Assembly: GCF_016899775.1 (NCBI RefSeq)
Contig: NZ_JACJJE010000007.1
Coordinates: 23,256 to 87,255 of the forward strand
Length of the DNA stretch: 64,000 nt
Reading direction: 5' to 3'
From: Pseudoflavonifractor capillosus
GTDB taxonomy: Bacteria > Bacillota > Clostridia > Oscillospirales > Oscillospiraceae
In this document: piece by piece, positions 1-64,000 of the stretch
How positions within the stretch are numbered: the first letter of the stretch is position 1
Layout of the letters: each line of letters begins with the position of its first letter
The notes under the pieces: model-generated
Databases searched by the model: none
Told to the model about the DNA's origin: nothing
The model's input: only the letters and a program-made list of their open reading frames with translations
Program-made: the position numbers and the translations under genes

Positions 1-425
1 AATTTAAGGTGAACGGCCTGTGCGGCAAGCGGTCCGCCCGCCTGACCTGGTCGGAGGCGGAGCGGCTGCTCTCCGGGGAGGACGCCTTCCTTCTGGAGCG
101 GGGGGAGCCCCTGCTGTCGGAGCTGTACCACAAGCTCCGGGGGACGCTGCTGCGGCCCAGGACGGTGGTGTGCTATGACCGGGAGGCATTCCTGTACGCC
201 CCCGGAAACGTCCGGGTGACCCTGGACCGGGACCTGCGCACCTGCGGGGACAGCGCCGGCTTCCTGTCCCCAGGAGCCTTTCCCCTCAGGCCCCTGGAGG
301 GGGTGACGGTACTGGAGGTCAAGTACGATGCCTTTCTCCCCGACCTGGTGCGGCTGGCCGTCCAGACGCCGGGCCGCCGGGCGGGGGCCTGTTCCAAATA
401 CGCCCTGTGCCGGCGGTTTGACTGA
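1..425 (+). CDS. VTC-domain protein (polyphosphate-polymerase-like domain), 5'-partial at window edge
   Basis: Reading frame is open from the window start and the first in-frame start is GTG at 9. Length (138 aa visible) and sequence are typical of VTC-domain proteins that precede DUF4956 and CotH genes. High-GC codon usage. Confidence 0.5.
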   Translation, partial: FKVNGLCGKRSARLTWSEAERLLSGEDAFLLERGEPLLSELYHKLRGTLLRPRTVVCYDREAFLYAPGNVRVTLDRDLRTCGDSAGFLSPGAFPLRPLEGVTVLEVKYDAFLPDLVRLAVQTPGRRAGACSKYALCRRFD

Positions 426-442
426 GAACGAAGAAAAGAGGT

Positions 443-1132
443 GTGGCTGCCATGCCCACGTTCACCTTTCAGGACATCTTCAAATCCAGCTTTCTGGAGC
501 GGCTGGACGCGGTCTCCCTGCCGGACGCCGTCATCGCCCTGGCGCTGGCCTTCTGCCTGGGCTTGTTCATCTTCCTGGTCTATAAAAAATGCTACGCCGG
601 GGTCATGTACGCCCCCAGCTTCGGGGTGACCCTCATCGCCCTCACCCTCATCACAACCCTGCTGATCCTGGCGGTGACCAGCAACATCGTCCTCTCCCTG
701 GGCATGGTGGGCGCCCTGTCCATCGTCCGCTTCCGTACCGCCATCAAGGAGCCCATGGATATCGCCTTCCTGTTCTGGGCCATCGCGGCGGGCATCGTGC
801 TGGCGGCGGGGCTGATCCCCCTGGCGGTGGTGGGCAGCCTATTTGTGGGGGTGGTGCTGCTGGTGTTCTCCCGGCAGAAGAACGGGGAGTCCCCCTACAT
901 CCTGGTGGTCCACTGCGCCGACCAGGATGTGGAGGGGCAGGTGCGCGCCCTGGTGGAGGCCCGGGTGCGGCGGCTGAATCTGAAGAGCAAGAGCGTGGCC
1001 CCGGGCCAGATCGAGCTGAACTACGAGGTGCGCCTGCGGGATGCCGACACGGAGTTCGTCAATGAGCTGGGGGCCATGGAGGGCGTGTGGAACGTGGTGC
1101 TGGTCTCCTACAACGGGGACTACATGGGGTGA
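443..1132 (+). CDS. DUF4956-like integral membrane protein
   Basis: 229 aa with multiple hydrophobic helices. Lies between the VTC-domain gene and cotH, a conserved three-gene association. Confidence 0.55.
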   Translation: MAAMPTFTFQDIFKSSFLERLDAVSLPDAVIALALAFCLGLFIFLVYKKCYAGVMYAPSFGVTLIALTLITTLLILAVTSNIVLSLGMVGALSIVRFRTAIKEPMDIAFLFWAIAAGIVLAAGLIPLAVVGSLFVGVVLLVFSRQKNGESPYILVVHCADQDVEGQVRALVEARVRRLNLKSKSVAPGQIELNYEVRLRDADTEFVNELGAMEGVWNVVLVSYNGDYMG

Positions 1133-1136
1133 GGCC

Positions 1137-2618
1137 ATGATCCGCCACCGGCATATCGATCTTATCTGCGGCGGGGCCATCCTATTGGCCCTGGTCCTCA
1201 CCGGTCTGCTCTGCTTCGGGGAGGCTCTGGGCCTCCGGCCCGCCAGCGCCGCGCCCGGGTACGCCTCCCGCCTCTTTGACGATGGCCGGGTCCACACCGT
1301 GGACCTGCGGGTGGAGGACTGGGCGGCTTTCCTCGAAAACGCCCCGGCGGAGGAGTATATCCCCTGCACCGCGGTCATCGACGGGGAGGAATTTTACCAG
1401 GTGGGCCTGCGGGCCAAGGGGAACAACTCCCTCCGGCTGACGGAGGAGTACGGCCTGTCCCGGTACAGTCTGAAGCTGGAATTCGACCACTATGTGGACG
1501 GGGGCAACTACCATGGCCTGGACAAGTTCTCCCTGGACGCCTCCTTTCAGGACAACAGTTATCTCAAAACGTACCTGGTCTACGACATGATGGACTATAT
1601 GGAGGTACCGGCGCCCTTGTGTAGCTACGCCTGGGTGACGGTGAACGGTCAGCCTTGGGGGCTGTTTCTGGCCATCGAGGAGCCGGAGGAGGCCTTTGCC
1701 CGGCGGAATTTCGGCCCGGATCACGGAGCGCTCTACAAGCCGGACTACCGCTCCCTGAACGCGGAGAACGCCGACGTGGCCCTGCGGTACATCGGCGATG
1801 ACCCCGCCGCCTACCCAAACATCTTTGACAACGCCAAGTTTGACACGGACGTGGCGGACCGGGAGCGGCTGATCCAGGCCCTGCGGGTGCTGTCCACCGG
1901 GGAGGACCTGGAGACGGCGGTCAATGCGGATGAGGTGCTGCGGTATTTTGCCGTCCAGGTGTTCGTCATGAACTGGGACAGCTACCTGGGCCACACCGGG
2001 CACAACTACTTCCTCTATGAGGAGGACGGGGTGATCTCCATTCTGCCCTGGGACTACAACCTGGCCTTCGGCACCTACGCCTTGGGCATGACCGATCCCA
2101 TCCGGGACCCCGACGTACTGATCAACTGGCCCATCAACACCCCCGCCCGGGGGGAGACCATGCTGAAACGGCCCCTCTATCACAATCTGATGAAAAACAA
2201 CGACTATTTTGCTCGGTATCACGCCTATTTCGACCAGTTGCTCACGGAGTATTTCGAGAGCGGCCGGTATGAGGCGGTCATCCGGCAGACCCAGGCCATG
2301 ATCGCCCCCTATGTCCAGGCCGACCCCACCGCCTTCTGCTCCTATGGGGACCACCTGCTGGCGGTGGACACCCTGCTGGAGGTGTGCCGCCTGCGCTCCG
2401 AGAGCACTCGGGGACAGCTGGAGGGGGACTATCCCATCACCCTGGCCCAGCAGGGGTCGCAACCGGGGGCGGGGGTGGACGCCTCCCATGTGGATCTGCG
2501 GACTCTGGGGGATTTCGACGACCTGGAGGCCGCAAAGGAGCGGCAGGATGAGGCCGCGGCAGTGGCGGGGACGGAATCAGAGGGCGGCTCATATTGTTTA
2601 CAGCCCTCCAATTTTTGA
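1137..2618 (+). CDS. cotH: CotH kinase-family protein
   Basis: ATG at 1137, in frame with ORF 1041..2618 and 4 nt after the upstream stop. N-terminal TM anchor followed by a CotH-like domain (FVMNWDSY, NYFLYEED, WDYNLAFG motifs). Confidence 0.7.
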   Translation: MIRHRHIDLICGGAILLALVLTGLLCFGEALGLRPASAAPGYASRLFDDGRVHTVDLRVEDWAAFLENAPAEEYIPCTAVIDGEEFYQVGLRAKGNNSLRLTEEYGLSRYSLKLEFDHYVDGGNYHGLDKFSLDASFQDNSYLKTYLVYDMMDYMEVPAPLCSYAWVTVNGQPWGLFLAIEEPEEAFARRNFGPDHGALYKPDYRSLNAENADVALRYIGDDPAAYPNIFDNAKFDTDVADRERLIQALRVLSTGEDLETAVNADEVLRYFAVQVFVMNWDSYLGHTGHNYFLYEEDGVISILPWDYNLAFGTYALGMTDPIRDPDVLINWPINTPARGETMLKRPLYHNLMKNNDYFARYHAYFDQLLTEYFESGRYEAVIRQTQAMIAPYVQADPTAFCSYGDHLLAVDTLLEVCRLRSESTRGQLEGDYPITLAQQGSQPGAGVDASHVDLRTLGDFDDLEAAKERQDEAAAVAGTESEGGSYCLQPSNF

Positions 2619-2873
2619 GCTGTGGACAGCGCAGAAAGGGCTTGTCTAAACCTGTCTTCAGAGTTACCGTGCAGGCGGCCAGAAAAATAGGAAACGCTTC
2701 CTCTCTGCGCTGGCGGACATGCCGTTGGAAACAGGTGGGAGACGTTTCTGACCACAGTTTCAGCCACAGAGTGGCGTGGAACATATGGAAACAGCACTTC
2801 CAAAGAGTGACGGAAAGTAAATGGAATGGAGCGGAAACGGCGCAAAACAAACGAAAAACATGCAAAAAATCTT

Positions 2874-2928
2874 TCGGAACCTATTTGGGAGCAGGAGGCC
2901 CGGGGTTCGAGTCCCCACACTCCGACCA
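2874..2928 (+). ncRNA. tRNA-like T-arm/acceptor/CCA module (3' module of element copy A, detached from its 5' block)
   Basis: Sequence GGGGTTCGAGTCCCC-ACACTCCG-A-CCA is homologous to the 3' ends of copy B (16291-16348) and copy C (50440-50478). A terminator follows directly. Confidence 0.35.
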
Positions 2929-2937
2929 CCTTACGCA

Positions 2938-2976
2938 GAAAAACCGCCTGAAAAGGCGGTTTTTCTGCGTTTTTTG
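2938..2976 (+). terminator. intrinsic terminator
   Basis: AAAACCGCCTGAAAAGGCGGTTTTT hairpin followed by a T-run, immediately after the CCA. Confidence 0.6.
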
Positions 2977-3150
2977 TTCTATTTTTGTTGCTTGGACGAT
3001 TGCGGTTCGGCTCTGTATATCGCCGCCTCCTTTTTGCCACCGAACAATATCAAAGAAAGAGGGAAATATCTACTACTTTATCACCCTATGTCAACCTCTG
3101 TTGTCTTTTGTGCAGAGGCATGAGAAAATGGCTTAGGTTGCTTGCAGGAA

Positions 3151-3342
3151 GGGTTTATTCTTTGTTTATGCGGCGCATTTCCTGCGCCGCTCCTCTGAGG
3201 TGATTAGCCTGTCATCGCCCCCTCAAACCAGGCGGAACATCTTTTAATATACAGAATTCAATCCCACACCCATCCCAAAAGACGAAAGGTTTTCTTGAAA
3301 CAAGCAGGGCAAAAGAGTTCTAAAGAGAAACTGCCGAAGCAG
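3151..3342 (+). ncRNA. conserved ~190-nt block of the tRNA-like-terminated element family, copy A (5' block, lying downstream of its own 3' module)
   Basis: About 85% identical to 16061-16250. Shared strings are gggttt(t)attct(c/t)tgtttatgcggcgca, gaggtgatt(t)agcctgtc, ccctcaaacc and gaaaggttttcttgaaacaagcagggcaaaagagttctaaagag. Contains a perfect hairpin GCGGCGCAtttccTGCGCCGC. Confidence 0.35.
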
Positions 3343-3517
3343 AGGAAAGGGCCAAAGAGGGCGATAGAGTTCAGACACACATATGGTCCTCCTCTCAGAC
3401 AAAGCGTGTTACTCGGGTGTGGAACCCTCTGGTTGATTCTATTTTACGGTATGGGGCATGCAGAATAAAGGGCTTCTCCCGCAAATAACAGGGGGCTATT
3501 TCTGCAAAAAGGGAGCA

Positions 3518-4042
3518 TTAACCGCCGTTTTTGTCCCCCTTCCGGTAGGCATTATACTGCTCAATATCAATAATTCCATTATCCAGCATCTTTTCGCACC
3601 AGAGCTGGAGGGTTTCCACTGTGATAGAGATCCGCTCCAGCTCCTCCTGGATGTGAATAAAATCGGCCAGCTCATCTTCCGTAATTTGCCCGTCGGCGGT
3701 GATCTCGATCAGCCGCTCCTTCTGCTTGTTCATGGAGTTGAGAGAGACCAGCATCTCCAGGACAATCTGGGAGAGCTCCTTGATCTTGATCTCTGGAACG
3801 TACTGCCACCCGATGGGACACTGGCTGGCACAGTAGTAGTTGCACAGTCCAGGCTGTTTATATTGATCGGACATTAGCAGCACCTCATCCGGATGGGGCA
3901 TGGAGCGCTCATTTTCAATCTTCTCAATCCGCTCGGGAGACATGGTCACCAACAGCTCACTGGCGTCCTCCCAGGTCGGTTTCAGACTCTCCCGGGTCAG
4001 CTGGTAAATGGCCTTGTTTTCTTTGGTGGATACTCTGGCCAT
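3518..4042 (-). CDS. hypothetical protein (possible HTH/Cys-containing regulator)
   Basis: ORF 3518..4072; likely start at MARVSTK. Lower GC than neighbours. No confident family assignment. Confidence 0.35.
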   Translation of the reverse strand: MARVSTKENKAIYQLTRESLKPTWEDASELLVTMSPERIEKIENERSMPHPDEVLLMSDQYKQPGLCNYYCASQCPIGWQYVPEIKIKELSQIVLEMLVSLNSMNKQKERLIEITADGQITEDELADFIHIQEELERISITVETLQLWCEKMLDNGIIDIEQYNAYRKGDKNGG

Positions 4043-4246
4043 GATGCTTTCCTCACTCCATGCAAGAACCAAAACTTCTAGGTCCTGTTTTCTCCATTAT
4101 ACGGGATATGAGGGATAAAAACAATTACTTTCCTTGCCCTTTTCTCCCGTACGCCCTATGGAAACAAAAAAGGCGTTTCCTTTCCCGCCGGAACGAATCG
4201 CCGGTAAAGGGCAGGGAGCGTCTTTTTCTGCATGATAAACATCTTG

Positions 4247-4933
4247 TCACAGGTTCTGTTCCATATTGGCGCTGATCACATTGAAGTGGTGGTTGATGGC
4301 CAGAATCAGCTGGGCCTTATCCCGGCGGGCCAGAGCGTCCACAATCTGTTCGTGGGCGTACTGCAGCTGGTTGCCGGTCTGGAAGTTGCGCAGGATATGC
4401 CGGCGCATATCGGTGATGAAGCGGTCGATAGTGGTGGAGAGGGCCCGGTGAATCTGGATAATCAGCTCGTTGCCTGAGATGGCGGCAATGGTATCATGGA
4501 GCTGCTTATCCAGTTGGGCGGCCCGCTTGGAGGAACAGGACGCCATCTCCTCCACCATTCCGGACAGCTCCCGGACCTGCTCGTCGGTGATGCGCCCCAG
4601 GGCCAACAGGGCGGCCTGCAGCTCCAGGCCCGCCCGCAGCTCCCCCAGCCTCCGGTAGTCGATCTGCTGCAGGAGCATCAGCAGGTCAAAGGAGTCCTGC
4701 AGATTGCGCTGGATGTTGCAGCAGATAAAATTGCCGGCCCCTTGGTTGCTGACGATAAATCCCATATGCTCCAGCAGCCGAACTGCCTCCCGCACCGAGT
4801 TGCGGCTGATGCCCAACTGCTCGGCCAGCTCCCGCTCCGGAGGCAAGGGATCCCCCAGGGACAGCTGTCCGCGGCGCAAGGAATCCTCCAGATAGGTGAG
4901 CACTTTTTCATAGGATTTGGGCTGTTCCGCCAT
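4247..4933 (-). CDS. GntR/FadR-family transcriptional regulator (LldR/PdhR-like)
   Basis: HTH motif ELAEQLGISRNSVREAVRLLEHMGFI plus a C-terminal FCD-like helical domain. RBS AGGAGG precedes ATG at 4933. Divergent from the lactate cluster. Confidence 0.75.
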   Translation of the reverse strand: MAEQPKSYEKVLTYLEDSLRRGQLSLGDPLPPERELAEQLGISRNSVREAVRLLEHMGFIVSNQGAGNFICCNIQRNLQDSFDLLMLLQQIDYRRLGELRAGLELQAALLALGRITDEQVRELSGMVEEMASCSSKRAAQLDKQLHDTIAAISGNELIIQIHRALSTTIDRFITDMRRHILRNFQTGNQLQYAHEQIVDALARRDKAQLILAINHHFNVISANMEQNL

Positions 4934-5224
4934 GGAAATCTTCCTCCTTGGCATGATGTACATGTAAATAGTATAGCACAAGGAGAAGGCCACTGTAAAG
5001 GTGCGACCAACTCATTCTAACTGGTAGGACCAACATGTTTTTAAAAAAGCCGATAATTGCAAACTTTTTCGTAATATTGTCCAATTATCGCCTTGACATC
5101 TAGAAGTCTCAGGAATAATATATAAATGTTCTAAAAATTCCTTGTATTGTTGCGCGCTTTTTATTTTATATGGTAGAACCAATTTAAGGAATAGGTCAAC
5201 CACTGAAACAGGAGGTTATCATCT

Positions 5225-6514
5225 ATGCAGACGATTTCCCTTCCTTACGGACGGGGCCGGGTTGAGGCTCAGATCCCGGACCAGCGCCTGGCGGCGGTTC
5301 TCCGCTCCGGCGCACAGAGCTATCGGCCTCAGGCCGACCAGGATCAGCTGGTGCGGCAGGCTCTGGAGAACCCCATCGGCACGCCCCCGCTCCGGGAATT
5401 GGCCAAAGGCAAGCATCAGGTTGTCATTATCAGCAGCGATCACACCCGCCCGGTCCCCAGCAAGGTTATTTTGCCCCAGTTGGTAGATGAGATCCGGGCC
5501 GGTTCCCCTTCTGCAAAGATCACCGTGCTGGTGGCCACCGGCTTCCACCGCCCCACCACCCGGGAAGAGATGCTGGACAAATACGGCGAGGAGCTTTTCC
5601 TCCGGTCCGGCCTGCACTTTGCCGTCCATCTCAGCGGCAAGGATGAGGACATGGTATCTCTGGGCACCCTGCCCTCCGGCGGCAAGCTGCTCATCAACAA
5701 GCTGGCCGCCCAGGCGGACCTGCTGGTGGCTGAGGGCTTCATTGAGCCCCACTTCTTTGCCGGTTTCTCCGGCGGGCGCAAGAGTGTGCTCCCCGGAGTC
5801 GCCAGCCGGACCACCGTACTGGCCAACCACTGCTCCGCTTTCATTGACAGCCTCTTTGCCCGCACCGGCATCCTGGACGGCAACCCCATTCACCGGGATA
5901 TGATCTACGCCGCCCAGCAGGCTAAGCTGGCTTTCATCTGCAATGTAGTCATTGACGAGAAAAAAGAAGTGATTGCCGCTTTCGCCGGCCACTTCAATGA
6001 GGCCCACCGGGCTGGCTGCGCTTTTGTAGAACAGCTCTCCGGTGTCTCAGCTGTCCCCGCCCCCATTGTCATCTCCACCAACGGCGGCTATCCCCTGGAC
6101 CAGAACATCTACCAATCGGTGAAGGGAATGACCGCTGCCGAGGCCACCTGCGCCCCCGGGGGTGTGATCATTATGGTCTCCGCCTGCAGCGACGGACACG
6201 GCGGCCAGTCGTTCTACGACACCTTCGCTCAGGAACCCGACGAGGAAAAAATCATGGCCTCCTTCCTGGCCACCCCCAGCGACCGCACCATTCCCGACCA
6301 GTGGGAAGCTCAGATTCTCTGCCGTATTCTCTTAAAGCACCCGGTGATCATGGTCACCCAGGCCCCCCGGGAGATGGTGGAGGCCATGCACATGCACTGG
6401 GCCCCCGATCTTTCGGCGGCCATCGACCTGGCCGACCGGCTGCTGGGCTGGGCGGACAGCCCCATCACGGTAATCCCCGACGGCGTGTCGGTGATTGTAA
6501 AGAAAGCAGAATAA
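5225..6514 (+). CDS. larA: LarA-like nickel-dependent lactate racemase (DUF2088 N-terminal domain)
   Basis: 429 aa; N-terminal region MQTISLPYG...ISSDHTRPVP...ATGFHRP is typical of the LarA family. Confidence 0.7.
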   Translation: MQTISLPYGRGRVEAQIPDQRLAAVLRSGAQSYRPQADQDQLVRQALENPIGTPPLRELAKGKHQVVIISSDHTRPVPSKVILPQLVDEIRAGSPSAKITVLVATGFHRPTTREEMLDKYGEELFLRSGLHFAVHLSGKDEDMVSLGTLPSGGKLLINKLAAQADLLVAEGFIEPHFFAGFSGGRKSVLPGVASRTTVLANHCSAFIDSLFARTGILDGNPIHRDMIYAAQQAKLAFICNVVIDEKKEVIAAFAGHFNEAHRAGCAFVEQLSGVSAVPAPIVISTNGGYPLDQNIYQSVKGMTAAEATCAPGGVIIMVSACSDGHGGQSFYDTFAQEPDEEKIMASFLATPSDRTIPDQWEAQILCRILLKHPVIMVTQAPREMVEAMHMHWAPDLSAAIDLADRLLGWADSPITVIPDGVSVIVKKAE

Positions 6515-6551
6515 ATTACTTAATGAGAAGGAAAGAAAAGAGGAATCCGCT

Positions 6552-7973
6552 ATGAGTCAGTATGAAAAAGTGACCCCCGAACTGATCCAGGCGTTGCAGG
6601 CTGCGGTGCCCGGCCGGGTCAGCGTGGACGGGGACATCAACGACGACTTCTCCCACGACGAGATGCCCATCTACGGCAAGGCCATGCCCGAGGTGGTGGT
6701 GGAGGCTGTCTCCACCGAAGAGGTGGCCGCAGTGATGAAGCTGTGCAACGAGCACCATGTACCGGTCACCCCCCGGGGCGCCGGCACCGGCCTGACCGGC
6801 GGCGCTGTCCCGGTCTGCGGCGGTGTGGTGCTGTCCATCGCCAAGATGAACAAGATTCTCTCCTACGACACCGACAACATGGTGGTCCGGGTCCAGGCCG
6901 GCGTGCTCCTCAACGATCTGGCCGAGGACGCAGCCAAGAAGGGCTTCCTCTATCCCCCCGATCCCGGCGAGAAGTTCGCCACCCTGGGCGGCAACGTGTC
7001 CACCAACGCCGGCGGTATGCGGGCGGTCAAGTACGGCACCACCCGGGACTATGTGCGGGCCATGACCGTGGTCCTGCCCACCGGTGAGATCGTAAACATG
7101 GGCGCCAGCGTATCCAAGACCAGCTCCGGCTACTCCCTGCTCAATCTGATGATCGGCTCTGAGGGCACTCTGGGCATCATCACCGAGCTGACTCTGAAGC
7201 TGATTCCCGCCCCCAAGGCTGTCATCAGCCTGGTGGCCCTCTATGAGAACCTGGAGGACTGCATCGCCACCGTGCCCAAAATGATGCGGGCCAACCTGCA
7301 CCCCCAGGCCCTGGAGTTCATGGAGCGGGAGATCGTCCGCCTCAGCGAGTCCTACCTGGGCAAGAGCACCTTCCCCCAGACCTTTGAGGGCAGCGACGTG
7401 AACGCCTACCTGCTCATCACCTTCGACGGGGACAGCGAGGAGCAGCTGGACGAGATGATCGAGCAGGCCTCCGAGGTCCTGCTGGAGGCCGGCGCTCTGG
7501 ACATCCTGGTAGCCGACACTCCCCAGCTGAAGAAGGACGCCTGGGCCGCCCGTTCCACCTTCCTGGAGGCCATTGAGGCCAACACCAAGCTGCTGGACGA
7601 GAGCGACGTGGTGGTGCCCGTCAACGAGATCGCCCACTATGTGAACTTCATCAACGAGATCGCCAAGGACTACGACTTCGAGGTCAAGAGCTTCGGCCAC
7701 GCCGGCGACGGCAACCTGCACATCTACAACTGCTCCAACGACATGGACCCGGAGGAGTTCAAGCGCCAGGTGGCCGCCTTCATGAAGCGGGCCTACGGCA
7801 AGGCCACTGAGCTGGGCGGCCTCATCTCCGGCGAGCACGGCATCGGCCGGGGCAAGATGGAGTATCTGGCCGAGATGGTGGGCCCGGTGAACATGCGCCT
7901 GATGGAGGGCATCAAGCACACCTTTGACCCCAACATGATCCTGAATCCCGGCAAGGTCTGCTACACCCTGTAA
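6552..7973 (+). CDS. FAD-linked oxidase (GlcD/LctD-like, probable D-lactate dehydrogenase)
   Basis: 473 aa with a FAD-binding PCMH domain (TPRGAGTGLTGGAVP) and a C-terminal FAD-oxidase domain (HAGDGNLH). Confidence 0.75.
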   Translation: MSQYEKVTPELIQALQAAVPGRVSVDGDINDDFSHDEMPIYGKAMPEVVVEAVSTEEVAAVMKLCNEHHVPVTPRGAGTGLTGGAVPVCGGVVLSIAKMNKILSYDTDNMVVRVQAGVLLNDLAEDAAKKGFLYPPDPGEKFATLGGNVSTNAGGMRAVKYGTTRDYVRAMTVVLPTGEIVNMGASVSKTSSGYSLLNLMIGSEGTLGIITELTLKLIPAPKAVISLVALYENLEDCIATVPKMMRANLHPQALEFMEREIVRLSESYLGKSTFPQTFEGSDVNAYLLITFDGDSEEQLDEMIEQASEVLLEAGALDILVADTPQLKKDAWAARSTFLEAIEANTKLLDESDVVVPVNEIAHYVNFINEIAKDYDFEVKSFGHAGDGNLHIYNCSNDMDPEEFKRQVAAFMKRAYGKATELGGLISGEHGIGRGKMEYLAEMVGPVNMRLMEGIKHTFDPNMILNPGKVCYTL

Positions 7974-8014
7974 ACATACTGGAAAAGACAGAAAATCGAG
8001 CGGAGGAAAAACTC

Positions 8015-9154
8015 ATGTCCTATTTGATTTCAGAGGCTGCCCAGGATCTGCTGGGCGATGTGAAGGATTTTTGTGAAAACGAGGTCAAGGAGCCCTGCAA
8101 GGAGTTTGACCGCAGCGGCGAGTGGCCCAAGGAGATCTACGACCAGGCTATCGAGATGCAGCTGCAGACACTGGAGGTCCCCGAGGAGTACGGCGGCCCC
8201 GGTCTGAGCCGGGTGGATGTGGCCGCCCTGTTTGAGGAGATGGCCAAGGCCGACGCCGGCTTTGCTACCACCATCTCCGCCAGCGGCCTGGGCATGAAGC
8301 CGGTGCTCATCGCCGGCAACGAGGCCCAGAAGAAGCACGCCTGCCAGCTCATCATGGACGGCGGCTTCGGTGCCTTCTGCCTCACCGAGCCCGGTGCCGG
8401 CTCCGACGCTAGCGCCGGCAAGACCACCGCCGTGAAGGACGGGGACAGCTACATCCTCAACGGCCGCAAGTGCTTCATCACCAACGGCGGCGTGGCCTCC
8501 TTCTACTGCGTCACCGCCATGACCGACAAGTCCGCCGGCGTGAAGGGCATGTCCATGTTCTTCATCGAGGCCGGCACCCCCGGTCTCTCCACCGGCCACG
8601 AGGAGGACAAGATGGGTATCCGCACCTCCAACACCTGCGACGTGGTGCTGGACGACTGCCGTATCCCTGCCTCCGATCTGCTGGGCGCTGAGGGGCAGGG
8701 CTTCACCATCGCCATGAAGACTCTGGACCAGGCCCGTGCCTGGATGGGCTGCATCGCCACCGGCATCGCCCAGCGGGCCATGGAAGAGGCCATTGCCTAT
8801 GGCAAGGAGCGTGTCCAGTTCGGCAAGCCCATTCTGAAGAACCAGGCCCTCCAGTTCAAGGTGGCTGACATGGCCATCAAGATTGAGACCGCCCGTCAGA
8901 TGGTGGCCCACACCCTGACTCTGATGGATCAGGGCCTGCCCTGCTCCAAGGAGTCCGCCATCGCTAAGTGCTATGCTTCCGACATCGCCATGGAGGTGGC
9001 ATCCGAGGCCATCCAGATGTTCGGCGGTTACGGTTACAGCCGGGAGTACCCGGTGGAAAAGCTGCTCCGCGACGCTAAGATCTTCCAGATCTTTGAGGGC
9101 ACCAACGAGGTGCAGCGCATTGTGGTTGCCAACAACACCATTGGAAAATTCTAA
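8015..9154 (+). CDS. acyl-CoA dehydrogenase (butyryl-/acryloyl-CoA reductase-type)
   Basis: 379 aa with ACAD motifs (CLTEPGAGSDA, QIFEGTNEVQR). Immediately upstream of etfBA. Confidence 0.8.
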   Translation: MSYLISEAAQDLLGDVKDFCENEVKEPCKEFDRSGEWPKEIYDQAIEMQLQTLEVPEEYGGPGLSRVDVAALFEEMAKADAGFATTISASGLGMKPVLIAGNEAQKKHACQLIMDGGFGAFCLTEPGAGSDASAGKTTAVKDGDSYILNGRKCFITNGGVASFYCVTAMTDKSAGVKGMSMFFIEAGTPGLSTGHEEDKMGIRTSNTCDVVLDDCRIPASDLLGAEGQGFTIAMKTLDQARAWMGCIATGIAQRAMEEAIAYGKERVQFGKPILKNQALQFKVADMAIKIETARQMVAHTLTLMDQGLPCSKESAIAKCYASDIAMEVASEAIQMFGGYGYSREYPVEKLLRDAKIFQIFEGTNEVQRIVVANNTIGKF

Positions 9155-9173
9155 TTGAAGGAGCTCGAGTGAT

Positions 9174-9965
9174 ATGGAGATTCTGGTTTGCCTGAAGCAG
9201 GTGCCCGATGACTCGGTGGAAATCCATCTGAAGCCCGGCACCGAGGAAGTGAATCTGGACGGCGTTACCCCAGTGGTCAACGCCTTTGATACCTATGCGC
9301 TGGAGATGGCCACCCGCCTCAAAGAAGCCGTGGGTGGCAACATCACCGCCATCACCGTGGGCCCAGAGAAAGCCCGGGACGCGGTGAAGACCTGCCTGGC
9401 CGTGGGCGCCAACCAGGGCTATGTCATCAGCGACCCCACTTTTGAGGGCGCGGACACCCTGGGCCGCAGCAAGATCCTGGCCGCCGCCATCCGGAAGCTG
9501 GAGGCGGACGCCGGCAAGCCCTTTGACCTGATTTTCTGCGGCCGCGAGGCCACCGACCGGGCCAGCGGTCAGCTGGGGCCCCAGCTGGCTGAGGCCATGG
9601 GCACCGGCGTGATTGTGGACCTGGTGGACATCGAGCAGACGGACGCCGGCATCTGCGCCAAGCAGGAGACTGAGGAGGGCTACCGCAAGGTAGAGTCCGC
9701 GCTCCCCTGCGTGGTCACGGTGAACAAGCCCGCCTATGACCCCCGTTACCCCACCATCAAGAGCAAGATGGCCGCCCGGAAGATGGCCATCCCCGTGCTC
9801 TCCGCCGCCGATCTGGACTCTGTGGAGCCCGGCAAGCCCACCGCCCACGTGGTCAAGGTCTTTGAGCCCGCCAAGCGCCAGGCCGGTGTGAAAATCAACG
9901 AGGAAACTGCTGCGGAATCCGCCATCAAGGCTGTGGATATGATGGCCGCCGCCAAGCTGCTGTAA
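9174..9965 (+). CDS. etfB: electron transfer flavoprotein beta subunit
   Basis: Starts MEILVCLKQVPD; typical EtfB. Confidence 0.85.
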   Translation: MEILVCLKQVPDDSVEIHLKPGTEEVNLDGVTPVVNAFDTYALEMATRLKEAVGGNITAITVGPEKARDAVKTCLAVGANQGYVISDPTFEGADTLGRSKILAAAIRKLEADAGKPFDLIFCGREATDRASGQLGPQLAEAMGTGVIVDLVDIEQTDAGICAKQETEEGYRKVESALPCVVTVNKPAYDPRYPTIKSKMAARKMAIPVLSAADLDSVEPGKPTAHVVKVFEPAKRQAGVKINEETAAESAIKAVDMMAAAKLL

Positions 9966-9978
9966 AGGAGAGACAGAC

Positions 9979-10968
9979 ATGGATTGGGGCAATTGCAAAG
10001 ATATTCTGGTCTTCCTGGAGCAAAAGGAAGGCAAAGTGGTAAATGTGAGCCTGGAGGCTCTGACTCCCGCCCGCACCCTGGCCGGTCTCACCGGCGGTAA
10101 GGTGCTGGCTTTGGCGGTGGGCACGGACAATGCCGCCGCCGCAGAAAAGGCTGCTCCGCTGTGTGACGGCGTACTCTCGGTAGAGGGTGCTGCCTTCAGC
10201 GACGGCTGCAGCGACGCCATGGTCTGCGCGCTGGAGGCCATGGTCAACAAGTATGCGCCCGCCGCGGTGCTGGCCGGCAACACCCCCCTGGGCCGGGAGC
10301 TCACCGCCCGGCTGGACGCCCGGAAGGGCCTGGGCAGTGTGCAGGACGCCACCGCGCTGAAGATCGACAACGGCACCCCCGTATGGACCGTTCCCCTCTA
10401 CGGTGGCACGGTGCTCAACGACGTGGTGGTGGACACCCTGCCTGTAGTGGCCACCGTCCGCTCCGGCGCCTTCTCCAAGCCTGAGGCCGGCGAAGCCGCC
10501 CCTGTCACCGCTGAGGCGGTGGAGGTGCCCGCCGATGCCATCAAGACCAAGGTAGTGGAAGCGGTGAAGGAGATCTCCGAGTCCGTGAACCTGGAGGAGG
10601 CCAAGGTCATCGTCACCGGCGGCCGTGGTATGGGCAGCCAGGAGAACTTCGCCCTGGTGGAGGAGCTGGCCCAGCTGCTGGGCGGCGTGGTGGGCGCCAC
10701 CCGTCCTGCCATCGAGGAGGGCTGGGTGTCCCGTGCCCACCAGGTAGGCCAGTCCGGCAAGATTGTCTCCCCCGCCCTGTACATCGCCTGCGGCGTGTCC
10801 GGCGCCACCCAGCACGTGTCCGGCATGACCGGTTCCGGCTATGTGGTGGCCATCAACAAGGACGAGGACGCCCCCATCTTTGATGTGGCCGATGTGGGCA
10901 TCGTAGGCGACGTGATGAAGGTTCTGCCTGCCATGATCGAAGAAATCCGCAAGCGCAAGGCAGAGTAA
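9979..10968 (+). CDS. etfA: electron transfer flavoprotein alpha subunit
   Basis: C-terminal FAD-binding motifs (IVSPALYIACGVSGATQHVSGM). Confidence 0.85.
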   Translation: MDWGNCKDILVFLEQKEGKVVNVSLEALTPARTLAGLTGGKVLALAVGTDNAAAAEKAAPLCDGVLSVEGAAFSDGCSDAMVCALEAMVNKYAPAAVLAGNTPLGRELTARLDARKGLGSVQDATALKIDNGTPVWTVPLYGGTVLNDVVVDTLPVVATVRSGAFSKPEAGEAAPVTAEAVEVPADAIKTKVVEAVKEISESVNLEEAKVIVTGGRGMGSQENFALVEELAQLLGGVVGATRPAIEEGWVSRAHQVGQSGKIVSPALYIACGVSGATQHVSGMTGSGYVVAINKDEDAPIFDVADVGIVGDVMKVLPAMIEEIRKRKAE

Positions 10969-11045
10969 CCCAGTGGGCAGCTCTGCTACCTTTCCCCCGG
11001 TACTTTGCACGATGGCATGATTGGACAAAAACAACAACACACAAC

Positions 11046-11097
11046 GGCACCCCGTTGGTCCAGCCTCACCGGTTGGTCCGACGGGGTGCCGTTTTTC
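11046..11097 (+). terminator. intrinsic terminator downstream of etfA
   Basis: GGCACCCCGT...ACGGGGTGCC hairpin followed by TTTTTC. Confidence 0.55.
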
Positions 11098-11224
11098 TAA
11101 ACCGGGCGCCCTCTGCCAGCAACTGAGGTACAAATACAGAAACGGTGGGAGCCAGAGGCCCCCCTGATCAAAACCTCCGGCTCCCGCCAGAAAGAAGGTT
11201 GGTATTTTCGAAACGTTTCCTGTC

Positions 11225-12892
11225 TCACCCCAGCAGTATCGTGATTGCATGGTCTAAAATATGGGGCGTTCTGTCATACAGGTTCTCCATCAGAACACGC
11301 TCGGTCAGCTTATGAAAATCTTTTCCCCAGGGGCCGATGTTGATGCCTGCCATGGAAATCTTCTTGATCTCTTCAAAGGGAATGTCATAATACCATCCGA
11401 ACAGAGGCATACTCTGGGAAATCCGTTTCCGCTGCTCCTCCGGATCTTCAATGTTGATATAGCTCAAATCACAGATTCCGGTGTAGAAATATTCCCGGTC
11501 GTACTCCTGACCATAGCGCTCTTTGGTATAGCAATTGAGTTTCCCGCTCATATCCTGCGCTTCCGGAGCCATATCCGCAAAATAACAATTTAATACATTG
11601 GGATAATAGGGCGGCATCAGACCATACACAATGCGGGGTGATATGTCCTCAATATAGTCATAAATCCGGTCGATCAGGCGGAAATTTGCCTCGATCATAT
11701 AGATCCTGCCCTGTTCCAGTTCTTGTCGCAGCTGCTTCTGTTCCGCGGCAAACGCAGCGGCAAACGCTTCTCCGCCGCTGGCACAGGCCTCCTGGTACAG
11801 CTCGCCGAACGTCACCACCTTTTCCTTCCAGGGCAGCCGTTCCACAGGCCGCCCGGTTCGTTTCCGGAATTCAGCATAGCTTGCATTCAGCCGGTCAATC
11901 ACCGCCGCAAAGCTCTCTTCACAGATCCTCTTAACACGCTCCATCAGCTCCCCGGGTGTCTGTTTTAGCGTCAGAACACTGAAACATTCCTGCGCCGTCA
12001 GCGGCATGGAAACATCATAGCGGTCTTTGCTGTCCTTCATATACAGCCACATGGGAGGCGGCGCCGCTTCCCCCTGGACCGTGTCCGAAAACTCCATATT
12101 AACTTCTGTCCGGGTCACAATTTCTGCCAGGACAGAGGCCGGGTTGAGCCCTTCAAACACCTTGCCGGCGTGGGAAAGGAAGCCGCGCACATATATAAAC
12201 GGCATCATCTTACCCACGGTTCCTCCTGAAAACACGCCCCGGGAAAAATCCTTCCGCTGGTGGGGCTCGGAATTGATCATCATCAGGTAGCGCAGGCCAT
12301 ACCGGTCCTGCAACTCTGCCAGCAGACGATCCGCTCCCCGCATACCGGCCGACAGATTTTCTTCATCGGGAACCCCGAGCACAATGACATTGCCCTGGAA
12401 ATCCGGCAGGCGGCTGTATGCCTCCAGCAGTGCGTACTGAATGGACCCTCCGCCCTCCATATCGCAACCGCCCCGGCAGAACAGGAACTTTCCCGACTCC
12501 AGATCTTGCCGGGCCTCCTCCGGCAGCATATCCTTATGCTGCATCAGCGCCTCCCGTAGTGGTTCCGGCGCATAGGCCCAGGACTTCAATGTCTTGTAAT
12601 CCTCAATGTCCACCACGTCGTAATGGTGGACCAGCACGATGGTTTTGTCTCCGCTCCCCCGGACCATAGCCCAGCATACGCTGCGCCCCAGGCCGTCCCC
12701 CTGGATGGGATACAGCCCCCAGTGATCCGGATGCTGGGCAAAGTAGGGAATCTCCTGGATGTACGCCCGGAAAAAATCCTCCACGCCGCGCTCCGCCTGT
12801 GTATTAGTTATACTTGGAACCGCTACATAGCGATAGAGCAGTTCTTGGATGCGCACGCCCAGCTGATCAAAGTCAATGTCATGGTTTTTCAT
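11225..12892 (-). CDS. M20-family metallopeptidase (RocB-like)
   Basis: About 555 aa; likely start MKNHDIDF. HHYDVV motif typical of the M20 family; length matches RocB-like proteins. Confidence 0.5.
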   Translation of the reverse strand: MKNHDIDFDQLGVRIQELLYRYVAVPSITNTQAERGVEDFFRAYIQEIPYFAQHPDHWGLYPIQGDGLGRSVCWAMVRGSGDKTIVLVHHYDVVDIEDYKTLKSWAYAPEPLREALMQHKDMLPEEARQDLESGKFLFCRGGCDMEGGGSIQYALLEAYSRLPDFQGNVIVLGVPDEENLSAGMRGADRLLAELQDRYGLRYLMMINSEPHQRKDFSRGVFSGGTVGKMMPFIYVRGFLSHAGKVFEGLNPASVLAEIVTRTEVNMEFSDTVQGEAAPPPMWLYMKDSKDRYDVSMPLTAQECFSVLTLKQTPGELMERVKRICEESFAAVIDRLNASYAEFRKRTGRPVERLPWKEKVVTFGELYQEACASGGEAFAAAFAAEQKQLRQELEQGRIYMIEANFRLIDRIYDYIEDISPRIVYGLMPPYYPNVLNCYFADMAPEAQDMSGKLNCYTKERYGQEYDREYFYTGICDLSYINIEDPEEQRKRISQSMPLFGWYYDIPFEEIKKISMAGINIGPWGKDFHKLTERVLMENLYDRTPHILDHAITILLG

Positions 12893-12929
12893 ACGCTCAC
12901 CGCGCTCTACTTTCTGCACACAGGACAAG

Positions 12930-13768
12930 TCAGGCAGGTCGGCCCGCCAGTTCCCTTATAGGAGATTTCCTGTCCCTCAGCACTTCAATTCCCTTGTCCT
13001 CCAGCTTTTTCTGGATCTCCGGACAGCCCTGAATCAGCACGCATTTTTTCGGCTCCAGAGCCAGGAGATTCGTGCCCAAATAATCATACTCCTTGTCTCC
13101 GCACTCAATCAGCTCAAATCCTTTCTCCAGCAGATAGTTGCGGAAAAATACCGGCATATACTTGGAGTAGACCACCGCTTTGTCCGTATCCACAAAGCTG
13201 ACAATGCTCATCAGAGGCAGGCAGGCATCCGGGCCGTCACCGTAGGGCATGGGAACGATCACATACTCATCCACCAGCCCTTTTGTCAGTTCCTTGAATT
13301 GACGGATGCCCTCCTCGTTGGTCCGGCGGCCCAGCCCAATGGCCACGGTGCGCTCATCAATCCAAAGGACGTCGCCGCCCTCCATCTTTCCAGGAGGCTG
13401 AATATATCCCAGGGTGGGTACGCCCTGACTTTTCAGGAACTCTTCCGTAGCCAGATATTCCTTGCTGCGCAGCTCCTTCCCCATGGGGAAGTAATGGCTC
13501 CCTTTTCCGTAATTTTAACCGGATCATGGGTATAAATGGAGTCCAGGCCACCTCTGGGATCATAGGGCAAGGCATATACATTGGGAACATGGGCCCGAAT
13601 AATGGACTCAAACGTATTATATTCCTTTTTGTCAAAGTCCGGGCATCCAAAATACTTAAAGGCCTCTCAGTTGGCTTCCAGATTTTCCTGACTGACATAG
13701 GCATCCACCGGCCGCTTGATCAATATGCTGTCAATTTTCTTGACCATACTTTGACATCCGTAATTCAT
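12930..13768 (-). pseudogene. amidinotransferase-superfamily gene (arginine deiminase/DDAH-like) disrupted by an in-frame TGA and a frameshift
   Basis: N-terminal frame MNYGCQSMVKKIDSILIKRPVDAYVSQENLEAN is followed by TGA, then EAFKYFGCPDF...PVKITEKGAI in the same frame. A +1 shift then leads into the 184-aa ORF 12930..13484 (MGKELRSKEY...). RBS AGGAGG before ATG 13768. Confidence 0.5.
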
Positions 13769-13783
13769 CGCACAAACCTCCTG

Positions 13784-14665
13784 TTATAGTCCTCTGTACT
13801 CTTTATGCTCCTGCTTGATCTGATGCATGCGATCCGGGTTGCAATACAGCGCCGCGGCATTCTGGATGGCCTGATGGGTATTGGGCTTAGTCATCTCTTC
13901 CGCAAATTCCACCGTGTGGCACTGATAGTCTTTCCCAATGCTCATCACCGGATGGAACGCCGGGCAGTGGTAATCCACATTGCCGATGTCAGATGAGCCG
14001 GTCATGCCCTCCACTCCCTCCAGCAAGGGGAGATCCAGCGCCTCATAGCATTCCTTCATAACCTGCCTGCCCGAGGGACTGACATACAGTTCATGATAGG
14101 CCTCGCCCACCGGATGGAACTCCACCTGGGTCCGGGTGGCCATGGCAGCCGCTTTGGAACAATCCTTGACACACTGGGTGATGTCATTGAGCTGGCTGCG
14201 CTTTGGTGCCCGGGTCAGAAATTCAACCTCCGCCCGGTCCGGCACAATATTGGAGGCCATGCCGCCAGCCTTGATTATTCTATGGATTCTCGCATCCTGG
14301 ATGATATGCTGACGCATCATATCCGTGGCATCCATAAACAGTCTGGCCGCATTGAGGGCGTTGCGTCCCTGCTCCGGCGCGGAAGCCGCATGGGCGGCCA
14401 CCCCGGTCCATATAAACTGCAACCCATCCAAGGCAATAAAATTGACATCAATGAGATTTGCCCCTCCCATATGCACCATGATGGCAAAATCATAGGCATC
14501 GAAAATTCCCTGATCTGCCATGATACATTTTGCGCCGTTGATTTCTTCATCCGGAGTGCTGATGATATCCACCCCGAAGGGCAGTTGCTCTTTTATGGCG
14601 TTCAGAGCCAGGGCGGACAGCACGCTGGCGCTGCCGCTGGCACAGTGGCCGCAGGCATGACCCAT
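13784..14665 (-). pseudogene. 5'-truncated M20D amidohydrolase (Ama/HipO-like)
   Basis: ORF begins with the MGHACGH motif, which normally lies ~100 aa into M20D enzymes. The upstream sequence is unrelated AT-rich DNA, so the N-terminus is missing. Confidence 0.45.
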
Positions 14666-14886
14666 TGTTATGCCAATATATTTGTGAATTGATAAAGAAT
14701 ATTGGCTTTGACGGAATTGCGTTTAATTCATCTCGTGTTCAGCAATCTTTTAGGAGTGGAGAAGGAACTGATTTTACAATCTTTCATGATACCGGTAAAT
14801 GCTATCCCATCTCATCTGAGTTATACTACGTATCAAATATAAAGGTTGAACATCAAAAGGCTCCATCATGACATAACAATGGTGAC

Positions 14887-14960
14887 AATATGAAGCTCCA
14901 ATTTAAAAACCATCCCTTTCAGGCGGGGGTACAGGCAATGTGAAAACGTACATTTAAAAA
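14887..14960. repeat. direct repeat copy 1 (~70 bp) flanking the TA module
   Basis: aatatgaagctccaatttaaaaaccatccctttcaggcggggg... is ~75% identical to 15726-15790. Confidence 0.5.
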
Positions 14961-14993
14961 TCAAGGGCGGAAGCTGTTCGCCTCCGCCCTTGA

Positions 14994-15256
14994 TTACTCC
15001 AGAGATATTTTTAAGGTTTTCCCCAAACTGTCTGCCATTTTCTGCAGAAAGGCCAGGGAAGGGTTGTAGGTTCCACTTTCAAATCTGGAGATATTGGCCT
15101 GCGCCGTCCCCATTTTCTCGGCCAGTTGTTTTTGAGTCATGCCGATGGCTCTGCGGCTCTCAATTTCAGCACGAATGATCTCGTATTGAGGCGCCAGCAC
15201 ATCGTACTCCTCCTTGACTTCGGGGCGCTCAGCAAATACCTTTGCCTTATACTCCT
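14994..15256 (-). CDS. XRE-family HTH antitoxin (HigA-like)
   Basis: MDFKEYKAKVF...MTQKQLAEKMGTAQANISRFESG is an HTH_3 motif. RBS AAAGGAGG. Lies immediately downstream of the Gp49-like toxin. Confidence 0.65.
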
Positions 15257-15288
15257 TAAAGTCCATATGATGCGGCCTCCTTTTTGTG

Positions 15289-15641
15289 TTGGGCATATTT
15301 ATTGTGCCCGGCTTTGATAATCCTCCATCCGCTTCTTTGCAATCGCGATTTCAGTCGGCGGTGTTTTTTGGGTTTTCTTCGTAAAGCCGTGGAGCAGTAC
15401 CAGCTTATTCCCATCCCAGATGAAATAGAAGATACAATAGATGTTGCTGGAAAATTTCGAGCGCAGCTCCCAAATCGGCCCATCAATATGTTTTGTATGG
15501 GGCTCATGTAAGTCTGGAGCACATTGCGCCAGAAGCTCAATATTCCCGGATCACCTTTGCCAAGTCTTTAGAGGGCAGGCTATCCAGAAACTCCTGTACC
15601 ACCTCTTTGCGTGATCGTGTGCAATAAAGCGCAACATCCAT
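15289..15641 (-). pseudogene. HigB/Gp49-like (phage Gp49 / RelE-ParE-family) toxin, frameshifted
   Basis: Frame 1 reads MDVALYCTRSRKEVVQEFLDSLPSKDLAKVIREY*. The adjacent frame continues ELLAQCAPDLHEPHTKHIDGPIWELRSKFSSNIYCIFYFIWDGNKLVLLHGFTKKTQKTPPTEIAIAKKRMEDY. A single indel near 15535-15550 joins them. The listed 94-aa ORF 15256..15540 is the wrong frame. Confidence 0.55.
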
Positions 15642-15725
15642 TGAATCACCACCTAACTTGATCTACGCAGAGTATATTATATAGGATATACCGAGTCAAT
15701 ATCATATATGATATGTTAAGATGAT

Positions 15726-15790
15726 AATATGAAACTTTAATTCAAACACCAGCCCTTTCAGGCGGAAGCGGAGGTCTGTGATGTATTTAA
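15726..15790. repeat. direct repeat copy 2 flanking the TA module
   Basis: aatatgaaactttaattcaaacaccagccctttcaggcggaagcgg...; pairs with 14887-14960. Confidence 0.5.
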
Positions 15791-16060
15791 CAGCCAGCCC
15801 ATGCGCACCACCACCTACCGCCTAGACTGGGCGATATGACCAATGTCCAGACGGAGTTGAACATGACGGATATCGGCTTTCGGAACCATCCGCTGGTGCC
15901 GAAACTCACCAACGCCCGTATCCTGGACAATCTACGCACCGGCCAACGGCGGGGCGTCCTGAAGCTCTCCAATACCCTGGCCGGGCCGGGCATTAACTAT
16001 CTATTGAGGTAGAGACAGGCAACGGTAAGACCTATTTTAAGGACAATGTATCACACGCCA

Positions 16061-16348
16061 GGGTTTTATTCTCTGTTTATGCGGCGCAGTTTTTGCGTCT
16101 CTGTTTTGAGGTGATTTAGCCTGTCCCCCCCTCAAACCGGACGGAACATCTTTTAATACACAGAATCCAATCCCACATAAATCCCAAAAGGCGAAAGGTT
16201 TTCTTGAAACAAGCAGGGCAAAAGAGTTCTAAAGAGGAATTGCCGGAGCACTGAGAAGCGTTAAACAGGGTACAAAAGTACTCCTTGAAAGGACGGACAT
16301 ATTTTTGGGAGCAAGATGCCGGGAGTTCGAGTCTCCCCACTCGGACCA
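16061..16348 (+). ncRNA. unclassified structured ncRNA candidate with tRNA-like 3' terminus, copy B (contiguous)
   Basis: A ~190-nt block homologous to 3151-3342 is followed by tttgggagcaagatgcc, then GGGAG-TTCGAGT-CTCCC (T-arm), then CACTCGG-A-CCA, then a terminator. No coding potential. Confidence 0.4.
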
Positions 16349-16384
16349 AAAACCGCCTAAAAACTGATGTTTTGAGGCGGTTTT
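16349..16384 (+). terminator. intrinsic terminator immediately after the encoded CCA
   Basis: AAAACCGCCT...AGGCGGTTTT hairpin followed by a T-run. Confidence 0.6.
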
Positions 16385-16730
16385 CATAACTTTTCAAACA
16401 ATAATTTGTTTAACGTTCTGCACAAATATGGTCTCAAATGTGGTCAACACACTTTTTCGGATTTGTTTTGAATTTTCGTTGTAAACAAAGCTTCTTGTCC
16501 GTCTAAGCCACAATTCGTCCCAGAAAGAAGCAAAAACAAACTGTACAAATTTTGAAATATGGGGTCATGACCACCTATTCACGATCAGTTCACGCGGTCG
16601 CAGCCTTATCTTTGAATCTTGCGTCGCAAAATCTGATAGGCCCATCGCGCTTCCCGGCCTTGTTCCTCTCAGCGGAGCCGTGTATAATGGCAGTGGAAAA
16701 CAGTGAAATAAACGAGTAAGGAGCAGCGCC

Positions 16731-17303
16731 ATGCGGATCCTCATGCTGGGCAACAGCTTTATCTTCACCAATAATATGCCTCAGATGCTCGCCGAACTGA
16801 CCGGGGCGGAGGTGGTCCACCACACCCGGGGCGGGGCGCGGCTGTCGGAACAGCTGAACCCCAGCACCAGGCTGGGCAGTCAGACCCAGGCGGCGCTCCA
16901 AAAGGAGAAGTGGGACTATGTGGTGCTCCAGGAGATGAGCCACGGCCCCATCACCTCCCCCAAGAGCTTCTTTTCCAGCGTGGAGCAGCTTTGCCGGCAG
17001 ATTCGGGCAAACGGGGCAGTCCCAATTTTGTTCGCCACCTGGGCCTATCAGAGGGGCGGAGCCAAGCTGACGGACAAGGGCTGGGACTACGACGAGATGG
17101 CCCGAAAGCTGTCCGAGGCCTACCACAAGGCGGCACTGGAAAATAACGCCCTGATCGCCGATGTGGGCCGACGGTTTTACGAGTGGTCCGATCCCCAGGA
17201 CCTCTATGCTGCCGATGGCGTTCATCCCAGTGAGCTGGGCTCTCATATTGCGGCGGAGACCATTGCGGCAGTGATCCAGCAGCACGAAAAGGAGGCGCAG
17301 TAA
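16731..17303 (+). CDS. SGNH/GDSL-like hydrolase family protein
   Basis: MRILMLGNSFI start, with a C-terminal DGVHPSELGSH (DxxH) motif. Confidence 0.5.
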   Translation: MRILMLGNSFIFTNNMPQMLAELTGAEVVHHTRGGARLSEQLNPSTRLGSQTQAALQKEKWDYVVLQEMSHGPITSPKSFFSSVEQLCRQIRANGAVPILFATWAYQRGGAKLTDKGWDYDEMARKLSEAYHKAALENNALIADVGRRFYEWSDPQDLYAADGVHPSELGSHIAAETIAAVIQQHEKEAQ

Positions 17304-17304
17304 T

Positions 17305-17865
17305 ATGCCAAACACCACAAAGCAGGCTCTGGAGGAATCCCTGAAGCATATGCTGCTGAAAAAGCCCCTGGACAAGATTACCATCCGGGACATCACCGAG
17401 GACTGCGGCATCAGCCGCATGGCCTTCTACTACCACTTCAAGGACATCTACGACCTGGTGGAGTGGGCCTGCATCGAGGACGCGTCCAAAGCCCTCCAGG
17501 GGAAGAAGACCTACGAGACCTGGCAGGAGGGGCTTCTGCAGATCTTTGAGGCAGTGCAGGAAAACAGGCCCTTCATCCTCAACGCCTACCGCTGTATCAG
17601 CCGGGAGCAGATGGAGCGGTTCCTCTATCAGCTGACCTATGGCCTGATCCGGGGCGTGGTGGAAGAGCAGAGCCGGGGGACGGCCATCTCTGAGGAGGAT
17701 AAGTCCTTTATTGCGGAATTTTACAAGTACAGTTTTGTAGGGGTTATGCTGGACTGGATTCGCCAAGGAATGACCGACGATCCCCAGGTGTTGACGGGAA
17801 AGATCAGCGCCGCCATGCGGGGCAGTATCGCCAACGCCATCCGAAATTTTTCGGAAACAGAATAA
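17305..17865 (+). CDS. TetR/AcrR-family transcriptional regulator
   Basis: ITIRDITEDCGISRMAFYYHFKDIYDLV is a TetR_N HTH. The start overlaps the upstream stop. Confidence 0.8.
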   Translation: MPNTTKQALEESLKHMLLKKPLDKITIRDITEDCGISRMAFYYHFKDIYDLVEWACIEDASKALQGKKTYETWQEGLLQIFEAVQENRPFILNAYRCISREQMERFLYQLTYGLIRGVVEEQSRGTAISEEDKSFIAEFYKYSFVGVMLDWIRQGMTDDPQVLTGKISAAMRGSIANAIRNFSETE

Positions 17866-17876
17866 GAGCCGCTTTA

Positions 17877-17922
17877 CAATCCGGGCCCGATGATTAGTTT
17901 TTGATCATCGGGCCCGGATTGT
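17877..17922 (+). terminator. perfect 19-bp inverted repeat (terminator-like)
   Basis: ACAATCCGGGCCCGATGAT...ATCATCGGGCCCGGATTGT. Confidence 0.45.
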
Positions 17923-17966
17923 AAATAGAAGAAATGCTTTGCAGGGAGTAAAATCAAGCCATCAAA

Positions 17967-19985
17967 ATGAATCCGGCCCGCAGAAGCGGCAGGATCGGAA
18001 AGGCGGTATCTGACATGGATAAGAAATTGGGAGCACTGACTGCAGCGGCGGCTGTAGCTGGAGCGGGCGCGGCGGTAGTTCTGGCAAAGAAGGGGGGCGG
18101 CGGCAAAAAAGCGGCGGAGAAGTCCGGGCCTGAAACCTGCGCCCCGGCCTCCTATCGGAATACAGAGCTGGGGAAACACGAGAAAAACCGCAAGGGTATC
18201 TATTACACCAACGGCAACTATGAGGCCTTCGCCCGGCCGGAGAAGCCGGAGGGGGTGGAGAACAAAAGCGCCTACATCGTGGGCAGCGGCCTGGCGGCCC
18301 TGGCGGCGGCCTGTTTCCTGGTGCGGGACGGGCAGATGCCCGGGGACCACATCCACATCCTGGAGGCCATGGACGTGGCCGGCGGGGCCTGCGACGGCAT
18401 TTTCGACCCCAGCCGGGGCTATGTGATGCGGGGTGGCCGGGAGATGGAGGACCACTTCGAGTGTCTGTGGGACCTGTTCCGCTCCATCCCCTCCCTGGAG
18501 AAGCCGGGGGCCTCGGTGCTGGACGAGTTTTACTGGCTCAACAAGCACGACCCCAACTACTCCCTGTGCCGGGCAACGGTGGACCGGGGCCGGGACGCCC
18601 GCACCGACGGGAAGTTCAACCTGAGCCAGAAGGGCTGCATGGAGATCATGAAGCTCTTCATGACCCCGGACGAGGACCTGTACGACAAGACCATCGAGGA
18701 CGTCTTTGACGACGAGGTGTTCTCCTCCACCTTCTGGCTGTACTGGCGGACCATGTTCGCCTTTGAGAACTGGCACAGCGCCCTGGAGATGAAGCTCTAC
18801 TTCCAGCGCTTCATCCACCACATCGCGGGACTCCCCGACTTCAGCGCCCTGAAGTTCACCCGGTACAACCAGTATGAGTCCCTAATCCTGCCCATGCAGA
18901 AGTACCTGGAGGCCGCCGGGGTGGACTTCCGCTTCGGTACCGAGGTCACCAACGTGATCTTCGACATCCGGGACGGCAGAAAGACGGCCACCGCCATCGA
19001 GTGCCGGGTCAACGGCGCGGAGCAGGGCATTGTCCTCACGGAGAGCGACCTGGTGTTTGTCACCAACGGCTCCTGCACCGAGGGGACCATCTACGGCGAC
19101 CAGGACCACGCCCCCAACGGGGACGCGGAGGTGCGCACCAGCGGCTGCTGGAGCTTGTGGAAGAACATCGCCAAGCAGGATCCCGCCTTTGGACGGCCGG
19201 AGAAGTTCTGCTCCGACATCTCCAAGACCAACTGGGAGTCGGCCACCATCACCACCCTGGACGACAAGATCCTCCCCTATATTACCAACATCTGCAAGCG
19301 AGACCCCCGCACCGGGAAGGTGGTCACCGGCGGCATCGTCAGCTGTCAGGACTCCAAGTGGCTGCTGAGCTGGACCATCAACCGCCAGGGGCAGTTTAAG
19401 GAGCAGGAGCCGGAGCGAGTGTGCGTCTGGGTGTACGGCCTCTTTACCGACGTGCCCGGCGACTATGTGAAAAAGCCCATGAAGGAGTGTACCGGGAAGG
19501 AGATCACCCAGGAGTGGCTCTACCACATCGGCGTGCCGGTGGAGCAGATCCCGGACCTGGCCGCCCACAGCGCCGTGTGCGTGCCCACCATGATGCCCTA
19601 CATCACCGCCTTTTTCATGCCCCGGACCAGGGGAGACCGGCCCGATGTGATCCCCGACGGCTGTGTGAACTTCGCCTTCCTGGGCCAGTTCGCCGATACC
19701 CCCCGGGACACCGTGTTCACCACCGAGTACTCCGTGCGCACCGCCATGGAGGCCGTCTACGGCCTGCTGGGGGTGGACCGGGGCGTGCCCGAGGTGTGGG
19801 GCAGCGTGTACGACATCCGGGAGCTGCTGCACAGCACCGTCTGCCTGATGGACGGCAGGTCCCCGCTGGATGTCTCGCTGCCCGGTCCTCTGGAACTGCT
19901 GAAAAAGCCGCTGCTGAGGGCGGTCCGGGGCACCGTCATCGAGAAGGTCCTGCGGGATCAGGACGTGCTCCGGGACAACATGTGA
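17967..19985 (+). CDS. oleate hydratase (MCRA / 67-kDa myosin-cross-reactive-antigen family, FAD-dependent) with Ala/Gly-rich N-terminal extension
   Basis: YYTNGNYEAFARPEKPE, YIVGSGLAALAAACFLV (FAD GxGxxA) and the MKLYFQRFIHH region are typical of this family. An alternative start is MDKK at 18015. Confidence 0.75.
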   Translation: MNPARRSGRIGKAVSDMDKKLGALTAAAAVAGAGAAVVLAKKGGGGKKAAEKSGPETCAPASYRNTELGKHEKNRKGIYYTNGNYEAFARPEKPEGVENKSAYIVGSGLAALAAACFLVRDGQMPGDHIHILEAMDVAGGACDGIFDPSRGYVMRGGREMEDHFECLWDLFRSIPSLEKPGASVLDEFYWLNKHDPNYSLCRATVDRGRDARTDGKFNLSQKGCMEIMKLFMTPDEDLYDKTIEDVFDDEVFSSTFWLYWRTMFAFENWHSALEMKLYFQRFIHHIAGLPDFSALKFTRYNQYESLILPMQKYLEAAGVDFRFGTEVTNVIFDIRDGRKTATAIECRVNGAEQGIVLTESDLVFVTNGSCTEGTIYGDQDHAPNGDAEVRTSGCWSLWKNIAKQDPAFGRPEKFCSDISKTNWESATITTLDDKILPYITNICKRDPRTGKVVTGGIVSCQDSKWLLSWTINRQGQFKEQEPERVCVWVYGLFTDVPGDYVKKPMKECTGKEITQEWLYHIGVPVEQIPDLAAHSAVCVPTMMPYITAFFMPRTRGDRPDVIPDGCVNFAFLGQFADTPRDTVFTTEYSVRTAMEAVYGLLGVDRGVPEVWGSVYDIRELLHSTVCLMDGRSPLDVSLPGPLELLKKPLLRAVRGTVIEKVLRDQDVLRDNM

Positions 19986-20126
19986 CCGTTGGGTTCTGCC
20001 ATTCTGCGTCCTGAAAACCGAGGAGACGACCGTTACCCAGAATACTTTCATCCCTAACCGGGGACTCCTTCTCAAAGATCGTCGCCCGTCATGAGATTGA
20101 AAACATTGATATAATGACAAATGAAA

Positions 20127-20157
20127 GAGGATCGTATCGAGTTATGATACGATCCTC
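20127..20157 (-). terminator. hairpin terminator downstream of integrase gene
   Basis: GAGGATCGTATC-gagttat-GATACGATCCTC; the minus-strand reading is followed by a T-rich tract. Confidence 0.4.
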
Positions 20158-20159
20158 CT

Positions 20160-21752
20160 CTATTTCAGATTCCCCCCCAGCATTCCCTGCATCATCGCAT
20201 ACCACTTCGCCGCCGTGTGCCTCGTCACCCCGGCGCCTTTGGCGATGGCCCGATAACTGGTCACGTTGGGGTGGAACTTCATGTACATCCAGATCTTCTT
20301 CTGGGTTTTGGTGAGCTTGTCCGGCGGAGCGATGCCCCGCATTTTGTCCCGCAAGGCCTGCCGCTCCGCATTCATCTGCTGGATCAGCACCTTCAGTTTC
20401 GCCTCGCACTCCTCCCGAGTGTGGGCGTAGACGCATTTGGAATGCTTGGTGCCGTCCGGCCAGGTGGGGGAGTAGCGGCCTTCGAACAGGTGGTCATTGA
20501 TTTGGGTGATGCACCCGGTGCCGGGCTTCCGGGTTTTTCTCAGCACCGGCTGGAAGTTCGCAGCCAAGTCCTGCTCTGCCTGAACGGATTCCGCCTGTAC
20601 CTCGTTGCCCAGACCACGGTCGATCTTGGCCGCCGCCTCGGTCTGCATATCCCCTGTGACGTGGGTGTAGATGTCCAGGGTGGTTGCCGCCGACACATGG
20701 CCCAGCATGGCGGAGAGGGTCTTCACATCCATGCCGCTCTCCAGGGACAGGGTGGCAAAGGTGTGGCGTAAATCGTGGAATCTGATCCTCTTACACCCGG
20801 CCCGCTCCAAAATGATCTGGAGCCGCCGGCGCACCGCTCCCGGCGTCATGGGCATGTCCTCTTTGACCGGCGAGGAAAACATCCACCGGGAGTCCACCGT
20901 CTCCCGGTATTGCCGCAGCACCTCCACCACGCCGGGCGGCAGGACCAGCCTGCGGATGGACGCCTTGGTTTTGGGGACGCTCACCTGGAGCTGTCCCTTC
21001 ACCTCGTAGACCTGCTTGTTCACGGTCAGGGCCCCGGTCTTGAAATCCAGATCGTCCCACTGGAGAGCCAGTAGCTCTCCTCGGCGCAGGCCGGTGCATA
21101 AGTCCAGAAGAAACAGTTCGAAATAACCTTCTGCCTGTGCCTGGATGAGGAACCGCTGGAGCTCTTCCCGGCCCAGCACCTGCATTTCCCTGCCCCGCTT
21201 GGGCGGCAGCTTGCAGCCCACCGCCGGGTTGGTGCGGATCAGTTCCTCCTGCACCGCCTTCTCCAGCGCGGACCGGCAGGCGGCGTGGAGGCCGCGTACC
21301 ATGGAGTCGGAGAGGCCCTTGCCGAACTGCTCCGTGCGGATGAGCCGCCCGCCCGTTTTCATCCGGGCATAGAACTGCTGGAGGTCCTTCTGGGCCAGCT
21401 GGTTCAGGGGGATCTTCCCCAGCTCCGGGATGATGTGCTGATAGATCTTCGCCTCGTAGTTGGCCTGGGTGGTAGGGCGGATCTGAGGTTTCACATAGTT
21501 CTGGTACCAGAAGTCCAGCCACTCCCCGAAGGGCATCTCCGGCCGGACCTTCTCCGTCCTGGGGCCGGTCACCGTCTCCCGGAGCTGTTTCAGCTTCTCC
21601 TGGCACTCCCGTTTCGTCTTGGCCAGGACGTTTTTCGTTCTGGGCAGGCCCTTCTCGTCATAGCCGATGACCACCCGGCCCTCCCAGCGGCCGTCGTTCC
21701 GCTGGCGGACGGAGCCCTCGCCCTTTTTACGCCGCTTACCCATGGCGGGCAC
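20160..21752 (-). CDS. tyrosine-type site-specific recombinase/integrase with ~140-aa C-terminal extension
   Basis: N-terminal AP2-like arm-binding module (GRWEGRVVIGYDEKG). Catalytic HDLRHTFAT...LGH...IYTH motifs. The C-terminal extension repeats an arm-like module (GRYSPTWPDGTKHSKCVYAHTREECEAKLKVL) and ends in an HTH-like segment. Confidence 0.8.
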   Translation of the reverse strand: MPAMGKRRKKGEGSVRQRNDGRWEGRVVIGYDEKGLPRTKNVLAKTKRECQEKLKQLRETVTGPRTEKVRPEMPFGEWLDFWYQNYVKPQIRPTTQANYEAKIYQHIIPELGKIPLNQLAQKDLQQFYARMKTGGRLIRTEQFGKGLSDSMVRGLHAACRSALEKAVQEELIRTNPAVGCKLPPKRGREMQVLGREELQRFLIQAQAEGYFELFLLDLCTGLRRGELLALQWDDLDFKTGALTVNKQVYEVKGQLQVSVPKTKASIRRLVLPPGVVEVLRQYRETVDSRWMFSSPVKEDMPMTPGAVRRRLQIILERAGCKRIRFHDLRHTFATLSLESGMDVKTLSAMLGHVSAATTLDIYTHVTGDMQTEAAAKIDRGLGNEVQAESVQAEQDLAANFQPVLRKTRKPGTGCITQINDHLFEGRYSPTWPDGTKHSKCVYAHTREECEAKLKVLIQQMNAERQALRDKMRGIAPPDKLTKTQKKIWMYMKFHPNVTSYRAIAKGAGVTRHTAAKWYAMMQGMLGGNLK

Positions 21753-22944
21753 CTCCCTCCGGCCTGTCTCTTTGCCACGGTTTCAGGTCTTCCCCCAGGA
21801 GATCTTCCAGGAAACCGCCCACGATGTGGCTGGCCTCCTGCTGCATGTCCGGCGTCACGTGGGTGTAGGTGTCCAGGGTGAAGCTGGCGTTGGTGTGGCC
21901 CAGGATACCGGACAGGGTCTTGGTGTCCACGCCGCTGGTGAGGGCGTGGGTGGCAAAAGTGTGCCTTAAATCGTGGAATCGGATCGCAGGCAGCCCCGCC
22001 TCTCTTAAGATTCGCTTCATCCAGTAGTAGGCGGCACTGGGGCGTACCGGCTTCTCCGGAGCCAGAGGTTCCGGGAAAATCCACTGACTGACGGCGTGCT
22101 TTTTCCGCTCCTTCAGCCGCTGGACGGTGCTGGGCGGCAGACGAATGGTCCGCCGGCCCTGGCTGGTCTTCGTCTCGCCGATCTCCAGCTCTCCGGCCTT
22201 GGGGACATTTACCGACCGAAGGACCCTCAGCGTTCCGGCCTTCTCGTCGAAGTCCTGCCACATGAGACCGCAGATCTCGCCCCGCCGCAGGCCGGTGGTC
22301 AGCTCCGTGTAGAAGAAGTCACGCCAGATCTCGCTGCGGTCTACCGCCGCCAGGAAGATGTCCATCTGCTCCTTTGTGAGGATCTGTTTGGGCTTATAGC
22401 TGGCCTTGGGCACCACAGCCCCGTCGGTGGGGTTCCGGGCGATCACATGGGCGGCCTCCGCGTCCTTCAGGCACCGATGGAGCATGGCGTGGATGCGGAG
22501 CACCATGGTGTCCGACAGTTCGTGCCCGTGTTCCGGGTGCTCGCGGACACGGCCCTCGTGTTTCAGTTTTCGGTACAGCTTTTGAATGTCCATGCGGGTC
22601 ACCCGGGAGACGATCTTATCCCCCAGATAGGGCTTGATGTAGCACAGGATGAACTGCTCGTAGCTGCGCAGGGTGTTGGGCCGCAGGGTGGCCGCACCGT
22701 AGTCCTCCATCCACCGGTCCAGCCATTCCCCCAGAGTCATGCGGCTGTCCTCGGTGAGCTCCACGTCCTGAAAGGCCTCCAGGTCCCGGTGGAGCTTGTC
22801 CAGCAGTTCCTTCTGGGTTTTCGCCAGGACATACCGAAAGATGGGCTCGCCGTTTTGCTTGTGGCCCACCACGATGCGGCCCTCCCAGCGGCCGTCCTCC
22901 CGCTTTCGGACCATGCCGTCGCCGGATGGCCGTCGCTTTGTCAT
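21736..22944 (-). CDS. tyrosine-type site-specific recombinase/integrase
   Basis: REDGRWEGRIVVGHK arm-binding module and HDLRHTFATHALTSG...LGH...YTH catalytic motifs. Overlaps the downstream integrase by 17 nt. Confidence 0.8.
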   Translation of the reverse strand: MTKRRPSGDGMVRKREDGRWEGRIVVGHKQNGEPIFRYVLAKTQKELLDKLHRDLEAFQDVELTEDSRMTLGEWLDRWMEDYGAATLRPNTLRSYEQFILCYIKPYLGDKIVSRVTRMDIQKLYRKLKHEGRVREHPEHGHELSDTMVLRIHAMLHRCLKDAEAAHVIARNPTDGAVVPKASYKPKQILTKEQMDIFLAAVDRSEIWRDFFYTELTTGLRRGEICGLMWQDFDEKAGTLRVLRSVNVPKAGELEIGETKTSQGRRTIRLPPSTVQRLKERKKHAVSQWIFPEPLAPEKPVRPSAAYYWMKRILREAGLPAIRFHDLRHTFATHALTSGVDTKTLSGILGHTNASFTLDTYTHVTPDMQQEASHIVGGFLEDLLGEDLKPWQRDRPEGGARHG

Positions 22945-22947
22945 GGT

Positions 22948-23250
22948 CTATTCCTCCTTATAGATGCTGCTTAGTTCGCCGTTGTCCTCGTCCAGTGCTT
23001 CCAGGACGATGCGTGCTCCCAGCCGGAAGCCCAGGATGAACTGCTCCAGTGCCATGGTGCTGCAGATCTCATTCTCCGCATTGAGGAGCCGCCGCAGCAG
23101 GACCTTATCTTGTTCCTCCAGACGGGCGGTAAGTTTCTCTTCGCACTCCTCCGATTGGTCTATGGCTTTTTGCAGGGACGAGTTCGGTCTGGTTTGTCTT
23201 TCATTGGGGGTGATGGATCCGAAATACAGATTTTCTAGTGTGTCTCGCAT
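22948..23250 (-). CDS. small hypothetical protein (accessory to the recombinase pair)
   Basis: 100-aa ORF lying 4 nt upstream of the first integrase; acidic and helical. Confidence 0.4.
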   Translation of the reverse strand: MRDTLENLYFGSITPNERQTRPNSSLQKAIDQSEECEEKLTARLEEQDKVLLRRLLNAENEICSTMALEQFILGFRLGARIVLEALDEDNGELSSIYKEE

Positions 23251-23503
23251 GTGTGCCGCCTCCTTTTACGACTCGCCAAGCGCCTCGCTTCGCTCGGTTG
23301 TTCGCATGCATGGAGCCTGTGGGCTCCTATCAGCAACACACAATACCCGAACTTCCTCCCAATAGCCACCCCCAACCGCAACTATTTTCAGAAAGTTATC
23401 ATTTTCAGAAACTCTGGTACGGGCTATCAAACACCTTGTCTCCCCGCCGCCGCTGTGATATGATTTTCATACAGACTGTGCAGAGCAGGGGGACGGAGAT
23501 CCT

Positions 23504-23959
23504 ATGGCGGAAGTGATTGCACTAATGGAAGAGTTCGGAACGTCCGTGCTCCAGCCCGGTGCCGTGGTCGGCATCGCCGTCACTGTTATCCTCTTTATCC
23601 TGGAGGTGCGGTGGTCCCATGCCCATCCGCCCCATAGCAGGCGCGTGGAGAAAGCAGTCGCCCTGGGCCATGTGGTGACGGCCAAGCGGATCAAATACTG
23701 GGATGACGGCGTCACGCCTGATGAGAAGACCACCTCGCACTATCACGCCACCTACGCCTATGAGGTCTCCGGAAAACAGTATCAGTACAAATACCTGGAG
23801 CGCGCCGTCCCGCCGGTGCAGATCCAGCTGTACTATCTGGATGATCCCGGCAGAGCATTCCGCAGCAAAGAAAAGCGAAGCGGATTCGCTCAAGTTTTCT
23901 TTCTCCTGTTCCCCATCGCGGTGGGTGTGGCAGTGATGCTCCTGCTTGGGATCAGATGA
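23504..23959 (+). CDS. hypothetical membrane protein
   Basis: 151 aa with hydrophobic N- and C-terminal helices. Confidence 0.35.
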   Translation: MAEVIALMEEFGTSVLQPGAVVGIAVTVILFILEVRWSHAHPPHSRRVEKAVALGHVVTAKRIKYWDDGVTPDEKTTSHYHATYAYEVSGKQYQYKYLERAVPPVQIQLYYLDDPGRAFRSKEKRSGFAQVFFLLFPIAVGVAVMLLLGIR

Positions 23960-24010
23960 TTGGGGCGCCGCCTCCCGCTGGTGCGGGAGGCGGCTTGCTC
24001 ATGTGCGGTG

Positions 24011-24421
24011 TCACTCTGTGAAAGGATGGCCCTGTATTTGGCGCTGCCAGCACTTCTGGAAGGTTGGCACGCTGCCCAGGTTCTTGACCTCTTGGGCACT
24101 GTCCTCCCGAATCCAGCGCAGCTCCTCACTGTTGGTGTTCAGAATTGTGGACAGCAGACGGGCCACCGTGGCCAGCTCCACCGCCATCTTGTACTGGCCT
24201 GTTCCCAGGGATTTGCACAGGGTCTCGAATCGGTTTGTGTCAAAGCCGTCCCTGTGGAGCTGGGGCAGCTCCTGGGTGAGCAGATAGTTCACATAGAACT
24301 CAATGGCCCGTTCCACAAAACTGTTGCGGGAGCGGACGCCGGCCCGTGTCAGATTCTCGTCGCACAGTTTCAGGTGCTTGGGGGTCAGGGCGATTCCCGC
24401 CTTAACGCGTTTTTCGGACAT
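24011..24421 (-). CDS. hypothetical protein (element-borne)
   Basis: 136-aa ORF; no confident family. Confidence 0.35.
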   Translation of the reverse strand: MSEKRVKAGIALTPKHLKLCDENLTRAGVRSRNSFVERAIEFYVNYLLTQELPQLHRDGFDTNRFETLCKSLGTGQYKMAVELATVARLLSTILNTNSEELRWIREDSAQEVKNLGSVPTFQKCWQRQIQGHPFTE

Positions 24422-24749
24422 AGGATAGATTCACCTCCCCGGTACCAAGGGTGTACCTTCGGAACCCCTTGATTTTTCTGGAGTTTTGGTTGGTTTCCGC
24501 ACCGGTATTGGGTACCAGACTGCCAAAAGCGACGCTGTGACCGGTACCGCCGGCCCGCCCTGCGGGTCCGGTGTTTTCGGGGCGGGAGGCACCGGCCAGG
24601 TGTCCGCCCCTTTTTCCTTGTACTCAAATCCAACGGCCCAAATCTCCGCAAATCCGGCGGAAAACTGGGGGACAGGAGCCGGGGGTATCCGGGCTCCTGC
24701 TGTGAGAGAAAAAGGCACACGCAGGCGTACAGGAGGCCACACGGGGCGA

Positions 24750-25103
24750 TTACGGCTCAGAGGCGGCCGGGACGGCAGGGGAGAGGAGAGCGGCGGCCTC
24801 TCCGATGTCGGAGGCCAAGTGCAGCCGCACCATCTCTCCCGATACCAGAAGTCGAAAAAGGGCCGACCGGTAACATACGTCTATTTCCTCCTGGCACTGT
24901 TTCACGAACAAACGCTGTTCCTGGGTGAGATCTCCGTGCCGGACGTCGCAGAGATAGAGCTGGACCTGCTGTGCGTCCAGGGGAGTGCCGTGGATTTTCT
25001 GCCAGCGCCGGACGGTGTATCTCTTGATGTCTGCTGTACGTTTGGCGGCCAGAAGCGGGTCCGATTCCAGGAGCGCGTCCATGAGCTTGTGCCACACGGT
25101 CAT
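24750..25103 (-). CDS. hypothetical protein (element-borne)
   Basis: 117-aa ORF overlapping the downstream gene by 4 nt. Confidence 0.35.
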   Translation of the reverse strand: MTVWHKLMDALLESDPLLAAKRTADIKRYTVRRWQKIHGTPLDAQQVQLYLCDVRHGDLTQEQRLFVKQCQEEIDVCYRSALFRLLVSGEMVRLHLASDIGEAAALLSPAVPAASEP

Positions 25104-25531
25104 ATACCTCCCCGCTTTGTGTACTGATTCAGACGTTCATCTGCTTTCCACTGTTCCATTGCACGCTCAGCTTCCTGGATCTGTCCCTCATAAAACTGGT
25201 TGATGGACATCTGGATGGGCAGGATGTGGTAGCGGAGACAGCCATTGCGGGTGCGGCCGTCCCAGGTGGTAACAGTGGTGCGCTCTGTTCGAATCAGACC
25301 CCGGTCCTCCAGCTCGATTACATATTTGCGCACCGTGTTGACGCTCATTCCCACCGCTTCCCCAATCGTTCGGTAGCTGGCCAGACACTGGTAGGTCTTC
25401 CGGTCCTCCTGGCGCATCAGGTAGCCGTAGACTACCACCGCACCGGGGGATAGTCCCAGAGAGTAGATCTCGTTGGGGAGGGGGAAGTAGTTTTTGATGG
25501 GGTCGCGCTTTGTCCAGGTCTGCCGGCTCAT
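25100..25531 (-). CDS. winged-helix replication-initiator-like DNA-binding protein
   Basis: SLGLSPGAVVVYGYLMRQEDRK...GMSVNTVRKYVIELEDRGLI is a wHTH of the kind common in RepA-like proteins of integrative elements. Confidence 0.5.
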   Translation of the reverse strand: MSRQTWTKRDPIKNYFPLPNEIYSLGLSPGAVVVYGYLMRQEDRKTYQCLASYRTIGEAVGMSVNTVRKYVIELEDRGLIRTERTTVTTWDGRTRNGCLRYHILPIQMSINQFYEGQIQEAERAMEQWKADERLNQYTKRGGI

Positions 25532-25740
25532 GTGGCGTCACCTCCCGACTGCAGCTCTACCCACTGGATGAACTTCTCCTTGGGGACCACCATTCGGCTG
25601 CCCACGCGCAGCGTGGGGAAGCCGGGTTCGTGGAACAATTCGTAGGCGGTGGAGATGGACACGCCCAGTACTTGTGCCACAGTTTTCGCGTTGAGGAACA
25701 AGGGGAGCTCCTCATAGTGCTTATAGTTGGATACGATCAA
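25528..25740 (-). CDS. excisionase-family HTH protein (Xis-like)
   Basis: 70 aa; LNAKTVAQVLGVSISTAYELFHEPGFPTLRVGSRMVVPKEKFIQWVE is a MerR/Xis-type DNA-binding fold. Confidence 0.6.
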   Translation of the reverse strand: MIVSNYKHYEELPLFLNAKTVAQVLGVSISTAYELFHEPGFPTLRVGSRMVVPKEKFIQWVELQSGGDAT

Positions 25741-26223
25741 AATTAGTTCCCTCCGAGAAAAAATTCAGAGAAAATTTCCTGCGTTTCGGAGGCCTCTCTG
25801 TCGGACGAAACACAGATTCACGTTGTGTGTTCCGAAACACAGCTGACCGCCGGACTGCTGCGGCGGTTTTGCGGATGTTCGAAACTGTCATGTGTGTCCT
25901 CCTTTATAGATCAATTGCTTGCCACACACCATACCCGTTCCTGCCCTGCGGCCTTGTCTGACCTTCACGGCGTTTCCTTCCCTTTGGTACGCTCGGCTGT
26001 CGGAGCCCTGCGGCAGTGTCCTGGCATTACTTTTCCGGGGAGTATCGTCTCTGGTGATGGGTATTCCCTTGTCAAGGTGCAGTGACTTTGCGGCTGTCTT
26101 TCCATTGACAAATTGCCCTTACGGTGGTAGACTTACCGTAACTTTTAATTAGACAGCTCCGCGACATTATCGTAACCCAGGAGCGGACATCTGTCAAGAC
26201 TTATTATAAAATAATTTTTCGAT

Positions 26224-27210
26224 ATGTCGATTTTGGAGGTGGCTATGTGGTACGCGAAAATGTACGTTTCAGGAAGACATGAGATTTTTGAGTTCGATGC
26301 GTATGGGGTGCAGGGGGCACCCTCCGCAAGGAAGGTCCTTCCCTTTCTGGAGAGTCTGCTGTCGTTCCTGGAACTGGACTGCAGGGAGCTTACACCGATG
26401 TTCCAGAAGATTGGCGACAGCTGGGAGCGCAGAATTGCCGAGGGTGACCGGGAGGCGGGGACAGCAGCCATGATGGAACTGGGAAAGCTGGCGGCCCGGC
26501 ACATCTATTTTCGCCTTCTGTACGTGCGTTGGTTTGAGCGGATGAACTGCATGGGACTTGACCAGGACTGGGGCAGTGAGGAGGACTGGAACATGCTCTC
26601 GGAACTGCGTCAGCTGCCGGAGCAGCTCCCACGGTACCAGGAGCAGATCCAACGTTTCTTTGACCTGGTGCTGGACGTGGACAAGGCGGGGCGGGATCCC
26701 CAGAAGCAGGCCTTCCTGCAGTACCTGGATGGCGAACCCATCCGCCCGGGCATGTTCGCCTTCCGCCCGATCCCGCTGAGCTTCGAACCGGTGGAGTCAG
26801 ATCGGTGTGCTTCGGTTTTGTACGCCTCGGAGCTCCTGGATATGATTGACTACTCCCTGCGTAGCTGCGTGGAACGGGGCATCACCGTCCGGCGGTGCAA
26901 AAGCTGTGGCCGCTATTTTCCGCAGACCGGCCGGGTCAGTGCAGAGTACTGTGAACGCCCGGTGGCCGAAGGTCAGCAGACCTGCCGGGAGAGGGGAGCT
27001 TCCCAGGCGTGGGAACTGAAGCGGTCCAATGATCTGGTGTTTAAGGCCTACCGCAAGGAGTACAAAAAGCGCTTTGCCCGGATCAAGGCCGGAAAGCTGA
27101 CCCAGGAGGAGTTCTCCGCCTGGAGCGAGCAGGCCAGAGAGAAAAGGAGCGAGTGCGACGTAGGGGCACTCACATTGAAAGAATTTGAGCGGTGGCTGAA
27201 GGAGTCGTAA
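26224..27210 (+). CDS. hypothetical Cys-rich protein (cargo of the integrative element)
   Basis: 328 aa with a CKSCGRYF...CERP...CRERG cysteine cluster. An alternative start is MWYAK at 26245. Confidence 0.45.
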   Translation: MSILEVAMWYAKMYVSGRHEIFEFDAYGVQGAPSARKVLPFLESLLSFLELDCRELTPMFQKIGDSWERRIAEGDREAGTAAMMELGKLAARHIYFRLLYVRWFERMNCMGLDQDWGSEEDWNMLSELRQLPEQLPRYQEQIQRFFDLVLDVDKAGRDPQKQAFLQYLDGEPIRPGMFAFRPIPLSFEPVESDRCASVLYASELLDMIDYSLRSCVERGITVRRCKSCGRYFPQTGRVSAEYCERPVAEGQQTCRERGASQAWELKRSNDLVFKAYRKEYKKRFARIKAGKLTQEEFSAWSEQAREKRSECDVGALTLKEFERWLKES

Positions 27211-27236
27211 GGACAAGTCGGCAGAAAATGAACAAC

Positions 27237-27270
27237 GGGATCGGCGATTCAGCCGATCCCGTATTCTTTT
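27237..27270. terminator. bidirectional hairpin terminator
   Basis: GGGATCGGCgattcaGCCGATCCC flanked by an A-run and a T-run. Confidence 0.5.
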
Positions 27271-27328
27271 GAATAGGCAATGCAGATTTTGAGACGCGTG
27301 CTCGTGCTTACACCTGTCATTTCCGAGT

Positions 27329-27709
27329 TTATGACTCAGTTTCATAGGGCCAGGTATTGATACCGCCGAATTCGTAGATGTTGGTGTAGCCCAGTTCCGC
27401 CAGGGCAGAGGATGCTGTCTTGCTGCGGTTCCCGCTGCGGCAGTAGACCAGCACCGTGGAATCTTTTTCAGGGATCACCTCTGCGGCGGTATCCTCGTCG
27501 ATGGTTCCCACCGGCAACAGGACCGCGCCAGGGATGTGGCCGCTGTCGTACTCATCCTGCTCCCGTACATCCAGGATGATGACTTCCTGGGTGTCCATCA
27601 TCTCTTTGGCCTCTTCCTGGGTGATCTGCTGGTATCCGTCTGAGGTATTTCCCTTGCACCCAGTCAACACCAGCAGAAGAGAAATCAGCATGGGCAGAAT
27701 TCGTTTCAT
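27329..27709 (-). CDS. rhodanese-domain lipoprotein
   Basis: Signal peptide with lipobox LTGC. Rhodanese active-site loop CRSGNRS. Confidence 0.75.
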   Translation of the reverse strand: MKRILPMLISLLLVLTGCKGNTSDGYQQITQEEAKEMMDTQEVIILDVREQDEYDSGHIPGAVLLPVGTIDEDTAAEVIPEKDSTVLVYCRSGNRSKTASSALAELGYTNIYEFGGINTWPYETES

Positions 27710-28290
27710 TTAAGTACCTCCAAAAGTCCGGCTGCAAAGGCTCTGTGCCCTTGCTCCGTAAAGTGGACACCGTCGTAAGCCAGGGGGATATCCCACTTCA
27801 CGGCGTCGGCAAAGCGGATGCCCAGCTGCTCCGCCAGGACTTGACAGAGCCGGGCAAAGGTGCGGGAATCGTTAATGAGCTGTTGGTCTGACACTCACGT
27901 GCCCCGTTTCACCGGCGGCGGGGCGATCACCAGGATCTTGCTTCGATCCAGGGGGATGCCAGAGAGGAACCGCTCCAACCGTTCAGCGGCCTGTTCCGGA
28001 CTTCTGCCCTGAAGCAGGTCGTTGGTCCCAAGCATGACGATCAGCAGATCCGTGTCTGCAGGGAAGGAGGGGGCAACAGTGGGGATCTCCCGGCCATTCT
28101 GCCCCATGTTGCAGACGGTCCAGCTGGTTTCCGCAGCCAAGATGTCCACCCACCGGCAGTCCACGTCATAGCGCCCGCCGAAATAGCCTCGGGGGTCATA
28201 TCCGTAGGTGTTGGAGTCACCGAAGCAGATGACATTCATTGTGTGTTTCCTCTTTTCTGCGTGATATCGGGGGAACTTTGATATATTCAC
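27706..28290 (-). pseudogene. SGNH/GDSL hydrolase interrupted by in-frame TGA
   Basis: GDSNTYG (block I) sits in ORF 27895..28290 and DGVHFTEQGH (DxxH) in ORF 27706..27894. The two are the same frame, separated only by TGA (VKRGT*VSDQQL). Confidence 0.45.
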
Positions 28291-31025
28291 TGACCTATGG
28301 AGAGCGTTGCCCTCAGCCCCTGCTCAATTCGTTCCTTTTCACCGCTCCCATCTGTCCGGAGTCGCAACAGCGGGATACCGCACAGTTCAAAAATGCGGTT
28401 TTTCTTTTCATCTCTGCCTGCCTGGGTGCTTCCTGTAGCATGGAATGCGGTGCCATCTACCTCTACCGCCAACAGAGGAGACTTGTCCATCCTGCGGAAC
28501 AAGAGAAAGTCCACATGGGTCAGGGGATTGCGGGCGTATGCGGTTTCCTCCTCTGTCAACATGGAGTAGTCTTTCACCAGATTGACCAACGACACATGGA
28601 CCGCACAGTCCACAAAAGAAAACTCTTCCTTCTGGAGAACATTCTGGATTACTGCATAGAGAAGATTTTCCGAGTCATATTCCGAAACTCGCCCATGCTT
28701 TTTCAGAAAGGCTCGTCGTTGCTCGGCATACCCCTGATAGAGCAAGTCAAAAACGGAGTAGACCGCACTCTCAATCACCGCACAGTTGTTGTACTCAATA
28801 TAGCGGGCCAGATCACCATAGTTAGTCCAATCGTTCCTTGGATCTTGGGAGGTAATGACAGCTAAAGACTTTACTGCCCGGGATACTGCTACATTCAGCA
28901 TTCTGGGGTCATCCACAAAGTCGGTAATAACATTATCCACCGAGGTGAGAATGATGGCGTCCTTCTCCCGGCCCTGGAACTTATGGACGGTGGCTACTTC
29001 CAGGTCCTTGCCCAGCTGTGTTTGGATTGCCGCCACCTGATCTCTGTATGGTGTAATGATCCCGATGCTCTCATACCCCTGTCTCGTCAGATTTGGGAGT
29101 ACCTCCTGCCGAATCACGTCGATCTGTCTTTGATTCAGGTGACCTCGGGCATGGTTGCCAGGCGCTGTCCGATACATGGTCAGGACATCCGGCTCTTCAT
29201 GGTCCTCTGTCATGACGATGAGCTTCCCACCGTAGAATTTCTGGTTGCAGAAATTGATGATTTTGGGATGGCAGCGATAGTGTTCCCGCAGGAGAACCGT
29301 GGGAGCCTCCGGCCATGTGGCAATGGCAGAGGAGAGCAGACTGTGGGCAGAGAAATGGTAGATCTCCGGGAGAGAATACCGCGACCAGACCGCCTCGCTG
29401 TCCTGGAAGTTTTTGCTGTCCAGCACATTGGGAAGCTGCTGGAGATCTCCCACAATGACGATGTTGCGAGCACAGGCAAAAGCCAGTACACCAGTGGCCA
29501 GGTCTACCTGGGATGCCTCGTCCACGATCAGGTAGTCATAAATATGTTCAAAGTTTAGTGTGCCTTTAATGGAGTAAGTCGTACTTAAGATCACTGGATA
29601 CTCCCGATTAAATTCCCTGGACTTTCCGCGAAAATCCCGTATCTCAAAGCGTCGACGTGGTTTTCGCCAATCGAATCTTTCGCTCAGTTCCGCCTGGAAC
29701 AACCGCAGAGACTTTTCCGTCAGTTCTGCCATCTTTTCGTCAAATGCATATTGCTCCAGCTTCTTCTCCAGTTGAGCCCGCTCTTCCGTCAATTCTTGTC
29801 GGCGCACCACATAGAATTGCCGCTGGAGGTACGGGATCACCAGTTCCGGCCTCTGGAGGAACACTTTCAGCGCACTGCGATTGAAGCGAAAGAGAATGGA
29901 TATCTTTTGGAGCAGACCCAATTTACTCTCCTGCTGGGCATGCTGCTCGTACTCTAACCAAAGGGATAAAATCTTTTGGGAGGAGAGACCCTTCACCGCA
30001 TCCTTTGGTGCCTGGGCATAGGTGTTGTAGTACTCACTAAAATAGTGTTGTTCCGGCGTCAGTTGGAGGAGTTCCTGTTCGATGGTGGCAATGCGGTTTT
30101 TCGCGTTGAGCATCTCACTGAGTTCTTTAGAGAGGACGGTCACCTCCTGATCCAGCTGTGACTTCTCCTCCTGCTCCAGAACCCAAGCCGACATATCTGG
30201 GTATTGTCCAGTCTGTGTCTCCAGAAAGTGCTCCTTATTGGCACGGCTCCCCAGAAAAGCAGTCAGGAAAGAGAGACCCTTCTTCTCCAATTTTTCCGCT
30301 ACATTCAAGGTGGCAGAGTTGTTGTTGGAGACAACAGCTACCGTCTGACCATTTCGAACCGCATTGGAGATGATATTCAGAATGGTCTGTGTTTTCCCGG
30401 TACCGGGAGGCCCCTGGATGATACTGACTTGGGAGGAAAGGGCGTTCTCCACCGCTGTTTTCTGGCTTTGGTTCAGACCAAAGGGGTAAATGACTGCCTC
30501 AGGGAGCACCTGCACGGTGGGCTTCTTCGAAGAATCCAGATAGCAGGACAACACGGTTGCATCGCTGACACTTTTGATCCGCTCATACTGGGTGCTCAGG
30601 ATGTTGAGGCCGCCTTCGGCTACCAGACTGACCTCCGCTGCTGTTTCTTTGAAGTATTCAAAAACGCCCGCCTGCTTCTGGTTCTTCAGGCAGTTTTTCT
30701 GGAGTTCCACTTGGCCTTTTGAGTATGTAAGGGCTTTTTTTCCTGTTCGGAGAAAACGGTAAAAGGGGCCAAAATCCAAAATCTCATCTACTTGCTGAAT
30801 GGTATCACCATCAACAATAATGATGAGATCTGAGGGATCGATCCGGCTTTGTACCTTCAGAAGCTGTACTTTTTCGGCACGGTAGTGATAGGCCTTTGGG
30901 GAATTGGCATAGATCACCTCGCACATGCTGTCCTGAAAGCGGAAGCTGGCGACGGAGTCGCTCTTATCCTGGCCATTGACCAGAAGCATATATTTTCTGC
31001 TATCCATCGCAAACCTCCTTCTCAC
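28287..31025 (-). CDS. SF1 (Upf1/DNA2-like, AAA_11/AAA_12) helicase with C-terminal DUF559/Vsr-like endonuclease-fold domain
   Basis: Walker A IIQGPPGTGKTQTI, then DYLIVDEASQ, then the C-terminal helicase core (ILTSVDN...VAVSRA), then a DUF559-like tail (LLAVEVDGTAFHATG...RDEKKNRIFELCGIPLLRLR). Confidence 0.7.
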   Translation of the reverse strand: MRRRFAMDSRKYMLLVNGQDKSDSVASFRFQDSMCEVIYANSPKAYHYRAEKVQLLKVQSRIDPSDLIIIVDGDTIQQVDEILDFGPFYRFLRTGKKALTYSKGQVELQKNCLKNQKQAGVFEYFKETAAEVSLVAEGGLNILSTQYERIKSVSDATVLSCYLDSSKKPTVQVLPEAVIYPFGLNQSQKTAVENALSSQVSIIQGPPGTGKTQTILNIISNAVRNGQTVAVVSNNNSATLNVAEKLEKKGLSFLTAFLGSRANKEHFLETQTGQYPDMSAWVLEQEEKSQLDQEVTVLSKELSEMLNAKNRIATIEQELLQLTPEQHYFSEYYNTYAQAPKDAVKGLSSQKILSLWLEYEQHAQQESKLGLLQKISILFRFNRSALKVFLQRPELVIPYLQRQFYVVRRQELTEERAQLEKKLEQYAFDEKMAELTEKSLRLFQAELSERFDWRKPRRRFEIRDFRGKSREFNREYPVILSTTYSIKGTLNFEHIYDYLIVDEASQVDLATGVLAFACARNIVIVGDLQQLPNVLDSKNFQDSEAVWSRYSLPEIYHFSAHSLLSSAIATWPEAPTVLLREHYRCHPKIINFCNQKFYGGKLIVMTEDHEEPDVLTMYRTAPGNHARGHLNQRQIDVIRQEVLPNLTRQGYESIGIITPYRDQVAAIQTQLGKDLEVATVHKFQGREKDAIILTSVDNVITDFVDDPRMLNVAVSRAVKSLAVITSQDPRNDWTNYGDLARYIEYNNCAVIESAVYSVFDLLYQGYAEQRRAFLKKHGRVSEYDSENLLYAVIQNVLQKEEFSFVDCAVHVSLVNLVKDYSMLTEEETAYARNPLTHVDFLLFRRMDKSPLLAVEVDGTAFHATGSTQAGRDEKKNRIFELCGIPLLRLRTDGSGEKERIEQGLRATLSIGQ

Positions 31026-31061
31026 GTTTTGCCGATTTCTGCTTGTGATTGGCCGTAGTTA

Positions 31062-32372
31062 CTATTTTGAAGGCTGGAGTGTTGTATCCAGCAGTTGTTT
31101 TACCGCTTCGGCCATAGCAAGTGGAGAATCTAAAAGCAATGTCTGTACTCTGACCAGACTCCCACTGGGAGAAGAATAGTAGATAGGATTTTTCTGATCT
31201 GCCATTGCATCACAATTCGGATAAAGCAATACCGTCTGTTTTGCATTATATTCCTTCTGGTATGCGTACATCTGGTACATATCGGCCTGTGAGATTCCAT
31301 AATTGTGCCACTGGGGAGATAGAAGTTTCCACTTGGTATCTAATACGGTCTGCTCTCCGCTATTCAAATCTTCAATCACCAAGTCTGGCCGTAGGGCAAA
31401 CTGTTTTTGTGGTAGTTCAAAGAGATATTTGCCTTTTGCCTGAACATGAACTCGATATTGCTTGGAATCCAAATGCTGTCGTAAGACTGCCGCCACATAG
31501 CTTTCAAATACGAGCTCCATGGGAAAGAGAAGTGCCAGTGCGGCTTCTCCACCAGAGAAAGCAGTAAAACTCTTTCCCTGCAAAAATACCCGGCACAGCT
31601 CCAGAAGTCGCTGGTAATCTGCCATGGAGCGGGATTGCCCACAGCGCTGAAAATCCTGCTCCACATTTTTGGACACCGGAACTTGTTCCATGACGGATAA
31701 CACAATCCGCAGATCCTTACGGTTTTGCAAATCCGTGGTGTGTCGCTGCAAGTAGAGCGCTGTAGACTTGACCAGGCGGTTTTCCGGGCAGTCCACGCTG
31801 AACACATCGTACTCTATGAAGATTCGCTCCCGGTGCAGCAGATTTTTTCGAATATGTTCCGAGAATATGATTTTTCCACGGACACAAGATTCATTGTCCT
31901 GCGTTACCGTATAATCCGATTTTAAGCCGCGTTGAATCAGCCGGTGTGCCTCATCCAGAAACATACGCACAAACAGGTCCAACAAGCGCATGCGGGAAGT
32001 ATTCAGGTGAGCAGTACGAAATTTCTTGAACGGAGCCTCTTGGACCGTTCGCAGCATGGTGAGAAACACTTTGCGGACGGCCTGGTCACTGTTATCCCCC
32101 GCCAGCGTCAGTTTGGGTAGGATCTCAATCTCTGTTCCGTCTCTGGTGGTGATTACTCCTACATAATTTTTGGCGGTAATCACCTTACCTATGCCAGGCC
32201 TTGCGCTCAGACTCATCAACTCCAGCGGCTGGGCACTGGAGCTTTCATACCGGTTGGAGAGAATAAACTGCTCTAGCTGATCAAAGGCATGTTCCGGCAG
32301 AGAGATCATACCTGCCCGCGGTGGTCCATTCCGGGTAAACCCCATGTATTCCTGAATGGTATATTGTCTCAA
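31062..32372 (-). CDS. mcrC: McrC-like nuclease subunit of McrBC-type modification-dependent restriction system
   Basis: 436 aa immediately downstream of the McrB-like GTPase. PD-(D/E)xK-like motif PDLVIED...VLDTKWK. Confidence 0.6.
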   Translation of the reverse strand: MRQYTIQEYMGFTRNGPPRAGMISLPEHAFDQLEQFILSNRYESSSAQPLELMSLSARPGIGKVITAKNYVGVITTRDGTEIEILPKLTLAGDNSDQAVRKVFLTMLRTVQEAPFKKFRTAHLNTSRMRLLDLFVRMFLDEAHRLIQRGLKSDYTVTQDNESCVRGKIIFSEHIRKNLLHRERIFIEYDVFSVDCPENRLVKSTALYLQRHTTDLQNRKDLRIVLSVMEQVPVSKNVEQDFQRCGQSRSMADYQRLLELCRVFLQGKSFTAFSGGEAALALLFPMELVFESYVAAVLRQHLDSKQYRVHVQAKGKYLFELPQKQFALRPDLVIEDLNSGEQTVLDTKWKLLSPQWHNYGISQADMYQMYAYQKEYNAKQTVLLYPNCDAMADQKNPIYYSSPSGSLVRVQTLLLDSPLAMAEAVKQLLDTTLQPSK

Positions 32373-32402
32373 TGGAGCTCACCTCCCAACGGAATACAGC
32401 TG

Positions 32403-35400
32403 TCAGAGATTTCGGTATACTTCTGCATCAAAGAAAGCAGCTGGATTAAGGTGGTATGTGGGGTTTACTTCAAATTCAGGTTCCACACCGAACAAACTCT
32501 GCAAATCAGCGGTTTCAACCTTGAAAAATTGTTGCTGCTCCGGACGCTTTCTATCACCAAGGACCAGACAGATCTTCTCATAGTCATCATAGAAGTACTC
32601 CTGAAGAAGCGGAATCACTTTATCTCGGAAGATCTCACCTAAGGCCTGAATGGACGGAGATTGGCGCAGGGGGGTAAAGAAGGCATGCCCCAGCGTATGC
32701 TCCCGATCAAACAGCACCTCGATTCGGTGGTTCAATGTCGTAAGCAGCCCACTGATAGAAATGCCTTCGACTTCTACGCCATCCAAGACGCTGCTATCCG
32801 GCATCATTTCCACAAAACTGAACCGGCGCCGAAGGGCAGTATCCAACATAGCGATGGAACGGTCCGCCGTATTCATGGTGCCCAGCAGATAGACATTGTC
32901 TGGGATTCCAAATGCTTCGTGAGAATAAGGTAACTTGGCTTGTAATTCTTCACTTTGCCCCAGACGCTTGGACGGCTCAATCAAAGTGATGAGTTCACCA
33001 AAAATCTTCGAGATATTGCCGCGATTAATTTCGTCAATGATAAATACGTAGGGACCTTTGATGCCTTTTGCTAGCGCTACACCTGAAAAACCGTTTTTGT
33101 TCAAAACGTCTATCACATTTGTAACCGTCGTGTTGAGTCGGTAAACCGTAGACAATGTCAAACTTTTTTCGAGGCGAAAGTCTGTAATTGGAATGCTTTT
33201 CTTTTGAATCAGCCATTTAACAGTGCGCAGCCGTTTATAGTGTTCGAACTCTGGATGCCATTCGGGCTCTCCAGTTACAACACCGATAGCATCAATGGAG
33301 TGCGCAGTATAGCAGGAAAGAATAATATCTCCTGGCTGCATTCTGGACAAGAATGCGTTAAGTACGGTTTTACCACCCACATGGTAGTCCATGTCATCCG
33401 TGATGGTTTCCCCGTATTCATCCCATCCAATCCGAATACAGCCATGCTTCATACAGTAATCTCGAATCGAATTATCTCCTGTGCTTGCAAGAGACACCTT
33501 CCAGATCGTTGGGACCTCTGAGAAACCGTAGGGGTTTTGATTGGGGTCTACTGCGGGGGGCTGTGCTGTTGCGCAGAATTTTTTAAATACACCATCGGCA
33601 ATCTCATAGGAAATGTCTCCGGAGTTCTCTTCTTTGTCCTCTGCAAAAACTGGGCGAATGCCTTCAATAAAGTCCTCGTAGCCGAAAGACTGATGGAAAG
33701 TTGTAAACTCGATCCGCCCATCCTGCCGGTACTGCCGGTACCGCTTCAGAACCTCTTCGTGGTTTTCTATCTGGACCTCTTCCAGTGATTTTCCCTCTAT
33801 GATCGCCACGGCATAATTGACCGTCTGGTAGGTCTTTCCTGTTCCTGGAGGACCATAGAGGATCGTATTCTTTGCAAAAGACATGGGGTTGTTCACCTCT
33901 TTCTGCGGCAGGAGTTTCAGTGCTTCTGCCAATTCATCACGGAGCTTCCAGGAGTATGTGCCGGGTTGATCCTGGAGGGCGGTGCGGCCTACAAATAGGA
34001 TGGGCCACCATTTCTGATCATTGTTTTCATTCTGAACCAGCGGACAGCCTGTTTTTTCCTGTACTCTTCGGGCAAGCTGAACCATACTGCCGTTATAGTG
34101 GGCAGAAGTATCCCCTAATTTTAGACTCAGTTGTTTACAGGTTGCCTCTCCGCCTACCTGTTGGATGGCTTTCAGAATTTGTAAATTTTCCGCTGTACAG
34201 ATTGTTCTATCTACAAGAAGTTCTAACCACTGCTCTGTACTAATCTCCGGGTCATACTCTGCCAAGGAGGGCCAATAATCGCTTTTATACAGCTGGCTTC
34301 CAAAGTAGATAATGTCATCGGCTAACAGGTGATGTTCAGCATCTGGGTAATATTCACTCCCGAACTCCGCTCGCTTTGTTTCGAACATGTTCAGCAGCTC
34401 GCTGTCCTGTTGAACACAGGCAAGGACTTTGCTTGCAACCTCATGATAGGTGAGTACATTCTGGATATCTCCCATTTTGTAAGTGGCACTCAAGCCAGTC
34501 TCCGCCAGAAATGCCTTGAGCTTACCGTATTGATAGAGAAAATGTTGGTTCGGTCGTGCAAAGAACAGATAGGTACAGATGGTACGGTCACCTTGATAAT
34601 GTTGTTTCATACTTTCTTTCAACTGATATCTGGATAACAGAGCATCTGCGTTTTGCTTAAAGTTTTGGATTTGCTCAATCACGTCTGCTTCGGGATCCAG
34701 AAGTTTCTGAAACATGAATCGAACTGTATCGGGCTCCTGTTCCGCAAAAAATGTGATCATCTTGCGGGGGAAGGAGTAATTGGTGTCCATCAAATTGCTT
34801 GCCTGTGCCAAGGCTTCCTTCAGCATTTCTGCAAAATCCGCTCTCTTTGGTACCCAATGCTCCTGGAAGCATTGGACGGCACGCCACTTATATATCTCCT
34901 GTGGGATCCAAGTTGCAAAGGACTCTTTGTATTGGCTTATAATCCGACGGATGGGATCAGAGGACAACTCCCATGCCGCCATATCCAAAATTCGATAATT
35001 TTTGAATGAGAAATTAGTATCCCGGAAGGCCTTGATTTTTCTGCAGTTATCTACATAAGTTTCCAATTTGCCCCGGGATTTCAGTTCGATCCCCAGTGCT
35101 GCAAAAATATCCTCGCTACCCACATTGCTGTTAATGACGGGGAAGGTAAGCGGTTTTAAGCAATGAAGTACAACAGAGGCAGAGGCAGCCTGCATCCCAT
35201 GAAAAGACTTTGTGAGCACCAATGCGGCACGCCGGAACATATCCTCATCGACCGTCATATCCAGAAGATCTATGCACATCTTGATAAAGGCGCGCACCGA
35301 TTTCGGATCTGTTTTATTTTGAAATGAGTAAAACCCGGTGCCGAACATCCCAATATGACCTGTGCTGTCAACGGCTTTTTCCTGGTTTTTGTATGCACCA

Positions 35401-35684
35401 GCCTCCGCTCGGCTTCTCAGGTCATCAATCAGGTGATCCAATTCTTGCTTGCGTACCTCGGGCAGATGTGTTGCGTGGACTGCTTCGTGTTTTTTGTCAT
35501 AGCTGTGCCGCCATGTTCCAATGCACATGAGATAAATGGCATTCAAATCATGGTAGTCCAGCACGGCCTCATCTACATCACGATAGGCGGAAACAATCGT
35601 ACGCACCAGTTCATAGCTGCCATCATGCTCACCAGGTGACAGCTCTGACGCATGTTTGAGTTTATTTAATATCTCTTGATTCAT
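32403..35684 (-). CDS. mcrB: McrB-like AAA+ GTPase (1093 aa) with long N-terminal region and EVE/PUA-like domain inserted between Walker A and Walker B
   Basis: ILYGPPGTGKTY (Walker A), then IWKVSL...IRIGW...GDIILSCYTAHSIDAIGVV (PUA/EVE-like), then FIIDEINRGNISKIFGELITLIE (McrB signature) and arginine finger RRRFSF. Confidence 0.65.
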   Translation of the reverse strand: MNQEILNKLKHASELSPGEHDGSYELVRTIVSAYRDVDEAVLDYHDLNAIYLMCIGTWRHSYDKKHEAVHATHLPEVRKQELDHLIDDLRSRAEAGAYKNQEKAVDSTGHIGMFGTGFYSFQNKTDPKSVRAFIKMCIDLLDMTVDEDMFRRAALVLTKSFHGMQAASASVVLHCLKPLTFPVINSNVGSEDIFAALGIELKSRGKLETYVDNCRKIKAFRDTNFSFKNYRILDMAAWELSSDPIRRIISQYKESFATWIPQEIYKWRAVQCFQEHWVPKRADFAEMLKEALAQASNLMDTNYSFPRKMITFFAEQEPDTVRFMFQKLLDPEADVIEQIQNFKQNADALLSRYQLKESMKQHYQGDRTICTYLFFARPNQHFLYQYGKLKAFLAETGLSATYKMGDIQNVLTYHEVASKVLACVQQDSELLNMFETKRAEFGSEYYPDAEHHLLADDIIYFGSQLYKSDYWPSLAEYDPEISTEQWLELLVDRTICTAENLQILKAIQQVGGEATCKQLSLKLGDTSAHYNGSMVQLARRVQEKTGCPLVQNENNDQKWWPILFVGRTALQDQPGTYSWKLRDELAEALKLLPQKEVNNPMSFAKNTILYGPPGTGKTYQTVNYAVAIIEGKSLEEVQIENHEEVLKRYRQYRQDGRIEFTTFHQSFGYEDFIEGIRPVFAEDKEENSGDISYEIADGVFKKFCATAQPPAVDPNQNPYGFSEVPTIWKVSLASTGDNSIRDYCMKHGCIRIGWDEYGETITDDMDYHVGGKTVLNAFLSRMQPGDIILSCYTAHSIDAIGVVTGEPEWHPEFEHYKRLRTVKWLIQKKSIPITDFRLEKSLTLSTVYRLNTTVTNVIDVLNKNGFSGVALAKGIKGPYVFIIDEINRGNISKIFGELITLIEPSKRLGQSEELQAKLPYSHEAFGIPDNVYLLGTMNTADRSIAMLDTALRRRFSFVEMMPDSSVLDGVEVEGISISGLLTTLNHRIEVLFDREHTLGHAFFTPLRQSPSIQALGEIFRDKVIPLLQEYFYDDYEKICLVLGDRKRPEQQQFFKVETADLQSLFGVEPEFEVNPTYHLNPAAFFDAEVYRNL

Positions 35685-37981
35685 TTGATGGCGCCCTCCG
35701 TTTGTGTGGCCTGGAATCGGCTGTAATACTGCTCCAGCTTTTCATCGCAGATCCGCTCGATCTCCTGCTTTTCATCCCGGGTCAGTTTCTTCCAGACGGA
35801 CTCGTCCACCTGGATCACGCCCAGGCTCTTGGTATGGTGGAGCATCTGCATATCCTCAAACCGTTTGAAGGGGTTGGACAGGATATTCCGCTGGTCCTGG
35901 GCATCTGTATAGCCGCCCTTGGCGTAAATGCTGTTGGCCTTTTCCACCACCAGCCCAGCCGCCCGGCGGGATTCGTAGAACTCCCGGAAGTAGGTGACAA
36001 TGTCGCTGAGCTTCACTCGGCCTTTGTCGTCTGCAAACTGGAGCACTGCCTTCAACAGTACCGGTTTGTAGGAATAGCTCATATCCATCTGCCGCACCAT
36101 ATCCAGAAACAGATCTTTGCGGTTGGAGTCGTCGATCAATGTCCAACCATACTGCTGGGCATACTTCTGGAGCGTCTCCTCTTTGAAGTATTTGAAGATC
36201 CGGTGCTCACTCATGGGCACCACCAGATCCGGTACCAGCAGGCCATCCCGGACATACCGTTCAATGGTCTCCGTCTGCACATCCACCCGCCGGACAAACT
36301 CCATCTGGGAGATCATACCGGCGGCCTCCTCCTGCCAGTTGAAGATGTCTACCAGCTCATAGTCCAAGGCATCCACTGGCCAGTCAATGAGGGCATCCGG
36401 GCGTTCTCCCTTTTCATAAAGCCCCTGCTCGGCGGTTTTCTGCCGTTTGGTGCCCAGCACCAGGGCGCCGGGCTTGTACTCCTTTAGCCGGAACAGTCGG
36501 TGCATAGAGTAGGGCATGTTGTACTGACTGGCGTTGTCTACGAAATCAAACACCATCAGGCTCTCCTTGCCGGGAGACAACCGCATGCCGCGGCCCAGCT
36601 GCTGGGTATAGAGCACCTTGGACATGGTGGGCCGGGCCATGAACAGAACTTCCGTGGCCGGGCAGTCCCAGCCCTCGTTGAGTAGGTCGCAGGCGCACAG
36701 CACCTTGACCTCGCCCTTCTCAAAGCGGGCCAATATCTCCCTGCGGTCGCTGGCCTTGATCTCTCCGGACACCGCCTCGGCTACCACACCGGCATCATGA
36801 AGCCGCCCGGCGATCTCTTGGGCGTGTTTGACGGAGGCGCAGAAGATAACGGTCCGCTTGTCCCTCACATACTGGAGCCAAGTGTCCACAATGAGCTGAT
36901 TGCGCTCCGGCACATAGATCTTGCTCTCCAGATCCCGGATGTTGTACTGGACACTGTTGAACCGTACCTTGGTCAAGTCGATGTTGGTGTGGATGCGGAT
37001 GCACCGCACCGGAACCAGCTCGCCGATCTCCACGGCGGTCTGGATATCCAGCTTGTGGGCGGTGTTCTTGAAGATGTCCAGGATGTTCTTGTCGTCGGCC
37101 CGCTCCGGTGTAGCGGTCAGGCCCAGGGTAAATTCCGGCGTGAAGTAGGACAGAACCTTCTGATATGTATCGGCGGAGGCGTGGTGGGCCTCATCCACGA
37201 TAATGTAGCCGAAGTCATCCGGCGTGAACCGCTCCAGATTCAATGCCACGCTCTGGATGCTGCCGCAGACCACATAAGCTTCCTTCTCTTTGCGGCTCTC
37301 AACATAACTGCCTACAGCGACCTCCGGCCACAGTTCCCGGAAGGTCTTGGAGGCCTGATCTACCAGTTCCACCGTGTGGGCCAGGAACAGCGTACGCTTT
37401 CCAAACCGCTTGGCGTCCATGACGGCGGTCACCGTCTTGCCGGTGCCGGTGGCGTGGTAGAGAAGGGCGATGGTTTCGAAGTTGCAGCGCATCTCTTCCA
37501 GGGCTGTCAGTGCCTGCTTCTGGTGTTCCTTTAGTTCCAGCTTGGAGCCGTCCAGAGACTTGCCCCGCTGGGTGGGGAGATAGTCTTCGATTTCCCTGAA
37601 ACTGGGGTGCTGTCCCAAGAATACCCGAAGTTCGTCCTTGACGGTCTCTGGCTGCTGCTGCATCTGCCGCACCGCCCAGCGGTACACGTCCCAGCCCAGG
37701 TAGATCATGCTGTTCTGCTTGAGCAGGTCGTCGTAAAATTTGTTTTGGGATACCAGCTTGGGGTTGTGGGACGCCTCATCATCGATCTCAATGGCCACCT
37801 TCCGCCCGCCGTTTTCGATCAGAAAGTCAGCAAACCGGCTGTTCTGGTAGATGTCGGAGAAAGGGTACTGGGAATAGAGATAGCCGGCTTTCTCAGCGCC
37901 AAAAGTGTCGGAGAATAGTTCGATGAACAAATCCTCAGCACTGCTGCCGGAGGCGGAGCGGTAGGTAGGCATGGAGGTCAC
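35681..37981 (-). CDS. REase-fold (DUF559-like) nuclease + SF2 helicase (ResIII/Helicase_C) + C-terminal DUF3427-like domain protein
   Basis: N-terminal VAIEIDDEASH...YLGWDVYRW; helicase motifs HATGTGKT, IVDEAHH, TATP. The ~230-aa C-terminal tail is similar to the tail of the 39129..42284 protein. Confidence 0.6.
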   Translation of the reverse strand: MTSMPTYRSASGSSAEDLFIELFSDTFGAEKAGYLYSQYPFSDIYQNSRFADFLIENGGRKVAIEIDDEASHNPKLVSQNKFYDDLLKQNSMIYLGWDVYRWAVRQMQQQPETVKDELRVFLGQHPSFREIEDYLPTQRGKSLDGSKLELKEHQKQALTALEEMRCNFETIALLYHATGTGKTVTAVMDAKRFGKRTLFLAHTVELVDQASKTFRELWPEVAVGSYVESRKEKEAYVVCGSIQSVALNLERFTPDDFGYIIVDEAHHASADTYQKVLSYFTPEFTLGLTATPERADDKNILDIFKNTAHKLDIQTAVEIGELVPVRCIRIHTNIDLTKVRFNSVQYNIRDLESKIYVPERNQLIVDTWLQYVRDKRTVIFCASVKHAQEIAGRLHDAGVVAEAVSGEIKASDRREILARFEKGEVKVLCACDLLNEGWDCPATEVLFMARPTMSKVLYTQQLGRGMRLSPGKESLMVFDFVDNASQYNMPYSMHRLFRLKEYKPGALVLGTKRQKTAEQGLYEKGERPDALIDWPVDALDYELVDIFNWQEEAAGMISQMEFVRRVDVQTETIERYVRDGLLVPDLVVPMSEHRIFKYFKEETLQKYAQQYGWTLIDDSNRKDLFLDMVRQMDMSYSYKPVLLKAVLQFADDKGRVKLSDIVTYFREFYESRRAAGLVVEKANSIYAKGGYTDAQDQRNILSNPFKRFEDMQMLHHTKSLGVIQVDESVWKKLTRDEKQEIERICDEKLEQYYSRFQATQTEGAIK

Positions 37982-37982
37982 C

Positions 37983-38441
37983 TCACATTATTTGCTTTAG
38001 TCGTTCAGATTGCGGGACTCTTGGTTGAAGTTGCCGCAGTTTTGCCAGAGAAATAGGGCGCTGACCATTTTTCTGCATTTTCCCGCAATGCTCCCAGGCC
38101 AGTTTGCCGGGCCCGTTGTACTCCTCGGAAAAAGTGCCGTCTTTATGTATCTTCAGCACGAGCAGCCATTCCGGCTCACTGGAAATAGCAATACGATTAA
38201 TTTGTGTTGCTTTGATCTGAACCAGGCGTCCATCGGGGGCTTGTCCATCATGTGTTTTCTCCGATGCTTCGAATAGCTTTAGCCCATAGCAACAGGCTGC
38301 CAAAGCTTCACCAATACTCCCAATCATGTGGCCGTCTGGCGTATAGTGCCTTCCAGGAAACAGGCTTTCCAGTTCCTGAGATATGCTGTAAAGTATTTTT
38401 ATCTTTTCTGCAACTAAATCCTGTATCGCTGAACCGCTCAT
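37983..38441 (-). CDS. hypothetical protein (152 aa) within defense operon
   Basis: Overlaps both neighbours by 1-4 nt, so likely translationally coupled. No confident family. Confidence 0.4.
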   Translation of the reverse strand: MSGSAIQDLVAEKIKILYSISQELESLFPGRHYTPDGHMIGSIGEALAACCYGLKLFEASEKTHDGQAPDGRLVQIKATQINRIAISSEPEWLLVLKIHKDGTFSEEYNGPGKLAWEHCGKMQKNGQRPISLAKLRQLQPRVPQSERLKQIM

Positions 38442-38755
38442 CCCTGCACTTCCTTCAGCAAGATTTTCTTCTCAAATCCGCCCCGTTTGGCCGCTTTCTC
38501 TACCCGTACCTGCTCCAGTTCTTCCAATGTCCAGCCGCGGGCCTTTACGACAGCCTGCATGACCTCCAGAAGGTCGGCCAGTTCCTCCAGAGATTTGCTC
38601 TCCTGATACTCAGCCAGCTCCTCGTTCAGCTTCTGGTCCAGAAGGGAAAGATAGTCCTCGTCGGAAAGTTTTTCACAGACATATTTTTTCCCATCTGCTT
38701 CGATAATTTCCGGAATGCGATCCCGCACCAGTTTGTAATAGGCTTTAGTAGGCAT
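38438..38755 (-). CDS. MazG-like / HisE-like all-alpha nucleoside triphosphate pyrophosphohydrolase
   Basis: 105 aa; YKLVRDRIPEIIE...EELADLLEVMQAV is the MazG/NTP-PPase signature. Confidence 0.65.
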   Translation of the reverse strand: MPTKAYYKLVRDRIPEIIEADGKKYVCEKLSDEDYLSLLDQKLNEELAEYQESKSLEELADLLEVMQAVVKARGWTLEELEQVRVEKAAKRGGFEKKILLKEVQG

Positions 38756-39128
38756 CCTTTAGTCTCCTCAAAATCTCCTTATCCGCAGGGCAAAATGCGT
38801 ACTGATCAATTTCATCCACCGTAATCCAACGGATGTCATTATGCTCCAATTTCTGGGGGGTACCCTCACGGATGGTCGAATGAAACAGCGTCAGGTGAAC
38901 CGTTAGATCGGGGTATTCGTGAACCACATCCATGAACACCTCGCCCACATCCAGCGTGACTGCCAATTCTTCCTGACATTCCCGAATGAGCGCCTGCTCT
39001 TTTGTTTCTCCGGGCTCCACCTTACCTCCAACGAACTCCCAGAGAAGACCACGGGCCTTGTGTGCCGGGCGCTGGCAAATCATAAACTTGTCCTGATCCC
39101 AGATGAGGGCTGCTACTACTTCAGTCAT
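38745..39128 (-). CDS. NUDIX hydrolase (MutT-like (d)NTP pyrophosphohydrolase)
   Basis: Nudix box GGKVEPGETKEQALIRECQEELAV. Confidence 0.7.
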   Translation of the reverse strand: MTEVVAALIWDQDKFMICQRPAHKARGLLWEFVGGKVEPGETKEQALIRECQEELAVTLDVGEVFMDVVHEYPDLTVHLTLFHSTIREGTPQKLEHNDIRWITVDEIDQYAFCPADKEILRRLKDAY

Positions 39129-42100
39129 TTATCCCACCACCAATTTATTTGTTTTCTTCAAAAACTTCGCCGGAATTGGCCGGTCCAGCTTCCATGTGAT
39201 ATTCATGGGCCTACTCCCGTCATGCTTCACATAGTTTGCCGTTCCCAGGAAGGTATAGGCCGCGGCGCCTCCTGTGATCCGGTCCGCCTTGAATTCCCGA
39301 ACAAACAGCAGCACCTTGCTCCCTCGCTTCTGGTGATGGATATACCGCTGGCCGGTGGGAGAGTCCGCCGCCGTGGTGCTCTGGCTCTGCCAGTGGAACA
39401 GGTTTTCATTGATAGAATAATCGTGATACATGGTGGTGGGCGAATAGTCTTTATCTGCCTTATTCAGTGTCACAAAGAACACATCCAGTTGCTTTTCCGG
39501 CAACCACTTGACTCCCTCGCGTACTGTCGCCGGTTTCAAAAAATCCATCGCCACCAGTAGCTGATCCCGGGTATAGGTGCAGTGGAGGTCCAGTGGGCAG
39601 TCAAAACCCAGTTCCACTGGCTCGTCAATAAAATCAATCTGCTCGTATCGGTAGCGGAGCAGGTCCAGAAGCTCACCCAGCAGCACCGGGCTGTCTGAGA
39701 GGGCATACAGGTTGTCCAGCATCTCATCGGATGCCCAGCTCTCCGCCGCCTTGCTCCAAACAGTCACATAGAACATCTGGAGCATCCGCTGCTCCAGCTC
39801 GCCCATTGCCGCAAAGTCCACATCGTCCAGACGGAGCAGCAGGTCCAACAAAAAGTGAATCCAGCGCCGGGAGTCCACAACGGCCAACCGACCAAGGGCT
39901 TTTGTGAGCACCTCCTCCAGCGGTTCCCTGAAATCCGCAATCATATCCGCCCGGGCACAGATACGGGAGAAAGAAGAAAACTTGTAAATTGCCCTGGGGT
40001 CCAAGTGGTAATAGTCCAGGAAATTTGCCAGGGTCAGTTCCAAACCGCTATCTTCCGCAAAACTGGCCACTCGAGCCACCAAACCGGCGGTATTGCCATA
40101 GGAGGCGCGAATGTTATCCAGAATGTATTTGGCAGCCTTTTTCTCCAACTGTATGTAGCAGCCCTTAGGTGCGGAGACAAATCCGTCCTTGATCTCCCGT
40201 GTCACGCTGCGGGTAGTGTTAGACAGTAGGGCGGCAAACTTATCCTCAAAATTATACTTTTTATTGGCCTGGCCGATGAAGTCCAGCACCGTCAGGCACT
40301 CCTTATCCTCCGCAAGCCGCAGGCCACGGCCCAGCTGCTGGAGGAAGATGGTCAGGGACTCGGTGGGACGTAGGAACAGCACGGTGTTGACCTCAGGAAT
40401 GTCAACACCCTCGTTGTAGATGTCCACCACGAAGATGAAACGAATCTCGCCACTCACCAGCCGCCCTTTGGCGGCTTTTCTCTCCTCATCGGAGGATTTT
40501 CCAGTTAGAAAGATGGACGGAATCCCGTGATCGTTGAAATAGTGACACATAAACTCCGCATGCTCGATAGAAACACAGAAGCCCAGGCCCTTTACCTCAT
40601 CGATGTCGGTCACATACTTCAAGAGCGAGGACACCACCAGATCGGCGCGGCGATTGGCCACAGCTCCGCTGAGAGTGTATAGATTGGAAAGCTCTCCCTT
40701 ATCGTAGCCGCCGGCGCTCCACTTCAATGTGTTCAGATCCACTGTGTCGGTGACACCGAAATACTGGAAGGGACACAGCAACTTGCGGTCAATGGCTTCC
40801 GGCAGGCGAATTTCCGCGGCAATCCGGTTGTTGAAGTAGGGCAGTACACTTTTGCCGTCCATACGCTCTGGGGTAGCAGTCAGGCCCAGGAGAATTTGGG
40901 GCTGATAGTAGGACAGTAGCTTCTGATAGGTAGGCGCTGCCGCATGGTGGAACTCGTCTACAACGATGTAGTCATAAAAGTCCGGGGCAGTCTTGGCGGT
41001 GAAATCCTGAGAGTTGAAGGTCTGAATAGAAAGAAACAGGTGGTCGATACCCTCTGGACGGTAATTACCCACGAACAGCTCTCCAAAATTGGCGTCCTTC
41101 AGAACGGCTCGGAAGGTGTACAAGCTCTGTCGCAGGATCTCCTCCCGGTGAGCCACAAAGAGCAGCCGGCAGGGCTTTCCGGGGTGTTGCTTGCAAAAGC
41201 GCTTATAGTCCAGAGTGGAGATCACCGTCTTGCCAGTACCGGTGGCGGCCACCACCAGGTTGCGGGTATAGCCTCGAACGGTACGCTCCGCCTCCAGCTT
41301 GTCCAGAATTTCCTGCTGGTAGGAGTAGGGCGCGATATCCATGGTGTAGACTTCGGCGTTATTGGAATCGAAGTATTTTTCCGCCTTTAGTGCCCGGGCC
41401 AGCCGCTCCTTTTGATCCTCGGAGTAATACTCAAACTCGCTGGAATTCCAGTAGCTCCCGAAGGTGGCGGCAATCTTGTCGATGGTCTCCGGCAAATCCC
41501 TGCGGGTAACCTTCATATTCCATTCCAGACCGCTGGAGATGGCGGCGTTGGACAGGTTGGAGGAGCCTACATAGGCGGTGGTGAAGCCGGTATCCCGGTA
41601 GAAGACATAGGTCTTGGCGTGGAGCCGGGTGCGCTTGGTGTCGTAACTGACCTTGATTCTGGTGTTCGGTAATGTCCGGAGCTCCTCAATCGCCTTCACA
41701 TCGGTAGCTCCCATGTAGGAGGTGGTAATGATCCGCAGTTCTCCTCCGTTTTGGGTAAACTCCCGCAACTCATCCATCAGGAGGCGCAGGCCGCTCCATT
41801 TGATGAAGGACACCAGCATATCGATGCGGTCGGCGGAGACAATCTCCTTTTTCAACTCTGTGTACATCTGTGGCTCATGAATGGCCCCGGTAAACAGGCT
41901 GCTCTGGGCGATGGAGGTTTCCGGCCGGATCAGGTCGGCAGCCGTTTTGCCTACGGCCAGCCGGGGGTCCTGCTCCCGTAAAAGCGCAAGAAGCTGCTCT
42001 GCCCGCTGATCAACACTCAGCGTGGCAAAGTCAGCTTCTTGGGTTGTGTTCTGAATAAGGTCTACGATTTTATTGGCAAGACTGATCTGCGTGGAGATAT

Positions 42101-42284
42101 CTCCACCGTTGTCCAGTACGTTGTCCAGGCCCTTCTGTACCACATCCGCCAGATACTGCGCCAGTACTTTCGATGCCTCTGCCTTGTCAATGGGCGCAAC
42201 CGATTTGCGGGCGTCGGGAATCTCCGAAAGCTCGCGGTTCAGAGCGGTATTGATGACTTGTTCGTAAAGACCAGGTTGCAACAT
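39129..42284 (-). CDS. PLD-family nuclease + SF2 helicase (ResIII/Helicase_C) + C-terminal DUF3427 protein
   Basis: HKD motif RLHAKTYVF...GSSNLS; helicase motifs ATGTGKT, VVDEFHH, TATP. Long C-terminal domain. Probable start MLQPG at 42284 (the ORF extends to 42377). Confidence 0.65.
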   Translation of the reverse strand: MLQPGLYEQVINTALNRELSEIPDARKSVAPIDKAEASKVLAQYLADVVQKGLDNVLDNGGDISTQISLANKIVDLIQNTTQEADFATLSVDQRAEQLLALLREQDPRLAVGKTAADLIRPETSIAQSSLFTGAIHEPQMYTELKKEIVSADRIDMLVSFIKWSGLRLLMDELREFTQNGGELRIITTSYMGATDVKAIEELRTLPNTRIKVSYDTKRTRLHAKTYVFYRDTGFTTAYVGSSNLSNAAISSGLEWNMKVTRRDLPETIDKIAATFGSYWNSSEFEYYSEDQKERLARALKAEKYFDSNNAEVYTMDIAPYSYQQEILDKLEAERTVRGYTRNLVVAATGTGKTVISTLDYKRFCKQHPGKPCRLLFVAHREEILRQSLYTFRAVLKDANFGELFVGNYRPEGIDHLFLSIQTFNSQDFTAKTAPDFYDYIVVDEFHHAAAPTYQKLLSYYQPQILLGLTATPERMDGKSVLPYFNNRIAAEIRLPEAIDRKLLCPFQYFGVTDTVDLNTLKWSAGGYDKGELSNLYTLSGAVANRRADLVVSSLLKYVTDIDEVKGLGFCVSIEHAEFMCHYFNDHGIPSIFLTGKSSDEERKAAKGRLVSGEIRFIFVVDIYNEGVDIPEVNTVLFLRPTESLTIFLQQLGRGLRLAEDKECLTVLDFIGQANKKYNFEDKFAALLSNTTRSVTREIKDGFVSAPKGCYIQLEKKAAKYILDNIRASYGNTAGLVARVASFAEDSGLELTLANFLDYYHLDPRAIYKFSSFSRICARADMIADFREPLEEVLTKALGRLAVVDSRRWIHFLLDLLLRLDDVDFAAMGELEQRMLQMFYVTVWSKAAESWASDEMLDNLYALSDSPVLLGELLDLLRYRYEQIDFIDEPVELGFDCPLDLHCTYTRDQLLVAMDFLKPATVREGVKWLPEKQLDVFFVTLNKADKDYSPTTMYHDYSINENLFHWQSQSTTAADSPTGQRYIHHQKRGSKVLLFVREFKADRITGGAAAYTFLGTANYVKHDGSRPMNITWKLDRPIPAKFLKKTNKLVVG

Positions 42285-42391
42285 ATCAGTCACTCTTTCT
42301 ACGTGGTTATAGATAAAAAAATAGTGGCATATTTTGTATCCAGTATACCTGTATTTCCAGCATTCTACAAGCATCAATCACTCAGCACACC

Positions 42392-44947
42392 TTATGCGTC
42401 AAACAGGTATTCTTCCAACCCTTCTGCTAAGTGCAACGGGAGAGGGAGGACAAGCGACTGATTATATTGGATCGGAATATGGCGCAATGCGTTTGTATAA
42501 AAGACCCAATTTTCCGCTGTGTCACCTGGCTGCAGTTGCAGAGGGTACAGCTCAATCATGTCTTTTTCAGCAAACCGCTGCTTAGGATAATCAATTCTCG
42601 AAGCCTTGAAGCTACTTGTGTATTGGGGGTCATTGGGTTTCACATGGATACCCCAATATACATCACCGTATTGGAATATACCGGAGGAAGAAGTTAATTG
42701 CAGTCGTTCCTCAGTGGATTTTTTACTAAGATCTGTGTAATAGTCGGGGACTTCCTGATTGCTTCGAATTCGTATGATCCTCACTCCGGAATCCAGTAGA
42801 GACATTTTATACGGGCTTTTCGGCATTCCAACATTGATTTCCGTGGGGCAGTATGACTCTATCACATCATAGCATCCAATTTCTTTATCAGAAATTCCGC
42901 TCCACACCGCACGTGTAGTCCCATCGGATTGCACAACCAACAAAACGCTGTCCTCTTTGCTATAAAAATGATTTTTTAGTTCAATCAGCTTTTGCTTTGC
43001 AGGTACACGACTTGCTTCAACGCAACGTTGTTCCAGATTACTGTCCCAAAAAAGTTTGGCCATTTCCAGACAGGCTTCTCTATAAGAAACACCTCTTTTG
43101 GAAAAAGCATCACAATAAACTCTTGTTTTCCCTTCAGGGATATTCACGGTGACACACAGAGGGAGAAACCGTGCTTTATTGGCAATACCATGAACCTGTG
43201 TGCAAAGATGCATCCCAACACAAGGGGTATTGGCCAGCGGTGGGAGCTCCTTGCTCGGATTCAGCAAAGTAACAACCCCCAGCTGACGATAGAGGTCATA
43301 TACGGCATTTTGAATTTTGCTGTACCCTTCATTTTCTTCTGGAGTTATAAATTGTACCACACGGCCTGTCTGGGCAAACGCATTCCGAATCACCCGCTTG
43401 GGATCCCCTCCTTTGGAATACTGATCCTGGCCGGGTAAGACAAACATACACGCAGTTACAACATCAGTTTTACCAATCGTGGCTGCCATCTCATCGCAAT
43501 ATCGGATTTTCGTTTCTTTTCTATCATCTGGCATGGCGTCGGTCAAGTTTCCAACCTCTTTACATATACAGCAAATTTGCAGGCAGGATGTCGGAGTATT
43601 GGGGCCAAAGTCCTGTTCAATCTTGTCTTGGATTTGACGCAACAGCTCTTGCTGCACAGGATCTTGCCACATGCCATAAATTTCAAAATTGATTTCGTCT
43701 GTCTCAACGCACTTCTTCACCCACTGGCGAAATTCTTCTGAACTCGAATATTCCTGTGGATTACGAAGACATGAAAAATTTTGTCCCCTACGGGAGATAC
43801 GCGTTGCCTCGGGCTGCTCCAATACCATATCGCAATCTTGCAGCAGACCAAAGATCGATTGGTGCAGGGAAGCCTTATCCACCACCGAAACGCCGGTTCC
43901 AATTTTGGATTCCTTTATTCCCCACATACCATTTTTATAAGGGAGGAGAATATGGGCGGCATATGCTGGTGGATCCATCATAACATCTTCGGCAGACGGC
44001 AACGCCTCATATCCCCAAATGTTATAACATTCCTTATCCTGTTTCTTCCAGTCTACCTTTTTAGAGGTGTAGTTGTACGCAATCTGAACCTGACAGTATT
44101 TGTCTTCCCCAACTTTAATATGAGCATTGATATTTTCTTTCAAAATTGGTGCACGATCTTTTTTCAAAGCATCAGGGACCCATCGCCGAATACTCATTTG
44201 GCATAAAAGTAGAGCCTTTCTCTGCGGAGGAGTGGTTTGCACAGAAAAATCGAACACAAAAGAATATTGATGCTGACTATTCGGATCGGACAGCGGACGG
44301 CTGATCAGCTGATTTTTGGTAGCGCAGCATAGCCGGAGCGCTTGACCATGCAGAATAATCTCTTTCCCCAGCAAGTGATTGATTGCCAAAAGCGGAACCG
44401 CTTGATACGCTTCTTCACTCACAGTGCCATTTTCAAAGGTGAGGCAGACTGTTGCGCTGCTTTGAAGTGGTAAAAATGCATCCGGTTTGATTTCTTTGCA
44501 AAAATCAGAGGCCAATTTTTTGACCAGTAAAGCCATTGGAGAAGCACGGAACGATGTCACATAAGTTCCTTTCACCCAAACCTTAATCAGTTCGCAAAGA
44601 GCTTGTATATCTTTCTCAGAATAGGGGGAGCAGGAAGTCAGCCACCGATCATCAATGCTGCCTTTTTTTAGTGGCGCCAAGGCAATAACACCCTCCATCC
44701 AGCTTTCTACCAGTTTTTTTAACGCATTTGTGGGAAGGCCATATTCATCCTTGAAACGCGGGTTATTTTTGCGCGCTATCTCCAGCAACGCCTCTTTCCA
44801 GTGTTCTGGAAACCCAAGGTAATAAAGGGTACAGCTTTGACTTGGAGCAAGTGTATATGCCAAAGGATAAATTTTATTGTTCATAGGATATATCCTTTCT
44901 GTAAGCTTGATAGAAGGGGGCATAAAGTGTTTTAGCAATTTCTGCAC
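42392..44947 (-). CDS. large uncharacterised protein, candidate pPIWI-RE-like (PIWI/RNase-H-fold) partner of helicase and nuclease
   Basis: 851 aa, last gene of the three-gene operon. No clear catalytic tetrad seen by eye. Alternative starts at 44923 and 44884. Confidence 0.3.
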   Translation of the reverse strand: MQKLLKHFMPPSIKLTERIYPMNNKIYPLAYTLAPSQSCTLYYLGFPEHWKEALLEIARKNNPRFKDEYGLPTNALKKLVESWMEGVIALAPLKKGSIDDRWLTSCSPYSEKDIQALCELIKVWVKGTYVTSFRASPMALLVKKLASDFCKEIKPDAFLPLQSSATVCLTFENGTVSEEAYQAVPLLAINHLLGKEIILHGQALRLCCATKNQLISRPLSDPNSQHQYSFVFDFSVQTTPPQRKALLLCQMSIRRWVPDALKKDRAPILKENINAHIKVGEDKYCQVQIAYNYTSKKVDWKKQDKECYNIWGYEALPSAEDVMMDPPAYAAHILLPYKNGMWGIKESKIGTGVSVVDKASLHQSIFGLLQDCDMVLEQPEATRISRRGQNFSCLRNPQEYSSSEEFRQWVKKCVETDEINFEIYGMWQDPVQQELLRQIQDKIEQDFGPNTPTSCLQICCICKEVGNLTDAMPDDRKETKIRYCDEMAATIGKTDVVTACMFVLPGQDQYSKGGDPKRVIRNAFAQTGRVVQFITPEENEGYSKIQNAVYDLYRQLGVVTLLNPSKELPPLANTPCVGMHLCTQVHGIANKARFLPLCVTVNIPEGKTRVYCDAFSKRGVSYREACLEMAKLFWDSNLEQRCVEASRVPAKQKLIELKNHFYSKEDSVLLVVQSDGTTRAVWSGISDKEIGCYDVIESYCPTEINVGMPKSPYKMSLLDSGVRIIRIRSNQEVPDYYTDLSKKSTEERLQLTSSSGIFQYGDVYWGIHVKPNDPQYTSSFKASRIDYPKQRFAEKDMIELYPLQLQPGDTAENWVFYTNALRHIPIQYNQSLVLPLPLHLAEGLEEYLFDA

Positions 44948-47900
44948 TTCCTTTTTGTGTCATCAGTTCTTCCAGGTACTGACCCAGTTCAGAAAGGCAG
45001 TCAAAATCCTCTGCTTTTTCAGGGCGGCGGCGAAATGCACCGTCAATAAAGTAGACATGCGGCGCAGGTCTGCTTACATCCGTAACGCGTGCCAATCGAC
45101 CGAAAATCTGCAAAATCAGTACGAAAAGGGTAGCGACTACATCTTTTCTCTCGTCCTCACTCAGTTCTGCAATGCCAAATGCCTTAGTCTTACTCATTTT
45201 GTTCCATTGCCGTGCAGCAAACTGGCGAATTCGTGCATTATATGCAAACAGAGATTCTTGAGGTTCTCGTTTACAATGGGATTCTACGAGTCCGTTCAGT
45301 TTACTGCCCTTCTGCTGAATATCGTCCGGAACAGCCATGGGCCGAACCATGAAAAACACGGCCGAAAGTGCAGAATGTCCATATTCATCTACAATGTTGT
45401 GTCCACGCTCAATTGCCATTGCAGGCGCAATTAAGATATCTGCATTCAACTGCGCAAAGCGACTGACCTCTCCACGCCGGACGGTGTCTTCGCCGCTGGG
45501 AGCATTAATAGCATCGGCAATCATACGACAAGTACGTGCCGAACAGTTTGCTTTTCGTAAAGCGGTTTCCAGTGTCTGCTGTACTTCCAACGCCTGTGCA
45601 TAACTATTGACAACCAGCAAAATTTTCCCGGCCTTGCGTTTATATTCGCTGATAATCAAGTCAACGGCCTTTTGCGTAGCAGCACGCAATTGTGCCACTC
45701 TCTGATCATCTCCAGCACCGGAGATGCGTTCAAGAAAACCGGACTCAAAGAAGCGCGTTTTTTCCAAGAACACTCTTTTTTCGGCATCTGCTTCCAAAAT
45801 GTAGTTCACAGGCCTATTGACATGGTACTCATAAGAACCTTCTGCCCAGCTGGAACCGGACAAGAGGATCACATGGGGACCGGCAGGATTTCCATGTTGA
45901 TCCGTCCTTAAATAGGGCAAGTCCTTCATCAGGCTTCTTCCAAAGGCAAATTGGCGGAACAAAATGATATCTTCCTCATCCGTTTTCTTCAGCCCAAACA
46001 AGTTGCCGCACAACGCAGAGGGAAGAAAATGCTGTTGCTGCCGGAAACGAGTTTGCAAAAAACCAAACAGCTCATTCTGCCCATAGGAAGTCTCATGACT
46101 GGCCTCATACGCATCACTCAGCCCACGAATAAAGTGGTCGAAGTAAATTAATCGCAAAATCAGTTTGATCCGGGCATCCTGGATCTTCCTCGCTTTATTT
46201 TTCTCAGGTCGTGGGAAAGTCTCACCGAGTTCCGTCAACCACAATTGATACATCCGATCAAAGAAAAACTCATCAGTACTCTTGCAGGAACTGTCCAGTA
46301 CCGCCCACAAGGTGCTTTGCCGAATTCTCTCCTCGTCCTGCATATCAATCAAGTTATAAATTGCCTGATAAACGGCATGCGGAATCTTAAATTCCGTTTC
46401 TGTCTGATATAGATCATCCAACAAAGTGAGGGCAGAAAACGGATCACCATACGTGATTTTTCTCCATGCTCCCAGTTCATGGTGCAGGGACTTTACAATG
46501 CAGCTTAGTACCGTAACACTTTGGCGTTGCATCTCATCATATCGCTGTGCAGCTAAATTCTCTTCCCGATGCTTACTACTTAATTTCATATATGCACTGC
46601 AGTCTTCGGCGCACTCGCGAATATAGTTATTAAAGCTGGTTTCCGGCATGAAGAAATGATCCAGTGTTTTCTGAACCCGGTCACTTTCGTCAAACACAAC
46701 CAAGTCAAAATCACGCATTGCCAATTCCAGAAAAGTTTCCCGTGCAGTACCGACCCGCGACGCTGCAAAGCCTGCAACTGTTGTGACTACCACCGAAGCC
46801 GTATAACAGTCTCGAAGCATTTTTGTTCCTGAACACTGCTCAAAATATGGGCAAAGATAATGCTGATTGCCTTTTTTGAGCGAATAGCATGGCTCTTTAC
46901 CAAAGACAATCGCTGCATCATGTTGTTCATCCATTCCATCAATCAGACAAGCAGGCGTTAAGTATTGAGAATATGAAGCAGACAAACAAATTTCATCTGG
47001 TTGTGAGACTTGGTTGATATATTTCATCCTCTCGCTGCGGCCAATCAGATGACTTGCCGCAACTCCGAGGGAGGATAAATATTTTTGCAAGCTTAACGTC
47101 TCAGCGACCGTGTCGACAACCACAGCCATACGCAGACCATGTTGATGGAACCAGAAGGACAACACCTTGATCAATGTTGATTTACCTGCACCCACCATAC
47201 CTACCATGTTGACCACTTCACGGATTGTAAGTTCCGAACATGGTTGAACAGTGAAGCCGTTAACTTCCTTCAGAATATTTGTCTTAAGAATTGTGAAGCA
47301 AGGATCTCCTGGGCATATTTCAGCCATCTTTTCCGCAGTACTCAACAGCTCTTTAATGGAAATTGTGATAGGGGGTCGGCAATTTTTTTCAACTGGCATC
47401 GACGATGCAGTATCTACTCCTGCACAATTCAGTTTGACACGAACAGTTTCGGAATCCCCACTTTCAAAACTGTACATATAGCGGTAGGTTCCACTTTCCG
47501 CATAAGTGGGCGCCTTTAAATCTTCAACGCGCTCCGGCCAAAAGCGTACCCATTCCTTTGCTCGTTCTTCATACGGATATGGATATGGCCCGATTGCTTT
47601 CGAGAAAGATCGTTTCTCATCCACTTGTTGAATGGAAAATGCGCGAACTGCATCGTAACGCTTCTTTCGATATTCTCGCAAGTCATCCTGCCAATACTTT
47701 TGAGAGCGATAATATCCGAGTTTGGATCGAGCCTGCTGCAGCGTGTGTTCTATATCAGAACATTGAGTTGTGCCAATCAGTTGATACTGCGTAAATAAAA
47801 GATATGCTTTTGTCGGATCGGCATCCGGTGCGGTTAAACTCAGTAAATATAAAACTGCCTCAATAGCCGCAAAGCGAGACAGTGGCATGGCTTCTTCGAT

Positions 47901-47957
47901 GAGCTGAAACTGAGCAGAAAGAGGTGCATACCAGGTATTCCGATCATTATTCTTCAT
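44874..47957 (-). CDS. DinG/Rad3-like SF2 helicase with Fe-S-type cysteine cluster (1027 aa)
   Basis: Walker A VGMVGAGKST and Walker B DLVVFDESD. Four cysteines (C...C...CPYFEQC) lie between them, as in XPD/DinG helicases. Overlaps the upstream gene by 11 nt. Confidence 0.5.
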   Translation of the reverse strand: MKNNDRNTWYAPLSAQFQLIEEAMPLSRFAAIEAVLYLLSLTAPDADPTKAYLLFTQYQLIGTTQCSDIEHTLQQARSKLGYYRSQKYWQDDLREYRKKRYDAVRAFSIQQVDEKRSFSKAIGPYPYPYEERAKEWVRFWPERVEDLKAPTYAESGTYRYMYSFESGDSETVRVKLNCAGVDTASSMPVEKNCRPPITISIKELLSTAEKMAEICPGDPCFTILKTNILKEVNGFTVQPCSELTIREVVNMVGMVGAGKSTLIKVLSFWFHQHGLRMAVVVDTVAETLSLQKYLSSLGVAASHLIGRSERMKYINQVSQPDEICLSASYSQYLTPACLIDGMDEQHDAAIVFGKEPCYSLKKGNQHYLCPYFEQCSGTKMLRDCYTASVVVTTVAGFAASRVGTARETFLELAMRDFDLVVFDESDRVQKTLDHFFMPETSFNNYIRECAEDCSAYMKLSSKHREENLAAQRYDEMQRQSVTVLSCIVKSLHHELGAWRKITYGDPFSALTLLDDLYQTETEFKIPHAVYQAIYNLIDMQDEERIRQSTLWAVLDSSCKSTDEFFFDRMYQLWLTELGETFPRPEKNKARKIQDARIKLILRLIYFDHFIRGLSDAYEASHETSYGQNELFGFLQTRFRQQQHFLPSALCGNLFGLKKTDEEDIILFRQFAFGRSLMKDLPYLRTDQHGNPAGPHVILLSGSSWAEGSYEYHVNRPVNYILEADAEKRVFLEKTRFFESGFLERISGAGDDQRVAQLRAATQKAVDLIISEYKRKAGKILLVVNSYAQALEVQQTLETALRKANCSARTCRMIADAINAPSGEDTVRRGEVSRFAQLNADILIAPAMAIERGHNIVDEYGHSALSAVFFMVRPMAVPDDIQQKGSKLNGLVESHCKREPQESLFAYNARIRQFAARQWNKMSKTKAFGIAELSEDERKDVVATLFVLILQIFGRLARVTDVSRPAPHVYFIDGAFRRRPEKAEDFDCLSELGQYLEELMTQKGSAEIAKTLYAPFYQAYRKDISYEQ

Positions 47958-49074
47958 GGCACGCAGCCTCCTTTTTACTGATTTCAGACTTTAAGGCCCT
48001 CAATGTCACACACATTACATTTTCCTGGTTCTTCAAAGCGCGGTTGATAATCGTAGTGTAGTTTTTCTGATTTGCCGTGTATTCATTGGGAATTACATAA
48101 TATCCTCTCGCATAATCCCCTGTAGGGAAGCCATTGTCGTTCAGAATTTTTGTTCGCAGCGCAATTGGATTTCGATACGCTTTCGCATCAATTTCCCACA
48201 CCTCTCCATCAGAAAATTGAATCTCTACATCATATCGATCCAGTTGAGGCCACAGCACCCAGTGAATGTTTTTCTTTTGGCAGAACGCAACGATATCAAG
48301 TTCCAGTTTGCCAGGCGCTGCAAAGTACCGCATGATACCTTTTTTCAAACGATAAAGCCCGCCACCAGAAGCATCCAGTTTCATATCATCGGTCAGATTT
48401 GGGATTGTGTCCACACAGTGAGATGAATGACAGATATATCCGTACTTCCCATATGTCATGGTCCATCCACAGCAGGGACATCGATAACTGTCCTCCCAAA
48501 TTTCTTCATACGCAAATTGAAATGCCTCCATAGCAGCTGGATCATCAGCCAATTCCAATGACATGGCTCGTCGCTCATCAATAGATATGATTGGATGCTC
48601 AATGATGTATCTTCTGATCCGACAGTAAATTTCTTGCCCTAAAACAATGATTTTCTCATAAAGGACACGTTCGTCGGTTCCGTCCATGATATCATTGTCC
48701 TGGGATTCCAAATACTCATAGCATTCAGAACTGGGACTATACAAATTTCCACTCCGTTGATACGCTAACGCCCCATAACTATAAAATGGCTCTTCTTTTA
48801 AGTTTAAAGAATCGATTCCATTGGGATCCCATTTATCAAACCATTCAAAAACAGGCTTGGTAATAAAAAATTTCAGGAACGCAGCCTCGTCCGCATATTG
48901 TGTTATATCCTGCATGCCACCAATTTGATGGCTTGCAGCTAAAAACATATTTATGCCATGCTGCAATGCTTTACTGTAAGGATACCGTGTAGGTTCTTTT
49001 TGTAAAAGCTGCTCCTTCTCCACTAATCCTTTCGCAATTAGCGCAAATGTTTTCCGCAAAAATATCGCATCCAT
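47947..49074 (-). CDS. Zn-finger + PD-(D/E)xK (REase-fold) nuclease candidate
   Basis: CPCCGWTMTYGKYGYICHSSHC zinc ribbon. C-terminal DIVAF...DVEIQFSDGEVWEIDAKAY (D..E.K pattern). RBS GGAGG before MDAIF at 49074. Confidence 0.45.
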   Translation of the reverse strand: MDAIFLRKTFALIAKGLVEKEQLLQKEPTRYPYSKALQHGINMFLAASHQIGGMQDITQYADEAAFLKFFITKPVFEWFDKWDPNGIDSLNLKEEPFYSYGALAYQRSGNLYSPSSECYEYLESQDNDIMDGTDERVLYEKIIVLGQEIYCRIRRYIIEHPIISIDERRAMSLELADDPAAMEAFQFAYEEIWEDSYRCPCCGWTMTYGKYGYICHSSHCVDTIPNLTDDMKLDASGGGLYRLKKGIMRYFAAPGKLELDIVAFCQKKNIHWVLWPQLDRYDVEIQFSDGEVWEIDAKAYRNPIALRTKILNDNGFPTGDYARGYYVIPNEYTANQKNYTTIINRALKNQENVMCVTLRALKSEISKKEAACHEE

Positions 49075-49443
49075 ACAGAGGCCTCCTGCCTTAGACAAAA
49101 ATAAAACGGTTCTCTTGTGCGTACAAGAGAACCGTCGATAGTTACAATAACTCAGCCTAAGCATATATATCACCCTAAGGTAATGACATGCAGTAGGCTC
49201 TACCATCTTTACTTTTCTCGTGTACGCTCTTAGTATATATACAATATCCAGGTGCTGTCAAGAGCAAATTTTTATTGGTTGAAACCATGGGCTGCATATC
49301 CTGACCAATACTTATGCCGGATTACCTCACCTTACAAATTAAGAACTTTTTATAATATTGCAGACACATCCCGACGATGTACAATAAAAGCGTAGGATAA
49401 AAACACTTGCAAATCTGATAAGTAGAAACTGAGTGATGCAGAT

Positions 49444-50118
49444 ATGCGTACCTTTACAACAGGTGACGAGACCATCTCTATCTTTCCGTGCAGCGAATCA
49501 GAGTCTCCGGTTATCTACCTCAACACCTTCCACGATGAAAGCCAAAAGGTATATGAGACTGCACAGGCTACTGGTTGCCCACCGTTTACCTTGGTAGCCA
49601 TCAGTAATCTGGACTGGAACCAAGACATGGCTCCGTGGGACAGTCCGGCGGCCTTCAAGAAGGGAGAACCCTTTACCGGCGGGGCAGGTGACTACCTGCG
49701 GCTGCTGGTGGAGGAGATCATACCCAGGGCAGAAAAAGAGCTGGTCGGGCCTCCGGCGTGGCGGGGAATCGCCGGGTACTCTCTGGCGGGGTTATTCGCC
49801 CTGTACACCATCTACCAGACAGATGTGTTCTCGCGGGTGGGGTGCATGTCCGGCTCCTTGTGGTTTCCTGGTTTCAAAGAGTACATCTTCTCCCACGAGC
49901 CGAAGCGCCGGCCAGACTGCATCTATTTCTCTCTGGGGGACAAGGAGGCCAAGACACGCAATCCGGTTCTGAAAACAGTTCAGGAGAATACAGAGGAAAT
50001 CCAGGCTTTTTACCAGGGCGAGGGCATCGACACAGTGTTCCAACTGAATTCTGGAAACCATTTTGTCCAGGGGATCGAACGGACCGTTGCGGGCATTCAG
50101 TGGCTGTTGAGCAAATAG
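49444..50118 (+). CDS. alpha/beta-hydrolase esterase (putative-esterase family, PF00756-like)
   Basis: GxSxG nucleophile elbow GYSLAG; 224 aa. Confidence 0.65.
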   Translation: MRTFTTGDETISIFPCSESESPVIYLNTFHDESQKVYETAQATGCPPFTLVAISNLDWNQDMAPWDSPAAFKKGEPFTGGAGDYLRLLVEEIIPRAEKELVGPPAWRGIAGYSLAGLFALYTIYQTDVFSRVGCMSGSLWFPGFKEYIFSHEPKRRPDCIYFSLGDKEAKTRNPVLKTVQENTEEIQAFYQGEGIDTVFQLNSGNHFVQGIERTVAGIQWLLSK

Positions 50119-50133
50119 GGGCTGGCCTCCCGG

Positions 50134-50478
50134 CCCTTATTCTTTGTTTCGGCGTGTGAAAAACTGATACGCCCGCCGCACAGAAAAGACTTGCACACTC
50201 GCTTTGCCAGAGGTACAATACCCCAAACCCAGAGTTACGAAAAAACGCTTCCCGGCCGGGGCAGGCAGACACCTGCCGCCCCTGGTCAGGAAGCGTTTTT
50301 GACCCCATATTTGACCACAGTCAGGACTGGAATACCCGGAAACAGTGGATTTAAGAGCGTCAAAAAATATTCAATACCGAGCGGAAAATGCTGGAAAGCA
50401 CTACAAATTATCACAAAAAATTTGGTTCAAGCGTTTGGGATCACGGGGCCGAGCGTTCGAATCGCTCCACTCGGACCA
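50134..50478 (+). ncRNA. unclassified ncRNA candidate with tRNA-like 3' terminus, copy C (diverged, contiguous)
   Basis: 5' end cccttattctttgtttcggcg matches copies A and B. The 3' end is tttgggatcacggggcc-GAGCG-TTCGAAT-CGCTC-CACTCGG-A-CCA, followed by a terminator. Confidence 0.35.
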
Positions 50479-50479
50479 C

Positions 50480-50516
50480 AAAAATCCTCTGAAGTCATTG
50501 ATTTCAGAGGATTTTT
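50480..50516 (+). terminator. intrinsic terminator after copy C
   Basis: AAAAATCCTCTGAA-gtcattga-TTCAGAGGATTTTT. Confidence 0.5.
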
Positions 50517-51045
50517 GCGCATAGATCGGCGTTATATCACCTTTAAATCAATTTTTGCTCAGATGAATGATTTTTTGCAAATTGTATAAAACTGACCATC
50601 CATTGCATATCTGGATAATTTGTCTGACGCTTATGAATCCTGACACAAATTAAATTCCGCCAAACACCTTATGCTGCAATGGATTCTGGCGATTTTCCGT
50701 CTCGAAATATTGGCGTAGATTTTTATAGAGATGTATGGTATCTTGATAGGCCTTAGCCTGGTGAGTGGGCATGTCCGACAGAAGGAGACCTTGGATTGGA
50801 TCCACCAGATCTGCCGTTCCACTGGCATGTTCTGAAAGCAAAGTCAATACCTCGGACAACAATACTATGCAAAATGCATAGTATTGTTGCGGATTGATGC
50901 CTGTGATAAAATACAAAATGACCAACAAAGATGAAAAATTAGGAGTTGATTGTGATATTGCACCCTATATTTCATAAGAATGCTTTATGTCAAATTGTAT
51001 GAATGAATCAATTTGACACGGCGAGAAAGGATGGAGGAAATAAGA

Positions 51046-53565
51046 ATGGCCATTATCAAATGCAAAATGTGCGGCGGGGACCTGGAGATCACCGAGGGCG
51101 TGACTGTGGCCGAGTGCGAGTACTGCGGCACCAAGCAGACAGTTCCCAGTGCGGACAGTGAGAAAAAAACTAGCCTGTTCCTGCGGGCCAACAAACTGCG
51201 GTTCGACTGTGACTTTGACCGGGCGGCAAACATTTACGACAGCATTATCACCGACTTTCCGGCGGAGCCGGAGGCCTACTGGGGCCTTCTGCTGTGCAAA
51301 TATGGCATTGAGTACGTAGACGACCCGGCCACCGGGAAGAAGGTGCCCACCTGCCACCGCTCCTCCTATGAGTCCGTCCTGGAGGACGAGAACCTGGAGA
51401 AGGTGATGGAGTACGCCGACGCGGTGGCCCGGCGGGTGTATCGGGACGAGGCCAAGGCCATCGAGGACATCCGAAAGGGGATACTGGAGGTCTCCGGCAA
51501 GGAACCGCCCTACGACATCTTCATCTGTTACAAGGAGACCGACGAGAGCGGGGAGCGCACGGTGGACAGTGTGCTGGCCCAGGACGTGTATGACGCCCTG
51601 ACAGAGAAGGGCTACCGGGTGTTTTTCTCCCGCATTACTTTGGAGGACAAGCTGGGCACTCAGTACGAGCCCTACATCTTTGCCGCCCTGAACAGCGCGA
51701 AAATCATGCTGGTGTTCGGCACCGACTATGAGTATTTCAACGCCGTGTGGGTGAAGAACGAGTGGAGCCGCTTTCTGAAGCTGATGGCCCAGGACAAGAG
51801 CAAGCATCTGATCCCCTGCTACAAGGATGTGGACGCCTACGACATGCCCAAGGAGTTCCAGAAGCTCCAGGGCCAGGACATGGGCAAGGTGGGAGCCGTG
51901 CAGGACCTCCTCCGGGGCATCGACAAGCTGCTGGGGAAAGGCACAGCGGCGCAGGCTGCTGCTCCAGCTCAAGCCGCAGGCGGCCCCACGGTGGATAGTT
52001 TGCTGAAGCGGGCACAAATGTTCCTGGAGGATGGAAACTGGGACAGCGCCAACGAGTACTTCGACAAGGTGCTGGACATCGCCCCTGAGAGCGCCGAGGC
52101 CTATGTGGGCAAGTTCTGTGCGGAACGAAAGTACCATCAAATTTCCGAGGTTGCTGAAGATAGTGATGCTTTTTCCGGACAGGTATCCACACTGTGGGAA
52201 CGAGCGTTGGAGTTTGCCACACCAGAGCTATATACAGTACTGAAAGAATATCAGGCTGCATCAGAAAAGATAACACATCGGAAAGCACAGCAGGAGAATG
52301 CTGCCAGACAGGAAACCGAAAAGAGATTGGCAGCAATCCGACCTTATGCACAAGGCCTTCTCGCCGCTTCAGAGGCTTATGTTACTGTAGGTTTGGGTTC
52401 CGATGGCAGGGTGGCCGCAGTAGGCCCTAATACTTACGGACAATGCAATGTCTCGTACTGGAAGGATATTATAGCGGTCTGCACTGGAGGCCGCCATACG
52501 GTAGGCCTGAGAGCAGACGGCACGGTGGTTGCGGTAGGTAAAGACGGACAGTGCAGAGTTTCGGACTGGAGGGATATTGTAGCTATTTGCGCCGGGAATG
52601 ATCACACAATAGGTCTGAGGTCAGATGGTACAGTGGTTGCGGTTGGAACTAGCTTGCGGGATCAGTGTAATGTCTCTGGCTGGAAAAATATTGTGGCTAT
52701 CTGCGCCGGAGATGAGCATACGGTAGGTCTAAGAGGGGACGGCACGGTAGTCGCAGTGGGCAATAATAATTGCGGACAGTGTAATGTCTCAAGCTGGAAA
52801 GATATTACAGCTATTTGCGCTAGAGATTCCCACACAATAGGTCTGAGAGCAGACGGAACAGTGGTTGCAGTGGGAAGTAATGTTCCCGGGAGCTACAACG
52901 TCCCGGCCTGGACAGATATTGTAATGGTCTGCACTGGAAACTCTCATACAGTAGGACTGAAGGCAGACGGAACAGTAGTCGCAGCTGGCAATAATCATTG
53001 CGGACAGTGCAATGTCTCTGACTGGAAAAATATTGTAGCTATCTGCGCCGGAGGCTTCCACACGATAGGCCTGCAAGCGGACGGCAAGGTAGTCGTGGCG
53101 GGCAATAATAGCCAGGGCGAATGTAATGTCTCGGACTGGTGTAATATTGTAGCGATCTGCGCCGGAGGCTTCCACACGATAGGCCTGCAAGCGGACGGCA
53201 AGGTAGTCGCGGTGGGCAGTAATAGCTATGGCGAATGTAATGTATCGGATTGGCAGTTGTTTAGCAGCGTCGAAACATTGAAGGCAGAGCGGACAGCTCT
53301 CCGCCAGAGGAGAGAAGAAGCCCGTCAAAAGGATGAGCAGCACCGCAAAGAAAAGCAGCGCTGGGAAGAGGAACAGCGCCGTCATGAAGAGGAGCGCCGC
53401 CGCAGAGAAGAGGAACAGCGCACCCAGCACCGAAATGCGCTGGAGGATGAGCGCACCCGGCTGCAAGCGGAATTGCCCACAATCAAGGGCCTGTTCTCCG
53501 GCGGCAAGCGCAGGCAGGTGGAGGCCCGGCTGGCGGAGATTGAGGCGGAACTGAAAAAGCTGTAA
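51046..53565 (+). CDS. Zn-ribbon / TPR-like / TIR-domain / TPR / RCC1-like beta-propeller-repeat / coiled-coil protein, paralog A
   Basis: MAIIKCKMCGG...CEYCGT zinc ribbon. TIR-like DIFICYKETDESGERTVDSV...KIMLVFGTDYEYFNAVWVKNEWSRF. About 11 repeats of GxxHTxGLxxDGTVVAVGxNxxGQCNVSxWKxI. C-terminal LKGLFSGGKRRQVEARLAEIEAELKKL. RBS GGAGG before ATG 51046. Confidence 0.7.
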   Translation: MAIIKCKMCGGDLEITEGVTVAECEYCGTKQTVPSADSEKKTSLFLRANKLRFDCDFDRAANIYDSIITDFPAEPEAYWGLLLCKYGIEYVDDPATGKKVPTCHRSSYESVLEDENLEKVMEYADAVARRVYRDEAKAIEDIRKGILEVSGKEPPYDIFICYKETDESGERTVDSVLAQDVYDALTEKGYRVFFSRITLEDKLGTQYEPYIFAALNSAKIMLVFGTDYEYFNAVWVKNEWSRFLKLMAQDKSKHLIPCYKDVDAYDMPKEFQKLQGQDMGKVGAVQDLLRGIDKLLGKGTAAQAAAPAQAAGGPTVDSLLKRAQMFLEDGNWDSANEYFDKVLDIAPESAEAYVGKFCAERKYHQISEVAEDSDAFSGQVSTLWERALEFATPELYTVLKEYQAASEKITHRKAQQENAARQETEKRLAAIRPYAQGLLAASEAYVTVGLGSDGRVAAVGPNTYGQCNVSYWKDIIAVCTGGRHTVGLRADGTVVAVGKDGQCRVSDWRDIVAICAGNDHTIGLRSDGTVVAVGTSLRDQCNVSGWKNIVAICAGDEHTVGLRGDGTVVAVGNNNCGQCNVSSWKDITAICARDSHTIGLRADGTVVAVGSNVPGSYNVPAWTDIVMVCTGNSHTVGLKADGTVVAAGNNHCGQCNVSDWKNIVAICAGGFHTIGLQADGKVVVAGNNSQGECNVSDWCNIVAICAGGFHTIGLQADGKVVAVGSNSYGECNVSDWQLFSSVETLKAERTALRQRREEARQKDEQHRKEKQRWEEEQRRHEEERRRREEEQRTQHRNALEDERTRLQAELPTIKGLFSGGKRRQVEARLAEIEAELKKL

Positions 53566-53580
53566 GAGAGGGAGTATACT

Positions 53581-56226
53581 ATGGCAATCATCAAATGTAA
53601 AATGTGCGGCGGCGATTTGAACGTCACCGAGGGTATGACCGTAGCCGAGTGCGAATACTGCGGCACCAAGCAGACGGTCCCCAGTGTGGACAGTGAGAAG
53701 AAACTGACCCTGTTCAGCCGGGCCAACCGGCTGAGGCTGGCCGGTGAGTTCGACAAGGCTGCCGGGGTCTATGAGAGCATTGTGGCGGAGTTTCCGGAGG
53801 AGGCCGAGGCATACTGGGGCCTGGTGCTTTGTAAATACGGCATTGAATATGTGGACGACCCGACCACCGGAAAGAAAGTGCCTACCTGCCACCGCTCTTC
53901 CTTTAACAGTATCCTCAAGGACAGCGACTTTGAGCAGGCCTGCGAAAACGCGGACACAGTGGCCCGGCGGGTCTACCGAGACGAGGCCAAGGCCATCGAG
54001 GACATCCGCAAGGGGATTTTGGAGGTCTCCGGCAAGGAGCCGCCCTACGACATCTTCATCTGCTACAAGGAGACGGATGAAAATGGGGAGCGCACGGTGG
54101 ACAGCGTGCTGGCCCAGGATGTGTACGACGCCCTGACCGAGAAGGGCTACCGGGTGTTTTTCTCCCGGATCACCCTGGAGGACAAGCTGGGCGCCGAGTA
54201 CGAGCCGTACATCTTCGCCGCCCTGAACAGCGCGAAAATTATGTTGGTATTCGGCACGGACTACGAGTATTTCAACGCCGTGTGGGTGAAAAACGAGTGG
54301 AGCCGGTACTTAAAGCTGATGGCCCAGGACAAGAGCAAGCATCTGATCCCCTGCTACAGGGATGTGGATGCCTATGACATGCCAGAGGAGTTCCAGAAGC
54401 TCCAGGGCCAGGATATGGGCAAGGTGGGGGCTGTCCAGGATCTGCTGCGGGGTATCGAAAAACTGCTGGGGAAGGACGCAGCTGCTCAAACGGATTCAAC
54501 CTCTCCGGCCCAGGCAGCAGGGGGACCCACAGTGGAGTCCCTGATGAAGCGGGGACAGCTCTTCCTGGAGAGCGGGGATTGGGACAGCGCCAATGAGTAC
54601 TTCGATAAGGTGCTGGACATTGCCCCCGAGAGCGCCGAGGCCTATGTGGGCAAGTACTGCGCGGAGCGGAAGTACCGGGATTTCTCCTTCATGCGCCTGG
54701 ACCATGGTGACCAGCTGTACGCGAAAGGAATCCTGCACCTGTGGAATCTGACACAAAAAAAGGAGTTCGACCGGGCAAAAACATTTTACCAAGATGTAAC
54801 CGGCGCGGATCAGACCGGAGCGCAGCAGTTTTTGGGTATGCTGCTGGGAATGGAAAAGCTGGACATAAGTGCCGTGATCCCGGATCCCACTGCAACTTCC
54901 CGGAATTTCACGCTGGCCCTGCGCTTCGCCTCGCCGGAGCTGCGGACCCAACTGGAGGAGGCCCGGGACGCGTTCCGGCAGAACCGGGAGAAGCACATCC
55001 AGGAAGTGGAGCGGGAAATCGCGGATGCCGAGCAAGCCGAGAGAGACGCCGCAGAGGAACAAAAGCGGGCCAAAGAGCAGAAAAAAATTCAAGAAGCGGA
55101 GGAGAAAAAGGCCCACGCGGAGCTGCTTCGCACCCGGCGGGAGCTGGCCCGCAGGTTCAGTAAGCGCATCGCCGCGGGCGCGGGTTTTGTTGTGGCCTTA
55201 AAGCTGGACGGTACCCCCTTAGTGGCCGGGGCCAGCCGGTTTGGGGCGGCCGATTTGTCCGGATGGAAGGATCTGACGGCGGTTTCCGCCGGGCTTTACC
55301 ACACGGTGGGCCTGCGCTCAAACGGTACGGTGGTGGCCACAAAGTACACCAAAAAAGAGAAGTATAACCCCTCCAATGACTCCTTCTGCCAGGTGTCCCA
55401 TTGGAGGAATATCGTGGACATCTCCGCCGCAACTACCTCCACCGTGGGCATCAAGGCGGACGGAACGGCGGTCTGGACCGGGCAGGACCTCCCCTATGCG
55501 GGGGACCTGCCAGATGCGGGGAATTGGAAGGACTTTGTGGACTTTGCGGCCACACGCATCCCTACAATTGATGACAAGACCGGCACGCTGATCGGGCTGA
55601 AATCCGACGGAACGGTTGTGGACAGCGGCTATTTTTCCCAAAAGTATCCCGTCATGTGGAACGCGGGGCTGACGCTGGCCTTCAAAAACGTGGCCATGTC
55701 GGCCAGCACCTATCATGCGGTCTTTTTAAAGGAAAATGGTCTGGTCCTTCCCATCGGTGACTCGAGCAGCGCCGCATGTCAGGTCAGGGACTGGCAGGAT
55801 ATTGTGCAGGTCTGTGCCACAGGGGATAGTTCTGTTACCTATGGCCTGAAAGCAGATGGAACGATGGTGGCGACGAAAGATCCCAGTCCGTACGTACATG
55901 AGGAACGCGAGGTACTCAAGTGGAAGGATATTATTGCCTTCTCTGCGAATGGCGGTTGGGTCGTAGGCCTGAAGTCGGATGGCACCCTGGTCTCCACCAG
56001 TGAACAGCTGCAGGAGATGATCGGCTCTTGGAAACTGTTTGACAGTCTGGATACGATAGAGCAGGAATTGGCAGAGGTCCAGGCCAAGCGCAAGGCCGCT
56101 CTGGAAAAGGAGCGGGACGACCTTCAGGCGGAGCTGCCCAACCTGAAGGGGTTCTTCTCCGGCGGCAAACGCCGGGAGATGGAGGCTAGGATTGCAGAGA
56201 TTGAGGAAGAACTGAAGAAGCTGTAA
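53581..56226 (+). CDS. Zn-ribbon / TIR-domain / TPR / beta-propeller-repeat / coiled-coil protein, paralog B
   Basis: N-terminal 300 aa ~88% identical to paralog A. Divergent repeat region. Same C-terminal LKGFFSGGKRR...ELKKL motif. Confidence 0.7.
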   Translation: MAIIKCKMCGGDLNVTEGMTVAECEYCGTKQTVPSVDSEKKLTLFSRANRLRLAGEFDKAAGVYESIVAEFPEEAEAYWGLVLCKYGIEYVDDPTTGKKVPTCHRSSFNSILKDSDFEQACENADTVARRVYRDEAKAIEDIRKGILEVSGKEPPYDIFICYKETDENGERTVDSVLAQDVYDALTEKGYRVFFSRITLEDKLGAEYEPYIFAALNSAKIMLVFGTDYEYFNAVWVKNEWSRYLKLMAQDKSKHLIPCYRDVDAYDMPEEFQKLQGQDMGKVGAVQDLLRGIEKLLGKDAAAQTDSTSPAQAAGGPTVESLMKRGQLFLESGDWDSANEYFDKVLDIAPESAEAYVGKYCAERKYRDFSFMRLDHGDQLYAKGILHLWNLTQKKEFDRAKTFYQDVTGADQTGAQQFLGMLLGMEKLDISAVIPDPTATSRNFTLALRFASPELRTQLEEARDAFRQNREKHIQEVEREIADAEQAERDAAEEQKRAKEQKKIQEAEEKKAHAELLRTRRELARRFSKRIAAGAGFVVALKLDGTPLVAGASRFGAADLSGWKDLTAVSAGLYHTVGLRSNGTVVATKYTKKEKYNPSNDSFCQVSHWRNIVDISAATTSTVGIKADGTAVWTGQDLPYAGDLPDAGNWKDFVDFAATRIPTIDDKTGTLIGLKSDGTVVDSGYFSQKYPVMWNAGLTLAFKNVAMSASTYHAVFLKENGLVLPIGDSSSAACQVRDWQDIVQVCATGDSSVTYGLKADGTMVATKDPSPYVHEEREVLKWKDIIAFSANGGWVVGLKSDGTLVSTSEQLQEMIGSWKLFDSLDTIEQELAEVQAKRKAALEKERDDLQAELPNLKGFFSGGKRREMEARIAEIEEELKKL

Positions 56227-56256
56227 CGATCCTTACAATAAAGGAGAGCGCATAAA

Positions 56257-58809
56257 ATGGCGATTATCAAGTGCAAAATGTGTGGCGGCGATTTGAACGT
56301 CACCGAGGGCGTGACCGTGGCCGAGTGCGAATACTGCGGCACGAAGCAGACGGTCCCCAATGTAGACAATGAGAAGAAGCTAACCCTGTTCAGCCGGGCC
56401 AACCGGCTGCGGCTGGCCTGCGAGTTTGATAAGGCTGCCGGGGTGTATGAGAACATTGTGGCGGAGTTCCCCGAGGAGGCGGAGGCCTATTGGGGCCTGG
56501 TGCTGTGTAAATACGGCGTTGAATATGTGGATGACCCGGCCACCGGGAAGAAAGTGCCCACCTGTCACCGCTCCTCCTTTGACAGCATTTTGGAGGACAG
56601 CGACTTTGAGCAGGCCTGCGAGAACGCCGACGCGGTGGCCCGGCGGGTATACCGGGACGAGGCCAAGGCCATCGAGGACATCCGCAAGGGGATTTTGGAG
56701 GTCTCCGGCAAGGAGCCGCCCTATGACATTTTCATCTGCTACAAGGAGACCGACGACAGCGGTGAACGCACCGTGGACAGCGTGCTGGCCCAGGACGTGT
56801 ACGACGCCCTCACCAAAAAGGGCTACCGGGTGTTCTTCTCCCGAATCACCCTGGAGGACAAGCTGGGCACCGAGTATGAGCCCTACATCTTCGCGGCGCT
56901 GAACAGCGCGAAAATCATGCTGGTGTTCGGCACCGACTATGAGTATTTCAACGCCGTGTGGGTCAAGAACGAGTGGAGCCGTTTTCTGAAACTGATGGCT
57001 CAGGACAAGAGCAAGCACCTGATTCCCTGCTACAGGAATGTGGACGCCTACGACATGCCCAAGGAGTTCCAGAAGCTCCAGGGCCAGGACATGGGCAAAG
57101 TGGGGGCCGTTCAGGACCTGCTCCGGGGCATCGACAAGCTGTTGGGGAAGGGGACAGCGGCGCAGGCCGCCGCTCCGGCTCAAGCCGCAGGCGGCCCCAC
57201 GGTGGAATCTCTGCTGAAACGTGGGCAGATGTTTCTGGAAGATGAGGACTGGAAGAGTGCCGGGGAGTATTTTGACAAAGTGCTGGATCTGGTACCTGAA
57301 TGTGCGGAAGCTTATTTGGGAAAATTCCTCGCGTTTTATGGACTTGTATCGCTGACAGGTATGAGAAACAAAATATATCCTCTGGACAGCAGCAAGGAAT
57401 TTCGCCGTGCGGAACAATTTGCGGATGCGGAGTTGGCAAAGGATCTGCAGAAAGTCAAGGAAGGCAATGAGCTGAGGTACCAGCGGTTCCGACTTTGGGA
57501 TGTACTGAAAAAACATTGTAAAAATAAAGAAGATGATGAGAGAGCCCGTGAGGAAGAAGTAAGGCGGCGCGAAGAAGAGGCCCGACAGCAGGAGGAGAGC
57601 CGCAAGGCAAGGGTGCGCCTGAAGCCCATCCGGGAAAAACTCCGCATAGCGGCACCGTGGCTTGTTTCTGGACTGAACTTGGTAGTGGGTCTGAACACGG
57701 ATGGCACAGCGAAAATAGTTGGCTATTATGACTGGGGCAGAGGCAAAGACAAAGGGGAAAAAGTCGGAAATTGGAAACACATCGTCGCCGTTGCGGCAGG
57801 TACGAATCATGTCGTGGGCCTGCGGGCGGACGGGACTGTAGTGGTCGATTTCTACGGAGATTACGGGGATGACAAAGGACAGTGGAAGGTGAGCGAATGG
57901 ACGGATATTGCAGCCATTGCCGCCGTTGATAATTTGACGGTTGGATTGAAGTCAGATGGAAGCGTCGTCACTGCGGGGACACTTGGCAACGACAAATCAG
58001 TGGATGTATCCGACTGGCGGGATATTGCGGCTGTTACGATGTCCGCCTTTTCCTTGATTGGACTTCGCAAGGATGGTACCGTCATAAGTGGACATTCATA
58101 TGATGATATGTCTGCCTTGGAAAATATTGTTGACATTGCTGGCGGATACGGCCTGCGGGACGACGGTACGGTGATTTCTATATGGGATAGGAAGACGGTT
58201 TCGCTTTTTGGGTGGACGGATATTGTGGCAATCGCAGCTGGTACATACCATGTTGTAGGGCTGAAAGCGAATGGGACTGTCGTGGCGACTATGGATGACA
58301 ATCAATGGTCGCATTCGGAGGGGCAGACCCAGGTATCCGAGTGGACGGGTATTGTGGCCATTGCTGCCGGATATACCCATACGGTCGGTTTGAGAGCGGA
58401 CGGGACCGTGGTGTTCGCAGGTAAGCGAGGGTCCTTAAGCAGGGTGGAAGAGTGGAAATTGTTTGACAGCGCAGATACGGCAATCGAGCACAAGCAGGAG
58501 CGGGAAGAACAGATGCGCCGGGCGATTGAGGAAGAGCATCAAGCCGCCGAGAAAAAGGCCGAGGAAATGAGGGAAGAACAGCGGCGCAGAGAAGAAGAAA
58601 AGAAACAAAATCGGGAACGAATCCAGAGAATTGATGCGCTGACAAAGGAGCGTTCGACTTTGTGGGCAGAGTACAATAAATTAGGCCTGTTTGGGAATAG
58701 ACAGAGAAAAAAGGAAATCAAAGTGCGCTGCGATGAAATCTGTCTTGAGCTGGAGGCATTGGAAAAGGAACGGAAGGAAGCGTTCAAAAAGGAACAGCAT
58801 GGGAAATGA
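56257..58809 (+). CDS. Zn-ribbon / TIR-domain / TPR / beta-propeller-repeat / coiled-coil protein, paralog C
   Basis: N-terminal 300 aa ~88% identical to A and B. Distinct repeat region and a charged coiled-coil C-terminus. Confidence 0.7.
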   Translation: MAIIKCKMCGGDLNVTEGVTVAECEYCGTKQTVPNVDNEKKLTLFSRANRLRLACEFDKAAGVYENIVAEFPEEAEAYWGLVLCKYGVEYVDDPATGKKVPTCHRSSFDSILEDSDFEQACENADAVARRVYRDEAKAIEDIRKGILEVSGKEPPYDIFICYKETDDSGERTVDSVLAQDVYDALTKKGYRVFFSRITLEDKLGTEYEPYIFAALNSAKIMLVFGTDYEYFNAVWVKNEWSRFLKLMAQDKSKHLIPCYRNVDAYDMPKEFQKLQGQDMGKVGAVQDLLRGIDKLLGKGTAAQAAAPAQAAGGPTVESLLKRGQMFLEDEDWKSAGEYFDKVLDLVPECAEAYLGKFLAFYGLVSLTGMRNKIYPLDSSKEFRRAEQFADAELAKDLQKVKEGNELRYQRFRLWDVLKKHCKNKEDDERAREEEVRRREEEARQQEESRKARVRLKPIREKLRIAAPWLVSGLNLVVGLNTDGTAKIVGYYDWGRGKDKGEKVGNWKHIVAVAAGTNHVVGLRADGTVVVDFYGDYGDDKGQWKVSEWTDIAAIAAVDNLTVGLKSDGSVVTAGTLGNDKSVDVSDWRDIAAVTMSAFSLIGLRKDGTVISGHSYDDMSALENIVDIAGGYGLRDDGTVISIWDRKTVSLFGWTDIVAIAAGTYHVVGLKANGTVVATMDDNQWSHSEGQTQVSEWTGIVAIAAGYTHTVGLRADGTVVFAGKRGSLSRVEEWKLFDSADTAIEHKQEREEQMRRAIEEEHQAAEKKAEEMREEQRRREEEKKQNRERIQRIDALTKERSTLWAEYNKLGLFGNRQRKKEIKVRCDEICLELEALEKERKEAFKKEQHGK

Positions 58810-59224
58810 AATGTTGAGCGGCCTGATTGGTGCACTAATTGGTGGCTGTTGCTCTGTTTTGGGCGGCATCATTGCGGTGAAACTTGAATATCAAGAACAA
58901 CGCAAGCATGAATGGAGAAAGAAGCAATATGATCTATTCTGTGTAATTGTGGACTTTCTGAATAAACTGATCGAGTTTGTCGGCAGCGAAAAGACCACAC
59001 TTAGTGAAGTGGATGACGTTCACCCCAAGTCCGCTGATGAACTATGGGATGAAATTGTGCGGTTAAAGGGAAGAATCATTCCCTTGGTCAGCATCCTGTT
59101 TGACAAGCAAATGGAAAAGCAAATTATTATATTTTATGACGAAATTTCTCAGGGTGGAACAGCAGTCACAGAAGAAATCGAAGCCTTTATCAGCAACAGC
59201 AAAGAAAAATATTTTAGACATTAG
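58799..59224 (+). CDS. small single-pass membrane protein (about 141 aa)
   Basis: ATG overlaps the stop of paralog C by 11 nt. N-terminal TM helix LSGLIGALIGGCCSVLGGIIAV. Confidence 0.4.
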   Translation: MGNEMLSGLIGALIGGCCSVLGGIIAVKLEYQEQRKHEWRKKQYDLFCVIVDFLNKLIEFVGSEKTTLSEVDDVHPKSADELWDEIVRLKGRIIPLVSILFDKQMEKQIIIFYDEISQGGTAVTEEIEAFISNSKEKYFRH

Positions 59225-59243
59225 AAAGAAGTAGAGGTTTGCC

Positions 59244-61253
59244 ATGTCCAAATTTGTAATCGAATGTCCCAACTGTGGGAAATACGCGGAGGCCAAGACG
59301 GGCTTCTTTGCGCGAAAGAAGATCGACTGTTCCTGTGGGTACACCATCGACGTGCGCACCGACAAGATGACCGCCCGGAAGTGCCCCCACTGCGGAAACG
59401 AGGTCATCTTTGACCAGTCCAAGGGGGAGAAGGCCAAGTGTCCGGTGTGCCACGAGCCCATCAACACCCAGGCGGAACAGAACAAAGTGGAGGAGTTCTC
59501 CTGCGCCCAGTGCGGCGTGCGGCTCCAGGCCAGCAAGAGCGCCCGTACATACACCTGCCCCGTCTGCGACTGTGTGAACGACGTGCAGGAGCGCATCATG
59601 GCTGAGAAGGTCAAAAAGGAGGGCCTGGCCAGCATCATCAAGTACGAGGGGGACAATGAGACCCTGGTGTGGAAGCACCCCATCGAGGACTTCAACATGG
59701 GCTCTCAGCTCATCGTCCATGAGAGCCAGGAGGCCATCTTCTTCCGGGACGGCCAGGCCCTGGACCTGTTCGGGCCGGGCCGGTACACCCTGGAGACCCA
59801 GCAGCTTCCCATTCTGGAGAAGCTCTATGAGCTGCCCACAGACGCGGAGGGCACCTTCCACTCCGAGGTCTACTTCATCAACAAGACCGTTCAGATGTCC
59901 ATCAAATGGGGGACCCCGGACAAGGTGCGCTTCATCGACCCCCTCACCAGCACGCCGCTGGAAATTGGCGCCTCCGGCGAGCTGAATTTACAGGTGCAGG
60001 ACGCCCGGAAACTGCTGGTCAAGCTGGTGGGCACCCAGAGCGGCATCGCCTGGGGGGACCAGGAGGGCTTCACCAAGTCGGTCCAGAGCTCCTTCCGGCC
60101 TCTCATCGTCAACACGGTCAAGACCAGCCTCCCCGCCGTCATCAAGGCCCAGCAGATCGACCTGCTGGAGATTGACGAGCGGGTGGACGAGATCTCCGCC
60201 GCCCTCCATGAGAAGCTGCTGCCCGGCTTTGAGGAGTACGGCCTGACCATCCCCCAGTTCTATGTGACCCATGTGGTGCTGCCCGAGGACGACCCCAACT
60301 TCAAGCGCATCCGGGAACTGCACACGGTCATGCTCCAGACCCGTGTCTATCAGGCGGAGGCCACCGTCAAGACGGCCCAGGCCGAGAGCGAGGCCGCCTA
60401 CCGTACCGCCCAGGAGCGGAGCAAGGCGGTTATCGCCGCCGCCCAGCGTGAGGCGGAGCTGGAGCGCCAGACCACCGAGACGGAAGTGAAAAAGCGCGAG
60501 GCGGAGCGGACGGTCATCCAGGCCCAGGCGGAGGCACAGGCCGCCCGGATGGCCGGACTGACCGAGGCGGAGGTCATGCGGGCCAAGGGCTACACCGAGA
60601 AGGACGTGCTCCAGGCGGAGGTCCAGAAGGCCTACGCCGCCGGACTGGGCCAGATGGGGTCCAACGGCGGAGGCGGCGGCGCGCTGGGCGATATCGCCGG
60701 GCTGGGCGTGACCCTGGGGGCCATGGGCGGCATCATGGGCATGACCAAGGAGGCGATGTCTCCCATGTTTGGCGGCCAGACCCAGGAACAGAGCGCTCCC
60801 ACGGTCCCGCCCGCACCCGCGGCGGGCGGCTGGGACTGTGCCTGCGGCCAGCGGGGCATCACCGGCAACTTCTGTCCCAACTGCGGCGCAAAGAAGCCCG
60901 CCCCGGCGGACGCCTGGGACTGCGCCTGCGGGCAGACGGGGATCACCAGCAAGTTCTGCCCCAACTGCGGCGCAAAGAGGCCCGCTCCGGCGGATACCTG
61001 GGACTGCGCCTGCGGCCAGAAGGGTCTGACCGGGAAGTTCTGCCCGGAGTGCGGGGCCAAGCGGCCCGAGCCCGTCCAGCCGGATACCTGGGACTGTGCC
61101 TGCGGCCAGAAGGGCATCACCGGGAAGTTCTGCCCGGAGTGCGGGACCAAGCGCCCTGATCCCGCCCAGCCGGATACCTGGGACTGTACCTGCGGCCAGA
61201 AGGGTATCACCGGAAAATTCTGCCCGGAGTGCGGAAAGAAGAGAGGCGATTAA
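59244..61253 (+). CDS. SPFH/band-7 (stomatin-prohibitin-like, COG4260-type) protein with three N-terminal and five C-terminal zinc ribbons
   Basis: N-terminal CPNCG.../CPHCG.../CPVCH.../CAQCG...CPVCD. SPFH-like core (WKHPIEDFNMGSQLIVHESQEAIFFRDGQ...). Flotillin-like Ala/Glu coiled coil. Gly-rich hydrophobic segment. Five WDCACGQKGITGKFCPECGAKRP repeats. Confidence 0.7.
   Translation: MSKFVIECPNCGKYAEAKTGFFARKKIDCSCGYTIDVRTDKMTARKCPHCGNEVIFDQSKGEKAKCPVCHEPINTQAEQNKVEEFSCAQCGVRLQASKSARTYTCPVCDCVNDVQERIMAEKVKKEGLASIIKYEGDNETLVWKHPIEDFNMGSQLIVHESQEAIFFRDGQALDLFGPGRYTLETQQLPILEKLYELPTDAEGTFHSEVYFINKTVQMSIKWGTPDKVRFIDPLTSTPLEIGASGELNLQVQDARKLLVKLVGTQSGIAWGDQEGFTKSVQSSFRPLIVNTVKTSLPAVIKAQQIDLLEIDERVDEISAALHEKLLPGFEEYGLTIPQFYVTHVVLPEDDPNFKRIRELHTVMLQTRVYQAEATVKTAQAESEAAYRTAQERSKAVIAAAQREAELERQTTETEVKKREAERTVIQAQAEAQAARMAGLTEAEVMRAKGYTEKDVLQAEVQKAYAAGLGQMGSNGGGGGALGDIAGLGVTLGAMGGIMGMTKEAMSPMFGGQTQEQSAPTVPPAPAAGGWDCACGQRGITGNFCPNCGAKKPAPADAWDCACGQTGITSKFCPNCGAKRPAPADTWDCACGQKGLTGKFCPECGAKRPEPVQPDTWDCACGQKGITGKFCPECGTKRPDPAQPDTWDCTCGQKGITGKFCPECGKKRGD
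60831..61250 (+). repeat. five tandem ~84-90-bp coding repeats (zinc-ribbon units) inside the SPFH gene
   Basis: tgggactg(t/c)gcctgcggccagaagggcatcaccgggaagttctgcccggagtgcgg... repeated with minor variation. Confidence 0.6.
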
Positions 61254-61255
61254 AG

Positions 61256-63157
61256 ATGGCGGCGTTGCAATGTGAGATCTGCGGCGGAAAGCTGATTGGG
61301 AAGCCGGGAGGCGTGTTCGAGTGCGACTCCTGCGGCATGGAGTATTCCACCGAGTGGGCCAAGGCGAAAATCCAGGAGATCCGGGGCACCGTCCAGGTGG
61401 AGGGCACCGTGGAGGTCACCGGCACCGTCAAGGTCGAGGGCGGGGCCAACAAGGAGAGCCTTTTGAAGCGGGGATACCTGCTGCTGGAGGACGGCGACTG
61501 GAAGGGGGCCGATGAGTGCTTTGATCAGGTGTTGAATATAGCCCCGGAGTGCGCTGAGGCATACGTGGGAAGATACTGCGCAAAGTGCCGCTATAAGCGC
61601 ATTGCCGAAATGGCGGAAGATCCCCGAGGGTTTCAACGCGGCACAGCACTTCCAGGTATCCAGGATAATGTGAGTATTGACCCAATTCTGGATTATTTGA
61701 GCAACAACCAAAAAGGGAAAGCAATCTTGCAGTATCGTCAGCAAACAGGTGCTAGCCTGGCAGAAGCAAAAGCTGCTGTAGAAAAAATCGAATCGGTAAG
61801 TAGAGTTTCCGCAGGGACAAGTGATTTTGAAAAAGCATTGCGTTTTGCCTCGCCGGAGCTGCGTGCGCAGCTGGAGGGCTATCAGTCGGCTGCACTGCAG
61901 CAGACACAGAAAATACAGCGGCAGCGCGAGGAAGAGCGCCGTCAGGAGGAAGAGGCACGCCGTCAGGAGGAAGAGGCGCATCGCTTGCAGGCGGAGGAGG
62001 AAGCGCGCAGAGCGGAAGAACAACAGCGTCTTCTGGCGGAGCGCAGAGCGCTGATCCGCCCGGCAGCCTCCTGCATTTCCATAACGTACAGGAATGTGAT
62101 CGCGGTAAAGTCCGATGGTACGCTGCTATGGGCGGTAGAAGCCAGCTCTGACACTTCAGCCTGGAATCAGTATCGTGAGGCCGCACTGTCCTGGAAAAAC
62201 ATCTCGCAGGTGGTACTCGTTGGAAAGGGCAATACAAAGACTTTTGGTGTGATTGGGGTCCGTATGGACGGTTCCCTAGTATGGGCAGGGAAGAATCTGA
62301 GCTTTCTGGACGAGGATGTGTGGACCGATCTGACCGCTATGGTTTATACCGAGGTGGACAGAAGTCGCCGCGGTTATCACGACTATCACGATGTATTTGT
62401 GGGGCTCAAGAGAGATGGCCACATAATCCTGCACGTCACCGATGAAGACAAACTCGACTGGGAAATAGACAAGCTGAGAGAATGGGATAACCTGACAAAA
62501 ATAATCGGCGGGAAAAATTACATTGCCGGGCTGAAGTCGGATGGTACGGTAGTTGCCGAGGGACAATGGGAATTCACGCAGCTGTATCAGGCGGAAAGGT
62601 GGACCGGAATTGTAGATATTGCCGCTTGCGGAGAGGACATCATCGGCCTGAAAGAAGATGGAATCGTTGTTGTAACCGGGAAGACGTCCAGCGATCAGAA
62701 ACGGTATTCTGATTGGACAGAGATTGCCGCCTTGGCTTCCAGCGGATCAGATTCCATCAGTATAAAATTCGACGGCACAGTCATGGCTGATGGGCTTGGC
62801 AGTAAGAAATCAAAGGAACAGTTGTCGGCCTGGACGGATATTGTTGCAGTATTTGGAGACTGGACTTTCGTGGGCGTAAAAGCGGACGGTATGGTGGTCA
62901 CCACGAGCGACAAGTACGATGTGTCCGGCTGGAAGCTCTTCGACCGCATTGAGACCGTGGAGCAGGAGCGAAAAGAGGCCCAGAGGCGGTTTGAAGAGGA
63001 GGAGGCCCAGGCCCGCGCCCAGCGCCGCGCCGCCCTGGAGGCGGAGCGCACCGCCTTGCAAAACGAGCTTGCCAACCTGAAGGGCCTGTTCTCCGGCAAG
63101 CGCCGGAAGGAGATCGAGGCCAGATTGGCTGCAATCGCGAAGGAACTGGAGGAATAA
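61256..63157 (+). CDS. Zn-ribbon / TPR-like / beta-propeller-repeat / coiled-coil protein, paralog D (no TIR; L7/L12-CTD-like segment)
   Basis: MAALQCEICGG...CDSCG zinc ribbon. TPR-like ADECFDQVLNIAPECAEAYVG. ILQYRQQTGASLAEAKAAVEKIE segment. Propeller-like repeats. C-terminal LKGLFSGKRRKEIEARLAAIAKELEE. Confidence 0.6.
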   Translation: MAALQCEICGGKLIGKPGGVFECDSCGMEYSTEWAKAKIQEIRGTVQVEGTVEVTGTVKVEGGANKESLLKRGYLLLEDGDWKGADECFDQVLNIAPECAEAYVGRYCAKCRYKRIAEMAEDPRGFQRGTALPGIQDNVSIDPILDYLSNNQKGKAILQYRQQTGASLAEAKAAVEKIESVSRVSAGTSDFEKALRFASPELRAQLEGYQSAALQQTQKIQRQREEERRQEEEARRQEEEAHRLQAEEEARRAEEQQRLLAERRALIRPAASCISITYRNVIAVKSDGTLLWAVEASSDTSAWNQYREAALSWKNISQVVLVGKGNTKTFGVIGVRMDGSLVWAGKNLSFLDEDVWTDLTAMVYTEVDRSRRGYHDYHDVFVGLKRDGHIILHVTDEDKLDWEIDKLREWDNLTKIIGGKNYIAGLKSDGTVVAEGQWEFTQLYQAERWTGIVDIAACGEDIIGLKEDGIVVVTGKTSSDQKRYSDWTEIAALASSGSDSISIKFDGTVMADGLGSKKSKEQLSAWTDIVAVFGDWTFVGVKADGMVVTTSDKYDVSGWKLFDRIETVEQERKEAQRRFEEEEAQARAQRRAALEAERTALQNELANLKGLFSGKRRKEIEARLAAIAKELEE

Positions 63158-63160
63158 CAG

Positions 63161-63856
63161 ATGAAAAAGAACGCGATACGCTGGTGGGTCGTTCTGGGCG
63201 TGGTGCTGGTTGTCTACAACGTGCTGGCATTTGCCCTGCCCTTCCCGAAGACAGCAGTCTTTGCGGTGAGCTATCTCTTTACTATGATCGCCATTCTGGC
63301 ACAAATTTACGTCATCCGCACCGCTTTCTACCGGGGCGAGGGGGTCAAAAGCAAGTTCTATGGCTTCCCCATCGCCAAGCTCGGCGTGATTTACCTGGCC
63401 GTCCAGCTGATTGCGGGTCTGGTATTTATGGCGCTGGGGCTGATTGTTCCGGTCTGGCTGCCGCTGGCGCTGTACGTGGTGCTGCTGGGGATAGCGGCGG
63501 CAGGTTTTGTGGCCGCTGACGCGGTGCGGGATGAGGTGGTCCGGCAGGAGATCAAGCTGGAGAAGGACGTCTCCCGGATGCGGGAGTTCCAGGCCAAGGG
63601 GCGGGCCCTGGTCACGCTGAATCAGGTCTCTGAGGCGGCTCGCCCCCTGGAGAAGCTGGCGGAAAATCTTCGATTCAGCGACCCGGTGAGCAGTGAGGCG
63701 CTGACGGAGATCGAGGACCAACTGGCAGAGTGCCTCGCTCAGCTGCAGGAGGCGGTATCGGCCCAAAAGACAGAGCAGATCTTGTCCGTTTGCCAGGAGG
63801 CAGAGCGGATTTTGGCGGAGCGGAACCAGCTTTGTAAGTTGAGCAAGACCAAATAG
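63161..63856 (+). CDS. membrane protein (4 predicted TM helices + C-terminal coiled coil)
   Basis: 231 aa with hydrophobic segments at residues ~8-30, 35-55, 75-100 and 102-125. Starts 4 nt after the stop of paralog D. Confidence 0.5.
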   Translation: MKKNAIRWWVVLGVVLVVYNVLAFALPFPKTAVFAVSYLFTMIAILAQIYVIRTAFYRGEGVKSKFYGFPIAKLGVIYLAVQLIAGLVFMALGLIVPVWLPLALYVVLLGIAAAGFVAADAVRDEVVRQEIKLEKDVSRMREFQAKGRALVTLNQVSEAARPLEKLAENLRFSDPVSSEALTEIEDQLAECLAQLQEAVSAQKTEQILSVCQEAERILAERNQLCKLSKTK

Positions 63857-63885
63857 AATTGAGTTTACCTTTGCATCGTGGGCGA

Positions 63886-63921
63886 AAAAGCGAGCCAGCA
63901 CCCGTACGGGTGCTGGCTCGC
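63886..63921. terminator. GC-rich perfect hairpin downstream of the array
   Basis: GCGAGCCAGCACCC-gtac-GGGTGCTGGCTCGC, preceded by AAAAAGC. Confidence 0.35.
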
Positions 63922-64000
63922 TCCAGTCTGTCAAAGAACTCCTGTTTTCAAGAGATGAAAACAGGGATTTTGTAAGAAAAAGGGAAAAGAAAAGTGAAGG

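What the first reader, a model, noticed from the sequence alone, without database searches (positions are those of the whole stretch)
2874..3342. Three diverged copies of an unclassified ~300-nt element ending in a tRNA-like T-arm/acceptor/CCA module plus terminator; copy A is rearranged
Copies B (16061-16348) and C (50134-50478) each consist of a 5' conserved start (gggtttattct.tgttt..gcggcg), internal conserved strings (ccc.caaacc; tttggga.ca....gcc), then a perfect T-arm (GGGAG-TTCGAGT-CTCCC in B; GAGCG-TTCGAAT-CGCTC in C), the identical 3' strand CACTCGG-A-CCA and a Rho-independent terminator. In copy A the 3' module (2874-2928 plus terminator) lies about 220 nt upstream of its 5' block (3151-3342), which implies a rearrangement or circular-permutation-like order. 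None has coding capacity. All three sit exactly at boundaries between gene blocks (CotH cassette | lactate cluster; decayed genes + TA | core genes; defense island + esterase | TIR array). This RNA family may be a tRNA-like regulatory or structural RNA, or a family of integrase target sites whose reuse shaped the island structure.
Basis: seen in the sequence. Interest (0 to 1): 0.7.

Follow-up and report, generated by a model that had tools for sequence, protein, structure and literature searches.

The report
Leftover tRNA-Pro halves marking island junctions
The "tRNA-like modules" are the displaced 3' halves of a proline tRNA gene left where mobile elements inserted, and the conserved stretch beside two of them is the end of one such element family. 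This is a textbook signature of genomic islands, not a new RNA.

Summary
The three 3' modules are real (2884-2928, 16304-16348, 50434-50478). Each is the 3' half of a tRNA-Pro(UGG) gene, starting exactly at the anticodon loop TTTGGGA and running to CCA, followed by the gene's terminator. The window holds no 5' half and no intact tRNA.

Copy B's half is 100% identical to the 3' half of the intact tRNA-Pro gene in sister-strain contigs. An occupied contig (L024) and an empty one (L025) are identical from the first base of the anticodon loop onward and unrelated upstream.

The 5' block is shared only by A and B (86% over 192 nt). It recurs in about 100 Oscillospiraceae loci, joined at a fixed distance to more than 35 different tRNA-Pro halves. 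It usually sits next to tyrosine integrase genes, and it shows no structural covariation.

Copy C shares only the tRNA half. Its "conserved 5' start" is the T-tail of the esterase terminator.

Copy A is not rearranged. It is two separate remnants: a tRNA half with its flank, and an orphan element end cut at the crossover point.

Verdict: these are attR-type junction remnants at a tRNA-Pro integration hotspot. It is a known kind of feature and of low interest.

The parts
2884..2928 (+). Fragment A3: 3' half of a tRNA-Pro(UGG) gene (anticodon loop to CCA), decayed (T-stem pair 49-65 is C-A)
   Evidence: Pattern match. It is 84-90% identical to the 3' halves of intact tRNA-Pro genes. The same sequence with an intact T-stem forms the 3' half of a complete tRNA-Pro in L008.
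2929..3011 (+). Native tRNA-Pro terminator (2933-2970) and downstream flank
   Evidence: Terminator scan. 2884-3011 is 90% identical to L020 8126-8253, which is the 3' half plus the flank of an intact tRNA-Pro gene.
3012..3150 (-). Remnant of the first ~9 codons of a tyrosine-integrase paralogue, plus its upstream spacer with a promoter-like site at 3094-3065
   Evidence: 3012-3370 is 83-85% identical to L012 6640-7007 and L016 6814-7180. In L012 the integrase-like ORF starts at 6667. Promoter-like match on the minus strand.
3151..3382 (+). Block A: orphan copy of the conserved element end (presumed attP/attR arm), cut exactly where the tRNA core normally begins
   Evidence: The junction reads ...ACACACAT|ATGGTCC, and the flank sequence of L020 (8599 onward) resumes at 3381.
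16062..16303 (+). Block B: conserved element end (presumed arm) of the same family
   Evidence: 86% identical to block A. Aligned with 15 other units. Present in about 100 loci.
16304..16348 (+). Fragment B: displaced 3' half of the resident tRNA-Pro(UGG) gene
   Evidence: 100% identical to the 3' half of the intact tRNA-Pro in L019, L020, L022, L023 and L025.
16349..16384 (+). Hairpin terminator of the tRNA-Pro gene, followed by the native downstream flank (GDSL lipase, TetR, MCRA)
   Evidence: Inverted repeat. The same terminator and flank follow the intact tRNA-Pro in L025. The gene order matches L022.
50114..50151 (+). Terminator of the esterase gene. Its T-tail is the supposed 'conserved 5' start' of copy C
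   Evidence: Terminator scan. The esterase ORF is 49444-50118. The only match to the A/B block is a 13-mer with E about 0.9.
50237..50433 (+). A different, unrelated junction arm. It contains a stretch (50282-50321) resembling the region just upstream of tRNA-Pro genes
   Evidence: 89% identical to L021 20844-21039, where it is joined to a different tRNA-Pro half and flank. 50282-50321 is 85% identical to L025 7768-7807.
50434..50478 (+). Fragment C: 3' half of a tRNA-Pro(UGG) gene of a different allele
   Evidence: The Rfam tRNA model matches positions 31-71 only, 5'-truncated, E 0.045. blastn hits annotated phage tRNA-Pro genes. T-stem 5/5 paired.
50479..50517 (+). Hairpin terminator after fragment C
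   Evidence: Inverted repeat, 92% over 39 nt.

Best explanation
The window crosses a tRNA-Pro(UGG) integration hotspot in a gut Oscillospiraceae genome.

Proposed mechanism:
- Elements carrying tyrosine integrases recombine with the tRNA-Pro gene inside its anticodon loop. The overlap lies within TTTGGGA.
- The incoming element supplies a replacement 3' part. In some relatives it supplies a whole tRNA-Pro gene.
- The native 3' half, its terminator and the downstream chromosome are pushed to the far end of the element. There they abut the element's own terminal sequence. This is the attR configuration.
- Repeated insertions, followed by deletions, leave a row of orphan 3' halves.

How the window fits:
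- The three 'T-arm/acceptor/CCA modules' are such orphan halves.
- The ~240-nt block next to B, and the orphan block in A, is the conserved terminal non-coding module of one widespread element family. It lies between that family's integrase genes and the crossover point.
- It is most likely the integrase-binding arm of the attachment site. It contains short direct repeats, AATCCCA twice and (C/A)AAAGAG(G/T) three to four times.
- Fragments A3 and C are joined to two other, unrelated arms, so at least three kinds of element have used this site.
- The apparent covariation in the T-stems exists because each half came from a once-functional tRNA gene. The pieces themselves are not functional RNAs.

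Shown here: the tRNA identity, the exact breakpoint, the occupied/empty polymorphism, the linkage to integrases, and the many different partners.
Inferred: that the block binds integrase, and the exact order of events that produced copy A.
For: 1. tRNA identity. blastn of B hits annotated tRNA-Pro genes over 16304-16348 only. An intact tRNA-Pro(UGG) in Subdoligranulum aligns across the half plus its terminator. The Rfam tRNA model matches positions 31-71, 5'-truncated.

2. Resident gene. Sister contigs that carry the identical LarA protein have an intact tRNA-Pro whose 3' half is 100% identical to fragment B. Its 5' strand CCGGGTG pairs 7/7 with CACTCGG.

3. Occupied versus empty site. L024 has the integrase pair, HTH_17, a restriction-modification system and the block. 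L025 has tRNA-Gln and an intact tRNA-Pro. The two are 100% identical from the first T of TTTGGGA for more than 2.1 kb, and about 25% identical upstream.

4. tDNA plus cognate fragment on one contig. L022 is 99.96% identical to window 3890-10988. It has an intact tRNA-Pro at 8095-8170 and block+fragment at 18052-18324. The lactate cluster lies between them.

5. One arm, many partners. In 96 loci the block is followed at a fixed distance by the TTTGGG core in at least 93. There are 35 or more distinct 45-nt halves and about 49 flank types.

6. Integrase linkage. 35 of 43 loci with enough upstream sequence have a minus-strand tyrosine-integrase homologue within 4 kb. In 24 of them it lies within about 400 nt of the block.

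7. The arm next to C is joined to a different half in L021.

8. Decay. A3 and some relatives have broken T-stem pairs.

9. This matches the published island signature: a tDNA plus a displaced fragment, an attP of about 250 bp, an anticodon-centred class, and tandem arrays (PMC4383910). Tandems and remnants are also described in Faecalibacterium (PMC12084326).
Against: - No intact tRNA-Pro and no 5' half lie inside the window, so the attL partner of the array was not seen for this genome. Attempts to extend upstream failed.
- No integrase gene adjoins A or B in the window. The two integrase genes at 20160-22944 are only about 33% identical to the block-linked ones, and they are not next to a fragment.
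- The segments between fragments carry ordinary metabolic genes rather than recognisable transfer or phage modules.
- No attP or circular form of the block family was recovered, and it is absent from viral contigs.
- The central ~110 nt of the block is almost invariant across genera. That is more than discrete protein-binding sites would require.
- Not all strain differences break at the fragments. For example, L021 diverges from the window near 13784.
Confidence: 0.9

Rival explanations
1. The block plus the tRNA half is a genuine chimeric non-coding RNA gene: a ~290-nt RNA with a tRNA-like 3' domain, acting as a regulatory or structural RNA.
For: The unit has sharp 5' and 3' borders and is conserved in about 100 loci across several genera. 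The T-stems show compensatory differences. A terminator follows the CCA. The central ~110 nt is nearly invariant.
Against: - There are no Rfam or ARAGORN hits.
- There is no 5' acceptor or anticodon-stem partner (0-2 of 5 and 1-3 of 7 pairs).
- RNAalifold gives only -20 kcal/mol for 300 nt, with a covariation term of -0.5.
- The tRNA part and everything downstream are base-for-base the resident tRNA gene's 3' half and flank.
- The half varies with the host while the block does not.
- Several halves are decayed.
- No promoter-like site was found upstream of B.
Confidence: 0.03
2. The halves are tRNA-Pro pseudogenes made by ordinary duplication, deletion or homologous recombination. No site-specific integrase was involved.
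For: No integrase flanks A or B in the window. In L024 the repeats flanking the lactate cluster extend beyond the tRNA half to include a GDSL-lipase gene, which suggests homologous recombination also acts here.
Against: More than 90 independent junctions, and three unrelated upstream arms, all break at the same nucleotide, the 5' edge of the anticodon loop. The block family is tightly linked to tyrosine integrase genes. All fragments have the same orientation as the intact gene.
Confidence: 0.05
3. The att-junction picture is right, but the ~240-nt block is not an integrase-binding arm. It is some other terminal cis element that merely sits at the element's end, such as a regulatory region for the divergent integrase genes, a transfer origin, or a small leader ORF.
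For: The block lies directly upstream of the divergently transcribed integrase genes in many loci. Its near-invariant 110-nt centre exceeds what arm sites need. An 11-codon ORF (ATG CGG CGC ... TGA) is intact in 76 of 91 copies.
Against: - In several subgroups, cargo genes separate the block from the integrase gene while the block stays fixed to the core.
- Its length and position match a typical attP arm of about 250 bp (PMC4383910).
- The mini-ORF has no ribosome-binding site and its residues vary freely.
- Direct repeats at helical spacing are present.
Confidence: 0.2

Closest known systems
Genomic islands integrated in tRNA genes, anticodon-centred att class (the Islander signature; PMC4383910)
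   Same: A tyrosine-integrase element splits a tRNA gene. A same-orientation 3' fragment, displaced to the far end, marks the island boundary. The crossover is in the anticodon loop. The attP-derived arm is about 250 bp. Tandem arrays occur at one tDNA.
   Different: In this window the array is degraded. No intact tDNA lies inside the window, no integrase is next to fragments A or B, and one arm copy has lost its core. The cargo is a lactate-utilisation cluster and defence genes rather than a recognisable prophage or ICE.
Tandem or composite ICE/IME arrays and decayed remnants in Firmicutes, including Faecalibacterium (PMC12084326). From my own knowledge, also integrase-less cis-mobilisable elements (CIMEs) flanked by att sites in Streptococcus thermophilus
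   Same: There is side-by-side accumulation at one att site. Remnants lack recombinase genes. Elements carry only tyrosine recombinases and cargo. The host family is the same (Oscillospiraceae).
   Different: That paper mentions tRNA-Leu and tRNA-Ser sites. I did not find tRNA-Pro(UGG) or this arm sequence described there. No conjugation or mobilisation genes were identified here.
Phage lambda attP organisation: arms carrying arm-type Int, Xis and IHF sites around a 7-bp overlap (own knowledge)
   Same: A non-coding arm of a few hundred bp sits next to int, with short direct repeats. The crossover occurs within a 7-nt segment.
   Different: Binding sites are not demonstrated here. The target is a tRNA anticodon loop. 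Two adjacent integrase paralogues are present, one of which has only the N-terminal SAM-like domain detectable.
RNAs with tRNA-like 3' domains (tmRNA, bacterial Y-RNA-like YrlA)
   Same: A T-arm and an acceptor 3' strand ending in CCA, followed by a terminator.
   Different: There is no 5' acceptor strand, no Rfam or ARAGORN match and no structured body. The sequence is simply half of the resident tRNA-Pro gene.

Membership tests
tDNA-fragment island junction (attR) of tyrosine-integrase elements | The piece is a terminal (3') fragment of a tRNA gene, not an internal or chance match | tested here: met
   All three run from the anticodon loop to CCA. B is 100% identical to the intact gene's 3' half. 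The Rfam tRNA model matches positions 31-71. Annotated tRNA-Pro genes are hit.
tDNA-fragment island junction (attR) of tyrosine-integrase elements | An intact cognate tRNA gene lies upstream in the same orientation, with the island between it and the fragment | tested here: inconclusive
   Met in sister contig L022, which is 99.96% identical to the window: tRNA-Pro at 8095-8170 and fragment at 18280-18324. Not observable for the window itself, which has no tRNA. The upstream sequence could not be fetched.
tDNA-fragment island junction (attR) of tyrosine-integrase elements | Occupied and empty alleles differ by a breakpoint at a single position inside the tRNA gene | tested here: met
   L024 and L025 are identical from the first T of TTTGGGA onward and unrelated before it.
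tDNA-fragment island junction (attR) of tyrosine-integrase elements | A tyrosine integrase gene lies within the island | tested here: inconclusive
   Met for the block family in general: 35 of 43 loci, with Pfam Phage_integrase and Phage_int_SAM_3, and in L024. In the window only about 9 codons remain beside block A, and none remain beside B. The B-C segment has two integrase genes at 20160-22944, but they are not adjacent to a fragment.
tDNA-fragment island junction (attR) of tyrosine-integrase elements | The element-side sequence is constant while the target-side sequence varies with the host | tested here: met
   One block is joined to 35 or more distinct halves and about 49 flank types. 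The C-type arm is joined to two different halves.
tDNA-fragment island junction (attR) of tyrosine-integrase elements | Demonstrated excision or integration (attP circle, restored attB) and integrase binding to arm sites | not testable with these tools
   Only repeat motifs were found. There was no attP form in viral contigs.
Structured ncRNA with tRNA-like 3' domain (tmRNA, YrlA-type, other Rfam families) | Match to a curated covariance model or a tmRNA detector | tested here: not met
   No gathering-level Rfam hit in the 64 kb. Only noise appeared at E up to 10. ARAGORN found 0 tRNA or tmRNA.
Structured ncRNA with tRNA-like 3' domain (tmRNA, YrlA-type, other Rfam families) | A 5' strand that closes the acceptor stem | tested here: not met
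   No 5' half is present in the window at up to 3 mismatches. The positions upstream pair at 1-3 of 7.
Structured ncRNA with tRNA-like 3' domain (tmRNA, YrlA-type, other Rfam families) | Conserved secondary structure with covariation in the body | tested here: not met
   RNAalifold on 17 units gave -20.2 kcal/mol and a covariation term of -0.51. Only 4 of 41 pairs show any double change.
Functional tRNA-Pro gene | Complete cloverleaf (acceptor, D, anticodon and T arms) | tested here: not met
   ARAGORN was negative. The anticodon-stem 5' strand and the acceptor 5' strand are absent.

The most novel reading that the evidence does not exclude
The ~240-nt block could be more than a passive integrase-binding arm. 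Its central ~110 nt is almost invariant across genera. It could be transcribed, possibly through the adjoining tRNA half, which would give a tRNA-like 3' end that can be processed. The product would be a cis- or trans-acting RNA that controls the paired integrases or helps them recognise the tRNA-Pro anticodon region. The block does contain two inverted TGGGATT motifs that resemble the TTGGGA core.
Probability: 0.04. Interest if true: 0.6.

Novelty: new member of a known kind. Interest (0 to 1): 0.15.

Why it matters
- The result turns an apparent new RNA family into a precise map of island boundaries. In this common gut Oscillospiraceae lineage, the tRNA-Pro(UGG) anticodon loop is a reused landing site.
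- The adjacent segments sit in the variable array at this one locus. They are the CotH cassette, the lactate-utilisation cluster, and the integrase, McrBC and pPIWI defence island.
- The conserved arm plus core is a handy marker for finding this element family in metagenomes.
- The case is also a caution. Half-tRNAs with 'covarying' T-arms and terminators are expected debris of site-specific integration. On their own they are not evidence for a functional RNA.

Tried and rejected
- tmRNA, permuted tmRNA or an intron-containing tRNA: ARAGORN and Rfam were negative. Rejected once the halves matched tRNA-Pro.
- An exact 40-mer and a 24-mer of the block in viral contigs: no hits. The family is therefore not a recognised phage.
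- Phage and plasmid blastn of copy B: only the 45-nt tRNA part hits anything.
- Fetching sequence upstream of the window to find the intact tRNA: the CotH and DUF4956 look-ups failed or returned short contigs.
- Structured-RNA test of the block: weak fold and no covariation.
- Searching the window for integrase remnants next to A or B: only the pair at 20160-22944 was found.
- Mini-ORF in the block: the frame is kept in 84% of copies, but there is no ribosome-binding site and the residues vary. I judged it incidental.
- I considered that the fragments might be element-supplied rather than displaced native halves. For B, identity to the resident gene and its native flank argues for displaced or native origin. 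For A3, the acceptor strand (CACTCCG) does not pair with this species' 5' strand (CCGGGTG), so it probably came in with a foreign element.

Full report
**What is in the sequence**

The three 3' modules are real. The pattern TTTGGGA-N15-TTCGANT-N5-CAC occurs three times, all on the plus strand, at 2884, 16304 and 50434. Only 0.03 matches are expected by chance.

A hairpin follows each module. The scan called a terminator only after copy A (2933-2970). After B and C the evidence is inverted repeats.

A self-comparison of the window shows what is shared:
- The 5' block is shared only by A (3151-3341) and B (16062-16250), at 86% over 192 nt.
- Copy C shares nothing with them except the 45-nt module and a 13-mer at chance level (E about 0.9).
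- That 13-mer is the T-tail of the terminator of the esterase gene, which ends at 50118.

ARAGORN finds no tRNA or tmRNA in the window. Rfam finds nothing at gathering level in 64 kb, and only noise at E up to 10 around B and C.

**What the 3' module is**

Each module is the 3' half of a tRNA-Pro(UGG) gene. Read as a tRNA, it consists of:
- the anticodon loop TTTGGGA (anticodon TGG)
- the 3' anticodon-stem strand
- a 5-nt variable loop
- the T arm
- the 3' acceptor strand
- discriminator A, then CCA

Several independent results support this:
- blastn of copy B against phage records hits annotated tRNA-Pro genes, and only over 16304-16348.
- A Subdoligranulum record aligns over the half plus its terminator, and ARAGORN calls an intact tRNA-Pro(TGG) there.
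- When fragment C is given to Rfam on its own, it matches tRNA model positions 31-71, flagged as 5'-truncated.
- No 5' half exists anywhere in the window.

**Sister strains settle the origin**

The LarA protein of the window occurs unchanged on many metagenome contigs whose flanks differ.

In five of the eight contigs fetched, an intact tRNA-Pro sits upstream of the lactate cluster. Its 3' half is 100% identical to fragment B. Its 5' strand CCGGGTG pairs 7/7 with CACTCGG.

L024 and L025 form an occupied/empty pair:
- They are 100% identical from the first T of TTTGGGA for more than 2.1 kb downstream.
- They are at random identity upstream.
- L025 carries tRNA-Gln and the intact tRNA-Pro.
- L024 carries two tyrosine-integrase genes, an HTH_17 gene, a restriction-modification system and then the block.

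L022 is 99.96% identical to window 3890-10988. It has both the intact tRNA-Pro and, 10 kb downstream, block+fragment B, with the lactate cluster in between. This is the classical signature of an island in a tRNA gene: a regenerated tDNA at one end and a displaced fragment at the other (PMC4383910).

**What the 5' block is**

A 24-mer from the block was found in 16 genomes of Oscillospiraceae and related Clostridia. Those with a genus name are Faecalibacterium, Flavonifractor, Pseudoflavonifractor, Intestinimonas, Ruthenibacterium and Gallacutalibacter. It was also found in 85 metagenome contigs.

The block is a unit of about 240 nt with a sharp 5' border (TTATTCTTTGTTTATGCGGCG). Upstream sequences fall into several unrelated groups.

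Of 96 loci with enough sequence, at least 93 continue at a fixed distance into the TTTGGG core. After the core there are 35 or more different 45-nt halves and about 49 kinds of flank. One constant sequence is therefore joined to many different targets.

The block is linked to integrases:
- Of 43 loci with at least 3.2 kb upstream, 35 have a minus-strand tyrosine-integrase homologue within 4 kb.
- In 24 of these, the homologue lies within about 400 nt of the block.

The block does not look like a structured RNA. RNAalifold on 17 units gives a weak fold (-20 kcal/mol over 300 nt) with essentially no covariation.

It does contain short direct repeats: AATCCCA twice, 11 nt apart, and (C/A)AAAGAG(G/T) three to four times.

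I infer that the block is the arm of the attachment site, or at least the terminal cis-acting module, of one widespread integrative element family. Binding was not tested.

**Copy A is not a rearranged copy**

Copy A breaks down into four pieces:
- Window 2884-3011 matches the 3' half, terminator and flank of the intact gene in L020 (90%).
- 3012-3370 matches the first codons of the integrase paralogue, its upstream spacer and the block in L012 and L016 (83-85%).
- At 3381 the L020 flank resumes.
- The block ends at ...ACACACAT, exactly where the core normally begins.

Copy A is thus two remnants side by side. One is a decayed tRNA half; its T-stem pair 49-65 is C-A, whereas the same sequence in an intact tRNA-Pro of L008 has C-G. 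The other is an orphan element end that has lost both its integrase gene and its core. The end point at the crossover site suggests an integrase-mediated event at a secondary site, but that is inference.

**Copy C has a different arm**

Window 50237-50433 is 89% identical to a stretch in L021. In L021 that stretch is followed by a different tRNA-Pro half and a different flank. The arm upstream of A3 is unrelated to both other arms. At least three kinds of element end are therefore fused to tRNA-Pro at the same nucleotide.

**Mechanism**

Tyrosine integrases exchange strands within the 7-nt anticodon loop. In L008 the intact gene and its fragment share only TTTGGG after the breakpoint. Each insertion displaces the previous 3' half downstream, and deletions then erode the elements.

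The T-stem 'covariation' is inherited from functional tRNA genes of different hosts or elements.

**Weaknesses**

- The intact tRNA of this particular genome was not recovered.
- No attP form was found.
- The window's islands lack adjacent integrases.
- The 110-nt near-invariant centre of the block is not fully explained.

**Verdict**

The RNA-family interpretation is rejected, and the 'integrase target site' alternative is supported. This is a known kind of feature (PMC4383910; tandems and remnants in a related genus, PMC12084326), possibly an undescribed element family. Interest is low.

Noticed in passing
window 20160-22944 (-): Two adjacent tyrosine-integrase genes (530 and 402 aa; Phage_integrase plus Phage_int_SAM_3), about 33% identical to the block-linked integrases. 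They lie about 4 kb downstream of fragment B, after the GDSL-lipase, TetR and MCRA genes. Their own attachment site was not identified.
   Followed up: partly
window 28287-49206 (-): A run of defence-type genes: an SF1 helicase with DUF2726, McrBC with an AAA_5 partner, ResIII/SNF2 helicases, a PLD-nuclease helicase with DUF3427, and a pPIWI_RE-associated REase. It ends at the esterase gene and fragment C.
   Followed up: partly
window 51013-58809 (+): Three tandem large paralogues (850, 881 and 850 aa). The first has TIR, TPR and RCC1 repeats. They lie directly downstream of fragment C.
   Followed up: no
L067, L095, L100 (oriented so the block is on the plus strand; about 100-190 nt after the 24-mer): In some relatives the core TTTGGGAG is followed by about 30 nt and then a complete tRNA-Pro gene. 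Some elements may therefore bring a whole replacement tRNA gene rather than a 3' half. Alternatively these may be junctions between tandem elements.
   Followed up: partly
L019 7912-8170; L058, L102, L109: Some strains have two tandem tRNA-Pro(UGG) genes, the first with an odd 3' half. Block-type elements sit in the first gene and leave the second intact about 110 nt downstream.
   Followed up: partly
L024 7854-8861 and 17824-18822: The lactate cluster is flanked by direct repeats that include not only the tRNA-Pro half and terminator but also a GDSL-lipase gene. This suggests flanking DNA was captured, or that homologous recombination acts in addition to site-specific events.
   Followed up: no
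L006 4773-5504, L012 5936-6667, L015, L024 5629-6339 (next to the block): The gene closest to the block is a ~240-aa protein with only the N-terminal SAM-like integrase domain detectable. A full-length tyrosine integrase always follows it. This may be an arm-binding or directionality partner.
   Followed up: no
window 3167-3202 and 16079-16114; block family generally: An 11-codon ORF (MRR[SIN][FS]C..L[RG]*) at the 5' end of the block keeps its frame in 76 of 91 copies. It has no ribosome-binding site and its residues are variable. It overlaps a GC-rich hairpin.
   Followed up: partly
window 10989-13786: A 2.8-kb segment (M20 peptidase and amidinotransferase-like genes) is present in the window but absent from the otherwise 99% or more identical contig L022. 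This is a strain difference that does not break at a tRNA fragment.
   Followed up: no
window 50241-50300: A long, nearly perfect inverted repeat (about 60 nt, GC-rich) lies between the esterase terminator and the arm of copy C. Its function is unknown.
   Followed up: no

Follow-up and report, generated by a model that had tools for sequence, protein, structure and literature searches.

Does the minus-strand operon at positions 42,392 to 49,206 of the window (the whole 64,000-nt stretch of Pseudoflavonifractor capillosus DNA that was analyzed) encode a pPIWI-RE system, and, if so, what might that system do and how might it be expressed? The locus is a complete pPIWI-RE triad, consisting of a REase, a DinG-type helicase, and an Argonaute-like PIWI-RE protein, and it is of an already catalogued kind. 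Three-gene systems of this type were described, together with a model of R-loop restriction, by Burroughs, Iyer, and Aravind in 2013 (PMC3702460). A prior, sequence-only reading of this DNA held that the family was known only from computational prediction, but a 2022 study (Huang et al.; PMC10991935) characterized PsPIWI-RE of Pseudomonas stutzeri, likewise part of a triad, through in vitro work and a knock-out. With the family known since 2013 and the biochemistry of PsPIWI-RE since 2022, the locus is therefore a further member.

All three open reading frames of the proposed operon exist on the minus strand, their longest forms spanning 47947..49206, 44874..47957, and 42392..44947 (419, 1027, and 851 aa, respectively). 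None is a chance ORF: for each, homologues number in the hundreds and the family matches are significant. ATG 49074, the codon already proposed, is the most likely start of the REase: an AGGAGG ribosome-binding site (49082..49087) lies 8 nt 5' of this codon, the homologues are 370-377 aa long, and their alignments start at its Met. The 419-aa longest ORF was rejected as the true REase gene on homologue lengths, the position of the ribosome-binding site, and the presence of the terminator (below) inside the extension. The 851-aa ORF that had been taken as the third gene exists, but its start at 44947 is not the likeliest one; homologues of 824-830 aa, as well as the ribosome-binding site position, argue for ATG 44884 and a protein of 830 aa. 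With these two starts, both gene pairs overlap by 11 nt, which agrees with the earlier value for the first pair and falls within the 11-74 nt allowed for the second, and the three genes are translationally coupled via these overlaps. The genes are as follows.

47947..49074, minus strand: gene 1, REase-fold nuclease, 375 aa, with Pfam and PADLOC matches
44874..47957, minus strand: gene 2, XPD/DinG-family SF2 helicase, 1027 aa, with an N-terminal Z domain
42392..44884, minus strand: gene 3, pPIWI-RE protein, 830 aa, with Pfam and PADLOC matches

The pPIWI-RE architecture suggested for the operon was borne out by every model built for the triad (Pfam PF13111, PF18157, PF13032, PF18154, PF18155, and, weakly and below cut-off, PF18156; PADLOC PprRE, PprDinG, and PprPIWI), and gene order, overlaps, and the conserved R and E residues agree with it. 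The REase matched pPIWI_RE_REase (PF18154) at 2.7e-19 and PprRE at 6.3e-21, its N-terminal helical region giving only a weak match to pPIWI_RE_Y (PF18156, E = 0.0044, below cut-off). The helicase matched pPIWI_RE_Z (PF18155) at 6.7e-12 and PprDinG at 9.3e-96. The large protein scored above the gathering thresholds for pPIWI_RE_X (PF13111, 1.6e-35), MID_pPIWI_RE (PF18157, 2.2e-15), and RNaseH_pPIWI_RE (PF13032, 1.4e-22), and matched PprPIWI at 2.8e-89.

Within gene 1, two motif sets are kept in relatives down to ~26% identity, and together with the PF18154 match they corroborate the description of the product as a Zn-finger protein with a PD-(D/E)xK-like C-terminus.

48415..48480, minus strand: Zn ribbon, C199-x2-C202 ... 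C215-x4-C220 (CxxC…Cx4C)
48181..48303, minus strand: PD-(D/E)xK core, E258…D279/D282…D296-A-K298 (E…D…DxK)

The helicase carries the Walker A and B motifs with the intervening four-Cys cluster that had been likened to XPD and DinG.

47175..47201, minus strand: Walker A, GMVGAGKST, residues 253-261
46833..46949, minus strand: four conserved Cys, C337/C357/C369/C375, putative 4Fe-4S ligands
46680..46691, minus strand: DESD of Walker B, FDESD, residues 422-426

Six Cys lie between the Walker motifs in the close clade, and C337, C357, C369, and C375 are also present in homologues of 26-38% identity. An AF2 model of moderate confidence (pLDDT 71.5) was compared with the PDB by Foldseek, and the best 16 matches were all to XPD, DinG, CasDinG, TFIIH-XPD, or DdmD. 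As modeled, the helicase thus has an XPD/DinG fold with an Arch-type helical insertion, and its four conserved Cys between the Walker motifs are putative Fe-S ligands. Assignment to DinG/Rad3 is upheld by these fold matches and by PprDinG, but none of the Pfam or NCBIfam DinG models matched at cut-off; residues 369-482 gave a weak match to NCBIfam YoaA.

The large protein had been called a PIWI candidate only as a hypothesis, and its fold was given as unknown. Both statements can now be revised: the Pfam X, MID, and RNaseH and the PADLOC matches support the PIWI assignment, and a high-confidence structural model places MID and PIWI lobes and an N-terminal lobe in the layout of long Argonautes.

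43763..44860, minus strand: N-terminal X region
43262..43501, minus strand: MID domain, with conserved D494-P-K496, R500, R508, Q511-F512, and R533
42395..43222, minus strand: PIWI/RNase H domain, with tetrad positions H559, D654, and H818

The model shows PIWI-RE to have a complete Argonaute-like fold in which the 5'-end pocket of the MID domain is intact. The protein also has the extra alpha-helix that, as a family trait, lies past the first three-stranded RNase H meander (strands 555-565, 570-581, and 586-590, then helix 601-611 with the near-invariant Y601). The R and E residues for which a search had been recommended were found in an alignment of 50%-identity cluster representatives, where E778 is invariant (71/71) and R705 and R707 each occur in 68 of the 71; E778 would be the signature E, and either R705 or R707, to judge from spacing, the signature R.

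Catalytic positions were mapped by combining the sequence alignment with the model's secondary structure and with known Argonaute motifs. The tetrad is not a complete DEDX: H559 occupies the first Asp position, D654 and H818 are present, and the 71-sequence alignment holds no conserved candidate for the Glu finger. An Asp stands at the first position in only 3/71 representatives, all of which also have D654 and H818 (D-D-H, compared with H-D-H in the window protein). Because His replaces the first catalytic Asp, slicing of targets is doubtful and the domain is probably non-slicing; His559 might still support metal binding. The same incomplete tetrad explains why none had been recognized by eye in the sequence-only reading. 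Searches of PDB sequences with all three proteins (phmmer) and with a 71-sequence PIWI profile gave no meaningful match; sequence comparison therefore detects no solved structure of a pPIWI-RE protein.

All 19 genome loci whose flanks are long enough keep the REase-DinG-PIWI order, as do three distant relatives (26-35% identity). In the window, the triad sits in a defense island with McrBC, two type IV-like restriction enzymes, TIR proteins, and integrases, and its GC content is 0.45 compared with 0.52-0.65 in the surroundings. Neighbors in other genomes are variable and defense-rich (type I R-M, HEPN, Fic, and toxin genes), and as the downstream neighbors differ between loci, the triad itself is the unit. 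A type IV restriction gene (39129..42377) starts 15 nt past the PIWI stop and was considered as a fourth component; it was rejected because the neighbors differ in every other locus. The spread of the family is patchy: out of 1.84 billion representatives, it accounts for only 409 clusters at 50% identity. Megablast of the operon found no match among complete E. coli genomes or PLSDB plasmids, and the PIWI protein had no relative among IMG/VR viral contigs.

Upstream of gene 1 lies a structured leader.

49232..49261, minus strand: sigma-70/SigA-type promoter, TTGACA-18 nt-TATACT, 11/12 consensus positions
49075..49226, minus strand: leader (5' UTR) of ~150 nt between promoter and gene 1; fold z = -5.1
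49212..49225, minus strand: leader 5' end, 14 nt, GUACACGAGAAAAG, nearly invariant
49095..49136, minus strand: intrinsic-terminator hairpin and U-tract 5' of gene 1, 14-bp stem, core UCUCUUGUAC/…CAAGAGA

The promoter -10 is ~6 nt 5' of the conserved 5' motif, and a TTGACA/TATAAT promoter occupies the equivalent position in 18/19 related genome loci. The leader further comprises a variable central hairpin and the linker AUUGUA. A two-part leader pattern had 107 metagenome matches; where at least 300 nt of downstream sequence was available (n = 100), a pPIWI-RE REase gene lay directly 3' in 89. The 11 REase-less matches were not accepted as further leader contexts, as they are without the hairpin and look like chance. 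The leader is tightly associated with pPIWI-RE operons in Clostridia. Across the loci, 97.9% of cells in the terminator stem are paired, compensatory changes occur in 5 of 11 pairs, and the covariation score is 0.473 compared with 0.163 in shuffles (0/500). The 5' arm of the terminator is complementary to the leader 5' end, and their pairing gives a candidate antiterminator. This alternative pairing is possible in 99.3% of cells but, since neither partner varies appreciably, shows no covariation; its duplex z-scores lie between -1.7 and -6.5, with the sequence-divergent loci L135 and L136 counted in. Rfam holds no family for the leader (whole window at gathering thresholds; leader at E ≤ 10, noise only), and the accessible part of the 2013 paper mentions neither leader nor terminator (PMC3702460). 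The leader with its covarying terminator appears to be undescribed and to be the sole new feature of the locus.

How this leader would be read admits more than one answer. It may represent a novel class of structured RNA that regulates pPIWI-RE systems specifically, a terminator/antiterminator switch whose nearly invariant 14-nt 5' end would be recognized by one of the system's own components, for example in the MID pocket of PIWI-RE; we regard this extended version as unlikely, but, if it is true, an Argonaute-like protein would set the expression of its own operon, or the terminated ~125-nt RNA would act in trans with the complex. The same elements could instead be paired DNA operator sites for a repressor (TGTACA-CGAGA at +1 and an inverted copy in the hairpin), the hairpin being incidental. 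The 5' motif and the terminator arm are indeed inverted repeats at the DNA level with a palindromic TGTACA core, and some REases of the pPIWI-RE family carry an N-terminal HTH and were proposed to be autoregulators (PMC3702460). However, a Pfam domain search detected no HTH in the window REase, a U-tract follows the hairpin in every locus, and the stem changes are those typical of RNA, compensatory and G-U. Moreover, RNA pairing with the 5' end tolerates each of the three substitutions observed in the arm (two give G-U, one falls at the mismatch position), and the L135 leader keeps the same pairing logic despite an unrelated sequence. A DNA operator is accordingly improbable.

Considered as a whole, the locus is best explained, with reasonable probability, as a complete pPIWI-RE system in the defense island of a Pseudoflavonifractor-like gut Clostridium, with a non-slicing sensor PIWI-RE, a helicase, and a REase, gated by the leader. 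Restriction of invading DNA is the proposed function, and its support is contextual: the defense island, the low GC content, and the patchy distribution. The mechanism likely resembles that of DdmDE, in that guide-dependent recognition would bring helicase and nuclease to foreign DNA. The PIWI-RE sensor, loaded with a short guide, would bind nucleic acid of the invader that is complementary to it, the likely form being an RNA/DNA hybrid or an R- or D-loop; binding would recruit or license the 5'-3' Fe-S helicase to translocate along the displaced strand, and the same recognition would recruit or license the REase to cut the DNA. Parallels are the passing of plasmid DNA by DdmE to the DdmD helicase-nuclease and the R-loop restriction model of Burroughs and colleagues. 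Expression would be gated by the leader terminator that follows the strong promoter, termination being pre-empted when the invariant transcript 5' end pairs with the 5' arm. For the triad, we infer the guide type, guide origin, protein-protein contacts, and order of events alike.

Recognition by PIWI-RE might instead unleash the REase and helicase on host and invader DNA alike, leading to death or arrest of the cell, as with short pAgos and the long-B pAgo-nuclease systems. Abortive infection of this kind would suit a PIWI that probably lacks slicer activity, as do the sensor pAgos in systems of the Abi type, a REase with neither a partner methyltransferase nor an evident sequence-specificity domain, and tight attenuation by the leader terminator, which fits a toxic effector; in review-type classification, moreover, inactive pAgo systems are usually Abi. 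Yet DdmDE, the closest analogue by parts list, degrades plasmid instead of killing the cell, and processive helicases more typically go with targeted degradation, so that we hold abortive infection to be unlikely. It is very unlikely that the triad serves housekeeping, resolving R-loops or replication-transcription or topological problems of the host chromosome and not restricting foreign DNA. The sole phenotype reported for any family member does point to replication or repair over defense: the P. stutzeri piwi-re knock-out is ~15-fold more ciprofloxacin-sensitive and forms filaments (PMC10991935). R-loops are also a substrate of DinG-family helicases (PMC3702460). Ciprofloxacin phenotypes, however, are also produced by other pAgos that act in defense, according to a review, and the patchy distribution, the low-GC locus in a defense island with adjoining integrases, and the variable, defense-rich neighbors elsewhere are all at odds with housekeeping.

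Prediction of the pPIWI-RE triad dates from 2013, and the literature searched contained no system-level test, nor a phage or plasmid defense test of any such triad. Compact and intact, the locus comes from a mesophilic anaerobe of the human gut and offers a high-confidence PIWI model and clear mutational targets; its predicted non-slicing PIWI sharpens the question of whether, as in DdmDE, a sensor Argonaute hands DNA to a helicase and nuclease. The leader is a concrete, testable regulatory element that could explain the silencing of a methylase-less nuclease system.

With other pPIWI-RE systems, the locus shares the three families, the REase-DinG-PIWI order, overlapping termini, the lack of a methyltransferase, and the conserved R and E; nothing essential differs, the window member belonging to the majority subset without a full catalytic tetrad. 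PsPIWI-RE is of the same family and has adjoining DinG helicase and nuclease genes, but its host is of a different phylum, and it retains both catalytic Asp residues (D525 and D610) and cleaves targets, whereas the window protein has H559 at the first position. PsPIWI-RE binds guides with 5'-P or 5'-OH and is active only where guide and target form an RNA/DNA hybrid (PMC10991935). DdmDE of Vibrio cholerae, an XPD-like helicase and PD-(D/E)xK nuclease with an inactive pAgo, degrades plasmid without cell killing (bioRxiv 10.1101/2024.05.10.593530); DdmD is a helicase-nuclease fusion that acts with a DdmE-clade pAgo, and neither is found at the window locus. The helicase fold matches CasDinG of type IV CRISPR (7xf0, 1.7e-6), S. 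aureus and E. coli DinG, and archaeal and human XPD, with which it has in common four Cys between Walker A and B. It differs from them in its extra N-terminal Z domain and long C-terminal region, and its partner is a PIWI protein, whereas that of CasDinG is a Cascade-like complex.

The three long co-directional ORFs that the sequence-only reading had described on the minus strand were found exactly at the coordinates it gave:

47947..49206 as the longest ORF, likely start ATG 49074, minus strand: ORF 1, REase, 375 aa
44874..47957, minus strand: ORF 2, helicase, 1027 aa
42392..44947 as the longest ORF, likely start ATG 44884, minus strand: ORF 3, pPIWI-RE protein, 830 aa

The ATGs at 49074 and 44884 are likely the true starts. 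AGGAGG lies 8 nt upstream of the REase ATG, every tblastn alignment begins at its Met, and REase homologues are 370-377 aa long; pPIWI-RE homologues are 824-830 aa, as against 830 aa from ATG 44884. With these starts, both junctions are 11-nt overlaps of the ATGA…TAA type, implying translational coupling of the triad genes; the 11-nt overlap first described for genes 1 and 2 was borne out, and that of genes 2 and 3, earlier put at 11-74 nt depending on the start, becomes 11 nt. The GC content is ~0.45 across 42-50 kb, whereas it is 0.52-0.65 in most of the window.

All three proteins match the Pfam and PADLOC models of the triad, in agreement with the pPIWI-RE architecture proposed for the operon. 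The large protein matches pPIWI_RE_X (1.6e-35), MID_pPIWI_RE (2.2e-15), and RNaseH_pPIWI_RE (1.4e-22), all above the Pfam gathering scores, as well as PADLOC PprPIWI (2.8e-89). The expected DinG relationship of the helicase is seen in its match to PADLOC PprDinG (9.3e-96), accompanied by pPIWI_RE_Z (6.7e-12) and a weak NCBIfam match of residues 369-482 to the DinG-family helicase YoaA; an identical NCBI/UniRef entry is named 'pPIWI_RE_Z domain-containing protein' (Pseudoflavonifractor capillosus). The gene 1 protein matches pPIWI_RE_REase (2.7e-19), PADLOC PprRE (6.3e-21) and, weakly and below the cut-off, pPIWI_RE_Y (0.0044). The locus is a complete pPIWI-RE triad, with every defining feature that could be tested present. 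The family is rare, only 409 50%-identity clusters among 1.84 billion representatives matching at E <= 1e-3, and near homologues of the pPIWI-RE protein occur in Vescimonas, Flintibacter, Agathobaculum, Acutalibacteraceae, and further gut Clostridia. It has been catalogued for years in Pfam and PADLOC, and the earlier statement that it is known only from computational prediction is out of date, one member having already been studied biochemically (Huang et al. 2022, PMC10991935).

The AlphaFold2 model of the pPIWI-RE protein, built from a 71-sequence alignment of diverse representatives, had a mean pLDDT of 95.2 and a pTM of 0.93. Its Foldseek matches in the PDB are full-length PIWI/Argonautes, including EfPiwi (1e-16), CbAgo (2e-16), MIWI, KpAgo, and hAgo2, at ~10% identity across ~900 columns; these and the pPIWI-RE Pfam domains uphold the PIWI fold previously put forward as a hypothesis. 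No PDB sequence was detectable with pPIWI-RE by phmmer or the family profile, and apparently no structure of any pPIWI-RE has therefore been solved. The MID pocket residues D494, P495, K496, R500, R508, Q511, F512, and R533 show little or no variation. The conserved R and E that remained to be located were also found: in the family alignment, E778 never varies and 68/71 sequences have R705, as many as have R707. The name-giving residues are E778 and R705 or R707.

The canonical Argonaute catalytic motifs are GxDV, RDG, and PxYYAH, and the tetrad positions were assigned by matching three pPIWI-RE motifs to them:

Tetrad motif 1, strand β1: G557-M-H559-L
Tetrad motif 2, after strand β4: S-D654-G
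Tetrad motif 3, near the C-terminus: P-L-H818-L-A

The window protein has H559, D654, and H818 at these positions. Across the alignment, the first is H in 20 sequences, W in 16, Y in 13, and D in only 3/71, all three of which also have D654 and H818. The 2013 paper (Burroughs, Iyer & Aravind, PMC3702460) has the catalytic residues kept in only a subset of the family; H559-D654-H818 agrees with this and suggests that the window protein, negative when judged as a slicing Argonaute, is probably not a slicer.

Despite the moderate quality of the helicase model (27 sequences; pLDDT 71.5, pTM 0.70), its top 16 Foldseek matches are all XPD/DinG-family helicases; matches include T. acidophilum XPD (5e-7), S. 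aureus DinG, CasDinG, E. coli DinG, human XPD in TFIIH, and, at rank 10, V. cholerae DdmD. Between Walker A (G253-T261) and Walker B (D423-E-S-D426) lie six Cys invariant within the close clade, and C337, C357, C369, and C375 are kept in homologues at 26-38% identity. The spacing and position of these four are as expected for an XPD/DinG 4Fe-4S domain, which would bind metal; the XPD/DinG-like arrangement noticed earlier is conserved. The description of gene 1 as a Zn-finger and PD-(D/E)xK-like protein also held, its family match being joined by a Zn ribbon (C199-x2-C202 … C215-x4-C220) and by E258, D279/D282, and D296-A-K298, which are kept down to distant relatives, a conservation that predicts an active nuclease.

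The operon is preceded by a leader, the ~150-nt 5' UTR ahead of the REase gene:

49261..49232, minus strand: promoter TTGACA-18-TATACT, ~150 nt ahead of the REase start
49136..49095, minus strand: perfect 14-bp hairpin and U-tract, forming an intrinsic terminator ahead of gene 1

The leader RNA folds much better than shuffles (z = -5.1), and 18/19 related genome loci, with proteins just 44-79% identical, share its layout:

Part 1: consensus promoter
Part 2: almost invariant GTACACGAGAAAAG, the presumed 5' end of the leader transcript, ~6 nt past the -10
Part 3: variable central hairpin
Part 4: ATTGTA linker
Part 5: terminator, core CTCTTGTAC…CAAGAG
Part 6: U-tract, RBS, ATG

The sole locus of the 19 with unrelated sequence in place of the conserved leader (L014:3550-3790) still has another GC-rich hairpin and U-rich tract ahead of the REase RBS. 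There is covariation in the terminator stem: paired cells make up 97.9%, as against 43-54% in slid controls, compensatory changes occur in 5/11 pairs, and the stem scores 0.473 for covariation, versus 0.163 in shuffles (0/500). A two-part leader pattern matched 107 metagenome stretches, with a pPIWI-RE REase gene directly 3' in 89/100 matches having at least 300 nt downstream; the remaining 11 (7 distinct sequences) are without the hairpin and look like chance. Leader-type elements lie upstream of pPIWI-RE REase genes of Clostridia in the window (49075-49261, minus strand) and in the related loci L003:5620-5812, L136:2760-2915, and L135:2680-2825. No Rfam family matched the leader. It appears to be undescribed so far and is easy to test, which adds some interest.

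The 5' motif of the leader is complementary to the terminator 5' arm, with 9 pairs flanking a single mismatch (99.3% of cells pairable). Covariation is no test of this pairing because both partners are nearly invariant, but the three arm substitutions all fit it (two as G-U, one at the mismatch position), and duplex energies beat shuffles (z -1.7 to -6.5). The logic recurs in different sequences: in L136 (35% PIWI identity), TGTACACGAAAAAT pairs with the apical part of its own terminator, and in L135 (27%), an unrelated 5' end pairs with the terminator 3' arm (-20.3 kcal/mol, z = -6.5). Together these observations support antiterminator pairing; L137 (26%) has no such leader element. In our reading, the leader attenuates transcription, its terminator and candidate antiterminator excluding each other; the rival explanation is a DNA operator instead of an RNA attenuator.

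The order REase-DinG-PIWI with abutting genes holds in 19/19 genome loci having enough upstream sequence, and the same triad occurs in three distant relatives (PIWI identity 26-35%). What lies downstream differs from locus to locus (type I R-M in V. fastidiosa, HEPN, Fic, integrase-like genes, among others), and the triad is therefore the functional unit. In one related locus (L025:360-3220) the triad is degraded, its REase, helicase, and PIWI matches all being cut short (the helicase to residues 1-387, 40% identical, and PIWI to residues 738-830), which suggests decay or rearrangement in that genome. No relative was found on viral contigs. From ~20 kb onward, the window is a defence island containing the triad, with housekeeping genes ahead of it:

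1-20 kb, upstream of the recombinases: housekeeping genes LarA, FAD oxidase, M20 peptidases, MCRA oleate hydratase, CotH
20160-22944, minus strand: two adjoining tyrosine recombinase genes, the probable left island edge
28287-42377, minus strand: tight co-directional array of defence genes, namely SF1 helicase+DUF2726 (MkoA/C-like), McrBC (McrC and a 1093-aa McrB-like AAA protein), REase_MTES-like+ResIII helicase, DUF6998, an unknown 105-aa ORF, NUDIX, and last a PLD+ResIII+DUF3427 type IV restriction enzyme
51013-58809, plus strand: three tandem TPR-TIR-TPR-RCC1-repeat paralogues (850, 881, 850 aa)
59244-63856, plus strand: SPFH/Band-7 protein ending in a zinc ribbon, then 642-aa and 231-aa ORFs

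The type IV restriction gene starts only 15 nt past the PIWI stop, so that in this strain it may share a transcript with the triad; it was judged a neighbour and not a component because downstream genes differ elsewhere. No PADLOC model matched any of the three paralogues, so these may form a TIR-based defence array, as yet uncatalogued, adjoining the triad. The 642-aa and 231-aa ORFs had no Pfam or PADLOC match.

Beyond the observed families, folds, motifs, operon structure, conservation, and context of the triad, we infer a mechanism that would be the R-loop restriction model of Burroughs (PMC3702460) updated by the DdmDE precedent. A non-slicing PIWI-RE, carrying a short guide bound by its MID pocket, would recognise invader nucleic acid complementary to that guide, probably in the form of an RNA/DNA hybrid; the one member studied so far, PsPIWI-RE, acts solely on RNA-guide/DNA-target or DNA-guide/RNA-target pairs (PMC10991935). 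Recognition would bring in the XPD/DinG-type 5'-3' helicase together with the PD-(D/E)xK nuclease, and the DNA would be destroyed. No test of any pPIWI-RE triad for defence was found in the literature searched. Less probably, the triad might act instead by abortive infection, or it might be a housekeeping replication/repair module, a reading drawn from the ciprofloxacin phenotype seen on knock-out in P. stutzeri (PMC10991935).

In DdmDE, the pAgo is DdmE, which is inactive and carries a DNA guide; it places DdmD, an XPD-like helicase-nuclease, on the displaced strand (bioRxiv 10.1101/2024.05.10.593530). The comparison with this system, already raised by the sequence-only reading, found the triad to be distinct, and membership in DdmDE was rejected: in contrast to DdmDE, the triad has its nuclease as a separate protein, its helicase retains its Cys, and its PIWI protein is structurally nearer to other Argonautes.

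Follow-up and report, generated by a model that had tools for sequence, protein, structure and literature searches.

Here we report a conserved, undescribed three-component gene module of gut and rumen Clostridia, comprising a family of TIR-domain proteins, a zinc-ribbon SPFH protein and a membrane protein with four transmembrane helices (4-TM), one copy of which is a seven-gene block in Pseudoflavonifractor capillosus. The block lies within the 64,000-nt stretch of P. capillosus DNA that was analysed as a whole, referred to as the window, and all positions given are positions in it. We found no description of the module in the literature on SPFH proteins with TIR domains, anti-phage SPFH proteins, COG4260 or bacterial TIR-TM-propeller proteins.

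RESULTS

Organization of the operon

The block consists of seven intact ORFs on the + strand at 51046-63856, which are separated by intergenic gaps of 1-30 nt and form a single tightly packed operon. The ORF calls agree with a preliminary description of this DNA, made from the sequence alone, on the place and strand of all seven genes. The features are as follows.

51046..53565, + strand, TIR-family paralog P1, 839 aa (ORF call)
53581..56226, + strand, TIR-family paralog P2, 881 aa (ORF call)
56257..58809, + strand, TIR-family paralog P3, 850 aa (ORF call)
About 58811..59224, + strand, small TM ORF, about 137 aa
59244..61253, + strand, SPFH/Band_7_1 protein, 669 aa
61256..63157, + strand, P4, TIR-less paralog, 633 aa
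63161..63856, + strand, 4-TM protein, 231 aa
63940..63966, + strand, terminator-like hairpin closing the operon (consensus scan only)

No RNA genes were detected by ARAGORN or Rfam, and the window has no gene for the RHH regulator that accompanies the module in other genomes (see below).

Domain architecture of the paralogs

P1 begins with an N-terminal C4 zinc ribbon, continues through a helical, TPR-like segment, a TIR_2 domain, a TPR segment, a coiled coil, a propeller and a further coiled coil, and ends in a KGLFSGGKRR tail. The same plan is found in P2, which has an additional helical insert after the second TPR and a divergent propeller of 6-7 blades, and in P3, with a divergent 7-blade propeller and a degenerate tail (GLFGNRQRKKEI). 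P4 has neither the first TPR segment nor a TIR domain; its parts are a zinc ribbon of its own, a beta-rich linker, the second TPR, a coiled coil, a divergent 7-blade propeller and a KGLFSGKRR tail. Pfam matches and domain comparison thus bear out the modular plan given in the preliminary description, including the missing TIR domain of the fourth paralog, while some of its details had to be revised. TPR matches (Pfam) were obtained for all four paralogs; of the two TPR segments ascribed to each of them, P4 has the second only. The propellers, for which 8-11 repeats had been counted, carry 6-8 blade motifs per protein, eight of them in P1. They are RCC1-like by these motifs and by matches to RCC1_2 in P1 (E-value 4e-48, 160 bits), P3 (2e-12, 47 bits) and P2 (5e-6, 26.6 bits), all against a cutoff of 22 bits; P4 has no RCC1 Pfam match, yet contains seven GxKxDG blade motifs. 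The C-terminal motif LKGLFSGGKRR...EARLAEIE, described as conserved, occurs in P1, P2 and P4 and is degenerate in P3.

None of the four proteins has a TM helix (maximum KD19 hydrophobicity of 1.14-1.45, with 1.14 in P1), so an ectodomain-TM-TIR layout is not found in this block. Amino acid identity among P1-P3 is 85-93%, compared to 69-74% at third codon positions, and this conservation in the face of saturating synonymous change indicates strong purifying selection on the N-terminal module. N-termini resembling that of P4, at 53-68% identity, were identified in loci L004, L014, L040, L049 and L054, and a P4-like gene recurs elsewhere in the slot between the SPFH and 4-TM genes. Strains L085 and L086 carry a different propeller cassette in P4.

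Identity and predicted catalysis of the TIR domain

The assignment of a TIR domain rests on agreement between Pfam, the predicted fold and the aligned catalytic glutamate. TIR_2 (PF13676) matches P1-P3 at residues 158-280 with E-values of about 4e-11 (3.8e-11 for P1) and 43-44 bits against a cutoff of 28, and likewise exceeds the cutoff in all nine relatives scanned. An AF2 model of residues 1-360 of P2 (pLDDT 76) shows the beta-alpha alternation of a flavodoxin-like TIR fold over residues 158-300, and its top specific Foldseek matches are L6 TIR, SPARTA TIR-APAZ, MAL TIR and SARM1 (probability 0.98-1.0). Plain MAFFT alignment was ambiguous or misplaced at the catalytic region, and profile-profile alignment by hhalign was used instead; against active bacterial TIRs it places W235 and E239 of P2 on the catalytic pair W204/E208 of AbTir (probability 97%). 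The WxxxE motif shows no variation in 43 of 43 or in 146 of 146 relatives, the latter being representatives that all have WVKNEW. The outcome that would have spoken against a TIR domain, for example a flavodoxin-like fold with no conserved glutamate, was not obtained: both a TIR-like fold and the glutamate are present. By this alignment the TIR domains of the window appear to keep the catalytic WxxxE pair, and their NADase activity is predicted and unproven. The only directly assayed family member that we found in the literature is EUBELI_RS07950 of E. eligens, whose isolated TIR domain gave the in vitro product 'None', that is, no NADase product (PMC9092222 Table S2); rows of the Table S1 type in the same paper are nearest-neighbour assignments, not direct assays (PMC9092222). 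Over the N-module, EUBELI_RS07950 and P2 share 42% identity.

The SPFH protein, the 4-TM protein and the small ORF

The SPFH protein has exactly three N-terminal and five C-terminal C4 zinc ribbons, the eight that had been noted before, and is ordered as zinc ribbons, SPFH domain (residues 149-349), Ala/Glu-rich coiled coil, Gly-rich linker and zinc ribbons. The C-terminal ribbons are in tandem and are encoded by 84-90-nt DNA repeats at 60812-61249 (repeat family D7). Pfam assigns the protein to Band_7_1 (PF13421; 2.5e-38, 132 bits against a cutoff of 24), with a further match to PF01145 (24.4 against 23.6); it has no TM helix and no match among PDB sequences. In an all-helical model of the 4-TM protein, a 55-residue helix extends the fourth TM segment into a helical bundle in the cytosol. 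The protein contains the conserved motifs KFYGFPI, RYSDPVSS and LAERNRLCKLNK, and neither a Pfam match nor a known family or fold was found for it. The small ORF has one N-terminal hydrophobic helix, nothing in Pfam, PADLOC or PHROG, and no tblastn match in the 79 genome loci described below. In its position, directly upstream of the SPFH gene, other loci have unrelated small genes, and so do even other strains of the species. The small TM ORF, earlier counted as a member of the system, is therefore a strain-specific occupant of a variable cargo slot, not a conserved component.

Conservation of the gene neighbourhood in Clostridia

Starting from the TIR side, an SPFH gene was present in 49 of 79 loci, and in 25 of the 29 loci with full flanks, where a 4-TM gene was present in 21. 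The reverse search, from the SPFH side, recovered a TIR-family gene in all 23 loci with room for one and a 4-TM gene in 54 of 59. Gene order is kept over family-level distances in both search directions, with one to five TIR paralogs per module, and a small RHH regulator gene is found in 18 loci, often leading the operon. No conserved neighbour family other than these four (TIR family, SPFH, 4-TM and RHH) was detected in the 79 loci. The proposed linkage of the TIR-propeller genes to the SPFH gene, and to the 4-TM gene, is therefore borne out; homologues confined to isolated housekeeping positions, which would have argued against a system, were not what the searches returned.

A constant front and a variable back

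An N-terminal module of 300 residues is common to 4,099 clusters at 50% identity (E<=1e-30). Its sequence identity is 68-90% across families of Clostridia, and the C-terminal halves are hypervariable. Against PDB sequences the N-module matches designed TPRs only. A TM helix between the TIR domain and the sensor is present in 54 of 114 relatives in the loci and in 65 of 146 representatives (about 45%), in a positive-inside arrangement with external RCC1, DUF6273 or BspA-type LRR (LRR_5) domains; locus L041, for example, encodes a TIR-TM-LRR_5 protein. This is the main feature of the family, which the preliminary reading had omitted: about every second relative crosses the membrane once and has its variable domain outside the cell. 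The KGLFSGKRR tail is confined to TM-less members, and all 33 proteins with tail or zinc-ribbon endings are TM-less. From this mutual exclusion with TM helices, we infer that the tail may serve in docking. All copies in the source species are soluble, yet equally variable.

Variation among strains and mobility

Comparison within the source species shows different sensor cassettes between ends that are conserved; in some strains the entire region corresponding to positions 16349-63014 of the window is absent. In the L084 variant the paralogs are split into several shorter ORFs, some strains retain just a truncated gene end and the 4-TM gene, and an IS element lies directly downstream in three contigs. 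No match was found by tblastn in collections of isolate phages and plasmids, and IMG/VR gave a single match at a contig end; a phage-borne origin was dropped on these grounds.

Genomic context and tests against known systems

The adjacent island contains a pPIWI-RE triad, McrBC-like genes, PLD- and ResIII-helicases and an AAA_11/12 helicase with DUF2726, so that the defence island noted next to the block is real. Association with such islands was seen here and in some other genomes, and other loci lie among housekeeping genes; enrichment of the module in defence islands is put in qualitative terms. The neighbours in L168 are AbiEii, Fic/VbhA and a CAP12-PCTIR TIR gene, and the genes inserted within the module elsewhere include SIR2_2/AbiH-like, DUF2971 and LmuB-like ATPase genes, all weak family matches of 24-26 bits.

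None of the seven proteins has a PADLOC match, in line with the view that the block stands outside known defence systems, and NCBIfam and PHROG scans of the seven gave nothing useful. With regard to Thoeris, the block has neither a PADLOC match nor a SIR2 or SLOG domain; with regard to CBASS and Pycsar, no CD-NTase or pyrimidine cyclase was matched in it by Pfam or PADLOC. P1-P4 contain no P-loop or STAND Pfam match, and the preliminary exclusion of an Avs/NLR-type STAND system holds. The block also lacks a PspA domain (Pfam) and partners of the YdjH/YdjG type, its 4-TM protein being all-helical and its zinc-ribbon proteins carrying TIR and propeller domains. No NfeD match was obtained, and the 4-TM model contains no beta-barrel, unlike the partners in SPFH-NfeD operons.

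DISCUSSION

Several characterized systems resemble the module in part. With TIR defence proteins (Thoeris ThsB, SPARTA TIR-APAZ, TIR-STING and the AbTir/BtpA-type NADases) it has in common the TIR fold and the WxxxE pair, the combination of a TIR domain with a sensor, in one protein or as a pair, and proximity to defence genes in some genomes. It differs from them in having no ThsA, Argonaute/APAZ, STING, CD-NTase or SAVED partner, in a TIR domain embedded in a unique unit of zinc ribbon, helical segment, TIR and TPR with the SPFH and 4-TM proteins as obligate partners, in the transmembrane nature and external sensor of half of its TIR family, and in an activity that is predicted. The layout of about 45% of the family, with a repeat ectodomain, one TM helix and a cytosolic TIR domain, recalls Toll-like receptors. 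This likeness is one of architecture only, and the TIR domain is the one part for which homology is suggested; the chain runs the other way, with the N-terminus inside and the C-terminus outside the cell, the LRRs are of the BspA type, and the four window proteins are TM-less. NLR/Avs STAND sensors likewise combine a constant effector or signalling module with diversified repeat sensors (TPR, beta-propeller) and paralog expansion, whereas Pfam finds no NTPase domain in any component of the module, and oligomerization would therefore need the coiled coils, the SPFH scaffold or the TIR domain itself. In SPFH-NfeD operons (QmcA-YbbJ, YuaG-YuaF), an SPFH gene is also followed by one for a small multi-TM partner, but the partner here has no NfeD/OB-fold domain and the SPFH protein no membrane anchor of its own.

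The closest characterized relative of the SPFH component is YdjI of B. subtilis, from the pspA-ydjGHI envelope-stress operon, and a non-immune reading stays alive for this reason. YdjI is a Band_7_1 protein with a C-terminal zinc ribbon, its localization depends on the membrane proteins YdjG and YdjH, and the N-terminus of YdjG likewise consists of zinc ribbons (PMC8581546, PMC11237479). Both systems thus contain a TM-less Band_7_1 SPFH protein with C-terminal zinc ribbon(s), a membrane protein and proteins beginning with zinc ribbons. The module has no PspA, its membrane partner is a novel 4-TM helical bundle in place of a TPM-domain protein, its zinc-ribbon partners carry TIR domains and hypervariable sensors, its SPFH protein has eight zinc ribbons, and it varies between strains.

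The preliminary description had read the block as an undescribed sensor-effector system with an NAD+-consuming TIR effector. Its TIR assignment, the absence of a STAND NTPase, the position outside known systems and the SPFH/4-TM linkage stand, and its NADase and defence parts are not established. The function that we propose, with roughly even chances of being correct, is a membrane-platform TIR sensor array on an SPFH scaffold with a role in conflict or defence. By analogy with YdjH and YdjI, the 4-TM protein would anchor an oligomeric SPFH ring or cage at the inner face of the membrane, and the TIR proteins would be held on this platform via a TM helix, a C-terminal tail or a zinc ribbon. 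The sensor half would be external, after a single TM helix, or cytosolic, with the KGLF-basic tail or a zinc ribbon, as in the window. Ligand binding by the sensor domain would cause the TIR domains to cluster; clustered WxxxE-bearing TIR domains may then become active NAD+-cleaving or signal-making enzymes and bring about growth arrest or abortive infection. The threats sensed at or under the envelope may be phage, other mobile elements or competitors, and paralog arrays together with cassette swapping would enlarge the recognition repertoire.

In favour of a defence role we count the TIR fold and glutamate, the conserved trio, the constant N-module with its variable C-terminus, the external sensor domains, cassette replacement or absence among strains, the exclusion between tail and TM helix, and the conflict-type neighbours. 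Against it we count the null assay of the EUBELI_RS07950 TIR domain, the housekeeping loci, the lack of isolate phage or plasmid matches, the weak matches of the inserted genes, and an N-module conservation (68-90%) far above that usual for defence genes. A further and rather doubtful step would make the module a bacterial counterpart of Toll-like-receptor signalling, in which hypervariable sensors (external LRR, propeller or DUF6273 domains, or soluble propellers that dock through a tail) feed ligand recognition into TIR domains pre-assembled on a 4-TM-anchored, flotillin-like SPFH raft. This would be a new, NTPase-free class of immunity based on envelope surveillance and, to our knowledge and from our search of the literature, the first SPFH-dependent defence system.

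The kinship with YdjI suggests an alternative, which we regard as unlikely: an envelope-stress or membrane-homeostasis module, the Clostridial counterpart of pspA-ydjGHI, in which the SPFH protein and its anchor organize repair or signalling complexes, the zinc-ribbon TIR proteins are adaptors or sensors of envelope state, and TIR mediates interactions and is not an enzyme. It would account for the zinc ribbons shared with YdjI and YdjG and for the need of YdjI for membrane partners (PMC8581546, PMC11237479), and it is consistent with the many extracytoplasmic domains suited to wall sensing, the loci among housekeeping genes, the strong conservation of the N-module and the inactivity of the homolog's isolated TIR domain in vitro. 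However, PspA, TPM (YdjH-like) and NTF2 (YdjG-like) domains are not conserved in the neighbourhood, strains differ in whether they have the block and in their swapped sensor cassettes, C-terminal variants number more than 4,000, the catalytic glutamate is invariant, and defence-type genes lie inside or beside the module.

The ectodomain types (RCC1, DUF6273 and BspA-LRR) are those of Firmicutes surface proteins, and extreme polymorphism, arrayed paralogs and cassette exchange within a species would also fit cell-surface recognition or discrimination of kin and competitors, where ectodomains attach to host glycans or to the surfaces of other bacteria, the cytosolic TIR domain turns contact into a decision on growth or behaviour, and the soluble window forms are accessory or regulatory subunits. 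The species' own copies, which are all soluble and equally variable, the absence of linked secretion, toxin or immunity genes, and neighbours that indicate anti-mobile-element functions instead of contact-dependent systems make this quite improbable. A decaying or selfish paralog array without a coherent system function, whose SPFH/4-TM adjacency reflects shared mobility only, would fit the split L084 paralogs, the strains with remnants and the downstream IS elements, but is very hard to reconcile with seven intact, closely spaced ORFs, with purifying selection on the N-module despite saturated synonymous change, and with gene order conserved over family-level distances in both search directions.

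If the proposed membrane-platform TIR sensor array is correct, the catalogue of TIR immunity would gain a sensor-effector module that is widespread among the Clostridia dominant in gut and rumen, and there would be a concrete client for SPFH/flotillin-like scaffolds, over whose roles in bacteria there is still debate. The TIR family of the module would provide bacterial ectodomain-TM-TIR proteins, a layout so far tied to the Toll-like receptors of animals, so that questions of how TIR receptor signalling arose, and of raft-organized immune signalling, could be tested in a simple system. The genes of the module are abundant in human gut metagenomes, where they are at present annotated merely as hypothetical or TIR-domain proteins.

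Gene organization of the block

The block comprises seven plus-strand ORFs within window 51046-63856, separated by intergenic gaps of 1-30 nt. The two terminator-like hairpins listed with it are consensus matches only.

50114-50141: terminator-like hairpin ending the upstream esterase gene
51046-53565, plus strand: P1, 839 aa
53581-56226, plus strand: P2, 881 aa
56257-58809, plus strand: P3, 850 aa
about 58811-59224, plus strand: small TM ORF
59244-61253, plus strand: SPFH protein, 669 aa
61256-63157, plus strand: P4, 633 aa
63161-63856, plus strand: 4-TM membrane protein, 231 aa
63940-63966: terminator-like hairpin 3' of the block

The domain content proposed in the preliminary description was borne out by Pfam, with TIR_2 at aa 158-280 of P1-P3 (43-44 bits; cutoff 28), RCC1_2 repeats and TPR matches among the paralogs, and a Band_7_1 match of 132 bits in the SPFH protein. 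P4 does lack the TIR domain, as described; it carries its own zinc ribbon and is without the first helical segment. The blade number of the propellers is 6-8, not the 8-11 repeats originally counted. The number of eight zinc ribbons in the SPFH protein stands, and these can now be placed exactly as three N-terminal and five C-terminal C4 ribbons, the latter encoded by tandem DNA repeats of 84-90 nt. The small TM ORF, previously taken as a block component, falls outside the conserved core, as the slot 5' of the SPFH gene varies and holds unrelated small genes across loci, including other strains of the same species. The first 300 residues of P1-P3 share 85-93% amino acid identity, with just 69-74% identity at third codon positions, a pattern indicating that these paralogs duplicated long ago and are under strong purifying selection.

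A conserved three-component module in Clostridia

When a single genome of each species was searched with the P2 N-module, the ~300-aa front part of TIR-family proteins, 461 confirmed matches were obtained. The best 79 of these 461 loci, which were taken further, belong to gut and rumen Clostridia (Oscillospiraceae, Acutalibacteraceae, Ruminococcus, Lachnospiraceae, Blautia, and Christensenellales) and have N-module identities of 68-78%. Clustering of all ORFs from these 79 loci revealed only four recurrent families, namely the TIR family (1-5 copies per locus), the SPFH protein with zinc ribbons, the 4-TM protein, and a ribbon-helix-helix (RHH) protein of ~80 aa that opens the operon in 18 loci. 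The RHH gene was looked for in the window and is absent from it. Of the 29 loci whose 10-kb flanks were complete, 25 contained the SPFH gene and 21 the 4-TM gene. In the reverse search, 80 metagenome loci were found via the SPFH protein; a TIR-family gene was present in all 23 loci with enough flank, and the 4-TM gene in 54 of the 59 whose downstream flank exceeded 2 kb. The linkage of TIR-propeller and SPFH genes, for which a neighbourhood survey had been proposed, is thus recovered from either side, commonly in the order (RHH)-TIR(n)-SPFH-(P4-like)-4TM-TIR(n), and the TIR family, SPFH, and 4-TM genes constitute a conserved operonic trio.

The TIR domain and its predicted active site

In the AlphaFold2 model of P2 aa 1-360 (pLDDT 76), a zinc ribbon is followed by helical hairpins, a conserved beta-hairpin (aa 88-103), a long helix, the beta-alpha TIR core (aa 158-300), and TPR. 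The specific Foldseek matches of this model are TIR domains, those of flax L6, SPARTA TIR-APAZ, MAL, and SARM1. Profile-profile alignment of the family TIR with bacterial TIRs reported to be active (AbTir, BtpA, and others; sequences from PMC9092222 Table S2) gave a 97% probability and placed P2 W235/E239 onto AbTir W204/E208, the glutamate being invariant in that set. The WVKNEW motif occurs in 146/146 representatives examined, and the putative catalytic pair is kept in the constant TIR module. Eubacterium eligens EUBELI_RS07950, 42% identical to P2 across the whole N-module (E 4e-120), is by sequence a bona fide member of the TIR family. Higher-order assembly is required by many TIR enzymes, for example SPARTA and SARM1. 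For this reason, the absence of product from the isolated EUBELI_RS07950 TIR domain in an in vitro NADase screen of 160 TIR domains (PMC9092222 Table S2) weakens the case for catalysis without excluding it.

A further segment of P1-P3, aa 80-105 (e.g., window 53818-53895; WGLVLCKYGIEYVDDPxTGKKVPTCHR), is near-invariant in the family and is modelled as a beta-hairpin. Three of its residues, C84, C103, and H104, never vary and might contribute to a second metal site.

Hypervariable sensor ends and predicted membrane topology

The 300-aa N-module matches 4,099 distinct 50%-identity clusters at E<=1e-30; given the 60-88% identity between N-modules, the variation lies in the C-terminal halves. These include RCC1 propellers, DUF6273, BspA-type LRR (LRR_5), 'YKDS' TPR-like repeats, multi-TM tails, a zinc ribbon (CQHCGGxFKGLFxKKCxxCGKxKDY), and the coiled-coil tail LxNLKGLFSGKRRKEIE, which is present in the window. 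A single TM helix near residue 530-680 was detected in 54/114 relatives in the loci and in 65/146 representatives, preceded by a K/R-rich stretch and followed by the variable domain. Under the positive-inside rule, this arrangement predicts a cytosolic zinc ribbon and TIR and a sensor domain outside the cell, as in the TIR-TM-LRR_5 member at locus L041. The KGLF tail or C-terminal zinc ribbon was found in 33 TM-less proteins versus 0 TM-bearing ones, and we therefore read these endings as an alternative means by which soluble members may dock to the membrane platform. In P. capillosus strains, every copy is soluble and tailed. Across the family, the sensor ends are hypervariable, lying either outside the cell or on soluble proteins with a tail. 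By eye, the zinc ribbon found at the C-terminus of TIR-family proteins looks similar to the C-terminal repeats of the SPFH protein, KG[IL][TF]xK[FK]C..CG.

Strain variation and genomic context

In other P. capillosus-like contigs the operon is kept at 96-98% nucleotide identity, but P1, P3, and P4 have different propeller cassettes set between conserved ends. Two metagenome contigs that are otherwise 99.96% identical (L082 and L083) lack window 16349-63014 (46.7 kb), that is, the defence island and nearly the entire block, and have in its place 2.4 kb that include a Toprim/DUF3991 gene. The right breakpoint lies within the tail-coding end of P4, so that a truncated family gene end and the 4-TM gene are left beside the Toprim gene and an IS element; this IS (DDE_Tnp_1) is immediately 3' of the 4-TM gene in L082-L084. 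The locus is subject to both cassette exchange and presence/absence polymorphism. In L084 (1-10000), the paralogs appear split into shorter ORFs (607, 214, 661, 214, and 436 aa) and P4 into 276 + 245 aa, reflecting either pseudogenisation or a metagenome assembly error. An MCRA-family (oleate hydratase-like) gene (window 17967-19985, plus strand; 744 bits) lies at the left-hand end of the region that varies between strains.

The defence island reported beside the block is genuine and lies upstream, at 28-49 kb of the window; the integrase and DUF6076 genes, listed first, are at 20-27 kb.

20160-22944 (minus strand) and 26224-27210 (plus strand): a pair of neighbouring tyrosine integrase genes, and a gene for DUF6076
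28287-42377, minus strand: additional genes of defence type, encoding a helicase that combines AAA_11/AAA_12 with DUF2726, a McrBC-like pair (McrC-family protein and 1093-aa AAA_5 protein), a ResIII/SWI2-SNF2 helicase possibly bearing an MTES_1575 REase, DUF6998, and a helicase of PLD-ResIII-DUF3427 type
42392-49206, minus strand: complete pPIWI-RE three-gene island, encoding a pPIWI_RE protein (X, MID, RNaseH), a pPIWI_RE_Z protein (1027 aa), and the pPIWI_RE-associated REase

A single-copy look-alike of a tRNA 3' end (50451-50478, plus strand), with T-arm GAGCG-TTCGAAT-CGCTC, acceptor strand, and ACCA, lies in the 900 bp that separate P1 from the esterase gene. ARAGORN and Rfam found no tRNA anywhere in the window, and the sequence may be an att-site remnant at the edge of the defence island. 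DUF6076 is also encoded directly 5' of the module, beside a serine recombinase, in L168/L169, which hints that the module may travel with such elements.

The flanks of L168/L169 further encode AbiEii, Fic/VbhA, and another TIR (CAP12-PCTIR). In other species, mutually unrelated accessory genes of kinds common in defence islands, for SIR2_2/AbiH-like, DUF2971 (weak PDC-S31), and P-loop ATPase (weak LmuB) proteins, interrupt the module between its TIR-family and SPFH genes, at L003 12722-13648, L014 12562-13395, and L020 7294-8283; their matches are weak (24-26 bits), and they may be extra effectors. L172, which has a minimal RHH-TIR-SPFH-4TM module, and L173 are surrounded by two-component and transport genes, and L170 and L171 share the same TIR-family protein (P0049) with differing upstream genes. 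Association with defence or mobile genes is thus frequent, not universal.

The SPFH and 4-TM proteins, known systems, and a proposed mechanism

No TM helix is present in the SPFH protein. By family and architecture, its nearest characterised relative is B. subtilis YdjI, likewise a Band_7_1 protein with a C-terminal zinc ribbon, which YdjG and YdjH bring to the membrane and which organises PspA foci; YdjG begins with zinc ribbons (PMC8581546; PMC11237479). The model of the 4-TM protein, a confident one (pLDDT 87.7), has four TM helices, the last running on for ~55 residues into a cytosolic helical bundle. The family search gave no match and the fold search only generic helical bundles; the family comprises roughly a thousand 90%-identity clusters, and this member is 100% identical to an NCBI P. 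capillosus protein.

By their defining tests, the block is not Thoeris, CBASS/Pycsar, a PspA-YdjGHI operon, an SPFH-NfeD pair or, as already argued in the preliminary description, an Avs/NLR-type system; agreement is confined to the domain level (TIR, catalytic Glu, Band_7_1, and RCC1). The claim in that description that the system is undescribed holds for PADLOC v2 and the literature searched, where we found no TIR-SPFH-4TM module. We place the block among the TIR sensor-effector proteins, with an SPFH scaffold as their partner in this case.

A sensor-effector system of the kind first proposed would operate as follows. The 4-TM protein would anchor an SPFH oligomer, on which the TIR proteins would be concentrated through their TM helix or tail; ligand binding would then cluster and activate the TIR domains, and the resulting NAD+ loss or signal would lead to growth arrest. 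We regard this reading, a role in defence or conflict by such a mechanism, as an evenly balanced proposition. A Psp-like role in envelope stress, to which the kinship with YdjI is relevant, seems unlikely, the block differing from pspA-ydjGHI in having no PspA, TPM domain, or NTF2 domain. Surface recognition or kin discrimination appears a little less probable still, and a non-functional array highly improbable. On a more far-reaching view, the module might represent a bacterial TLR-like surveillance of the envelope, organised on a flotillin-like platform.
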